Assembly: GCA_964016885.1 (NCBI GenBank)
Contig: OZ024740.1
Coordinates: 212,846,001-212,910,000, forward strand
DNA length: 64,000 bases
Origin: Eledone cirrhosa
Lineage: Eukaryota
Direction: 5' to 3'
The position numbers were made by a program, and so were the translations under genes. Below the pieces are notes generated by a model. The model ran no database searches. It saw nothing but the letters and a program-made list of their open reading frames with translations, and had not been told where the DNA came from. The number at the start of each line of letters is the position of its first letter. Positions within the stretch are counted from its first letter, which is position 1. Positions 1 to 64,000 of the stretch are shown piece after piece.

Positions 1-534
1 AGAGTGAGAACATTTTTCACGAAAACTGTTTTAAAAATTAAAATGGGGATTAAATGGAAAATTGAGTGAAAGTTACGTGAATATCTTCAGAATAGTGATT
101 GAAATAAATGGCGATTTATTCTCTCTCTTTCACTCAATCTCTATCTCTTGGTCTCTCTCTTAACAAAGCCAGTGAAGTTCATGATGTTTTCTTGGTAACA
201 AACAAATAACGTACATAATTCCTGTCTATTTTTCGTATAGCTCCGGCGTGAGTTATTTTCAATAAATTAATAATATGGCGGTTTGGTGTCATCGTGGTTC
301 ATTTAGATATATTCATTTAGATATATTCATTTTCTGCGTGATCAAGGAACTATCATATCATCATCATCTTATTGAACACTCACTTACCTGCACACATGCA
401 ACCTCTGGTCACATTGTGTCACACAACAGTGACCACACGATACAGCAAGCTACAAGTGAGCACGCTCGCAACAAACGAATCAATACCACAACACAATCAA
501 CTACCAGCACGATCATCCAAATAATCTACTAATA

Positions 535-729
535 TATAATTGTTTCTACTTTTGGCACAAGGCCATCAATCATCCCAGTGCATTTCTGGTACTTTATTTT
601 ATCGACCCCGTAAGGATGAAAGGCAAAGTTAAACTAGTCGGGATTTGAACTCAGACCGTAAAGGGACATAACTCTATGCTGCAAAGCATGGCGTCCGACC
701 CTCTACCGATACTGGCAATCCACCGCCTT
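535..729 (-). mobile_element. tRNA-derived SINE (Meta-domain-like core), full copy
   Basis: Minus strand reads GGCGGTGGATTGCCAG..GAGTTCAAATCC (A/B-box-like), core TTTGCCTTTCATCCTTACGGGGTCGATAAAATAAAGTACCAG and tail CCAAAAGTAGAAACAATTA. Same family recurs at 2530, 5828, 5913, 32620, 34787 and 61314. Confidence 0.85.
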
Positions 730-1298
730 TATAATCTATAATATATAATGCTCTCGTGTTTTTGTACGTCACGCAAAGAGAGGTAACTCATCTGTTTCAG
801 TATTTGAATATGAATACATACATATACATAAACATATACATTATACAAAATAATGATTACATACACACACATCTATGTGATGAGTGTGGAAGGAAGAGGA
901 CTGTGACAAACTATAGAAAACAGAGAACAGCGTTCGCTACACCTGTGTTACTCATACATATAAATGTATATACACACACACATACTCACACACATATGTG
1001 TGTGCATGTGATGGTTATTTTCTCTGAGTCTGTTTATGTGTATGATTGTGTAGATGTGTGTGTATGTAATAATTATTTTTAACTATCGTTCTTAGATTGG
1101 CTACACCTTTGTGAGTGTGTATGTGTATGTGAGTGTTTGTGTGTGAGTGTTTGTGTGGATGTGTTGTCCAAGGAGCCAAGTCTCTAACAATATCGAAATA
1201 AATTAGAATTATCAAGAATATAAAACGTCCGCAGTTGAAAGGTGTATACAAATACACATCTACCCTTTAGCACGGCACAGGGCCAGATAGCCGTTATA

Positions 1299-2490
1299 TC
1301 TTAACTATAATAAAGTAAGGAGTGCGGGACTGCGTACGGTTTATTTCTTTTTATCCCGTTTGTAAAATAAGTTGGATTACTTTGAATAAATAATGAATGA
1401 ATATTACATAATTTATGTACTAAATTTTTATTAAATTTAATATAAATGATTTTATTGCTTATTTAAAATTGACTTCTTTTCAAAATTTCAAATTTCTACA
1501 CTTCTGGTATATCGCCGCCACGCCCACCACTTCAACTACCATATATATAGAAAGAGAGAGTGTGTGAGGAGAGAGATACAGATAGAGCGATTACGATTTT
1601 CAGCACGCTGACGCATATGTATATGTACATACATTTATATGTATGAGTATATAACTATTATGAGTATATAACTATAATCGCGCAAACACAAACTTATAAA
1701 ACTTATACACGCTCAAGAACATACATTCACACAAATACACATATTTTCACACACATACATTTAAACAAACACACACATACAAACATGATAGCAGCGTTCG
1801 ATGAATTGGAAATGGGAGGGTAAAACAAGTATAACGTTCTACTTATTTATTAACAACACAGTTTAACTCTTTTTTTAAAACTCATTTGTATAAACATCTA
1901 AACTATAATAAAGTAAGGTCTGCGGGACTGCGTACGGTTTATTTCTTTTAATCCAGTTAGTAAAATAAGTTGGATTACTTTGAATAAATAATGAATGAAT
2001 ATTACGTAATTTACGCCCTAAATTTCGAAACTAAATTTCGTAACTATAAATAATTTAAAATTGACTTCTTTTCAAATTTTCATTCACATTTCTACACTTC
2101 CGGTGTATCGTTGCCACCACCACCACTTCAACTACCATATATATAGAAAGAGAGAGTGTGTGATGAGAGAGATAGAGAGATTATGATTTTCTACACGCTG
2201 ACGCGTATGAGTGTGCACATACATACAACTATATGTTTGAGTATATAACTATTATGAGTATATAAGTATAATCGCGCAAACACAAACTTATAAAAATAGA
2301 CGCTCACGGACATTCACGCAAATACACATACTTTCACACATACTTTCACACAAACATACACACATTTACATAAACACACACACATACATTCATGATAGCA
2401 GCGTTCGGTGAATTGGAAAACAAGTATAACGTTTTATTTATTCATTAACTCTTTATTTATTTATTAACTCTTTTTTTAAAAACTCATTTA
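1299..2490 (+). repeat. Tandem duplication, 2 x ~600 bp
   Basis: Both units begin TC(T/A)-AACTATAATAAAGTAAGG..GCGGGACTGCGTACGG (1299, 1897) and align along their length. Confidence 0.9.
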
Positions 2491-2529
2491 ATATAATGGT
2501 TACAGAACGAAAACACTAACAAATATAAT

Positions 2530-2707
2530 TGTTTCTACTTTTGGCACAAGGCCAGCAATTATCCCAGTGTATTACTGGTACTTTATTTTATCGGCCCCGT
2601 AAGGATGAAAGGCAAAGTTAACCTCGACGGGATTTGAACTCAGACCGTAAAGAACGTAACTATGTTGTAAAGTATGGCGTCCGACCTTCTACTGATACTG
2701 CCTATTC
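2530..2707 (-). mobile_element. tRNA-derived SINE, 5'-truncated
   Basis: Same core as 535-729. Flanked by AATATAAT at 2522-2529 and 2708-2715 (TSD); the empty site is seen in the duplicate at ~4317. Confidence 0.85.
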
Positions 2708-2828
2708 AATATAATATATACAAATGAAAGGGAAAGGAAAAAAAACGAGAAAAATACACAAGCAGGTAATACACACATCTTAGACCACATAGAACAAAAT
2801 GCAGGCGAAAGAGTGGACAAACGAGCCA

Positions 2829-3320
2829 CTAGCAGAGCAAAATATAGCAATATAGCGAGGAGCACTGGGAAACCTCTCTAATAATTTCTGAGGAAGCCAG
2901 CACGCTCGCAGCGTTACCTGGGGTGATGGCGACGCTGAGGTACTGGAACAACCAAGTGCCCTCACAAGCATCACCAGTTACCTCTGTTTGGTGAACCACC
3001 AGTGAAGATAAGAACATCACTGTCAGTAGCCCGACTCCCCCAAACGTCTCGAACGCCACAGGCTGGATAATGTAGTTAGCGGAGAGAACACGGTATTTTA
3101 GGATGTTGTTCCGTTCAGCTGCGGAAGCTGTAGCTCTCGCCCTTACCGCTGTATCCAGGATATGGGAAGAAGCAAAAGAGTCACTAACTGTGACGTCCCA
3201 GGTAAGACACCTGCCTCTTGACCAGGAGCACAGAGTAAGACCGTCAAGTCTTTTCCCATCAATTCAGGACAACCCAGACGGTTCCAAAATTGAGGGGATG
3301 TTTGCTCGGGCCAAAGTTCT
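2829..3320 (-). pseudogene. C-terminal restriction-like endonuclease (RLE) fragment of a CRE-like non-LTR retrotransposon
   Basis: Reads GKRLDGLTL.SWSRGRCLTWDVTV..KY..PVAFETFG..WLFQYLSVAITPGNAASVL, a degenerate RPDG/WDVT/ET.G/RGNA RLE signature. Confidence 0.75.
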
Positions 3321-3489
3321 TAAGTGGTAATAGGACAGTGTGTGTATGTGCGCGCGCGTGATTTTGTCGGCGTTCTTAAATTAGAGACACGTGTATGTGT
3401 CACTGTTTTTAAATTATACATATATATATATGTGTATCCCTTTCCTTCCTTTTACACACACATACATTCACACAAACACACATACATAT

Positions 3490-4180
3490 CGCGTGATGGA
3501 CGGGTGGACAGAAGTCCCTCAAATTTATATACATGTGAAAGGAGTTCTAATGAAGAAGTTCGAGAAATGTAAGTATCTTGGAACCGTGTTCATGAGTGAT
3601 GGAAGGCAGGGGGCTTAATTAAGTGCAAGAATTGCAAAAGCTGATGCAGTAATGCGCCAGCCTCAGCATTCAGCAATCAGATGAAGGGGGGGGGGGGGGT
3701 AGGTGTAAAAGCCAAACTCGCTGTCTTCCTGGTATTCCTGCCAACTCTTACCGGGGATCATGACTCTTGAGTAATGACCAAAATAATACAATTGCAAATA
3801 AAAGCGGCAGAAATGGGATTCCTCCGAAGGGTCCTTGGAGTAACGTTACTCGATAAAGTGCATAGTTCAGGGACCAGAGAGTCACTCCTGGTAGAGCCGC
3901 TACTTCTCCGAATTGAGAGATCACAACTTCGATATTATGACCATGTGGCTAGAATGTCTCAGTAAAGAATCGCTGGACAGATTTTACAGGCAAAACCAAC
4001 CGGCAAGAGACCCAGGGGTAGACTCTGAGCAAGATAGTTGGATAACAACCATGAGCTTGGCTGGTTACGCTTTAGGATCCAGCTGGATCAGTTAGAGATG
4101 TTTGCTACTGACAGACTTGCTGGAAGGAGTGTTTGAGAAGGACTCTGCCCCCACGACCCTCTCAGAAATAAGTGGGTGAA
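3490..4180 (+). pseudogene. RTE-clade LINE RT thumb/C-terminal fragment
   Basis: KCKYLGTVFMSDG and IKAAEMGFLRRVLGVTLLDKV..VEPLLLRIERSQLRYYDHVARM. A deleted duplicate lies at ~5150-5630. Confidence 0.75.
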
Positions 4181-4452
4181 GAAGAAGATATTGTCAATTT
4201 ACTTTTCAATTTACATATATCTATATGCATATATATTTGCGTATAATACCAATATGCACACTACATATGCTAGCAGAAAACCACATGAAGGGCGGTTTGG
4301 AACGAAAACACTGACAAATATAATATATACAAAGGAAAGGGAAAAAGAAAAAAAGAAAGAGCCAAAAATACACAAACACGTAATACACACATCTTAGACC
4401 ACATAGCCCACATAGAACAAAATGCAGGCGAAAGGGCTGGACAAACGAGCCG

Positions 4453-4940
4453 CTACCAGAGCAAAAGATAACAATATAGCGAGGAGCACTGGGAAACCTC
4501 TCTATTAATTTTTGAGGAAGCCAGCACGCTTGCAGCGTTACCCGAGGTGATGGCGAGGCTGAGGTGCTGGAACAACCAAGTGCCCTCACGAGCATCACCA
4601 GTTACCTCTGTTTGTCGAGCCGCCAATGAAGATAAGAACCTCGCTGTCAGTAGCCCGACTCCCCCAAACATCTTGAACGTCACAGGCTGGATAATGTAGT
4701 TAACTGACAGAACGCGGTATTTTAGGATTTTGTTCTGTTCAGCTGTGGATGCTGTAGCTCTCGCCCTACCGCTGCATCCGGGATGTGGGAAGAAGCAAAA
4801 GAGTCACTAACTGTGACGTCCCAGGTAAGGCACCTGCCTCTTGACCAGGAGCACAGAGTAAGACCGTCAAGTCTTTTCCCATCTGGACAACCCAGACGGT
4901 TCCAAATTTGAGGGGATGTTTGCTCGGGCCAAAGCTCCTA
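4453..4940 (-). pseudogene. Duplicate CRE-like RLE fragment
   Basis: Near-identical to 2829-3320 (WLFQHLSLAITSGNAASVL). Confidence 0.75.
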
Positions 4941-5827
4941 AGTGTTAATAGGACAGTGAGTGTATGTGCGCGCGCGTGATTTTGTCGGCGTTCTTAAATT
5001 AGAGACATGTGTGTGTGTGTGTGTATGTGTGTGTGTGTATGTGTGTGGGGGGGGGGGCACTGATTGTAAGTTAGAGACATATATGTGTGTGTATCACTTT
5101 CCCTCCTTTTACATGCACATACATTCACACAAACACACATACACATTGTGTGATGGACGGGTGGACAGAAGTCCCTCAAATTTATATACATGTGAATGGA
5201 GTTCTACTGAAGCAGTTAGAGAAGTTCAAGAATCTCGGAGCCGTGTTCGTGAGTGATGGAAGGCAGGAGGCTGAATTAAGTGTAACAATTGCAAAAGCTG
5301 GTGCAGTAATGCGGCAGCTTCAGCATTCAGCAATCAGAAGAAGAGGGTAGGTGTAAAAGCCAAATTCGCTGTCTTCCTGGTATTCCTGATAGTTGAGAGA
5401 TCACCACTCCGATATTATGAGCATGTGGTTAGAATGTCTCAGTAGAGAATCGCTGGACACATTTTACAGGCAAAATCAACCGGCAAGAGACCCAGAGATA
5501 GACCCCGAGCAAGATAGTTGGATAACATCCATGAGCTTGGCTGGTCACGCTTTGGGATCCAGCTGGATTAGCTGGAGATGTTTGAGAAGGACTCTGCCCC
5601 ACGACCCTCTCAGAAATAAGTGGGCGAAGAAGAAGATATTATCAATTTACTTTTCAATTTACATATATATATTTGCGTATAATACCAATATGCACACTAC
5701 ATATGCCAGTAGAAAACCACCCGCGGGCGGTTGTTCTGCTAGTAATGTCTAATGTTGAACTATTTCATTTAAATGGTAGCGTTGTTTGAATCTGTTCTTT
5801 TTACAAACGTACCTATCATGTAAACAT

Positions 5828-6112
5828 TATTACGGGGTCGATAAAATAAAGTACCAGTAATGCTCTGGTTAATTGCTGGCCTTATGCCAAACGTAGAAAC
5901 AATTATTAATTTCAAGGGCGGTGGATTGGCAGCATCGGTAGAGGGTCGGACGAAATGCTTTGCAGCATAGTGTTACAGCCCGTTACGGTCTGAGTTCAAA
6001 TCCCGCCGAGGTTAACTTTGCCTTTTATCCTTACAGGGTCGATAAAATAAAGTACCAGTAATGCACTGGGATAATTGCTGGCCTTGTGCCAAAAGTAGAA
6101 ACAATTATTAAT
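5828..6112 (+). mobile_element. SINE 3' half (5828-5911) followed by a full SINE (5913-6112)
   Basis: Same family as 535-729, plus strand; GGGTCGATAAAATAAAGTACCAG..AGAAACAATTATTAATTTCAA occurs twice in tandem. Confidence 0.85.
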
Positions 6113-6389
6113 TTCAACAAAAACATTTTGGCTAAAAGCAGCAATAATAACAAATATGTTTGCTTCTATGCAGTTGCTTGACCTGTTGTAAATAGCAGCC
6201 AAATTTATTTTGGTCACATCTTGAATAGAGAAAGGACTCTTTGGGTTTAATGCCAAGATGTGACCTAAAGAACTTCTTTTCATTTTAGTATACTATATTT
6301 CTTTTCGGAACTGAAAGGGGGCGTGTTCCGAAAAGAAATATATATTTGTATTGAGAGATCCAAGTTTCAGTTTAACATTTTATTCGTAA

Positions 6390-7558
6390 TCACACCTAAC
6401 ACGTGTTTCGTGAATCTATTATATATATATATAGCTCTGGTTTATCCAAACTATTGAGCCCTTTGCCACGAATTTCGAAGATTGTGTTTCGTTATTTCGT
6501 GAGCCGAAATTCCGATTCTCGATAATTTATTTGTATTTATCTCCAGTCTTTAGCTATTGACCAGTTAATTTTATTGATTTTTTAGTTGATCTTATTGACT
6601 GATAAATAGCTCATGTTAATTTTAACCCGTCTGTTGAGAACTCTAATTCGATATGTGATATTTTGTATTTTTACAAATATATACACTGCCGAATTCATTC
6701 GAATAATTTAAGGAAAGTGAAGAATAAGAGCTTATGGAGGATAAGTATCTGAAAGTGAGTTAAGTTTATATGAGCTGGAAAGCAAGTGTGATTTCATGTG
6801 TGGGCAACTGGTGAAAATTTCTGTTTTTGTATTTAGGCAGGTTTTTGGTGATTTAAGGTTTTGTAAAATCCAATATTTTTCACTTATGCAGAGTGTGCAG
6901 CTTCTTGTTCCTCTTGCATATTATTTAGATTGGTTCAAAATTGACCAATCCAATTTATATTGGATACCTTGGTCTTTCAAATCCCATATTCTGCTAGCCA
7001 GAGCTGTTTTGAATCTTTTTTCTGGATGTCGGAAAGATGCGACATGTGAGTAATAACGCGTTTTGAATTTGTTTTGTGTCATACACACATATCGTTCGCT
7101 GGTAGCTGGTTGGTTGTTGCTGATGGTTGTCACTTTAGCCGCATATACAATGGCTTTGGTGTTCCATTTACCTTGTAATGGGCATTCAATTTTGACTCTA
7201 CAGGAGCAATTTTGATGTTCTCTGGGTGATTTCTTATTGATGATATAAGATTTAATAGGGGGACCGCAGGAGTAGCTAATTTTGACACAGTTTCTATTGA
7301 ATTTATAATAGTATCTATGTGTTCTAGGGAAATGTTTATCTAAGAGCTCTAGGAATTTTTTGCCTACATTAGTTTTAACTGCTAGAGAGTAGGGGGTGTG
7401 AACCAGATTATTTTTCTTTTCCTATTATTATGTTTAAAAGAGTTAGTATTGTTGGGTATGTACTTAATCGGTTCGCTAAATCCGGTATTTTGAAGGGCTT
7501 TATTATAGTAGGGGGATGCCTTATTGAAAATAGCTTCTGAGGAAGAGAGGGTGGAGAT

Positions 7559-7560
<2 letters not shown>
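6390..7560 (-). mobile_element. Penelope-like element, 3' part (RT linker + GIY-YIG endonuclease), decayed
   Basis: RKRKIIWFTPP..KTNVGKKFLELLDKHFP..KISYSC, then YAAKV..RYVCMTQNKFKTRYYSH..LDWSIL..CTLCISEK (degenerate GIY-YIG). Flanked by (TA)n. Confidence 0.75.
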
Positions 7561-7595
<35 letters not shown>

Positions 7596-7600
<5 letters not shown>

Positions 7601-7710
7601 CTTGATCACCTTGACCGACCAGTCTGTCGGGCGCCCATCGGCGCCGCTGGTCACAGCACGTGCTATTTTAGCCATACGATGACGCCATCCCACTTGCTGG
7701 GTGGGCAGGC

Positions 7711-7713
<3 letters not shown>
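7596..7713 (-). mobile_element. Extreme 3' end of a LINE (RTE-like) inserted in (TA)n
   Basis: GC-rich island ending in a short tandem tail (TCAAGGTGA)2 on the minus strand, flanked by (TA)n on both sides. Confidence 0.45.
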
Positions 7714-7740
<27 letters not shown>

Positions 7741-7744
<4 letters not shown>

Positions 7745-8151
7745 CAGGAAAGAAGATTGACATGGTTTGCTATACAAAAAAAGGTTTTTAATCTCATTGC
7801 TGACAATTGTTTCTCTGAACTGGTATGTCTAGAGATCGCTATCCGCTTGTTTTCACGTTACTCGATCGCCAATACAAAATTATAACCAGTCAGTTCTGTT
7901 ATTATTGTTCTAACTGAATGCCATTACTACTTCATATAGTAACCTGTATATTCCTTTCATGCCTGTATATCCTCTTCATTCTCGCTTGCTCCGAAGAACT
8001 GACTGGTTATAATTTTGTATTGGCGATCGAGTAACGTGAAAACAAGCGGATAACGATCTCTAGACCTACCAGTTCAGAGAAACAATTGTCAGCAATGAGA
8101 TTAAAAACCTTTTTTTGTATAGCAAACCATGTCAATCTTCTTTCCTGATTT
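7741..8151. repeat. 157-bp inverted repeat with ~97-bp spacer
   Basis: 7741-7897 is the reverse complement of 7995-8151, with only two mismatches seen. Confidence 0.95.
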
Positions 8152-8320
8152 ATTATTACTCCAAGTGTTTACAACATAGGAATTACAGCATACTCGCAAC
8201 ATCACTATGAAAACGTCTTGTTGAGTCAAACCAAGCCAAGCGTTGATATCATCCACTACCCGGAATACCATAACTGGACTACACCTAAGTGGACTGCATA
8301 TAACTATTATTTGTTATCCC

Positions 8321-8373
<53 letters not shown>

Positions 8374-9593
8374 CATACATACATATTAAGAAGCACAATA
8401 TTCCCAAATAATGCATCAATACTTTTATTCCCATAGTTCAATTTTCTTTTACTAAAATATATTAAGAAGAAATTTAAGAAATTCTTACATAGGCTCCTAT
8501 AAGTTTAAACTTAATCTTTTCTACAAATTCCTGGCCTGTAAATAATATAAAAATAATTATTGAAATACAATACATAATATTGATATATTTAAATATTAAA
8601 TATTTAAATAAAAATGAGATCTACATTAAAATTACATTTTTCACATCAGTTTCCCTCTAATGGGTTTGTCTTTGTAAAGTACCATTGAGTAGAACTGGCA
8701 TGAATAATGGTGTTTGGAATTATTTCTGGGCAAGAATGTCAAAGTAAATTGTAGAAGATTCCATCCTGATATAATTACTGGTAAAAAACGTTGATATGTC
8801 ATATTCAGTTAAACTTAACTGAAAACCATATATAAATAACTAATTCTAACTTTAACTTGATAAACTCTAAACAAAAATAATATCAAAACATTAGTTTCAG
8901 TACAAATAATAACAGAAACATATCTATGGCTTAATGGACATTTTATATATTTCTACTTTGATTCCTACTTTGGACTATTGCTTTCTTCATGTTCACTCTA
9001 AACCAGAACATTTGGTTTATTTGAAACATTAATAAGATTCTTTAATCTCTTTATGAACTCAATACTACATTTATATAAAACACAGCTGACTTATCCCACA
9101 TCAACAATAACACTTTATTAAAACATATGAATTAAACAAAAACATCTAATAATGTGGAAAATGCAATTTTAAAATAAAAGAAATGTAAAATTATAATGAA
9201 AATTATAAGAAATGAAATATAACTTACGTTGAAATTTCAATATTATAATTGCAACAAATAATATTGTTACAAATATAACAAAACTCCTACGCAGCTTCTG
9301 AAGTGATACCATTTTATCCAATGAAGAAAACTTTAGCTGAAAATAGTCATCAGATCTTTATTAAACCATATTATATCATTAAGAGAAAATGACATTGAAG
9401 ATAACATAGTCCTTGACAACTTCCGCTGAAAATATACATTTAAAAGGAAGGTGACATTAAGCACTTTCTTTATACTTATATATATACATACATATATTCT
9501 CAGCGCTTCAAAAGCCAAAAATTCAGCTTCGTACATAATATATATTCTAGGAAAAAAACCAAATCATTAACATACAGAGCGGTAGCTGGCCCA

Positions 9594-9775
9594 GCAACAA
9601 TTAGAAATTTGTGTTGGAGCTCTAAAATAGCGATACGTACATTCATATGAACATACGTATTGTATATTTAATAATATACTGTATGTTTATTTAAAATATT
9701 TTGAAGGCTATTTAAAATATTTTGAACACTATGAATTTATGGTAGACATCACTACAACAAATTTCTAATTGTTGC
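9594..9775. mobile_element. Small MITE-like element
   Basis: 19-bp inverted repeat GCAACAATTAGAAATTTGT (9594-9612) / ACAAATTTCTAATTGTTGC (9757-9775) around an AT-rich interior. Confidence 0.4.
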
Positions 9776-9789
9776 CTCCCGTACTTTAA

Positions 9790-10740
9790 AGTTGTTATCG
9801 GCTTTTCGCAACACTCCACCTAAGTGAACGAGAGCCGCAACAAAACGTCGAGGTAAGCACTAAAGTCCATTCAGCTATCCGGCCCGCCGCTGTCCGCGAA
9901 GAGCCGAGCGAAGTGATGCTGAAAAGCCGAACACATTTTCCCGGGATCGAGTAACATGCACCCGCTGTGGACCTCCCTGTCTATGAAGCCTATCTAAGTC
10001 GATTACACAAATCACAAATTTGTGGTCCGTGTAGTTGACTATCTTGAATTGTGGGCAACCTATGCTAGAACTATCTACTTCTTTCCAAAACACCCTATCT
10101 ACGTACGATCTGGATGACCCATGAGGTTTATTCATGTCCACATTGGCACATTCGGGAAATCCAGTCGGTACCTGTCAGAAAGTTGGAAACGTCTGAACAG
10201 GTTTGCGAGGTTTAAAGAGCCACTAGCCTGAAAGCATCGCCTTTGCTTCTGTTCACGTCCAGCACCACCGGCTTACCTTCTGGGTCCAGGCCTTTCCGAA
10301 ACAACAGTGCTACTCCGCCTCCCGATCCCGGCCGGCTTGAAGATGCGTACACATCGTAACCGTCGAAGACTGGTGCGAAGGCTTGTGCCTCGGAAATTCT
10401 TGCTGATGGCCACCACATCTATGTTTATTGACCTGAGGTCATTGAGCAGGTGGCCCTGCTTCCATGATGATACCAGGCTACGTGCATTTACACTGCCTAT
10501 TCTGAGTAAGGCAATGTTGAAAAAGAGTGGGAAAATGGGGAAAGACCACTTCCCACAGTTCTTGTGGAGGAAGGACGGTTCTTCCGTCGTTCTGACTGGT
10601 TGTGGCCCTCTCCTGAATGATGTCTTTGTACATCCCCCTGGAAAGCGTTTGCTGGAAATCTTCGATGTCATTGAGGAATTTTTCTTTTAGGGTTGTATGG
10701 GTTTTCTGTGAGATAAGTGTTATTTATATGTGTGTAGGTG
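9790..10740 (-). mobile_element. Tx1-type L1 LINE fragment (ORF1 end + deleted APE endonuclease + linker)
   Basis: LRIGSVNARSL..GHLLNDLRS..GGGVALLF..FRLVA..SRSYVDR..YTDHKFV; homologous to 58430-59500. Confidence 0.85.
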
Positions 10741-10795
10741 AACAATACTAATAATAATATGGACTAGGTGTCAAATTTTCATATATATATAGAGA

Positions 10796-10825
10796 GAGAT
10801 AGATCGATAGATCGATCGATCGATC

Positions 10826-10900
<75 letters not shown>
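10796..10900. repeat. (AGAT)n microsatellite abutting the LINE 3' end
   Basis: Long AGAT tract, with a few ATCG variants, directly joined to TTCTTTATT (AATAAA on the minus strand). Confidence 0.95.
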
Positions 10901-11134
10901 TTCTTTATTAGCCACAAGGGCGCAACAAGAAAAGGGGACAATACAAAGACATGCCGGGGATTTTACATACAGTCGTGTAAAAAATATAAAAACAAACACT
11001 TTCAACAATCGAAATCCCCAATAGGGGGGAGGCGCCACAAATGGGTTGTTTAATACCCCGTCGATAGAACAACCCTCAACTCCAGGAGCGTGTTGTGCAA
11101 GTGCTCCTTTCTTCCCTTTGCTCTCTTCCTCAAC

Positions 11135-14100
11135 CTACAGGCTTATAAACAGAGAAGGCCCAATCACTCGGGCCATTTTCGCTTCATTCACCCACCTTTC
11201 AGTAAATTTACTGGGGTGCAGTGCCTCTCTCTCCACCCTGATTCTCCTTCTAAAGTGATACTTAAAGAAGGGAATCAATTGTTGTCCGCAGAGAAAGGCA
11301 TCTGTCCTCAGTCCTCTCAACCTCGTCTACCATATAACTTCTTTCACCATAGCCACCGTACAGAGGAAAACCGCCTCTCTTTCGTTTTTGAAAGAGGCTG
11401 GCGGTTTGATCCTTACTATGGACTCGGCAGTCAACTGGATTTGTCCCATACGCGACAGCAGTTGTTCTGCATAGTTCCACAGGTCGCTTATGCCCGGGCA
11501 GTGTACAATTGCGTGCAGAACTGTTTCAATGTCCTGCGCACATCTTGGACACGTCCTCTTGGAAGGATCACTGCCAGGGCGTCCGTGCCTGTAGATCTTG
11601 TCACGAACCGGTAGAGCTCCTCGGTAGCACTGCCAGGCCAGGGACCTCTGGAAGTTGTCCATAGGTCCCGGGCGGAAAGTCCTACCAAACAGACTGGTGA
11701 GCTCATCGTCTTCGACGCCCAGAGTCTCTCCGAGCACGTCGTCGCCCTTGTAACGTACAATCCCTCTATAGAATGTCGAAGTGGAGTCTCCACTGATTGC
11801 TGCGCCCGCTTGCCAGAGGACTGTGAGCGCCTGAGCGCATTCAATGTGCCAGGCGCCCATCGTTTTCGGTCTTTTCTTCACCCAGGACTGCAGCTCCGTT
11901 AGCGAGACGAGCTGTGGGAAAGCCTGTCGCACAAACGGTGCCCACACCGGTTGGGGATCGGTGAGGAATACCTGGAGTTGCCGCAGCCTCAGCGCATGTT
12001 TTCGCATCATCAGCCACGGCATTCCCAGCCCTCCGTTGGAAGGGTGCTGACAGCAGACGGATCTCCTCACCAGCGGAGCCTGCTTCTTCCACAGAAATTG
12101 GAAGAGCATGCGTTCCATCTTGGCGAGGTGTTCACGGGGACAAGGCACGACAGTCAAGCGGTAGTAGATGACGGACGCTATGAAAGTGTTCGCCACCTCC
12201 GATCGACATTTCAAGGACAGTTTGCACTCTGCCCACTTCTGAGTGAGTGCAAACACCTTGGCCGTGACCTCGTTCCAGTTTTTCTCCAACTGGAGGTCTG
12301 GACCGAACCAGACCCCGAGCAATTTCACCGGTCCGTCCGTCTAGCGTCCAACGACGCTGTCGGATGTAATCGGTTTGCCTCTCCACGTACCGAGTTGCAA
12401 ACCGACAGACTTGTCTGGGTTTAATTTTGCTCCCGTCAGCGTTTCATATTCTTTCAGTAAGTTGCCGATCACCCCGATTTCTGAGGTGCTCGACACCATT
12501 ACCGTTACGTCGTCGGCATAAGCCGACGCCGCTTTGCGCAGTCCCGGTTCTAGGGGGATGCCCTGCAACAGCTCCAATTTCCGCAGTAGTGGCTCTAGAG
12601 TCAATACATACAGAATGGAGGAGAGAGGGCATCTCTGTCGAATGGAACGCGTGATTGCGAACGGCTCCGATAGGTAGCCATTCACCTTGACCCTCGAGCA
12701 GATGCTGGTGTGCATCGCCTCGATCCATCCTCTGAACATGGGACCGAAACCGGCCGCCTTGAGAACCGCTTCCAAGTATCGATGGTCGACCCTATCGAAT
12801 GCCTTAGACTGATCCAAGTTGATCAGAGCCCCACCGAAGCCGGGTTTACTACCCACCCTCTCTATGATGTATCGCATGAAGTGGAGGTTGTCGTGTATGG
12901 ACCTGGTCGGGATTGCACACGTTTGCGCTTTCCCCTTTGTATTTGTCCCCTTCTCGACAAGCGCCAGCCTCGTCGCTAGCACCTTCGCCAAAATTTTAAA
13001 CTCTGTGTTGAGCAGAGTTATGGGCCTGAAGTTGTTAATTTCGTCCACCTTGTTCTCGTCTTTCCTGATCAGCGTTACTACGCCCTTGCCTGCAGAACTG
13101 GGAATTCTCCCGTTCTGCTGCCAATTGCAGTAGACGGCTTCGAGGACGCCAGAGAACAAGTGTGGCATGCCTATGTAAAATTCGTAGGATAGACCATCTA
13201 GACCGGGTGACTTGCGTTTCCCGCAGCGGCCCAGAGCGTCCCGTATCTCAGTGTCCGTGATCGGTCTTTCGCAGAACTCGGCTTCCGTGTTCGAGAGACG
13301 CGGCAGGCCGTCGAGGTATGAACTAAAGTCCATTGCCCCGTTCGGCTCACCGTCGTTCTGCTCAAACAGTCGCGCAAAGTGCCGCTGAAAGGCCGCGCAC
13401 ATTTGCTTGGGGTCAAGTAGCACGCGTCCGTTTTGGTCTTTCAAAGACTGAATCGTGGTTTTGTTGCCACTTTTTGCCTCCGCCACTCGGGCCCAGCTGA
13501 CAGCTTTCGCTCCTTCGTTTCCTAGAGCACGTGTTTTGCTTCTGACCACGCAGCCTTCGTGTTTCGCATCGAAGAACTGGTCCAGTGCCATTCTCGACGC
13601 TAACACTCTAGCCGCGTTGCCACTTCTAAGTGCCTCCTCTACCTTGGCTACTAGTTCTCTTTCTATTCTGTTTTTCTCTAAGGCTAACTCTCTGCTATAC
13701 CCTATCGATTCTATTCTAATTGCTTTCTTGAGAGAGTACCACCATCTTATGTTGACGATGGCTCCCGTTAACTGTTGCTTGACTAGTCTACTTATCCGTT
13801 CACTGTAAGCTTTACGTGCCAGCAACGACACGTTCAGCTTCCAGTATCCGGGACCCTGTCTATGTATTCTATCACGGTTGTCTAAGCAGACAATGTGCAT
13901 TCGTGGACAGCTTAACATCTCCTTGTCCCTTTCTCTAATGAAGAACCTATCTAAATACGATCTAGATGTCCCACTGCGGTTTACCCACATCCACTGTGGT
14001 GCAGTCGGGAAATCCAGTCGATACCTATCGGCCAGTTGGAATTGGCCGATTAAAGTTTTGAGGCTGTTGCACCCCGCTCTACTGGGACATGCTCCCACAT

Positions 14101-14560
14101 AGTCCCATCGTGCTTCTAGGATACCATTCCAGTCCCCCACTAAAAGTAAGGAGCAAGACGTTCCCAGAAAAGACTCTAGACGCTTAAAGAAGTGTGGCCG
14201 TGATTGCGATTGCCCGGTCGGGGCATAAACGGCCACCAGTCTGAAGGCTCCTCCTCCGATACTGTTCACGTCTAGGACTACCAGTCTACACTCCGGGTCC
14301 AAGTGTACTTGCTGTACTCCGACGTCCAGGTTCTTCCGAAACATAACAGCCACTCCACCTCCACCTCCTGGCTGACAGAGAGATGCGTTGATCTCAAAGT
14401 CGTCGAAGATGGGGGTTAGTTGCTGCCTGTTGTGGATCCTGGACTCGGTGATGGCTATCACATCCATACTGTGTGACCTAAGGTCGTTTAAAAGTTGGCC
14501 CTGTTTCCAGGGCATCCCTAGGCCACGCACATTCACGGTTCCAACTCGTAAACCAGCCAT
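11135..14560 (-). pseudogene. Tx1 ORF2 (APE endonuclease, reverse transcriptase, zinc finger), disrupted
   Basis: GTVNVRGL, ITESR, VGDWNG, SYLDR; KSPGLDGL, NFRPITLLN, DQSKAFDRV, YADD; CPRC..ETVLHAIVHC. Two TGG>TAG stops (12341, 11327) and an in-frame loss of the APE TDH motif relative to sister copies. Confidence 0.92.
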
Positions 14561-14601
14561 GTTGGTGAGGAAAAGTTGGAGAAAAAGGGCGAAAGGTGCA
14601 C

Positions 14602-16484
14602 TTACCTTTTCGTTTCCTGGAGATCGGGTTGTTCAATCTCCATTTTGGTGCTGGATGGGGTGTTGGGTGGGGTGGGGAAACATTTAAACAGGACGCGGTT
14701 GATGGGTTTGTGGCAGGGGTTGCCCACGTCCTGTGAAAATTTAATTTTTAGGTCTTTATAGGTTTCCATAGAAACCCTTATAAGTTTAAGGTGTGGAGAC
14801 GATTCTGCCTTGACGAAAGTTTCCCCTCCGTCTCCACCTTGGGGTTTTGGGAGATGACATCCATCAAACTCTTGTTGTTTGTGTTGATGTATGCGTATTG
14901 TTGTTTGTGTTTTTGTTGCGTTGTTTTAGTTTGTTGTTCGTCCGGGAGTTTTCTTTTTATGGTGGGTGCTTGTGTTTGGGGTGGTGTTGGTGCTGGTTTT
15001 GCTGATAGGGGGGTGTTTGACTGTGGTGTTGTTTGTGTTGTTGTTTGTGTCAGTGGTTGTGTGTTGGTAGTTTTGGGGGTTTTGTGATGTCTCTTTTTTT
15101 TGTTTTTTAGATTTCCGCGGTTCTCCCTCTTCTTCACTTAAAGAAGGAGAAGCAGCTTCATCCGTCGATGAATAATCATCGTCAGGTGTGGGGGGTAAGG
15201 GTATGTTGTGTGGTGATGGTGGTGTTTCGGTATGTGTGTTTGTGGTAGTGTTTGATGGAGTGGGATGGAGTGGGGATGTGTTCTTCAGGGTGTTGTCTCT
15301 GTTTTTTCTGTTGTTGTTGGTTGAATGTCTGTTTGTTTTGGTGTGGTTGCTCGTTTCGTCTGTCGTTGTACTTGTGGTGGTGGTGGTTGTTTTGGTGTTG
15401 GTGTTGGTAATAGCGTTTTTTTTATGATGTTGTTGTTGTGTGTTTGTGGACAAGAGGCTTTTAGGTGAGCTGTGCTACCACAGCGAAAGCAATGCAATTT
15501 TCGTCCTTCTACCGAAATGTTTATTTTGTTGTTATTATCAATAACGACTCTTTCGGGTATTTTGGAGATTCTCTCCGGTTTCATTTGCAACAGAATCTCC
15601 AAATCTGTGCCCGCCCACCTTTGTCGAATAGATTTTCGTATCGAAAGTATTATGTCTGTTTCTGGCTCTACGAAGCCAGCCAAGATCCACCAGATGTAAA
15701 TGCTTGGAGGTATGTTTTTTATTTTTATTTTTTGTGTCCTTTTCCCCATGTATGTAGGGAAAAAGGTGTATGCTTTTGACACTATTGGTGTCACAGAGTT
15801 TTTTGGGGCGAGTGCCTCGCTTTTAAACAGTACGGAAACACTTCCGTAGTGTTTTCCTCGCTGGAGAAAATCGACATTTGCTAGAATTTCCTTGAAAGAA
15901 TCTTCTATATCTGCTTGATTAACAAATGTCGGCTTTCTTGACGAATTTAACACAGTCCTAAAAGTGACTGATCGGCGGTTTGTGTTTTCCTTTATTTCAA
16001 GGGGTGAGTTAATTCTAAACCCACCTCTTTCTTCGAAAGTTACACATTTTCTCCCTTGCTGGAGCATATCTCTTGCGTTGGAGATATCAAGATTTATAAG
16101 ATCTTGTTTCTTGTTCACTGTGTCAGCGAAAGACATTTTCTTTTTTTGTGTGGTGTTGCTGTTGATGATGTTGTTATCTTTATTGGAAATCTCAGTTCCT
16201 TGTCGAGGTGAAACTTTATGTGTAGATGTATCTGTAGAGTTGTTGATGTCTTTTTCATGTGTATGTATGTCAATGGGTTTTTTTGCTGTGTTTTCCTGTG
16301 TGTCATTGTTATTTTTTTCCGCGGTAGAAATTGTAAAATTTTCAAATGTTAATATATTTTTTTCTTTTGTGACAGTTGTATCTATGGCGACGTCCATAGT
16401 AGCAGAAGCAGATATAACGTTAATATCTGACACTTTCTCTCTGTTTTCACTATTAACGTTCTCCAGCGTTCTAGTGTTGCTCAA
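14602..16484 (-). pseudogene. Tx1 ORF1 (zinc-knuckle nucleic-acid chaperone), frameshifted
   Basis: ISVEGRKLHCFRCGSTAHLKASC knuckle and Thr/Pro-rich linker. C-terminal KLIRVSMETYKDLKIKFSQDVGNPCHKPINRVLFKC..QETKR* is conserved in the other copies. Confidence 0.85.
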
Positions 16485-16716
16485 GTTATTTACTTTGTAA
16501 AATCTGATATTTTAAAACAAAATTTTAAAATAAAATTTTCGCCCCTACAGGGGCGAAAAATGGAATTACCACCCTGCTGACAATTCAGCTTGGGGGTTAA
16601 TCTACAAAGTGTTGTGTTTTTTCAAACAATTAGATCGGTTTTTTGCATAGAAATTAACAAAAAAGCTTACCGGCGATGTTCCACACGTCAGACAGAAAGA
16701 GAAATAGATAGATATA

Positions 16717-19613
16717 TTTCTTTATTAGCCACAGGGGCACAAACGAAGGGGACAAATACAAAGGGGGAAGTTTACATACAATAAAAACGTGTAAAATGTT
16801 ATCACAAATGGAATTTAAAAAGTTAGTCGATTTTCCCCAATAGAGGGAGACAGTTTATATGGGTAACACATACCCCCGAAAAAAAAATGTGCAACCCTCA
16901 TCTCCAGGAGTACGAAGAGTTTGTACTCCTTTCCTCTCCTCCTCCTTTTCCTCAACCTACAGGCTGATATAGAGAGAAGGCCCATTCACTCGGGCCATTC
17001 TCGCCACTTTCACCCACCTTTCATAAAACTTGCTGGGGTACAGCACCTCTCTCTCCATCCTGATTCTTCTTCCAAAGTGGTATTTGAAAAAAAGAATCAG
17101 TTGTTGGCCGGAGAGAAAGGTGTCTGACCTCAGCCCTTTCAACCTTGTCCACCATACAACCTCTTTCGCCATAGCTATCACACAAAGGAAAACTGCCTCT
17201 CCTTCGTTTTTGAAGGAGGGTGGCGGTTTGATCATGACAATGGACTCGGTGGTCAACTGGATTGGTCCCACCCGCGACAATAGTCGTTCTACATAGCCCC
17301 ACAGGTCAGTGACGCCCGGGCAGTGTATGAATGCGTGCGCGAAGGTTTCTTCGTCTCGCACGCACCTCGGACAAATCTTTTTTGCAGGGTCCCAGACGTT
17401 CCCAGAAAAGTCTCTAGACGTTTGAAGAAGTCTGGCCGCGGTGTCCCGGATGGGGCATATGCGGCCACCAGCCTGAAGGCTCCACCTTCACTACCGTCAA
17501 CGTCTAGGACCACCAGTCGACCCTCCGGGTCCAGATGTACCGTCTGTGTTACGAGGCCCAGGTGTTTCCGCAGCAAAACGGCAACTCCGCCCCCACCCCC
17601 GGTTGACAGAGAGATGCGTAGATCTCAAAGTCATCGAAGATGGGAGCCAGCTGTCGCTCGCCGTGGATCCTGGACTCGCCAATGGCTACCACATCCATAC
17701 TGTGCGACCTGAGGTCGTTTAAGAGTTTGCCCTGTTACCAGGGCATCCCCAGGCCGCGTACGTTCACACATCCAACTCTTATATTGGCCATGTTGGTGCT
17801 GAAAAGTTAAAAGAGGAAAAGAGATCACTCACCCTTCGTCTTCTGGGAACCAGGCCGCACGATTTCCATGGGGTGTTGGAGGGGTTGTCTGGATGGGTGG
17901 TGGTTTCCGGCGGGGTGGGGACGCAGATGTTTGGTGGGGTGGGGGTGTCTGGGGTGGGGAGACATTTGAGAAGGACGCGGTTGAGTGGTTTCACGCAGGA
18001 ATTCCCCACATCCTTCTCAAATGTTTCTTTTAGGGACCTATAAGTTTGTATAGGGACCCTAATCAGTTTTAGGTTCAGTTTTTTGCTATTTTTAATAGAG
18101 TGGGCGAAAGTTTTCCCTTCGGTGAAAACCGAAGGGTCGTTCGTGTTGGTCTCCATTAGTGTTTTGTTTTCAGTGTTTATGTAAGTGTAAGTGTAATTTT
18201 CTTGTGTTGTGTTTGTTTTTGTCTGTAGTTCTTGTGTGTGCTTTCGTTTTGTTGTAGGTATTTTGTTTTCAGGAGGTGGGGGTTTTGTTTGTGATGTTTT
18301 TGTTGTTTCTGTTGGTGGTTGTATGTTTGTGGTAGTGTTTGCTGGTTTTTTGCTTTTGTGATGTCTTTTCTTTCTTTTCGAGCGATTGGGTTCTCCCTCG
18401 TCTTCACTGGGTGATGGCGAGATAGCCTCATCTGTTGTATCGTCTGTATGATTGGGGAGGGGTATGTCTTGGGGAGCTGTTGTGTCTGTATGTAATTTTG
18501 CAGTGGTTTTAGGTGGAGTGGGGTTGGGTGGGACTGTGTTTTTTGTGGTTATTTTGTGTGTTGGTGTTGTTGTTGTTGTGGTGGTGGTGGTGGTTGTGTT
18601 GTTTTGATGGGTGTCGGCAGAAGAGCCTTTTTTGATTCATTAATTTAGGACAGGAAGCCCTCAGGTGACCCCTGCTAAAGCAATGGTAACATGAAGGCCG
18701 CCTACCCTCAACCGAAAAGTTTATGTAGGTGAGTCCGTCCAGGAGTACACGTTGTGGGATCATAGCTATTCGCTCTGGGCTCATTTGCACCAGAATTTCA
18801 ATGCTAGTCCCATTGAATACATCTCTGGGGGACTTTCCTACTGACAGTATTCTGTCTTCATCAAAATTGATGAAGCCGCACAGTATCCACCATATGTTCA
18901 CCTTTGGTGTGACACTTATGATTCTGATCTTTTGTGTCCTTTTTCCCATGTATGTAGGGAAAAAGGTGTACAGGTTGGATACAATTGGCGACACAGAGTA
19001 ATTTTGGGTCGTCAATTGATCCTTCATGAGTACCGAAATACTCCCAAGTTTGCTTCTTTGAATGAATGCAATATCATTCATTGAATTTTTGAAAACCAGT
19101 TCAATTTCTTTCTGTGACAATTGGACTGGTTTTCGGGTAAACTATCGTTTTGAGAGCAGTATCCTTGCGAATTTCTACCGGAGAATTGATGCTGAAAGCA
19201 CCATTTTTTTCGAAAGTGACATATCTCCTAGCGTCCTTTAAAAGTTGTTCAGCTTTTGTTATGTCGAGATATATCAATTCTCCTTCTTTTGAACTTTCTC
19301 TGCAAAGGAGATTTTTGGTTTCTTTGTGGAATCCGTATTGGTGGTGTTGTCATTATTGTTGTTATTGTTGTTGTTATTCCAGTTGTCACCGATGTTGGTA
19401 TTATCCGTATTTTCCTTGGTGTTGTTGTTGTCTTTGATGCTGGTGTTATTGGTGTTGTCTTTATTTTTTTCTTTGTTATTGTTATCATTGTTGCTTTTAT
19501 CATCATTATTGGTGTTGCTGTTATTTTTGTTGTCATTGAACTATTTGGTGTCATTTGTGTTGTTTGAATATGAATTCGTTTTTACATTTTCATTTTGTCT
19601 TTCCATCTCTTTC
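16717..19613 (-). mobile_element. Second Tx1-type LINE with a large internal ORF2 deletion, head-to-tail with the first
   Basis: ORF1 (Asn-rich N-terminus; YTFFPTYMGKRTQKI; CYHCFSRGHLRASC). The APE start is fused at ~17375 to the zinc-finger end (EETFAHAFIHCP). 3'UTR homologous to 10901-11134. Confidence 0.88.
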
Positions 19614-22517
19614 CATTCAAATGCTGTCTGCACTGATGTTAGGCCTCTGCCTCCCTGCTTACGTTTAAAGTAAAGGCGGTCTATGTCACTGTTGATGTGG
19701 AAGTTTCCGGTGTTGTTTAGTATTTTTCGAGTTCCAACATCAACTGCTCGGATTTCGTCTATCGTCCAATTGAGTATTCCAAACGTTGGTGTTAGGACAG
19801 GCACAGCAAATACATTGTGAGCCACTGTTTTGCGCAGAGTTCCGATGACCATATCTTTCTTAATCGGGTGTAGTATTCCCTGGTTACGCGTTCCTTATTA
19901 CAGATACCATTATAGGATATGTTCTCATCTATTCCCAGGTATCTGTAGCAGTCCTCATCAGATATCGGTGAAACAGTTAGGCCATTGATGACAATGTTGC
20001 TAGATTGGGTTGTTGTTTTTCCCCGCTTTACAGTCCTATATGAACATTTATCTTGGCCAAACTCTATTCCTATATCCTTTGAGAACGTTGTAACCAGGTC
20101 AAGATTTTTCTTCATCCCATCCATGTTTTTGGCATAGAGTTTCAGATCATCCACAAAGAAATTATGGGTTCGGTTCTTTTTTCTGTCCTGTGAGCCAATG
20201 ATGTATCCTTCACATTTCTTGAGCAGAAAGGACAAGGGGTTTAATGAAAGGATGAATGATATCACAGAGAGACTGTCCCCCTGAAATATACCCCTGCGAT
20301 ATTTTATTTTATCAGTGAAAATAGAGTCCTCCTTCTCTGTCTTTAACTTTAGGATAGTAGCCCAAGAAGAAGACAGCCTCTCTATGGCCCTGACAATAAT
20401 GTCTGAGACTTTAGCAAGTTGGAGGGCCTCTATCATCCAAGAGTGGGGAACAGAATCGAAAGCTTTCCTGTAGCCATATTCCTCCTAAGTTGTCGCACCT
20501 TCGACATCGCAGTTTTGTTAATTAGGAGTTGTTCAGCACATTCCCAAACCCCTTTATTTCCAGCTGCTTGTTCATCTGTGATGATGTTATTATTTTCACA
20601 GTGATCTTGGAGGAATAGATTCAGGCAGGCTGTATAAATCTTATACATCAGGTTCTGATATGCAATGGGTCGGTAGTTTTTTGCCAAGTGGGTATCTTTG
20701 TTCTTGTGGACCAGTAATGTTTGTGCTAATGTCAACCATTCTGGTATAAGTGTATCTCCCTTAAGAACTTGTTGGTAAGATACCTCCGATAGAATATCAG
20801 TTTTTTGTACCAGTAGCCGACAGTCATGTCTCTTCCCTGTGTTTTCTTATCTTGGAGTTTTCCTATCACAGTCTCAAGGGTACTCTCACTTATGTCGTAT
20901 GTTTTTGTTGCAGTGTAGGAGCAATAGTTCTTTCGCATTTCTTTTAGCCACACTGCATCTTGGTTGAAATTCTTCTTTTCACCCCATATTTTGCTCCAAA
21001 AGAAATCTGTCTTTCTCGGATGGGGCTTCAGTGACACTTATTATTTTGCCCTTCATATCTCTGTAGACTGATGTTTGGTTTCGTCTGAATCTTTTATTAA
21101 GCACTTTTCTCTCATCTACCTTCTTCAGGTATCGGCGTTTTTCGCTAACAGCTCTCAATTCTTGTTTGAGCGTGATCATCTTATATTGAAGAGTTCTGGT
21201 TCTACTGTTACCAAACAACGTCTCTATTTTATTTTTCACTCTTTGTTGGTGAGGAGTGAGGTTTTTTTGTGTTTGTTTGGATGTAAGGAGCATTGTTACA
21301 TATCCAATGGTTTTTCGTAGGTCAGTAATCTTTTTTTCTATTTTAGTTATATATGATGATATTTTTGGTGGTGTTTTGTTCTTGTTAATATCTCTGCTAT
21401 CACCAAGATAATGTTTCACTGTCGTTGCTAAGGCATATAAACAGTCGTTGATTTGCCAAAATGTTGGGGGTTTTATCAGTCGTAAATATTCATCCCCTAT
21501 TTCGTCAATAACACATAATATTTCATTATTTGGCTTTTTATTAAATATTGTCGTTTTAATACGTTCAGCAACAGAAATGTTTATACATGAATTAATTTCT
21601 CTCTAGAAGATTTCGTTGAGGGAAATTTTCAATTGTTTATACTTTTGATTATTATTATCATTATCGATAGTATTCTCCACAATAGTCGAGGTAGACTCGG
21701 ATGGTACACGTGGTGTCAAATTTCTTCGATTATTATTATTATCGATAGTGTTTTCCCCAGCATTCGAGGTAGACTTAGATGGTACACGTGGTGTTAAATT
21801 TCTTAGATTATTATTATTATTTCTTCGATTATTATTTTTATCGATAGTATTTTTCATAATACTTGAGGTAGACTTAGAGGGTTCACGTAGTATCAAACTT
21901 CTTACAGGCATAGTTGTTTCAAGGCACTGTTCGACCTGGCTGCTAGGAAGTCTAGTAGCATGGCGACCTGTAGCACATGTTGATTCCATGTTTGTTGTGT
22001 GAGACTTACAATTAATAATATTTATCTTATTTTTACGTTCAACATTGGCGTAATTGTTTCGCTGTGAAGTGATTTAGCTCTGGGTGTATTTCGTCCCAGT
22101 GTAGCTTCATTTTGTTCAATGGAAGATTTGTTTTTTGTCATTTTATAGCAATTAAATAACTCATCACTAAGTTCGCAACTCCAAGAGAAATGCGATTTAT
22201 AATTTTCTGTAGCTACAACTGAATAAATTTTGTTTACCTTTCTCGTTTTTCTTCGGTACTCCACTGATGTTGTTGTTGTTGATGTTGTGTTCAGCCATGC
22301 TGTTTGTAGCAAATCCTTGTAAAGTGAATTATGTATTTAGTCGGATATCTCTACGAATTCGAATAAAAGGTGTCTTCAGAAGATATAGTTAGAAGAATAT
22401 CCAGTTATTCAACATGACTGGCAGTTGTGGCATTACTGTCGGAGATAGTATTCATCTTAAATTTAATGAATCGTCTCCCATACCAAAATATGCGACTGAT
22501 CGCGTTGACTGACTATT
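19614..22517 (-). mobile_element. R4/Dong-like RLE non-LTR retrotransposon, 5' two-thirds, decayed
   Basis: NYRPIAY..MYKIYT, RRGIFQGDSLS, FFVDDLKLY, YRYLG, RLYFKRKQGGRGL. 5' end abuts (TGTA)n at ~22518. Confidence 0.8.
21650..21900 (-). repeat. Coding tandem repeat (~3 units of ~80-95 bp) in the N-terminal region of the R4/Dong-like ORF
   Basis: Repeated peptide (NL)TPRVPS(K/E)STS...ENTIDNNNN in ORF 21603-21989. Confidence 0.8.
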
Positions 22518-22599
22518 GTATGTATATGTATGTATGTATGTACGTATGTGTGTATGAATTTACTCAGCTTTGTACAAGCAAGTATTCGTAAGTTAGGTA

Positions 22600-22916
22600 G
22601 TTAGTGAGCTAATGAACACAACTACAAGAATATGGTCCGAACGTGGAGAGCCAAACTCCCACTGTTATCGCCTCTATCTCTCTCGCCCTCCCCATCTCTC
22701 CGTATGGTGAGCAAATATGATCCCACGTGCTGGCCTCCCCATAGCCCCGGCGGACAGGATGGAGAAGGCGTTTCCCCGGAGGATGGTAAGGGAAATGCGC
22801 TGGAAGAGCCATTCCAACTCGCGAGGCTCACACCTGCGGCTGGCCAGCTCAGCGCCTATGGTGGTGAGTAGAGAGGTAGCCCTAGGGCTAAGGACACCAG
22901 AAGTTTCTACTGCCAA
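22600..22916 (-). pseudogene. CRE-like RLE LINE 3' fragment
   Basis: AVETSGVL..REL.WLFQRISLTILRGNAFSIL. Confidence 0.7.
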
Positions 22917-22949
22917 GTATAGTTATAGCTGCACTTATCTACCAAACTA

Positions 22950-23787
22950 AAGAAGAATGCTCCGCTGGCTATCAAATAGGAGGTGAAATCCTATCAAATC
23001 TTAGCTATGCAGACGATCTGGCCATCATGAGTTACTCTAGAACTGATCTGCAAGACATTCTGAATGTACTGGTGAAACATTCGCAAGAGGCTGGCTTACG
23101 CATCATCATCTCCAAAACAAAGTGTATGACAACTGATGAAAACAATGTCAATCTACAACCAGCAAATTACTCAAGTTATAGAGTTTGTATATCTCAATCA
23201 CAAACTCTCATCAAACAACAATGGAATGGTTGCTGCGCAATATCGCATCGCTCTAGGTTGGGCAGCTTTCAACAAGAACAAGGAAGTACTAACATCAAAA
23301 TGAGTTTCCTATCATTTTAAGGCTAAGATCTTCGATACTTACATCCTACCAGTTGTGTTATATGGTCTTGACGGTGTTAAGTGGATGACAAGATCACTTC
23401 AGATGCTTTCTACATTCCAGAACCACATCATGAGACTTATAACTGACAAGCGGCTCAGCAACAGTATCTGTATCAGTGAGCTGCTCAACATTGCCAGACT
23501 TAGACCAATTACATCAATTGTCAAGTCGAGAGTACTCAAACTATACAGTCATATAAAAAGATCAACTCGTGGTGTGAGTAGGTTATGCCTGGAAGGATGG
23601 TGTGAGTAGGTTATGTCTGGAAGGAAGGTTGGCTGGTAAGAGAAACAGAGGCCGGCAGCGATGGCTTGATAATGTTGAATTATGGACTGGACTTGATCTT
23701 TGCTCTTTAAACTCTGCTGCTGGTGATCGAACTTTGTGGAGAAAAATATCTCATGTTGATGCGCAGTCTGCAACTGGCAGAGTTTAG
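22950..23787 (+). pseudogene. RTE-like LINE RT/C-terminal fragment
   Basis: LSYADDLAI, GLRI..SKTKCM, YILPVVLYG, LKLYSHIKR, LEGRLAGKRNRGRQRWLDNV. Confidence 0.7.
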
Positions 23788-23929
23788 CGTTAAAGTTGTG
23801 TGTGTGTGTGTGTGCGTGCGTGTAAAGTGGTCGTGTAGGTGTCACGACAAAAGACACCCAGTACACACTGTAAAGTGGTCATGCAGGTATCATGAAAAAA
23901 CGTACCCAGTACCCACTGTAAAGTGTTAG

Positions 23930-24119
23930 TGTATGTGTCAAGACAAAAAGCATGCTAAACCTCTGTAAATGTGGTTAGGAAGAGCATCCAGACGTAGAAA
24001 CCTAGCCGAAACCAGTTCAGTGTGAGCAAAACACGGTCCTCTGACCTGGATCTCTCACAGCGAGACAACATTTCCTACCCATTCTAGCGTGGAAAATGGA
24101 CGTTAAAAGATGATGATGA
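23930..24119 (+). mobile_element. SINE 3' portion with RTE-like tail
   Basis: GGTTAGGAAGAGCATCCAG..CCATTCTAGCGTGGAAAATGGACGTTAAAAGATGATGATGA, ending in a (GAT)n tail. Confidence 0.5.
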
Positions 24120-24213
24120 AATGTGAACATAGTAAAGGTGAGTATCATTGTTTTCAATTTACTGGAAAATATGTCTAAATACTAAAAATGTATAAATCTA
24201 TGTACTGTATATA

Positions 24214-24484
24214 TGGAGGTGTGTGGCCTAGTGGTAAGTTTGTTGACTTCCAATCATAATGTCGTGAGTTCGATTCCTAGGTTATGTGTTGTGTTGTGTT
24301 CTTGAGCAAGATACTTCATTTCACGTTGCTCCAACATACTCAGCTATAAATGAGTAGGAGCAATAGCTGGGGGTTTAACTCAGCGATGGACTGGAGTCTT
24401 GTCCAGTGGGGAGTCTTGTACTCTGTCACTTCACGCCATGAAACCAGGATAAGCACTGAGCTGATGAACCTCTTGGCCTGAGAC
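24214..24484 (+). mobile_element. tRNA-derived SINE with V-domain-like body
   Basis: A box TGGCCTAGTGG, B box GAGTTCGATTCC, then GTGTTCTTGAGCAAGATACTT and GCGATGGACTGG..GTCCAGTGGGG..GAAACCAGGATAAGC. Confidence 0.7.
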
Positions 24485-24872
24485 ATATATATAAATGTAT
24501 ATGTTGACCATGGGTTACAAACACGTGACCTGCAGGTCTGTAAACTACATTTCTATGACTCGCCACAGGATAATTTGTGTGTCTAATGAAGGAAAATTTG
24601 AAAGGAAAAATTTGAAAGGAAAAATTTGAAAGGAAAAATTTCACAATGTATTTGTCTCACAACATTTTGTACAAATTTACATATCCCATACCTGCATACA
24701 CACACACACACGCGCGCAGACACACACACAGACATGTGTATTTATTTTATATTTTAGATTAGCATTAAGTGAACCACCTGTTTAGCTTTTGTTCTTTTTA
24801 TTTTCATTTATCCTCACATTTATCCATTGTGTTGTATGTCTACCTCAGTAGCAGTGTGAAAACACACACACA

Positions 24873-24945
<73 letters not shown>

Positions 24946-24977
24946 ACACATACCAGAATATAATAGATCCTGAACAA

Positions 24978-25587
24978 GTAATGCCAGTGCTTTGAAGCTT
25001 TTTGTGGGGAAAAGCCTTGCACTCGACCAATCCCACTCTCTGAGCATCGAAAACATTACTCAAAAAGGAGAACTGGTCAACATCATCGGATGCTTCCGAA
25101 GCCGCAGGTATTTGTTTCAGAGTTTCTCTCTCCTAGAAAGGTGTTGTGACAATAACTGGGGGCCTTTCACTCCCAGGTGAAAAAAACAAACAAACTACTA
25201 TTTGGATGGCCGTTGACTCTGCCGAGTTCCTTCGCCCTTTGCCAGGTCTTGTATTTCATCCCGTAGGATGTCCAAATATCACCCTCCTCACCAAACAAGC
25301 TTGGTGGGTTGCCAGTTTAGTCGCCGTTGACCAGACCATGAGACATGTTGTACTGAGTTACATGTTACCAGTAGCACTCGAGTGCAACCTACATACATAT
25401 ATAGATACATACATGATGGCTGCATATATACACATGCATACGTGTATATACATATTTACACATTTTTGGATGGTCGTGGGGAGTTCTTCCGCCCTTTGTC
25501 AGGTTTTGTTTTTTGTCCTACAGGGTGTCTAAACTAACCCTCCTCACCAAGTAAACTTGGTGGGGTTGCCTGTTGAGTCATCGATGG
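24978..25587 (-). mobile_element. RTE 5'UTR-derived repeat fragments
   Basis: 24978-25175 is homologous to 32050-32270 and 34025-34213 (minus-strand CTAGGAGA..AAACTCTGA motif). 25200-25390 is partly duplicated at 25470-25587. Confidence 0.55.
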
Positions 25588-28100
25588 CCCCTTGTCCTTT
25601 CTGCTCAAGAAATGTGAAGGATATATCATTGGCTCATAGGAGGACAGAAATACGAACTTAACCCATAATTTCTTTGTGGATGACCTGAAACACTATGCCA
25701 AGAATATAGATGGGTTGAAGAAAAATCTTGACCTGGTTACAACATTCTCAAAGGATATAGAAATGGAGTTTGGCCAAGATAAATGTTCATATATGACTGT
25801 GAAGCTGGGAAAAACTACAACCCAATCTAGCAACATTATCATCAATGGCCTAACTGTTTCACCGATATCTGATGAGGTCTGCTACAGAAACCTGGGGATA
25901 GATGAGAACATATCCTATAATGGTATCTGTAATAAGGAACGCGTGACCAGGGAATACTACACTCGAGTAAGAAAGATTTGGTCTTCGGAACTCTCTGCGC
26001 AAAACAAAACAGTGGCTCACAATGTATTTGCTGTGCCTGTCCTAACACCAACGTTTGGAATACTCAATTGGACGATAGACGAAATCCGAGCAGTTGATGT
26101 TGGAACTCGAAAAATACTAAACAACACCGGAAACTTCCCCATCAGCAGTGACATAGACCGCCTTTACTTTAAACGTAAGCAGGGAGGCAGAAGCCTAACA
26201 TCAGTCCAGACAGCATTTGAATGTCGCATCATATCTCTCCGACAACATCTACGAACCTCGAAGCGTAGGAGCCCGTCTCTCGAGCAAGTCTATCTGCATG
26301 AAACAGATAAGATCATGAGAGTTGAGAAAGAACTCCTCGAGAGATATTCCCTGTGTGATAATCAAAATCTCACACCTAGGGAAGTCGCTCAGCAGTATCG
26401 CAGTGAATCCATGAATGAAAAACTGCATGCTTATCAGCAAAAAAATCATGCATTGATATGTTGCCAGGAAGCTCCAGAGTGAAAGTAATATAGATAAGGA
26501 AAGTAGTCTATCTTGGACCAACAACCTCTATATTGGCTCCAATTTGAAGGATACGCTTTTGCAATCCAAGAACAGGAAATTAACACGAAATACCTGATTC
26601 ACAAATGAGATATGGATGCACGCAAAACACCTAGATGTGATAACAAGTGCAGACTCTGCAGAACTAACATCGAAGATATCATCACCCATGTCATAAGCAG
26701 CTGTCCAAAGATGTCATCGCGGTACTATCTACCTATGAGGCATGGTGTAGTGGCCAAAACACTGTACAATGCAATCCGTAAAAAAGATAGCCCCGATAAT
26801 AAACACATTAAAAGCTACAGCAATGTGGAAGACATCCATGTACATAATATGAAAGAGTACTGGTGGTATGTTCCAGTAAAACCCCAATAACATGCAGGCA
26901 TAAGAGACCAGATATTATGAAATTGATCAGAGAGAGAAAAGCATGTACAGTAGTGGAAATTAGCTGCCCAGCAGATGCCAATATAATATCAAAGATTAGC
27001 GAAAAGGAGAATATTATGCAGAACTGATGAGAAATCTGCAGATACTCCACCCTGATTATACCTTCAGATTTATGCCTGTGCTTATTGGGGCACTTGGGTA
27101 TGCTAATAACTGCCTCAATACAAATCTTGAGAAGCTAGGTTTCACAGGAACAGAAAGAACACAACTAGTTAGGAAATTACAAGTACAATCCATTAATGGA
27201 ACAGTAAAAATATGTAAAACATTCCAAAAATGTTGCATCTAATAACTGCATATACACATGCACACATACAACTCAAAACATATGTAGCGAATATTCCGGT
27301 TGTAACGGATAAGTGGATAGATGGAATTGTTGGTATGAAGGTTTCAAATCAAAGAATAATACCAGGATTGTGTTGTTACAATGTTTATTTTATCATAACA
27401 ATATTCAATTTGAATATTGAATGATAAAATCTATAACATGAAATATTCGTACAATAAGTAGGTGGCTCTTCGAGCCACGTAAATACAAGTATCACAGAAT
27501 ACGATTATAATATAATTTGTATTGTATCTGAAAGATACAATGTGACAAACAGAAATGGTGCATGTAAAATGCAAACGGTGTGAACTTACTATGTGTGCGT
27601 GTGTGCGTATTAGTATATTTTCTTGTTTTAGCAGTAGTAGTAATCACTCAGTCAGGCGTGTAAGGCGTGTGAGAAATAGTGGACAGACGTTTTTCATGAA
27701 GGGAGATTTGATAGACGAGGTGAAATGTCCGTTCTTGTCTGTGGTAACACTTTTTCTGCCGGGGCGTAAACAACCCCTGTATTTATAACTGTTGAAGTTA
27801 GAAGGATAGATATATCCTCTGACCTTTGGTTAGAATCTCCCAAGGGGTTGGTCTGCCGGGCGTAAACAACTAACCACGGCTTGTCCCAGAGGCGGGAAAG
27901 CTCAGATTCGGTTTCGAATCTTCGCAGCTGTTATGCATACACATCCACACATAAAATAACATCCATATCTACTCATACATGCATACATAATCTACCTAGT
28001 TGATGTTGTGTAAATTCCAATGAGAGAGTATTGTGTCTATCTTACAAACCGATTCTCTCTCTATTGGGAAAAATGTTGTGAAATTATAAAACCAGAAGAA
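25588..28100 (+). mobile_element. R4/Dong-like RLE LINE, 3' half (RT end, CCHC finger, RLE, 3'UTR)
   Basis: Near-identical to the reverse complement of 19614-20240. FVDDLK, AIQEQEI, CRLC..EDIITHVISSC, RH.VVAKTL, RPDI, VEISCP, PVLIGALG. Ends in (CATA)n. Confidence 0.85.
27283..27937. mobile_element. ~655-bp insertion in the Dong-like 3'UTR, solo-LTR-like
   Basis: Absent from the sister 3'UTR at ~34600. Begins TGTAGCGAATATTC and ends ..GAATCTTCGC..TGCA. Internal direct repeat CTGCCGGG(G)CGTAAACAAC. Confidence 0.5.
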
Positions 28101-28117
28101 CATACATACATACATAT

Positions 28118-31100
28118 ATGATGGCTGCCCCCTCGTTATCGAGTATGGCCATTGCACGAGGAGAAAGAAGAAAAAAAAAATAATAATAATAATAAATAAA
28201 TAAAAAATAAATAAATAAAAATAATAAAAAAAATATATATATATACATATACATACACATATACACACACACACACTCACACACAAATATACACACACAT
28301 ACATTAATAACAATAATAATAATCATAACAATAATAATAACGACAACAACAATAATAATATACATATACATATATATATACACACACACGCACACACATA
28401 AGCATATCTACACACACACACACACGCGATAGCAACTAACAGCGCTGCGATCGAATGTGGCTTTTTAGCCCAGCCAATGATCTAAAATGTCTTGCACAGA
28501 GTCGGCAACCAAAACATTCACTGGGAATAGTCGGCTGTGGTTGGAGTTCGTGTACTTTTGCATGTCGCTTGAGCCCTCCTGCTGATTTACATTCTCTACC
28601 ACATGTTTGGCAAGCATGATGAGTAGCATCTCCAACAGCAGCCTGGTAGTCAACCACTGGTCTCCCTTTATGACTTCGAAGATGACTTTCGAGTCCAGCT
28701 TTGCTTAGGCAGAGTCTCGCACAGACGTTGCATGTCAGCACCATAGGAGGACCCTCGCCGTCCGGAAGTGCAACAGCAATGCCCTTCCTCACATCCCGCT
28801 TTACTTTCTCGTATGCGATTCGAGATGCCTCAAAGGCAACTTTTCCCTCATATACAGTCTTTCTCCATTTATTACGATCAGCAGCAATATTCTCCCATGT
28901 ATCAGCAGAGATGTTAGCGTCTTTCAGAGAGGCTTTCAAGGAATCCTTATACCTCTTTTTTGGTTTATGTGGCGGTAGTTTTCCTTTAACCAACTCTCCA
29001 TAAAAGAGTTGTTTTGGTATTCTAGAATCGGAGTCGTTGCTTAAGCACAAGAGCTTCTATACTGTCACACATAGAGCTTTCCAAAATCTCGACATCACTG
29101 ATGTGGTCCCTCCAGTGAACGCCATGGATCCGTCTGAGACACATCTGATGGAAACGCTCCAATTGCTTAAGGTGGTGTCGATATGTGACCCAGGTCTCGC
29201 AGGCATAAAGAAGACAAGAGAGCACACATGCCCTGTACACCTTTACCTTTGTCCTCCTGCATATATCTCGCCGACCCCAGAGTCGCCTTTCTAGCTTTCC
29301 GAAAGCATCACTTGCTTTCCTAATCCTAAGTGAGATTTCACTGTCAAGGTTGCTGTATCGATTGACAGTGCTTCCCAGGTAGACAAACTGATCAACCACT
29401 CCAAGTCGTTTGCCATACACATAGATGTTTGGTTCAGTGTACTGCTTACCAGGGGCAGGTTGGTACATGACGACGATTTTCTTGAGACTGACAGTCAGAC
29501 CTAGGGCAGTGCAAGCGTCAGAAAATGTATTCAAAATGTGTTGCATATCACTCTCTGTGTGCGCTACAAGATCGCAATCATCTGCATACAAGAGGTCTCT
29601 TATGATTGATGTAAATACTTTTGTCTTCGCAGCAAAGCGCCTGATGTTAAATATGCTGCCTGAGGTTCGATATCGGATGTAAACACCATGCTCGTAATTC
29701 CTGAATGCAATACAGAAAACCATTGCAAAGTATATGGCAAACAGGGTCGGTGCTGGAATATCCCCCTGTTTCACTCCATTTTTTACTGAGATAGGCTCCG
29801 ACATGTTACCCCCGACATTAACCCAAGCCTTCATGTCGTCATGGAAAGACCTAACTAAAGCAAGGAACTTATCAGGGCAACCAAGTTTCTGGAGAACCTT
29901 CCATAATGCATCTCTGTTAACAGTATCGAAAGCTTTTGTCAGATCGACAAAAACCTGATACAGATCCAAGCCTTGTTCCATGCACTTCTCCTGGAGCTGT
30001 CTAGCTGAGAAGATCATATCAGTAGTGCCGCGTCCAGCACGAAAACCAGATTGACTTTCAGGAAGAACACAATCTGCAATGTGTGTCAGCAGACGGTCCA
30101 GAAGCACCCTACATAAAACTTTCCCTACGACAGAAAGCAATGATATACCTCTGTAGTTCCCACAATCGTTCCTGTTACCCTTTCCCTTGTACAAGACCAC
30201 CATTACTGCATCTCTCCAGTCCTCAGGTACGGATTCATTAGCCCATATCCTGCCAAACAAAGAGTGAAGATGTTGCAGGAGTCTCTCACCACCATATTGT
30301 AGGAGCTCAGCATGTATGCCATCCATACCTGGAGACCTTCCACTGTTCAGCTTCGAAATAGCCACTGCAACCTCCACAAGCGTCGGAGGTTCTGCGAGAG
30401 CTACTTTCACAGGACTTTCTGGAATGAGATTGAGGAAATCTTCACTGACGACAGACGGCTGATTCAAAAGATCATCAAAGTGTTCTCGCCACCTTCGTAG
30501 AATTCCTTGTGAGTCACGAAGAAGTTCTTTGCCATCCTTGCTGCGAAGCGGTGTCACCAGAGAAGAAGACGGTCCATAAACCTCACGCAAGAGACTGTAC
30601 AACAGCTTTGTGTTATTGGAATCAGACGCAGTTTGTATCTCACCAGCCTTCTCACTCCACCACTGATCCTTCATCTGAGAAAGACTCCGCCTAACATGTG
30701 ATTTTACATCCCTGAGTTCCTCATGCAACGTATTCCTCTCCTGTGGTTTTGCCGTCAAGTAGCGTGACAGAGCACGCCTCTTATCAGCCAACAAGTCTTC
30801 TATATGTACATCATTCTCATCAAACCAGTCCTGATGTTTCCTCTGCGCCAATCCCAGAACACGCCTGCCTACATCATAAACCGACTTTTTAAGGGTCGGC
30901 CAATCCTCACCAAGATCTGCAGCCTGCATCTCTTCTTCCAATGTCCTCTTCACATTTTTATCCTTAAGACGAGCAGCATTCAATCTTTTGGGCAGGGCAA
31001 CACCAGGAGCCCGGATTTTACGTTTAGTGATTAGTTTCACTTTTGCGCGTACCAGGCGGTGGTCCGTCCAGCACTCAGCTCCACGAAGAACACGAACACA

Positions 31101-32275
31101 CTGCACATCCTGTCTGTCACGCATCCTGACTAGGACGTAGTCCAAAAGATGCCATTCCTTAGATGCAGGATGCATCCATGTGGTCTTGAATTTGTTCTTT
31201 TGTTGGAACATGGTGTTGGTAACACACAGATCCAGCTCCTCACACATCTGCAGCAGGAGCATACCATTGCTGTTACACTTTCCCACCCCATGCTTTCCGA
31301 TTACATTCCATATGTTAAAATCCCTACCCACTCTAGCATTAAAGTCACCAAGCACGATGACTTTGTCTGCCTGAGGGATATTTCTTAAAACACCTTTCAA
31401 AGCATGGTAAAAGGACACCTTTTCCTCATCGACAGAACTCATAGTTGGAGTATACACACTCACCAGGGTAGCATATCTTCCCTTGTCCAGCGGAACTCTC
31501 ATGGACATAAGACGCTCACTAATCCCTACTGGGAATTCTTCTAATTTGTTCACAAGCACAGTCTTAACAGCAAATCCTACCCCAGCCTCTCTTCTGGTTC
31601 CTTCATCTCTTCCTTTCCAGAAGAATGTATATTCTCCACAAAATTCCGTAAGATGACCATCTCCAGCTAGCCTCGTCTCAGATAAAGCCAAGATGTCAAG
31701 ATCGTAACGTCGAAGCTCCTTTGCAACAAGAGCGGTCCTTCGTTCAGGACGCCCCAAGGAATCCCTGTCAAGCAGCGTCCGTACGTTCCAGCAGCCAAGA
31801 CTAAATGCCTTGTTTGGCTCTATTACAATGGCACGATGACGAGCGGGCCCAGGCTGTGATAACCTGGGGCCCCTGCCCTTATTGCCAATGATCTTTTTTG
31901 TTCCAGAACCTAAATTGCCAATTATCTCTTTTATATTGTTCTGGAACATCATTGAATTGGAAAAAAAAACAAAAAGTAATAATAATAGTAATAATAATAA
32001 TAATAATAATAATAGTACACTATTAATAATTATTAATGCACTCGTGCAATGCCTGTGCGTGACGAATATTTTTAAAGTGAGGAAAGACTGTGCACTGAGC
32101 TAATCCCACTCTCTGAGCGACAGTAGCTATAATCCGAAAAGAAGAAAAGATCAACATCATCGGTAACTACTGAGCCGCAGGTTTTATGTCGGAGTTAACC
32201 CAGTTTCCTGAGATGCCTTCTCCTAGAAGAATGCCCTGACAGGGGCTAGGAGTTCTTCACTGCGAGTGGTTTAAC
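28118..32275 (-). mobile_element. Near full-length RTE-clade (BovB-like) LINE
   Basis: 5'UTR motif CTAGGAGAAGG (~32220), single APE-RT ORF, microsatellite-rich 3'UTR, terminal stem-loop CTCG-ATAA-CGAG..GCAGCCATC and (ATGT)n tail. Confidence 0.88.
28436..31952 (-). pseudogene. RTE ORF: APE endonuclease + RT + C-terminal C2H2 zinc fingers; one frameshifting deletion near 29035
   Basis: 976-aa open frame with GCWNVRTL, LSETRL, GDFNARVG, TDHRLV, NYRGISLLS, DLTKAFD, GVKQGD, LYADD. Continues in 28436-29050 (DSRIPKQLFYGEL; three CxxC..H fingers). True start codon uncertain. Confidence 0.9.
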
Positions 32276-32450
32276 TGCGCGATCGGGCATCCAGCCCGAT
32301 TATTTCTATGTCCCCGTGCAAAAAAAAAAAAAGAAAAAAAAAATCACTTATTGACACTTATACGTACGACACACACGCGCGCATACATATGCGCGCACAC
32401 AGCAACACTCATACATACAAACAAACACACACACGCTACTCTACTCACTT

Positions 32451-32486
<36 letters not shown>

Positions 32487-32619
32487 TACCGTCATTACTG
32501 ATACAAGATTACAAGATTATGTCAACTGTTGACTTTCAAGAGTTTGTATAGTTGAAGCCGATCGTATTACAGTCCAATATTATTATAATTGCTTTACAGC
32601 ATAGAGTCACGGCCCTCCA

Positions 32620-32745
32620 CGCTCTGAGCTCAAATCCCGCTGAGGTCAACCTTGCCTTTCATCCCCACGGAGTCAACAAAAGAGAGTACCAGTAATACGC
32701 TGAGACAGTCGCTGGATCCGTGCCAAAAGCAGAAAAATTATTATT
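32620..32745 (+). mobile_element. Degenerate partial SINE (same family as 535-729)
   Basis: CTGAGCTCAAATCCCGCTGAGGTCAACCTTGCCTTTCATCC..GTACCAGTAAT..GTGCCAAAAGCAGAAAAATTATTA. Confidence 0.7.
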
Positions 32746-33811
32746 AAAGTTGTTTTCTTAAGGCCCGGTCGCTGATGATGGTGATGGCGGCGGCGGTAGT
32801 GGTGGTGGTGGCAGTTGATGTTGTTGTTGTGTTGTGTGCGTGTGTGTGTGTGTTTTGTTATTTTGAGTTTTTTTGTTTTTTTTCTCCTTTTTTTTCCCTT
32901 CCCTTTCTTTTTTTTTTAATCTTTTGATGCCGCTGTTGTTGTTGTTGTTGTTGTAAATGTTCATTTCAATTCATTCTGAAGCTGTTGTTGCTGTAAACAT
33001 TAGTGCCGGTGTTGTTGGTTGTTGTTGTAGATGTTGGGGTTGAAATCTGGTCGTTTGACTGAGTGATGTATATACACACATATACATATATATATATATA
33101 ATCCATTCATTTCATTTATTGATTTATTGATAATTTATCTGAGTGTCCCGAATCTTCCATATCGAACTTATCGGTTATTTGGTTGATTGTAGACATATTC
33201 TACGTGTGACGGTATTTAACGATAGTTATAGCTCTAATTTATTTGAATTATAGAGCCCTCTGCCGCTCATCTCGAATTTTGTTTATCGTTAACTTGTGCG
33301 CCGATTTTTCGATACTCGATTATTCTACTATAATCACATTCAACAGAGAGTAGAGAGTTTGACAACAGGTCGATGACTTTAGTCTAGATAGGGTAATGAC
33401 ATGTGATGGTGGGGAGAGAGTGTAGAAGTTATTGTGGTGGTGGGGGACAGTGAGGTGTATCTAGTTCATTTGACCGTTTTCTTCTCTTTGCAAAATTTGA
33501 ATTTTAACCATGTTATATTGAGATGTAAGTAAATGTAAAATGTAAAATATAAATAAGGATTGCTCTGCTAAAATATACAAAAATATTTGTGTAACTTCCA
33601 CAAAATTCTGTCGTGACATTCCCGAGTCCAGTGACCAACAAATTGTTGTATTTTGATGTTTCAGGATACAAAATTAATTAAAAACTTACCTCACGAAAAG
33701 ACAGCGTGTGTTGTCCTATCTATAAGCTCCCTCACATACATATATACATACATACATACATACATACATACATACATACATACATACATACATACATACA
33801 TACATACATAC

Positions 33812-34213
33812 ATGGTGGCTGCCAACTCGTTTTCGAGTACGGCCACTACTTTATATCCATGTGGGAGAACCCCTACCGATGCACTGAACGAGTGTGACTT
33901 TTTAGTCCAGCCAGCGACTTGAAAACTCTGGTACAAACACTACACTTGTGACAATTATTGACACATAGTGCTGGGCCCATGGTACCATGTGACGACAAGT
34001 GCAGAGAGATCTCCAGATATAAAGCAATGCCTGTGCCGTGAAGCTTTTATAGTGAGCAAAGGCACTGCACAAAGCCAGTCCCACTCTCTTAACCAAGATG
34101 ATATTTACCAAAAAGAAGAACAAGTCAACATCATTGGATACCATCAGGGTTGCAGGTGTTATATCAGAGTTTTCCTTCTCCTAGAATTCTGCCTTGACAA
34201 AGGCTAAGGGGTC
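33812..34213 (-). mobile_element. Bipartite non-autonomous RTE derivative (5'UTR + 3' terminus) within (TACA)n
   Basis: 34025-34213 matches RTE 5'UTR 32050-32270. 33812-33845 (GGCCGTACTCGAAAACGAGTTGGCAGCCACC on minus) matches RTE 3' end 28120-28152. No ORF between. Confidence 0.65.
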
Positions 34214-34281
34214 ATACATACATACATACATACATACATACATACATACATACATACATACATACATACATACATACATAC

Positions 34282-34714
34282 AAGGCATGCACAGTAGTGG
34301 AAGTCAGTTGCCCAGAAGACGTTAATATAATACTAAAGATCAGTGAAAAGGAGAATATTTATGCTGATCTAAAGAGGAATCTGCAGATACTCCACCCCGA
34401 CCAAAACTTTTAGATTTATTCGAGTGATCATTGGGTCTCTGGGATATGTTACTGAACCAGAATGAGTATGGCTAACTGGGAAGTTGCAAGTACCGTCCAT
34501 TAATGGAACAGTAAAAATATGTAAAATATTCTAAAAATTCAGTATGTAATAACTGCATATACACACACATAGATTCAGAAACATGCATGTATACAACTCA
34601 AAACATACAGATCCACACATGCAATAGCATCCGTATGTGCATATATATACACACGCATTTACCTAGTTGATATCTAAATTCCAATGAAAGAGTCTTGTTG
34701 CTCTGTTAGAAACC

Positions 34715-34765
<51 letters not shown>

Positions 34766-35003
34766 GGTGAAAAGTTTATAAAATAATTGTTTCAACTTTT
34801 GGCACAAGGCCAGCAATCACCCAGTGCATTACTGGTACTTTATTTTATTGACCCCCGTAAAGATGAATGGCAAAGTTAACCTCGGCGGGATTTGAACTCA
34901 GAATGGAAAGGGGCGTAACTCTATGCGTCAAAGTATGGCTTCCGACCCTCTACTGATACTGCCAATCCACCGCCCTTTTATAAAATAATAAAACCAGAAG
35001 AGC
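34282..35003 (+). mobile_element. 5'-truncated R4/Dong-like LINE (RLE end + 3'UTR)
   Basis: Homologous to 26940-28100 (TVVEVSCP.D.NI..KISEKENIY). Preceded by (TACA)n, followed by TA/TACA repeats. Confidence 0.8.
34787..34976 (-). mobile_element. Full SINE inserted in the Dong-like 3'UTR
   Basis: Same family as 535-729; TTTATAAAATAA is duplicated on both sides (TSD). Confidence 0.85.
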
Positions 35004-37311
35004 ATATATATATACATACATATACTTATACAAGTCTTCTTCCTCAACAGATTTCTTGCAGACATTGACTAACAGATGCCCATGATGAACATAAACTGCA
35101 TCAAGGACACTAGTTTCGCAGAGCCTGTGTCATTCATAAATATTGCTCTTTCCTGACAAAGACATGAAAGAGGAGACTTATATAGGCATTTCTTTTTCGC
35201 TTGGTCGTAAGATTGTGAGTCACAGCCCTTTATTCCGTACATGTAAAAAGTACTTATCGTACATTTTTCTATCGTCCAGCTCACAAATAAATATCAAAGC
35301 TGGAACTAGTGTGTAGCACTTTAGAAACGATTCTAACAACATCAGTTCGATCTTTCTCATGATGTATGAGGTACATCTTTTTAACAACAGTCAGTAGAAA
35401 CAGCAGTCCTTATGATCACTTTCAGAGGCATCCAAGACTGGTTGGGACAAAGAGTAGGTATCCTTAAACCGTAGACAAGGCCTGAATTCTTACAACAGTG
35501 TAGATTCCCCTAATGATAAGTGATATGGTTAAGTCTAGTCAATTGTCTGAACTTGAGTCACCATAAAATCATCTCAGTTTGCTCGCTACTCAGGCAGGAG
35601 GACAGTGTGAGCGTTTCTACACACTAATTCCACTACTACAAATAAAGTACTATGTTAGTAGGTAAAATGCAGAAAAATGTTAAAACTGGGGTTTCATTAT
35701 ATCTTCAGGTTTAGAAAGTATTCTTTAAGTTAGGTATTCCAAAAATAATGTCTGCTTGATTGTTGAATTGTTGAATATATTCTGTTCCAAACGGCTCTGA
35801 TAGTTATTGCAATTGTTTTAATAAGGTTGTTCTTCACAGCAAGTTTACAAACTATGTTTGCAACCATGTCAAATGATAGACATAACATTTTGTTGAACTG
35901 TAATCTCCTTTAGTCTGGGCGACTTGGGGAAATGTCTAGAAACAATAGGTAACGATTACCAATTTAACATTTGGTGTGGTTCCACACTTTTGAGATGTGC
36001 ATTGGCAAATGCTCAGTGCATCATCGATCACTTTCTTTCTGCAGCCAAAACTTTTACCTCGCCGTTAGCATGCAAAAGACGGTGTTGATTCACAATTCAA
36101 GCACTGATGTAATATCAGTTACTTAATCATTGGTTCTGATCGATAACACAGGCCACTGCAAAACACTTTTACTTTTCTTAAGTTTGTTATAAACTGTAAT
36201 TTCAATATATTGCTATGATTAGCTAAATTAAGGCTATTAAGATGAGTCTTTCATCGTTTGTGTTGCTATTGCAACTTGTCACGATATCAGCAATTTAGTA
36301 TGAAACATGCGAGATTTAACATGTTTCAGTAGCGCTTAGCATGAATATTTTAGATTAGGCATTATACTAGTTCTTTAGCATTTTATTTTAACGAGTTCTA
36401 CACTTTGCCATATTGATTGCATTATCCTCCAACACTCCCTGGTTCTTATTTCCATCACTGGCTCTATTCTCATCCGCTGCAATTCATTGTGTGTTATCCT
36501 CTTTCTCAGCAATATCCACTCATCAACCTTACCATTCTCAATTTTTTGCTCTTTCCATCCTTTTCTGCTGCTCCGTATTCAGAGTAATGAAAGTATTTCT
36601 CCCATATCTCGCTCCTATATATTCATAGTATTTCTCACACACACTGCTTACATCTTTCTCTTCAGTTTCAATGACACTTCTCCCCTCATTAACACACCAC
36701 TCAGTTCCCAGAACTTCTTCTGATTACTGTGCATGGGTTCCTCATTAACAAATCTTAAAATGTACAGCAAATTAACAGATTTACAAATCAAAATCCATTT
36801 AGTGCACCAAATTCTAATTGACAATTTCTACATACAAAGTTTAAAGCAAAAAATACAAACTTTTTCTCATTATCAAGCTGGTATTTGGAACATAACATAA
36901 CAAAGGTTTTTTTTCATAAAACTATGATGAAAGAGTTTTTTTAGATAAATTTAAACACTTTAAAACAGTTTTATATTGTAGAACCAGTTTCAGATAGTTT
37001 GGTATCAAACTATATTTCACTGGAAAGGTTACATTTAAAAAACACTGGTCAACAAAATTGAATGTATTATACTCATTATGAATGCAAACCAACTTTTTTA
37101 GACTAATTTTTCATGCTGATTTCTTAATTTCACTCATTTGTATTCAGCACGTATCAGTTTTTCAGTAGATACATGCAAATATTTACATATTTGTATATAT
37201 GAAATCATTAACGTAATAAATAAGGACATATTATTTTTAGAAAGTGAATGGGTTTATTGAGTTAAAAATCATCACTATCATTCTACAAAGAGTGAATACA
37301 CAAAAAATGGG

Positions 37312-38974
37312 TCAGACAAAACAGACAAAGTTAGAACAACAGAGTAGGAAAGATTGTGATTTGGATTTCCTGCGGTGTTCCTGATCTGGTTGATCACGGT
37401 AAAGTGTCCAGCAGTAGTCAGCCAGCATACTGTCATTCCAGAAGCCTTGGTACCGTTTCTCCAAAGCACTAATGTCCTGGTGAAATCTTTCACCATGTTT
37501 ATCAGACACTGCTCCAAGGTTATCTGCGAAGAAATCCAGATGGGTGACCAAGAAGTGAACTTTCAGTGACATGCGACAACCCATTGCTGAGTAACATTTC
37601 AGAAGATTCTTGATGCCATCTTTGTTGCCCTAGAAATTCTCACAGATCCAATTGAAAGCATGCCAGGTAGGCAGTTCCAGTTCATCCAGTGTTGTCTTGA
37701 AGTTGACATCTTTGAGTACTTCTCTAATTTGGGGTCCGACAAAGATACCCTTTTTCAATTTCGCCTGTGTGATTTTGGGAAACCCTTCTACAATATACTC
37801 AAACCCTCTGGCATTTCTCTTCCCTAGCGTCTTTACAAACCGTTTCATCAGTCCAAGCTTTATGTGCAAAGCAGGCAATAAGACATTACATGGATCTACA
37901 AGAGGTATATTCTTGACGCTAGACAGTTCTGGCTGGTATGATGTTCTTGTCTGCCAGTTTGATTCCGAATAATGTCTGTCAGTTGCCCGACTATCGAAGA
38001 AACAGTATTTTGTGAAACCTGACTGCATTCCCATTAACATTCCAATGACTTTTAAATCTCCACATATTTTCCATGAGTATCTTTCATAGGCAATGGCATG
38101 AAGTCAAAGTTCCATATTCTCATGATTCATGAAGATGAACGTTGTGTGTAATAGGAATGGAGGGCTTCAAATTACTATTATGGAGAAGTAGAGCTTTTAA
38201 ACTTCGTTTTGAAGAGTCAATAAACAAATGCCACTCTGCAGGATCATGATTTTGAGATAAACATTCGAAAAGTCCATCAATGTTACTGCAAAAGCAAAGC
38301 GGGCCTTCAACAGAAAAACACGTTTGTAGAACCACATTTCTCTGCCGAAAATAAGTTATACGAACACCGTGCTCTAACAAATACTTCTCATTCAGTCTTG
38401 ATGCCAACAGTTCTGCTTTATCTTTTGAGAAGGATAGGTCTCTGACAAGGTCATTCTGTTCAACTTGGGAAAATTTCTGAGGTTCAAAGCTATCGTCATC
38501 AGCCACGTAATCTTCCTCAGCAGCACTATCGTGACAGTCAGAATCATCATCTGATGTTTCAATACCATCATTTGGTGGAACTGGAATTGGCAGACTTCCA
38601 TTGAGAGGCACAGATCTCATTGCAGAATCCAAATTGGGATACACAATTTTGTGTTTATTCTTCATAGAAAATCCTGTGACATTTACTTTGCAAAAATAAC
38701 GGTCATTAAAATGGTCTTTCGGCTCCCTCCATATCATTGGAATGGCAAAAGGCATGGACTTCTTTTTATTGAACCTGTCACGTAAGCCATTTGAGCAAGC
38801 TGAGCAGATAAAATGTGGTGCCCATAACTTGTCCTGGTCTCCAAGAGGACAGTCAAAGTATAGCTTATAAATCTTCTTGATCTCTGGTGTTATTGTACGG
38901 TTTTGAGCTTTCACAATAAATTGTCCACAGATATAACAAAACACATCGGGACGATTTCTACACTGTCTTGACAT
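37312..38974 (-). pseudogene. Chapaev3-type DDE transposase, frameshifted
   Basis: MSRQCRNRPDVFCYICG, GDQDKLWAPH, WREPKDH, FIDSSKRSLKALLLHN, LHIKLGLMK, GIFVGPQIR, HFLVTHLDFF..NLGAVSDKHGERFHQDI. A TTTTACAG acceptor lies 8 nt upstream of the ATG. Confidence 0.85.
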
Positions 38975-39251
38975 TGTTATCACTGTAAAACAAGTAAGGA
39001 AATAGATACACACGGTTATACTTATATTGAATTTGAGATGATGAACTATTTCATCAGACCAATTATGACTGGATAATTTGAGATGTTGAAATACCTATTT
39101 CATCAGACAAAACTTGATTGGTTAATTTACTATGACGAAATATTGCATCTGAACTATGCAGCAATGAATAATGTAGTTTATTTTAAAGGTATGTTTCCAT
39201 GATGTAAATGAAATACATGCATACGTATCATTAATTGGAATTTATATATCA

Positions 39252-39601
39252 CTAGCTGACGTACCCAGCTTCGCCCGGGTAAACAGATGATAAGAGAAGA
39301 CAGGTAAAAGAGAAAATGACTGTATTGGATGTTTGTCTGGTTACAGTATGAAGCGAGTCCGTGGTGTCTGTGTGATACAAAAACAGTAAAAATAATCTTC
39401 CAGATATACCAGATTCTTCGTTGTACCGTTTGTGCATAGTACATGGACAATTCTAGGTGCTCCCACCTAGAATAATGACCTCTGGGAGATGGTTCTTCTT
39501 CTGCCTGACGTGTATCATTGCATAGACCTGGTTGTTCCACGTTTCTCAAAAGGATGATGGAAGTTCTAATCTTTTATATTATATGTAGATATAGACATAG
39601 A
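39252..39601 (-). mobile_element. Short non-autonomous Helitron (or the 3' end used by the larger Helitron)
   Basis: Minus-strand 3' end ACCCGGGCGAAGCTGGGT-ACGTCAG-CTAG|T (hairpin + CTAG); 5' end A|TCTATGTCTATATCTACATATAATATAAAAGA. Confidence 0.65.
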
Positions 39602-40203
39602 TAATTAATATAAAAGATGTCCGTCAATGTAAAAAAAAAGTCCATATTTACTTGAAATGGTTTATACATATGCCAAATTAATATGGATATGGATAACATG
39701 CTTATCTATAAGTGGTCAGCTCTAATAATAAAACAACAAATTACATGACACAAAAATGTATTCAGGAATTTCCAGGCTCTTAGCCACTGAGTAATAGACA
39801 GTCAATATTGCCCAGAGTTCAACTCGGGGAGGTGGCCTGGTTTGAACTCCAAATGGCGGATCCTTCTACTTCGAAAATAGAATCGTTTTTCAATATTACT
39901 CTAGCCCTGGCCGGCCATAGGAACCAAACGTTTTGCCAGATTCAGCATATGATGAGGTTTTATTACCACCGCTATCAGAAGCGATAAATTTGAAGGCAAT
40001 TTATACCAATACTTGTTGGTTTTTATTGCTCATTATCGACAATAAATGACATTGAACAGAAATGATAACTCTGTCAAAGCTCACAATACTGATCAAAGGA
40101 CACCAATGTCTGAAGCATTTACGTCGAATATTCATAGCAGTGAAGGCAATTTCTACCAATACTTGTTGGTATTTATTGCGCAACATAGCAGTGAAACCAA
40201 TTT

Positions 40204-43200
40204 TTACCAATACTGTAATACTCTGTTAGTGGTATCAATTGCAAATTTTATACCATCAGGATCGCACACTCGAGATGCAGCAACATACAGTTGCCCATGG
40301 CTGAATTCTGGATCATTCAAGTAGACACCGACTCGCTTGAAAGTCTGACCCTGTGCCTTGTTGACAGTCATGGAGAAGGCCAAATGAATGGTATCAGATC
40401 TTCACTTGGTCTCAGCATTATCCTCGGAATGAGAACCGATTCCTCTCTGCCTGGGAGTTTAGCTTCTAAAACTCTTCCGTTAATCAATCTCTCAACAATC
40501 AATCTGGTACCATTGCAAAGACCCATTTTATGATTGATATTTCAATATAATCGGCATACCCTTTTTCAACCTTAAAATATGTGGGGGAAATCCGGGTATT
40601 TGAAGTGAATTCAGATACTCAGTCGGAACATCCATATTGTTCTGCTGATTAGGCTCCATTGCATCCGCACTGAGGGTCAACCATTCCTCTCCAGGAAACA
40701 TTCTGGCTACTTGTGAATTTATTTCATCGACCGTTGCATTCGTATGAGTTAGAATAACGCGTTCCGATATCCAGGAGATATTCTGCCAAAAAGCATTCAA
40801 ATTAGGGAACACCAGTCAATCAATGCTTGGCAGTCCAGTGGCATGACCAAATGGTCTGGGATTCTTACAGTCTGATTATTACCAACGTGTGGCAATTTAT
40901 CGTTTCCCAACTGCATCAACCATATGTCTCAGCCTCTTTGTTTTGCCCGAACATACGAAGTCGTATATTATCGTGTAATCGCAAAACTCTGAAATGGCGC
41001 CACAACGGGGACTTTTTCAGACACGCATCGACAATTTGCGCTCTTTGAGCATTCCTAACAATTGGTAGCACCTGGCTGAAATCGCCACCAAGAACGATAG
41101 TCTTACCACTAAATGGCAGGTCACTACCGCAGATATCTCTCAAAGTTATGCCCAATGCCTCCAGCAAATATCTGTGTGCTTATTGGAGCCTCGTCCCAAA
41201 TAATCAGAGACGTATTGCGTATAAGGCACGGGAATTCACTTTGTCCTGTAATGTTACAGACACTCAACTCATCCGGAGCCAATGGAGCCTTGAAGCATGA
41301 GTGGAAGGTCCTTCCACCACTCAGCAAAGTGGCAGCGATCCCACTGGTGGCCACAGGGAGAGCAATCTTCCTCTGAGCTCTGACTTCCGATAACATACTG
41401 TGGAAACAGAATGTCTTTCGGGTGCCTCCTGGAGCATCTATGAAATTGCTCATTAGTGGAAATCGAGAGGAGAACGCCATCGCCCAATTCTCTCTGAGAT
41501 TGGGTCAACATTGGTATACGTTCATCCACAATACGTTGCTGTTCCAGTTGATCAAACTGGAATAGTTCCCTCCGATCGAGTGGCAACCGTCTAAGCTGCA
41601 ATCTCATGTCCAATGGTAAGACACGTTGCCGCATTTCTTCATCAGGAATTGGCAAATTGAAATCTGTTAAACATTTGAAATGAACTTCAAGCACTTGCTC
41701 AATATTGAGCAAAACAGTAGCTTTCATCAAATTTTCATCATCGACCTGAAGATGATGCCTAAAATCATCAGCCATAATTCCCCAATGGCGTTCAAATAAC
41801 TTTCTTGGATCGGCAGGATTGCAGAATCCTAGAATCGTGACAAACAACTGCCTTATTTGAGCTGGCATCTGTGTAGTTCGTGCAGCTTCCATGGCGTTAT
41901 TCCATTCAGCGTCATCCTAAAGGAGTCCCAGATGCTGACACACAGCCTGGTATGTTTCATATTCCACGCCATTGATTGTTTTCAAATCAGCGAAGCTCTG
42001 TTTACCTCTCGAAAAATCATTATGCAACAGAATTCGGAGATAAAACACATCACCAGATGCTGGATGGACATTACAAACCCGTCCAATAGTCATGAATCTC
42101 AACTTTTGTTTTCTATCATTCCATTTCTTTCCCTTCTTATCCCACGTATAGCGCGAAGGGAAATCGCAGTAGAGTTGCCTTTGATCCGCGTTCAAAGCAT
42201 GTTCCCTATTATGCTTGAACCACTCAGTCAATTCCGCCTTAGGAGGTGGTGCGTAAGCAATTCTTTCGACACATCTAGTGTCCTGAAAACAGAGCATTTA
42301 CCTATTCTCTAAGTGAACCGTCAGTTTCTGAACGCTGGGTTTGCGTTCATTGAGATCAAAATCGAACAATCTCCAGCAAGCTTCGCTAGATCCAATCGAG
42401 CGAACATCCTGGAACCTGCCAACTTCATCTCCTTGGTTAGCTTCCTCATTCATGACATTGATCATTGCCCGATCATGACCTTTGTAAACATATTTGAATA
42501 GATATTTGCAAGCTTTCACTGAGCTACAAATTTCCACATTAATATGACAACAATATTTCATAATCAAATATGGATTGTATGGCACAACCCATTGATTTGT
42601 AACCTGTCGACCGTTTACATTTTCGACCAAACCGCCATCTGCAGGCGACCGTCTTCTGTATAAGGGATGAGCATCCTCATCGTTCCAAGAAGTGTTCGTG
42701 ACAACAGATTTCGGAAAGTGCTTATTGCATTGGCCATTTTTCATGCAAGGCGCTTTCCGATTTGCCACTCCGCATTGGTTGTGCACCATTGATTTTACCA
42801 CCAAAAGTGCATCCTTAATATCAGTCCATTCAGGATTGCATGTAACCGTTATAAACAAATCTGGCTTTCCAAACTTTCTGACAATAGCCATTGCATCCTG
42901 ATAGCGGATGTTCATATATCTCGGGCCGCCGATGAACGACGATGGCAAAATGATGTGTCGACCAATTTGCTTGTAATTGGCATCATCGGCTGTTATCGCA
43001 TCCTGTATATTATTATACAATTCAGCTCTGATATGTTGCTGATGTGTAGCTATATAATTTAGCCTTTGATTTTCGATCTTTGAGAATGCCATACAACAGT
43101 ATTCCTGGAACAATCTGCTGGCTTGAAATAGTGCATTTCTCTGTTGATTCCTCTCGTTCAAATGGAACGCGTAAAAGTCGCGAATCGAATTATTGTGTCT

Positions 43201-44462
43201 ATTGCCGCCTCCCTGTTGATGCTGATTCTCATGATCATCTAAATGAACAGACATGTTCCATCCATTTTCACCTTTTGGGAATAAAAGAACATAATGCAAT
43301 GGATCGTATGCCTTATTTGACTTATTGATAGTCTTGAGACCACCATCTCTGTGATTAAGGACGATACCTCTCGATCCAGGCTTATCGTCCATCAACACAG
43401 CAACTTCATGAAATCCTTCAGGGGCATTATATCGCCGTTCGTGTTGATTCCATGGCACTGCGTCAGCCTTAATCACCAATGTTTGCTGCTGAACATTTTG
43501 CAGTTCAGCCACCAACATGAAATCCATAACATAAGGATTACACCGTCTAAGCCATGATTGCAAATCACGGATCAAATCACTTAACCTTTGCCGTTCAAGT
43601 TCAGTTATATTTCCCGGCAACTTCATTCAACCGATCCTGATATCCTCCTCCGATTCACTATAATCTGGATCGTTAACGTAAATTTGAGCGAATCGAGGCC
43701 TCTCTCCTGAGGTAACTTCTAAATTACCGATACAATGATACAAACGGCCTTGAATGACTACCTTCGGTGGCCATGCTCCACTCTCAAACATCTCACTAAC
43801 TCTCTGCGAGGCTAAAGCTAATGAATTGTTAATTTGCTGCGAATATTTGCGCAGTAATCTACCTCGGTCTCCTTGATCACCCCACATACTTAGTATTTTA
43901 AACTCCGGTGACTCTTCATCATCCGGCATTCGCAAGGGTTCTAGTTGAACTGCTCCTTTATGACAGTACATTGTGGTCCACGTCTTTTCGTGCCTCCACA
44001 GCAATGCTCCACAATGTGGAAACTCTGCTCGTCCACCAATCTGAAAATGACACGGTTGCCATGATCCATTTTTAATATCATTCGTTCGCCTTCTAGCCTC
44101 TTTAATGGAATGAGGAGCACTTTGGCGACACATTCTCTAAACTTCTGTATTGCGCTGGCGCTGTTCAGCCAGCTCCTCTTCATCCATCGCAGCACGCCGT
44201 TTCTGCTGAATTCTGGCCATCTGCTGATGATGCTCAGCCAGTTCGTCTTCAACCATCGCAGCACGCCATCACTGCTTGGCTCCAGTGTTTCGTTGGCGTT
44301 GATCAGCCAGCTCCTCTTCATTCATGGCGGCACGTCTTCGCCTCTGAAGTTCGGCGTTCCGATGGCGCTGCTCGGTCGTTTTTCTTCATTCCTGGTTGCA
44401 CGCCGTCGCCGCTGTAGTTGACTGTTTGATAAAGTCGAATTGCTTTTATTATCAGTATTCAT
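40204..44462 (-). pseudogene. Helitron Rep/PIF1-helicase (RepHel), decayed
   Basis: N-terminal charged repeats; CGALLW..E zinc finger; YDPLHYVLLFP.GE.GW; LPSSFIGGPRYM; KPDLFITVTCNPEW; VVPYNPYL; KYLFKYVYKG; DAPGGTRKTF; ATSGIAATLL; IIWDEAP; GGDFSQVLP; INKAQGQT; [11 protein letters not shown]. Many stops and frameshifts. Confidence 0.92.
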
Positions 44463-45049
44463 TTCGAGCAAATGTCAAAAAATGACACAATAATAAATAT
44501 AAAAGATGTCCGTCAATGTAAAAAAAAGGTCTCTATTTACTCCCTTCACAACTCTGTGTATGTTAGACTGACAGACAGATAAACTGCGTGACGATTGTGG
44601 AACGCCCCACGTACGCACACATACACGCATGGAAACGCGCACACGCATGCAAATTTACACACGCACCCGTGCACTTACACACACTTACACACACATCTTG
44701 ATAGTTTTTACTTTCTGAGGAACGCTGCACCACGCACACACACTTAAACATACACACATGGTAATAGTTACAGCGTTCACTTTGCCTCTCTGTTTCTTAC
44801 TCTCCCCTCTCACTCCCTCATTGGCATTATGCGTATTAATTTAAGTTTGGCGTAGTTGAGGTGGGCGGAGTCGTTCGAAACCTATGAACCAATGATAATC
44901 GAGAATTATGACACACGGAAAACTGTACGTGATGTCAAAAAACTAATTGTATATTTGAAATCAGCATTAAAAACTACACTAAGTACACCTTGACATATGC
45001 TTAATGAAAAATACTTGTTGACCAGTGAAATCAACAGTTAAAACACATT

Positions 45050-45355
45050 TATGTTAAGATATATTAACAATAACAAAATAACAATAAAAATACAATGAAA
45101 ATTCCCCAATAGGGGTGATGACCACCCAGGGTTCACTCAGGTACCCCGCCAATCCTAAACGACCCGACACTTCGAGAGCACCCGGGAAGGGCACCCCTCT
45201 CAAATTCACCCACCTACAGGCGCATGATCAGAGTAGGCCCACTCACACGGGTCATTCTCGCCACATTCACCCACCTTTCAGCAAATGTCCTGGAGGGCAG
45301 CACTTCTCTCTACACCCTCACCTTCCTTTCCAAGTGAAACTTGAAAAAGTTGATG
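45050..45355 (-). mobile_element. Tx1-type LINE 3' terminal fragment
   Basis: FHLERKVRV.REVLPSRTFAERWVNVARMTRVSGPTLIMRL* followed by a 3'UTR. Confidence 0.75.
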
Positions 45356-45449
45356 ATAATAATGAACAAGAAAAACGGTTTCATTTGAACATCTATATTT
45401 TTAATAGGATGTTCAAATGAAATCGGCTTTCTTGTCTATTATTATTATT

Positions 45450-46200
45450 ATATCATTGTTTTTAAAGGAGATTTGCCTACCCTCTTCAATGTATTCACAA
45501 GTTCCGCATCGAGGGTCCCCGCATTTCTTAACTTGTATTGTTTAATTGTCAGACGTAAATTCCACCTTGGTAAGCAGTATTTTTAGGTTCGCTGCTTGGC
45601 GTTTACTATATATTACCTATGAGTCTTTTATGAGTGCATTCATTTTAGGGGACTGTTGGAGAATCGGGAAATATTGTTTAGCGGCTTTCACAATGTTGAA
45701 GTTCCTTGGATTGTGAGTGACGACAAAAGTGTTAACTGTTTTTTTCCATTTTATTTTGTTGGTTTGTTTTTCTCAGTGTTGTCACTGGGATGTTCTGGGC
45801 TTTGGAGATGGTTGTGATGATGAGGTTCACCGGATATTCTTGTCTTTTAAGGAACTCTTTTAGTTCATATAACCTTTTCTTCCTGTAGTGTTGGGTGTGT
45901 CACTATGGTGCAAATGTACCTTGCCATATAAAAGGGAATGTTCCTTTTGGCATGTGAGGGACGTGCTGATCGGAAATTCATGTATTGGTGTGTCTCTGTT
46001 GGTTTGTAAAATAGGTCTGTTTTGATATTTTCCCCTTCTTTAATCATAAGGATATCCAGAAACGGTAGTTCCGTTTTATTACATTTCATGGTAAATTGTA
46101 TTGCTTCGTGAGGCTTGTTTATGATGGAATGGAATCTGTGCAGGTCTTCTTGGCTTCTATTCTATAAGATGAAGCAATCGTCTAGGTAACGTTTCATAAT
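45450..46200 (-). mobile_element. Penelope-like element RT fragment
   Basis: KRYLDDCFI, LPFLDIL, TDLFYKPTETHQYMNF.S..PSHAKRNIPF..AR.ICTIV. Confidence 0.75.
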
Positions 46201-46430
46201 GCGTTCAAAGAATGGAATGAACTGAATCTGGAAAAAGAAGCTTTCAAAAAAAGAAATCAAATGAAAAATATACCTTTTGAAATATACACATCCGGAGACA
46301 TTCAGTAATGACCTTTGGTCTTTCACACTCACTATATGTATACATACATGTTTTCAAAAATTATTTGGCGACTCATTCTCCCTGAGGATTTTAGACTGAA
46401 GAACTGACCACTAATTGATTTTACGTATGT

Positions 46431-49400
46431 CTTTAACTCTCCTGCTCTGAGCCAGTGCTACAATAAAGCCAGAGTCCTGGTGTTTCTCCAACTCAAGGCT
46501 CATACAATAGTCCACTGCGATGATAAAAAGGTAGGAAGCCAATGTATCTCCCTGGAGCACTCCAGCCAGTATCTAAAAACTCCGTCATCCCATCAAGTGT
46601 AAGGACTTGGGCTTTGTTGTAGAGCAGTGATATCAGGTCCACTATCCTTTTGGGAATTCCATAAGCTTGTAAGATCTTCTTCAAGCAGTGACGGTCCACA
46701 GAATCAAAGGCCTTCCTAAAGTCAATGAAAACCATGACAAGAGGAAGGCTCTTTGCTCTAGCTCCCTCTAATATCCTCCTCAGCATCAGGATGTGACTGG
46801 TTGTTGATCTTCCCTCTCTGAAGCCGTTCTGGTTGTCCCTGATGTTCTTCTCCATCTCGGGTTGGATCCTGTTAAGAATCATCCTGTTGAGGGTCTTTGC
46901 CACAAGTGACGTCAGTGAGATCCCCCTGTAGTTGTTGGTGTTAGAGAGATCTCCCTTCTTTGGCACTGGGACGATGTTACTGATCCTCCACTGATTCGGG
47001 GCAACTCCTTTCTCCAGTGCCTGGTTACAGAACCCCAGGATGATATCATCAAAATCACACCTCTTCATCGCCTCTGATGCCACTCCATCTTCTCCATGAG
47101 CCTTGCATCTCCTTGATCTTCTTCTTGGCTCTCTGAAGCTCCTTTCTGGCGAAGGGTCCTGTCTCAATATCCAGTTCCTGAAACAGATGCCTGGTCTCCC
47201 CAGTGTTCTGGACTGTGGAGGGCGGCTCTCCTAGTAGGGTCCTGAAATGATCCAGCCATTTCCTCTTCTTATCCTCGGGCCCTGTTCCCTGGATCTGACT
47301 CCAACCCCCTCTCTTCTTCCCTGTGATCTCGTTGATGATCGTCCAGCTGATGATCGTCCAGCTCTCCTTACATTCAGATCTGTCAACCGCTCTCTCCACA
47401 CTTCTGATCTTCTCTATCAGTGCTTCTTCTCTGGCCTCAGTGTAAGCGGTACACAGAACTTCCTTCATCACCTCCATATTCTCCTTCTTCTCCGTAGGAT
47501 CAGCATGGAATTGGTCCTTGGCAGCTTTCAGGTGTTCTCTGGCTGCACGCACTTTTGGGTCTGCAGAGCTGACGTGCTTCCCCTTCTTCTCTCTCCTCGG
47601 CACCAGGGTCTCACTTGCTTCTGCCACTGCATTGGTGAAGTTCCCGTATCTCCTCGTCACACATCTCCTCAGTCCATCCAATCTCTCTCTCCTCTGCCTC
47701 TCCACACAGAGCACTGAACCTGTTCCTCACTTCTACTGTGTACCACTCCTGTAGCTTATCATCTTCCTTGAAATCTCCCCAGTCATAGATTGCTCTCCGG
47801 AGCTGAGCCTTCCTCTTTCTTAAGCTCACCCGGACATCACTCATAACAAGCCGGTGGTCACTGGCCTGTGTACTGAAGTAATAGTATGGTTCTGTGTTCA
47901 GAACACTATTCCGCCACTTTTCCCCTCACCAGAATGAAATCAATCTGGGACTTGGACAAGTGCATATCAGAGATGTAGGTCCACATCTTCCCCGGATGTT
48001 GTTATGTTGGTGTTGTTATGGAAGTACAAGCAAGGATCTTCACTGCTCTCCTTACTCAGATGTGCATTGAAGTCCCCCAGAACAAGCAGGATGTTATGAG
48101 CTGGTGTGGCGTTGACAGCTCTACACACTTCCTCATGGAACTCCTCTGCACTCACATCACTGTCTCCCACGGTTGAACTATAGGCTGAGATGACTGTCAG
48201 TCTTGGGTTTCCATTGGAGATCACCCTCAACACTCGCGGGGAGACAGGCATTACTTCCCTCACCAATATATTAGTTTTTGCATCGAACACAAAACCCACT
48301 CCTCCTACTGCAGCATTCGTTATGTTTCTCACTGCTGATGTGGTGATGAGCTGACTCCTCTTCCCAATCATCACACTCCTCACGGGCTCATCATGTAGGA
48401 TCCTGTGTTCTTGGATCGCAAGTATCTGCATACCACTCTCCTCGAACAGATGACCCAACTCCTCTCTCTTCCCCAGCGTCCAAATAGTCCTCACATTCAG
48501 AGTGCCGATTTCAATGGTTCTTCTGCAGGACAAAACTGTATTCTTTATATTTGTCTCAGAGACAGTTGATCCATCATCCACTGGCCCTCCTTGTGGCTCT
48601 AAGCCAGCAGAGTCATAACGACCAGACTGCTCCTTGACAGTGTAGTTAGTGGCCCTAACCCTACTTCTGTTTAATACACTCTCCATGGTTCTTTTTAATG
48701 GCTGATAATACCTTACCAGCACCACTCGAATAGGGTAATTATTTAAACCATAAATGAGGCCCTAACAGGTACTACTACTCCGACACAGAGCAGACCTGGG
48801 AGTGATAACAACTAAGGGGTAACTCCACATTCCCCACACCTCCTGAACTCCCGCACTGGAGCCTTGCCACTGGATGCAGTTTAATGTCATACCCAGGAGT
48901 TAAAGTGAAAAAGATCTCAGATGCTGAATTTACTGACGACATAGTTCTGGTGACAAACACAGGGAAGGATGTAGAGGAGTTGATGCAAGAGGTGGAGACT
49001 GTGTCGATGAGTGTGGGACTGAGAATGAATGAGATTAAGACGAAGTATCTGGTAGAGAACATTAAGAAGCCAGAGAACATTATGAATGTAGGCGAGAAGT
49101 CGCTACTGTACGCTACTGTACGGGTCTAAGACTAGGACACTGACCAAGAAATTCACTCAGATGGTGGATGGGTGCTACACGAGAATGCTGAAGATGGCTC
49201 TGAACATTAATCGCTATACACTGAGGATGAAGAACACAGAGCTGTACGGTAGCCTCCGAAAGTCAGCTCCAAAGTAACACAGAGGAGGCTGAAGTTAGCT
49301 GGACATGCTCACTGACATTCAGAATTGACACTACACTCAGTGCTCCTGTGGGAGCCCCTACATAGACACACTAGATGAGTGAGACGGAGGTTGACATATG

Positions 49401-49490
49401 TTGATGCCCTAAGGACAGACACTGCTCTGTTGGAGACGCAGGACATGGCGGCGATGATGAGGGACAGAGACCTCTGGAGAGAACTTGTAT
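46431..49490. mobile_element. RTE/RTE-X-like LINE with its whole 5' part inverted
   Basis: Minus 48897->46431: 5'UTR, APE (GTLNVRTI, AIQEHR, LGDFNAH), RT (NYRGISLTS, DFRKAFDSV, GVLQGDTL) to ..SRRVK. Plus 48897->49490 continues [33 protein letters not shown]. Confidence 0.85.
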
Positions 49491-49494
49491 ACAT

Positions 49495-49581
<87 letters not shown>

Positions 49582-49588
<7 letters not shown>

Positions 49589-51496
49589 CGTAGTTTAGAA
49601 AGCCACAACAATGCAGAGGGAAATCTCGAGGTAGGAAGTGAATGATAGATAGGAGAAACAGGAGAAAGTGAAAATAGAGAGAGACAAAGATGAAAACAAA
49701 ACAAAGGTAGGAGGGTTACCGTAGTGGAGATTTAATCCCAATATTTCGGGCTCACGCCCATCAACGGGGGAAAGTTCCAAAAGGGAGGAACAGGCTAAGC
49801 GGAGAAAGTTGTGATGTCGTTAAAACAGGAATGCCGTTATGGGGAGAAAAATTATTTAAAATGTAAATGAGGGAAAGAATGCGCGTGCGCGTGATAGGCT
49901 ATGGCAAAAGCTACTGACCAAATGGGTTAAATCAAGAGGGTGCGCTAGCGTGTGAAAGCCGTAAAATATGTGTGTGTAAATATATATGTGTGTGTAACTG
50001 TGTGTGTATATGTGTAAGTGTGTATATGTGTGAGTGTGTGTGTGTGTGTGAAAGATAGTGGGCTGTAGAAGCTGGAAATCATAGGGTGTGAAAGGTGGTA
50101 GGTTGTAAAACATGTGTGCGTGTATAAACATGTGTGTGTGTAAGCGTATGGGTATACATGTGTGTGTAACTGTGTGTGTGTATGTGTGCGTGTGTGTGTG
50201 AAAGATAGTGGGTTGTAGAAGCTGGAAATCAAAGGGTGTGAAAGGTGGTAGGTTGTAAAAACATGTGTGCGTGTATAAATATAGATGTGTGTGTGTATGC
50301 GTATGGGTATGCATATACGTGCGTGTGTGTGAAAATAGCAGGCCGTAAGGGCTGTGAATGGTCACTATGGTTAAGTTAGCCATGTCAGCTCATTTCTCTC
50401 AGCCCGGTTGTTAAGTGGGGGTCTGAGGTTCTTAATAACAAGTGCTTCCTTTATCCTTAAGGATCCGATGCTGCGTTCAGTCGCTAGGACTGTGACCAAG
50501 GGTCTACCCTGTGGGTTTCTGCATTTAAGGATGTGTTTACGGAAGGAAGATGCGTTGGTGTTGATATGTTCCTTGATACGAACATGTAGGGGTCGGATGG
50601 TGCTACCTATGTAAAACTTGTTACATTTATCGCATTGAATCTTATATACGACATAGGTGCGTAGGCAATCTGCCCCCCGTATCGGGCAGTTGCTGAGGGA
50701 ACACGTCCCATCTGACTCGTCGGGTTTGTTGGAGAGGCATCTTCGCAGCGAAGGTCCTGTGTGGGCCAAATGTATGTCAAGTCCCTCCGTCCGTATGGCC
50801 CTGCGGATGGCGTTCGTGGTATATTCACTCAGGTGGGGGATTTTAAAGAAGCACCTGCTTTTATTTGAGTTTCTAGTGGGTGTCTGTCTATTGGGTCTGG
50901 GGTCTCTAATTCCGTTAATCAGTCGCTTGGGATAACCATTAGACCTGAGTAGATTACGGAATTGCGTGGTATGGGTGAGACCACCCATCGGGTCGCTGCA
51001 TCTGTTAGTGATACGTGTCAGTTCATTTAGGACATAGCCTCTCTTAGCGTTGTTGGGGAGGGCTGAGTTGTAATGCACAAATAAGTCCTTGCACGCTGCT
51101 TTGCGGTAGAAGGTGGTGTTTATGTCTCCTTCTTCCGAGATGTTGATACGGAAGTCCTACCTTTGTTTTGTTTTCATCTTTGTCTCTCTCTATTTTCACT
51201 TTCTCCTATTTCTCTTATCTATCATTCACTTCCTACCTCAAGATTTCCCTCTGCATTGTTGTGGCTTTCTAAACTACGTATTTTACACATTTCACAATGC
51301 TTCAAGCAAACTTTAACACCCTCTTATCATTACACCTGAGCCAGGACTTGTTTGCACCCATAAGGGACCTATTCAGACTTTCGGAGAATCGTGACAAACT
51401 CGGTTGCCAAATTACCTTCTTAAAACGCTGCCTAAAGAACAACATCATTCCAACCACCATCAGGAATATACATCTACCCGAATGTTTACGATCACC

Positions 51497-51497
<1 letters not shown>
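49582..51497 (-). mobile_element. Penelope-like element, 5'-truncated, with inverted pseudo-LTR
   Basis: 49582-49712 is the reverse complement of 51155-51285. The inverted copy runs into the ORF N-terminus (51297 [20 protein letters not shown]). Confidence 0.85.
50371..51150 (-). pseudogene. Penelope RT thumb + GIY-YIG endonuclease (open but 5'-truncated)
   Basis: FYRKAA..HYNSALP..KR, LRSNGYP, VVYKIQCDKCNKFYIGSTIRPLHVRIKEH, LRIKEALVIKNLRPPLN. Confidence 0.88.
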
Positions 51498-53068
<1,571 letters not shown>

Positions 53069-53369
53069 ATCTTTTTAATCTCAATTTCATCCTTAATTTA
53101 TTATTATTATTATTTTTTTTTTTTTTTTTTCTCCCCATCAACGAACTCATTATTAATACATATTAACTCTTTATTCGCATATATTATCAATTCAATCAAT
53201 ATACAAACTTTAACTTCACATTATTTTTCTCAAATCCTTCTACACACAAACCTTAATAATTTTTTCTCTTCGTTAATTTTGAAATTGCCACAATACATAC
53301 ATTTCTTTTTTGACGTTAGAATATTCATCCACAATTATTATTTTTTTCTCTCTATCTTCATACATAATT

Positions 53370-53790
53370 TCCCTTCGTTAATTTTCAAATTCCTTTAATT
53401 TATACATTATCTTCCAACGGTTCCCAACCTCTCTATGTTAAAACAATATATCTTTTTCTCAGTTATAAAAACTATCTCTTTCTCTCTATCACCCATCTCT
53501 CCCTCTCCACCTTCACTCTCATCTCCTCCCCCTTTTTTTCATCCTCCCCCCCCCCTCCCTAAATAAAATATTTTTTCCTCGCACATATCCTCCCTTCGTT
53601 AATTTTCAAAATTTTTAATTTATACAGTATCTTCCAACGGTTTTCAACCTCTCTATGTAAAAAATATATCTCCTCTCAGTTATAAAAACTATCTCTTTCT
53701 CTCTATCACCCATCTCTCCCTCTCATCTCCTTCCCTTTTCATCCTTTCCACCCCCCACCCGCCTCTCTAAATAAAATATTTTTCCCAATA
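53370..53790 (+). repeat. Tandem duplication, 2 x ~210 bp
   Basis: CCCTTCGTTAATTTTCAAA..ATCTTCCAACGGTT..CTCAGTTATAAAA.CTATCTCTTTCTCTCTATCACCCATC..TAAATAAAATATTTTT occurs twice. Confidence 0.85.
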
Positions 53791-53878
53791 TCACACATCA
53801 ATCTAAAACCACTTTTCATATGTTGATTTAAAACTGCACTATCCACAAGTGTTTTTTAGCCTTCATATCATGTTCTCC

Positions 53879-53949
53879 TGTTTTATCTGATGAAAACACA
53901 AATATTATTGCATGATGATGTTTGTTTTTGAAATGCGCATAATAAAATA
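53879..53949 (+). ncRNA. Type I hammerhead ribozyme (Penelope pLTR-like)
   Basis: Stem I TTTTAT/ATAAAA; core CTGATGA; long stem II AAACACAAATATTAT/ATGATGTTTGTTTTT; GAAA; palindromic stem III ATGCGCAT; AUA cleavage triplet at 53939-53941. Confidence 0.7.
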
Positions 53950-54073
53950 TATGGAACTCCTTTAACCATCTTTTGATCTTATATTATGCATACTCCAGTC
54001 CTACAAACTGTAGAGTGCTTCTTATCCGATATCTGCATTGCTTTATTGTACTACAATAAAACTCACCTCCTAC

Positions 54074-55162
<1,089 letters not shown>

Positions 55163-55640
55163 CGATTGGAAAACCTGAAACTTTACTCACTCCAACGTCG
55201 CCGTGAGCGTTATATTATCTGCATGATGTGGAAAATGTTCCATCATCACTGCCCAAATGATGTTGGCATCGCCTTCAAGATACACCCAAGGCTTGGGCCC
55301 CGTGCTATCCGTCCCATTCAAAAATCTAAATCGCAACTCATAACAACAATACGGCACAATTATTTCACCTCAATCGGCCCTGCTCTCTTCAACATCACAC
55401 CAGGACACGTCAAAACAGAAACTGACCACACAAAATTCAAGAAGTCTTTGGACAAATTCCTCCAAGTAATCCCGGACAAACCACCCACACCCGGATATGT
55501 CTCCGCAAACAGTAATTCTCTTCTCGAATGGGCCATGGTGCCCAAATCCTGAATTGAAAGACTTCGCCAGGTGGTGCTATTAAGTTAGACATGGCCTGGG
55601 CCAATACTGGCCAAAACATTTCAAAGTTATTCAAAGTTAT
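55163..55640 (+). mobile_element. CR1-like LINE 3' fragment inserted in (TA)n
   Basis: [48 protein letters not shown]; tail (TCAAAGTTAT)2. Confidence 0.8.
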
Positions 55641-56692
<1,052 letters not shown>

Positions 56693-57560
56693 TGACAGTC
56701 TACGCCGTACATTTGTCACTTTTGGAATTCCAGACGAAATGTCCTCAGAAGGTGGCCCTGAGTTTACAGCCTCAGCAGCCAGGGATTTCTTGAAAAACTG
56801 GAGTGTCCATCATCGACTCTCTTCAGTCACCTTCCCCCACAGCAACTGTTGGGCAGAAGTTGGTGTTAAAACTGTGAAACGTCTCGTTATAGACAACACG
56901 GGACCCAACGACGAGTTAGACACGGACTCACTGCAACGCACCATGCTGCAATACAGAAACACCCCAGACAGACACACCAAGTTATCCCCTGTGATGTTTG
57001 TCTTTGGTAGACCCATTAAGGATTTCATTCCAATCCTTCCCGGCCGCTACAAGCCTCATGACACCTGGCATGACACACTTGCCTTGAGAGAAGATGCCCT
57101 CAGAAACAGGCACATGAAGATTGCAGAACGCCTTTCTGAACACACCAGGCAATTGCCACCCCTTGTTATTGGAGATCTCGTGCGAATACAAAATCAAACA
57201 GGCCCTCAACCATTAAAATGGGACAAAACAGGCTGTGTGATTGAAGTTCGTCAGTTTGATCAGTATGTCATACACATGGATGAATCGGGCAGAGTGGCCC
57301 TTCGAAACTGGAAATGTTCTTCCACCGAAGGCACAGATCACCTTATCAGACGACTTACCCCATCGATCCCAACAAAGACAACAAGGTATGTCTTTCTTGC
57401 TCCGCCAACCATTTATTCTGGAGCCCCCTGCTTACAAAGGACACCACCAAAGATCCTCAAAATCCTACAGATCTACAAATGACACCATCACCCAACCTGA
57501 CATCGCTTGACATCCAGCCATCGCCACCACGCCCAGCTATCCAGCCACCAGAGTTACATC
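56693..57560 (+). pseudogene. Ty3/Gypsy LTR-retrotransposon integrase fragment
   Basis: [70 protein letters not shown]. Confidence 0.85.
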
Positions 57561-60500
57561 CGGCAACGCTTCCCGGTAGCACTGCCAGGCCAGGGATTTT
57601 TGGAAGTTATCCATAGGCCCTGGGCTGAAAGTTCTCCGGAAGAGAGCAAACAGCTGATCTTCTTCGACGCCCAGGATCTCTCCGAGAACATCGTCGCTCT
57701 TCCCCTCCACTAGTCCTCTATAGAACGCCGAGGTGGATGTTCCACCGATACTGGTGCCCAGCTGGCAGAAGGGGGTGAGTGCCTGGAGACATTCCAGTTT
57801 CCAAGCGCTATCCCTCGGTCTTTTCCTGACCCAGGACTGCAGTTCCGTCAAGGAGACGAGCTGTGGGAAAACGTGCCTGGCAAACGGCGACCACACCTGT
57901 TCACCGTCAAGGAAGCACCAGAGATGTAGCAGCCGCAGCGCATGTTTGCGCATCATCAGCCTTGGCATGCCCAGTCCTCCATGCAATGGGTGTTGACAGC
58001 AGATGGATCGTCTGACCATGGGAGGGCGTCCCTTCCACAAAAAGCGGAAGAGGAGGCGCTCCATTTTGGTGAGAGTTGGGCCGGAGCAAGGGACGATGGA
58101 TGCGATGTACGCATTCGCCACCTCCGCCCGGCCTTTCAGGGACAGCTTCCTCTCAGCCCATTTCTGGGTGAGGGAAGCCACCCTGCTCGTCAACTCGCTC
58201 CAGTTTTTCTCCATCTGGAGGTCTGGTCCGAACCAGACCCCGAGCAATTTAACCGGTCTATCCGTCCAATGCCCCACAACACTGTCGGACAACATGGACT
58301 TGTCTCTCCAGGTGCCGAGCTGTAAGCCCACCGACTTTTCCTGGTTTATCTTTGCTCCTGTCATCGCTTCGTATTCCTTGAGAGCGGTGCCGAGTATCTG
58401 GATGTGTCTGGTGCTCGACACCACCACCTGTTATTGACGACCGCTCCTGTCAATGCCCGCTTACCTAATATGCTAATCCGGTCTCTGTAGGCTTTGCGCG
58501 CCGGGATAGACGCGTTCAGCTTCCAGTAATCAGGTCCTTGTCTATGAAGTCTGTCTATGTCGATCTCACAGATCACAAATTTGTGGTCTGTGTAGTCGAC
58601 TATTTTAAATTATGGACAACTTATACTATTTTTATCTAGTTCTCTGCAGAATACCCTATTGAGATACGATCTGGATGACCCGATGCGGTTTGTCTATATC
58701 TATATTGGCACATTCAGGTGATCCAGTCGATACCTGTCAGACAGTTCAAAACGTCTGAGCGGGTTGGTGAGGCTCTTGCACCCTCCTCTCCTATCCACTA
58801 GCCCCACACAATCCCAGCGTGCTTCCAAGATACCGTTCCAGTTGCCCACTAACACTAAAGAGCGGGACATTCCAAGAAAGATATCTAGATGTCTGAAGAA
58901 ATCTGGCCGTCCTACCCCAGTTGGGGCGTAGACGGCTACTAGCCTGAAAGCATTGCCTTCGCTGCCGGTCATGTCCAGCACCACCGACTTACCTTCTGGG
59001 TCTAGGAAGATGGCCCGTGTGGTGAGATCCAAGCCACTCCGAAAAAGGATGGCAACCCCTCCCCCCGATCCTGGACGGCTGGGAGATGCGTATACATCGT
59101 AGCCGCCGAAGATCGGTGTGAAGGCTCGTGCTTTGGAGATTCTGGTCTTGCTGATGGCCACCACATCTATGTTTAGTGACCTGAAGTTGTTGAGCAGGTG
59201 TCCCTGCTTCCAAGATGACCTCAGGTCACGTGCATTTATACTGCCTATTCTAAGTACGGCCATGTTGGATGAGAAACGGGGCAAGTAAGAAAGGGTGACT
59301 TACCTTGATCGTGTGGTGAAGGGACAGTAGAACCGTCCCTTTCGCTGGTCATGGGTGTTTCCAAGAGGATGTCAGTGTATATCCTCCTGGTAACCGACCC
59401 TCTGAAGTCTCCAACTGTGTTGGAGAATTTTTGCTTTAAAGTTTTGTACTGTTCTATTTTGACATCAATGATGTTTATGTTTGTCGGGAGAGTTCTTGGT
59501 GTTGGAGGGGTGTAGTAGTTTTTTCCTGTGATGTCTGTGTGCTGCTTTATATATTGTATGAGTTCTTTATTTGCTGTTTATGGCTGTGTACGTTTTGGGG
59601 AGAGGGGTGATTTTGTTGCTGTTTTCTTCTTGTTGCTGTTTGGTGTGTGTGTTTTGTTGTGTTTGCGTTGGTGTTTTTGGTGATGCTGGTAGTGGTGTGG
59701 GTTGTTGTTGGTGGTGGTGCTTGTGGTGGTGATGGTGATGGTGTTGTTGCAAATCTCCTTACATCCTTTACCCCTCTTTGTGTGCCTTCGCTTTTGGAGG
59801 GTGAACCTAAGGGTTTTTTTTCTTTTTTGTGGCAGACCGTTTGCCACTTCACTCCCGCCTCAGACTCCATATCAGATTACATGACGTCTGGGAGGGGTAT
59901 GTGCTCCACAGCTGTTGGTGGTGGTAGTGGAGCCCTCTCCAGCGATTTTTTTGCTGGTGCAGCTACTGGAAATGTAGCTACTGGTGTTGCCGCCACTGAT
60001 GCTGCTGCTTTAGTTGTCCGTGGCCTTGGTACGGGTGCCACGGACGTTGCCCTCCTACTTACCGTGGAAGGGGCTTCTGCGTTTGTTGCCTGCCCTGCTC
60101 TTAGTAGCAGCGGACCAGGTATTGGAAGGAGAGGGGCCTTCTTCTTTGCTGTCTTCTGCAGGCAAAGGCCCTGAGGTGACCCTTTGATCCACAGAGATAA
60201 CATTTTGGCCGTCTTCCTTCCACACTTATAGGGAGTTGGAGTCCTTCCTCAATGTCTATGATATCGGGGATAGCGTCGATACATTCCTGGTCAGTTTGTA
60301 TAAGCATTTGCATGCCTATACCTGACTAGTTTTCTCTCCTTATTTTCTCTACTTGCAGCATGGTCGTCCTGTCCTCGATTCCAACAAGGACAGATGCGGC
60401 CAGCCAAGGTATGGGCACGTCAGGTGGGATCTGGGTCACTTTGACCTTCACAATTTTCTGCCCGCAGTAGGAGGACACCAAGACTATCTCCTCGCTCTTT

Positions 60501-61250
60501 AGGGTTTCCAAAAAGTGAGACTTCGCTTCTTGGGGTGGCGAAAAGTATGTCTACTGTGGCGTACTTTCTGCCTCGAGTGATGTGGGTTTTCATGCCCAGA
60601 CGCACCCCAAGCCCTTTTGGATGAGCCTCCATGGCTCTCTCCACCCGATGTGACATTTTGCTTACGGTACGGTAAGTCACCGTCCGAAGCTGCTGGTCCT
60701 TGAAAAAAATCGGGTGGAGGTTTCAGGGAGACTCTATTGGCGTTTCTTGTCACCATGGCCCTTGTGACTGCCATCTCCTCCTCTGTGACTAACACTGTTT
60801 CGATATTTCGGGTGACACCTGCAAAAGAAGTGGTCCTTTTTTCAGCAGCACCACTATTGCTGCCGTTACTGGTCTTACTGGTGGTGCTGAGATCGCTGTG
60901 ACAGGTATCGATGTCATTGTTGATGTTTTCATTGGTACTGTTGTTGTTGTTGTTGTTGTTTTCGTTGATACTGTTGTTGTTGTTACTGTTATTGTGGCTG
61001 TTGTTATTATTGTTGTTTTTGTTGATATTGTTCTTGCTATTATTGTTGTTGTGGCTGTTATTGTCATTGTTATTGTCGTTCTCGACCTTACCGTTGTTAT
61101 TTTTGTTGTAGCTGCTGTTATTGATGGTGTTGTTGGTGGTGTTGTTTGTGTTAGAAATGTTTGGTAATTTTAAATCTGTAACAATATCATTAAAAATGCT
61201 ATTGTTCCTCTTTTCCTTCGTAATATTTTCTTTTATATTTATTTTCGCTA
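57561..61250 (-). mobile_element. Tx1-type LINE with ORF1, APE, internal RT deletion and truncated 3' end
   Basis: Asn-rich ORF1 with ISVEGRRPKCYLCGSKGHLRA; ORF2 MAVLRIGSINAR..GNWNGILE..YWKLN. Deletion at ~58425 joins NNRWW to VVSSTRHI (GTGGTG microhomology). Confidence 0.88.
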
Positions 61251-61313
61251 GAACGCTGTCTTGATGTGTTGACAAAGTCTCCCTCTCTCTGTGTTGTCTG
61301 ACAGCGCTCTCTC

Positions 61314-61510
61314 TAGGCACAAGGCCAGCAATTTTGGGGGGAGGGAAAAGTCGATGAAATTGACCCCAGTGCGTGACTGGTACTTTATTTTATCGACCCC
61401 GTAAGGATGAAAGGCAAAGTTAACCTCGGTGGGATTTGAACTCAGAATGGCAAGGGCGGTAACTCTATGCGTCAAAGCATTGTGTCCGACCCTCTAGCGA
61501 TACTGCCAAT
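61314..61510 (-). mobile_element. tRNA-derived SINE (same family as 535-729, variant tail)
   Basis: Core ACTGGTACTTTATTTTATCGACCCCGTAAGGATGAAAGGCAAAG..GGATTTGAACTCAG on the plus strand. Confidence 0.85.
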
Positions 61511-61519
61511 GCTTTCTTT

Positions 61520-64000
61520 CTTTATTAACTACAAGGGTTGACAAAAACAAAGTATAACATTAAGGACAACACAGTACAATATAAGACGGTACAAATGGGC
61601 ATTTCTGTGTTTAAAAAAACAAAAACAGAGGATGTAACAAAAAAAGGAAACAATGAAAAATTCCCCAGGACTTCCAAGGTTCGCTCATGGAGAACGTCAC
61701 GGTTACCCTGACCACTAGGGCAAGTGCCCTCTTCCAGCTTTCCTCCCACTATGCTACAGGCACACGCTCATGGTAGGCCCATTCACATGGGCCATTCTAG
61801 CCTCTCTCACCCACCTTTTAACAAACTGGCTGGAAGGCAGCACTTCCCTCTCCACCCTGATTTTCCTTTTCAGGTGAACCCTGAAAAAGTTAATGAGGGT
61901 GTCACCGAAGAGGAAAGTACCCATCTTCAACTCTTTCAGACGTGTCCACCATACGATCTCTTTTACCATGGCCACCAGGTTAAAGGAAGGCGTCTGGGCA
62001 AATCCTCATGATGGACTCAGCTGATAGCCAGATCCGTTCTACACGTGACAGCAGGTGTTTGACATAAACTCACGAGTCAGTAATGCTTGGACACTGGCCA
62101 CAAGCGTGCAGGACAGTTTCATCGCCCTGCACGCATCTCGAATAGGCCCAGCTGAGGGCACTTCCATGCCTGTAGACTTTATCCCGAACTGGCAAGGCTC
62201 CTCAGTAGCACTGCCAGGCCAGGGATTTCTGGAAGTTGTCCATGGACCCCAGCCCGAAAGTTCTCCCGAAGAGATTGGCTAATTGGTTTTCATCGACACC
62301 CAGAGCCTCCCCAAGGACGTCATCGCTCTTTCCCTCCACTAACCCTCTATAGAACACCAAGGTGGAGTTTCCACCGATCGTATTGCTCGGCTGGTTGAGG
62401 GCTGTAAGTGCCTGAAGACATTCCAGTCACCAAACGCTTCCTCTCAGTCTTCGCTTGACCCAGGACTTCAACTCCGCCAAGGAGATGAGCTGGAGAAACA
62501 CGCGTCTAGCAAAGGGCGACACACCTGATCACCGTCGAGGAAGAGGTGGAGATGCCGTGCCTGAGCGCATGTCTGATCATCAGAGCACGTCCCTTCCACA
62601 AAAAGCGAAAGAGCAAACGCTTCAACACAGTCAGGCGAGGCTTAGGACAAGGCACGATGGTCAGGCGGTAGTAGATGAATGACGCGATGTACGCATTCGC
62701 CACCTCCACTCGACCTTTCAGGGATAGGTTCCTCTCAGCCCATTTCTGGGTGAGAGAGGCCACCCTGCTCGTCACCTCGTCCCAGATTTTGTCCGTCTGG
62801 AGGTCCAGACTGAACCAGACCTCTAGCAATTTAATTGGTCTGTCTGTCCAGCGCCCGACGATGCTGTTGGACAGCATGGACCTGCCTCTCCAGGTGCCGA
62901 GCTGCAGACCCACTGACTTTTCCTGGTTGATCATTGTTCCTGTCACCGCCTCGTATTCTCTTAGTAAGGTGCCGATCGCGTCGATGTGTTTGGCATTCAA
63001 CACCACTACAGTCACGTCAACTGCATATGCTGACATGGTTCTTACGCATCCCAGTTCGCCTCCTCAACGTCTCCAGTTTGTGCAGTAATGGCTCGAGAGT
63101 CAAAACGTACAACAGGGATGAGAGAAGACATCCTTGGCGGACAGAGCACATGATGTTAAATGGTTCCAAAAGGTGACCATTCACTCTCACCACAGAGCAG
63201 ATGTCGCTGTGCAAGGCATCAATCCAGCTTCTGAAGACAGGCCCAAAGCCAGCCGCCCTCAGGACTGCCACCAGATAGTGATGGTCAACCCTATCGAAAG
63301 CTTTAGACTGATCTAAATTGATCAAGGACCCACCAGGGCCAGGTTCCCTAGCTACCCTCTCCACAATGTATCGCATGAGGATGGATCTGTCTGGAATGCC
63401 GCATGTCTGCGCCTCTCCCACCAGACCACCGACGACAAACGCCAACCTCTTTGCTAGCACCTTAGCCAAAATCTTGAACTCTGTGTTTAGCAGAGTTATG
63501 GGCCTGAAATTATCTATGTTATCCCCCTTGTTCGGATCTTTTCTCAGCAGTGCCACCGCTCCTCGGCTCACAGAGCTGGGAATTCTCCCGTTCTGTTGCC
63601 AGTTGCAGTAGATGTCCGCCAAGAGGTCTCCGAACAAGTCTGACATCTGTACGTAAAGTTCGTAGAGCAGACCCTCCAAACCAGGTGATTTACCCATTGT
63701 GCACTCAGTCATTTCCTCCCGTACTTCAGCAGCTGTTATCGGCTTTTCGCAACACTCCGCCTCAGTGGCCAAGAGCCACAGCAGTCTGTCGAGGTAGGCA
63801 TTAAAGTCCATCCCGCGATCCGGCCCGCCGCTGCCCCCGAACCACAAAGTGTCACTGAAAAGCCACACACATCTGCCCGGGACCGAGTAGCATGCGCCCA
63901 TCGTGGTCCGCCAAAGACCGGATCGTGGTTTTGTTGCCACGACACGCTTCCACCACCCAGGCCCATTGAACGGCTTTCGTCCCCTCGTGTCTAAGAGCAT
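61520..64000 (-). mobile_element. Tx1-type LINE, 3' part of ORF2 and 3'UTR (runs off the window end)
   Basis: KSPGLEGL, NFRPITLLNTEFKILAKVLA, DQSKAFDRV, SVRQGC, SAYAVDV, RWVREARMAHVNGPT; AATAAAGAAAGAAAG tail. Confidence 0.9.

Follow-up and report, generated by a model that had tools for sequence, protein, structure and literature searches.

The way in which a high level of ORF1p and a low level of ORF2p are obtained from one RNA remains open for most LINE families (PMC3894237). In copia of Drosophila, an LTR element with one ORF, a demonstrated splice removes an intron of about 3 kb spanning the entire pol region, and the resulting RNA encodes nothing but the structural protein, according to PMC5580714. 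As described in the same source, the plant Ty1/copia elements EVD and BARE1 have a conserved U1-like donor just past gag, and the quality of the donor outweighs that of the acceptor; their splice creates a stop and is coupled to early polyadenylation. Human L1 RNA also has usable splice sites, and its spliced forms, SpIRE and SpORF2, alter which ORF is made; the donors described there are located in the 5' UTR and remove the 5' UTR or ORF1, not ORF2 (PMC5860796, PMC2896524). Spliced genomic copies of human L1, in which ORF2 is kept, were counted as 131 of 6609, about 2% of the full-length copies (PMC5860796). HAL1, an ORF1-only derivative of L1, forms a separate genomic family (PMC5753468), and recently active L1-Tx1 families are reported in Octopus vulgaris (PMC13282606).

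The window analysed here is a stretch of 64,000 nucleotides of contig OZ024740.1 of Eledone cirrhosa, and it includes several copies, all on the minus strand, of a LINE clade of the L1/Tx1 type. The clade has thousands of copies in the 3.0-Gb genome, with one endonuclease motif matched by 7139 genomic copies; the Tx1 label is presumed from the architecture. In the family-A copy, ORF1 (14602..16397, frameshifted) encodes an RRM-type core, a CCHC knuckle, a low-complexity linker and a C-terminal domain. It is followed by a pyrimidine-rich inter-ORF spacer (14561..14599) ending in CAAC, and then by the ATG of ORF2 (11135..14560), which encodes an N-terminal APE endonuclease, a reverse transcriptase (RT) and a C-terminal zinc-binding region and is interrupted here by stops at 12343 and 11329. 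The natural copy L049 has an unbroken ORF1 of 596 aa and an ORF2 of 1148 aa, in which PF03372 and PF00078 are above the Pfam cutoff and PF13966 is below it. ORF1 gave no match in Pfam and none in word-indexed protein searches; its domain look-alikes are zf-CCHC and ZCCHC3-RBD (0.90-0.93), its matches to nucleocapsid are weak (E 0.04-0.5), and the knuckle is visible in the alignment. The named homologues of ORF1 are all octopod, and foreign ORF2s are 40-70% identical in protein-level comparison. At the 3' end, AATAAA is followed by a (TCTA)n tail (10790..10909); there are no LTRs, 5'-truncated copies are present, with short 3' fragments among the examined loci, and copies stand head to tail within the (TCTA)n tails.

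As in the copia type, a conserved donor stands at the end of the structural ORF, and the proposed logic is the same, an RNA for the structural protein alone. Unlike copia, this is a LINE with two ORFs, ORF1 has its own stop, and the splice is only proposed; the element is not an LTR element with a single gag-pol ORF, so it may work like copia and is not a member of that type. With EVD and BARE1 it shares the U1-like donor after the structural ORF, but here the stop is genomic. The APE-RT-zinc ORF2 and the RRM/CCHC ORF1 agree with the octopod L1/Tx1-type LINEs of PMC13282606, a source whose main text mentions no splice signal.

An earlier note on this DNA had read ORF2 as an intron bracketed by splice sites that coincide with the stop codons of ORF1 and ORF2, and both its observations and its interpretation stand in part. 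The donor half holds and exceeds what was claimed, and its conservation is above chance. The motif AAG|GTAAGT was located at 14605 (14600..14608), where it contains the ORF1 stop in phase 2; AGG|GTGAGT was located at 17832 in a family-B copy (17827..17835; phase 1 in most B copies), AAG|GTAAGT at 59303 in a family-C copy (59298..59306; phase 1, the family ORF1 ending in G-K-stop), and a decayed form at 10552 in a copy of the C' type (10547..10555). The donor is present in all of the 30 best copies of family A. An unselected set of 30 copies was drawn with an endonuclease motif, following their order in the genome. In 28 of them G|GTRAGT stands at the ORF1 end, 339-361 nt upstream of that motif, and the exceptions are one deletion and one point change.

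On a tree of 16 lineages, donor positions -1, +1, +2, +5 and +6 showed zero changes, +3 alternates between A and G, and +4 changed a single time (A or G), in the young lineage F. For comparison, 2 of the 49 flanking columns and 17% of the 4-fold sites are unchanged on the same tree, and the donor is the sole motif of its kind that is invariant along the element. It persists in lineages that share 30-53% identity with A in the ORF1 core. In phase 2 the motif itself contains the ORF1 stop, as TAA, TGA or TAG, and in phase 1 the stop comes after G-K or G-E; the distance between stop and motif differs between lineages. The donor is never more than two codons from the stop, and it stands at the ORF1 end in each of the 17 representatives, of which two are point-mutated copies. 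The C-terminal region is complete in three foreign ORF1s, from Octopus sinensis, Argonauta hians and an ENA contig. Each of them has G-K among its last 7 residues, as a phase-1 donor would encode, a match at the protein level only. Among 26 distant relatives, the motif was found at the ORF1 end in one and was lacking in 25; for lineage E and two other 3'-end types it was not found in the stretches examined. Because the motif is conserved through changes of frame and of stop codon, the sequence comparison supports a selected 5' splice-site motif of U1 type at the end of ORF1 in a LINE.

The acceptor half of the claim is weak by the same kind of comparison. The sequence CCTGTAG is indeed found at 11135 (ORF2 end, 11133..11160), 16957 (16955..16975, in a family-B copy with a 2602-nt internal deletion lacking GT-AG ends), 45214 (45212..45230, a D-type 3' fragment ending in TAG|G) and 61754 (61752..61770, an E-type copy). 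As claimed, 3471 nt separate 14605 from 11135, and the join made in silico yields the proposed 27-residue tail. The 7-mer represents a Leu codon plus the stop, however, and occurs 7 times per strand in the window; at 61754 it is followed by C and not by G, and C' has TCTGTAA. TAG ends ORF2 in 15 of 17 representatives, but is no better conserved than a synonymous site: its G changed once on the tree, and 39-46% of comparable synonymous sites change at most once. Lineage C', which makes up 15 of the 30 unselected copies, ends ORF2 in TAA, with no AG, and keeps the donor. The neutral rate of TAG and this abundant TAA lineage are what weaken the acceptor; the objection that ORF2 might often end in TAA or TGA, which the earlier note had raised against itself, applies in part, through C'.

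In favor of an acceptor, the lineage representatives that end in TAG have 60-80% pyrimidines upstream, and AATAAA lies 197-247 nt downstream in the 13 with the signal located. Families A and B have a further AG 7 nt upstream of TAG, which speaks against it. In 19 of 20 full-length copies of family A, the donor is followed by this ORF2 end after 3376-3501 nt. A polypurine motif in the 3' UTR is an ordinary feature of L1 as described in PMC5860796. A stem between the purine run and the pyrimidines at the ORF2 end was considered and discarded, as the pairing value ranged from 0.0 to 0.98 between lineages and no consistent stem formed. A 3' UTR stem-loop (11084..11108) is conserved across lineages, with some compensatory changes, and the TAG|G of the ORF2 end is able to pair with an upstream GCCT.

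Searches for spliced copies covered families A, B, C and F and presented no precisely spliced copy among 122 pattern matches, in contrast to human L1; 1107 3' ends of family A are unspliced. No GT-AG ends were found among 50 internal deletions. Neither these matches nor the deletions gave a copy lacking exactly a GT-AG segment, as in SpIRE, or, in contrast to HAL1, an ORF1-only copy with a precise junction. The junction proposed in the earlier note gave three AAG|GTTGAGG matches, which represent a 7-nt deletion at the ORF2 end and not splices. In four sequencing runs of unrecorded type, all from a single study, no junction contig fell at the sites among the 15 of 186 joints listed; for X4 alone, one of these runs, 14 joints are listed and one was dropped at a repeat, with none at 11134/14606 or 16956/17833. 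Since contigs show presence only, this absence is no evidence either way. The higher depth of X4 over ORF1 than over ORF2 relative to X1-X3 was not used, as contig depth cannot rank the parts and a low-complexity peak is involved.

The complete proposal, that ORF2 is an intron and that its removal adds a conserved, basic, NLS-like tail giving ORF1p a new function, is very improbable, and as a feature of the whole clade it is largely refuted. In its favor, family A has 28 open codons in the tail frame, and a spacing of 57 nt is identical in A, B, B2 and B5. Elsewhere, however, the spacing is 50, 52, 53 or 58 nt and the tail ranges from 1 to 37 codons. The sister copy at 17832, said to continue in the same frame, is frameshifted, with the long ORF1 in phase 0; of 19 scored B copies, 12 have the donor in phase 1 of their longest open frame, 3 have it in phase 2 and 4 in phase 0, and a phase-1 join reaches a stop after one codon, so the sister family mostly terminates at once. 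The supposed synonymous changes do not bear out selection on the tail, where pN/pS is 0.48-0.87 in the claimed frame against 0.52-0.98 in a control frame and 0.23-0.37 in ORF2. The hairpin accounts for the conserved letters, and ORF1 already contains a basic stretch of its own. A second objection that the earlier note had raised against itself, a 3' segment whose frame is not conserved, also applies in part. Read in the phase of their own donor, 8 of 15 lineages reach a stop no more than two codons past the junction; read in the other phase, 7 of 15 do. These counts led us to reject a co-variation between donor phase and post-acceptor stop, which F, I and B3 had matched at first. The P0120 tail resembles the 3' UTR of C/C' (shuffle p 0.057 at best in 11 comparisons), which is a lead only.

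As the main rival, the motif would bind U1 snRNP without splicing, blocking premature polyadenylation or governing the nuclear retention or stability of the full-length bicistronic RNA. This is rather unlikely, although only the donor is clearly constrained while phase, acceptor and tail are free, and the lack of spliced copies among the pattern matches and the 50 deletions agrees with it. According to PMC5580714, U1 also represses premature termination in EVD. Poly(A) signals do exist, with 1-5 AATAAA per element on the ORF1 side against 0-1 in ORF2, but they are mostly upstream and distant, and ORF2 has almost none to suppress. C and C' carry another AAG|GTAAGT some 310 nt further downstream; extra donors in the element are nevertheless no more frequent than expected from the antisense strand, and U1 binding would not need the exact placement at the ORF1 stop that all representatives present. 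Still less probable is a motif unrelated to the spliceosome, such as a termination-reinitiation signal for ORF2, an internal promoter or mere inheritance, with the donor likeness incidental. The motif does adjoin the pyrimidine spacer and the conserved CAAC-ATG, the mode of ORF2 initiation is open for most LINEs (PMC3894237), and all lineages have a common ancestor. The permitted changes (a purine at +3, A or G at +4, +5 and +6 fixed, G at -1) nonetheless track pairing with U1 rather than the stop codon, the spacing between stop and motif shifts, and the flanking columns vary freely.

A short intron like that of BARE1 or EVD would run from the donor to a candidate acceptor, CCTYAG|GTC, at donor +127 (14474..14487, ORF2 codon 28), removing the ORF1 stop, the spacer and the ORF2 start; we regard it as quite improbable. 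The sequence GACCTYAGGTC is invariant in 16 lineages, including C', and only 4 changes fall in its 15-nt window where the mean is 19.5, but several ordinary coding windows are equally conserved. Deletions in L330 and L142 begin at the donor and stop no more than 10 nt from this acceptor; they are imprecise and compatible with microhomology, and no exact product was found among the A, B, C and F matches. The outcome would also depend on phase, with an in-frame fusion of ORF1 to ORF2 codon 28 in phase 2 and a frame shift in phase 1, and the fusion would drop the first endonuclease motif.

Our preferred reading, held tentatively and at somewhat less than an even chance, is that the motif acts as a real donor and that part of the RNA would lose ORF2 and become an ORF1-only message, as in copia. 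U1 would bind the motif, and the donor would be spliced to an AG in the region where ORF2 ends; in most lineages this would be the AG of the stop codon, and in C' a different one nearby. The 200-245 nt upstream of AATAAA would then form the terminal exon, and what follows the junction would be a disposable tail rather than a conserved signal, because ORF1 is already complete at the donor. ORF2p and new copies would still be made from the unspliced RNA, and the ratio of ORF1p to ORF2p would therefore depend on how efficiently the RNA is spliced. A more specific form of this reading is possible but doubtful: throughout the octopod clade, the whole of ORF2 would be an alternative intron, running from the selected donor at the end of ORF1 to the stop codon of ORF2. 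The mRNA left by its removal would code for ORF1 alone and have an ordinary 3' end, and the LINE would thereby set its ORF1p:ORF2p ratio through splicing, convergently with copia. The O. sinensis RefSeq protein XP_036364761.1, from LOC118765946, may be an existing spliced product of such a kind.

No earlier report of a selected donor motif in a LINE was found in the literature searched, which left most subscription journals and Repbase reports outside its coverage, and novelty is not proven. Because a whole clade has kept a U1-type site at the ORF1 stop, and natural variants differ in phase, in stop codon and in acceptor, an answer based on RNA processing is directly open to testing. Thousands of strong donors seeded in the genome could also capture host transcripts.

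The window carries a full-length two-ORF LINE copy at 10790-16700 (minus strand), which is damaged by frameshifts in ORF1 and two stops in ORF2. In an unbroken natural copy (L049), ORF1 has 596 aa and ORF2 1148 aa; the latter presents APE endonuclease and RT domains and a weak C-terminal zinc-binding match. On this architecture, the clade is provisionally labelled Tx1. It is abundant in the 3.0 Gb genome, where one of its endonuclease motifs matched exactly 7139 times, and the ORF2 end of family A, that of the window copy, 1107 times. Named ORF1 homologues occur in Octopus sinensis, O. bimaculoides, O. vulgaris and Argonauta hians.

The best family-A copies are near-identical and so show little (donor in 30/30 of the best copies, ORF2 end in 19/20 full-length ones); therefore, other lineages were sampled from the B and C copies of the window, from the endonuclease motif in genome order, and from neighbours. 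This yielded 16 lineages, between which the ORF2 DNA is 69-84% identical in the pairs listed, and 17 representatives with both ends. The ORF1 cores of other lineages are 30-53% identical to that of A. Lineage F is very young, its best 40 matches being at 100% rounded identity, many with an open ORF1 (L362-L386).

Copies of differing lineages lie head to tail, each inside the (TCTA)n tail of the preceding copy (window 10790-10909 and 16700-16730; loci L063-L065, L123, L209), which suggests a target preference for the microsatellite or tail. The B-A tandem block (window 10250-18100) recurs nearby as local duplications (G000 C1, 211.9, 212.4 and 213.0 Mb) that share the same 2602-nt deletion in B. 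Other mobile-element frames, all on the minus strand, are found at 29022-32099, 19541-21602, 41269-44136 and 50371-51156; by eye, they include a 1025-aa RTE-like ORF, broken RT frames, Helitron-like frames and a Penelope-like GIY-YIG end. Several protein records (P0172, P0177, P0232, P0150) join parts of the LINE's ORF1 to host-like domains unrelated to it; errors in the gene models or capture of exons could account for them.

The earlier note had placed a splice donor at the end of ORF1 (14605, 17832 and 59303 in copies A, B and C, minus strand), 3471 nt from an acceptor at the end of ORF2 (11135 in A); its coordinates and this length are all correct, and the donor is conserved. Among 30 copies picked regardless of donor, G/GTRAGT stands just 5' of the ORF2 ATG in 28, the exceptions being one deletion and one G-to-A change. 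Parsimony on the ORF2 tree gave zero changes at donor positions -1, +1, +2, +5 and +6, compared with unchanged columns in 2/49 flanking positions and 17% of 244 four-fold sites. Position +3 alternates between the purines A and G, apart from a T in A2, which was chosen as a mutant copy; +4 changed once, in young F copies, which read GTAGGT where older ones read GTAAGT. For this count the alignment was cut around the donor, and representatives of G, chosen as mutants, were counted as ambiguous; the tree is imperfect for the region because lineages recombine (L111 and L117 combine a C-type ORF1 end with a C'-type 3' end).

The motif does not owe its conservation to the stop codon, which varies inside it in phase-2 lineages (TAA in A, C', H and I; TGA in B2-B5; TAG in F) and falls after it in phase-1 lineages (B, C, D), where the motif is read through as G-K or G-E. 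The motif is the sole donor-like one invariant along the element, other matches numbering 0-2 per element vs 1-3 on the antisense strand. These comparisons show that a motif complementary to U1 is held constant where ORF1 ends, and indicate that the donor is under selection. The C-type window copy has two further G/GTAAGT (58992 and 60062, minus), one in the endonuclease (donor+310, common to C') and one within ORF1. In most lineages the inter-ORF spacer begins with a YCTTTY run (window 14590-14599, minus, and equivalents), which presumably resembles a TCT-type initiator.

Beyond this genome, five of the 150 proteins listed by a profile search match the ORF1 C-terminal domain; three reach its end, all with G-K, at the protein level, within the last seven residues. 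In distant relatives (26 examined of 80 loci, mostly 22-35% identity) the motif lies near the ORF2 start in 1/26. A distant metagenomic L1/Tx1-like element (L225:1925-1940) also ends ORF1 with G/GTGAGTAA, and TAA closes its ORF2. XP_036364761.1 (P0120), a RefSeq protein of O. sinensis with a core nearest C' (36-39%), continues after G-K for five residues in a stretch coded by purines, which does not resemble the pyrimidine spacer, with W-K at the offset given by the C' 3' UTR in phase 1. The likeness to that UTR falls short of significance (p 0.057 for the best among 11 comparisons), and this protein is only a lead for a possible spliced ORF1 product.

The ORF2 TAG, proposed in the note to double as a YAG/G acceptor, is a candidate only: most lineages have TAG, but its G changes at the rate of comparable two-fold sites and C' ends in TAA. 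Among 95 distinct ORF2 ends, 75 are TAG, 12 TAA (11 in C') and 8 mutated or out of register; C' makes up 15/30 of the unselected copies and has a perfect donor. The G of TAG changed once on the tree, and one change or none was found at 39% of the two-fold sites comparable to it (n = 62; 46% of the 39 where G is the majority). Pointing towards an acceptor are 60-80% pyrimidines upstream of TAG, a G after AG in 13/15 TAG representatives, and AATAAA 197-247 nt downstream in 13/17 representatives. The purine run after the stop parallels one in the human L1 3' UTR (PMC5860796); beyond it, a stem-loop formed in 12/12 and 13/13 sequences folded, with two-sided change in 3/7 pairs. Most lineages have an out-of-frame stop within a few bases of the ORF2 stop. 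In several (e.g. L207, L410, L194, L177) GTRAG- or GTAGG-like letters follow it directly, and such TAG/GT ends also appear to resemble a donor, like a recursive site. GACCTYAGGTC at ORF2 codons 26-29 (window 14474-14487, minus), invariant in 16 lineages, is readable as a YAG/GT acceptor and also as a palindrome whose arms are one base apart.

The basic, NLS-like tail proposed for the spliced product was not borne out. Joining in silico across 15 TAG lineages added 1-37 codons, with a stop at most two codons past the join in 8/15 in their own phase and 7/15 in the other; tail pN/pS over 21 codons (0.48-0.87) is near that of the control frame (0.52-0.98), against 0.23-0.37 in ORF2. Nor do most copies of the sister family share the tail frame, 12/19 B copies being in phase 1. 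The note's model with an NLS-like tail is very improbable.

Precisely spliced retrocopies were sought with exclusion patterns that select copies departing from the unspliced state just downstream of the donor or just upstream of the acceptor. None was found among 122 matches read (A 18, A 44, A acceptor side 6, B 9, C 24, F 21), the patterns demanding exact matches and covering families A, B, C and F and part of the junction classes. No GT-AG ends occurred among 50 internal deletions. This is evidence against an abundant, retrotransposable spliced RNA, moderate only because such RNA, without ORF2, would depend on help in trans, an inefficient route for L1 (PMC5860796); some of the structure recognised at its 3' end may also be lost. 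No splice junction occurred among 14 contig joints of one sequencing run of unknown type, whose contigs show presence only.

Transcripts of L1, TART, Tad and other elements reportedly contain introns (PMC1636488); a donor conserved at the stop of ORF1, or ORF2 removal, is undescribed in the available portions of PMC5580714, PMC5860796, PMC2896524, PMC1636488, PMC13282606, PMC5753468 and PMC3894237. Use of the donor with the acceptor at +127 (CCTYAG/GTC) in early ORF2 is improbable, and a non-spliceosomal role of the motif is unlikely. U1 binding without splicing comes close behind the leading reading, yet is itself doubtful; the full case for ORF2 as an intron is only slightly less so.

We tentatively place first a splice that removes ORF2, because the site stays at the only point at which ORF1 remains intact, and because this logic is also that of copia and EVD (PMC5580714). 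U1 would bind the motif, and the splice would take out ORF2, leaving ORF1 with a disposable tail.
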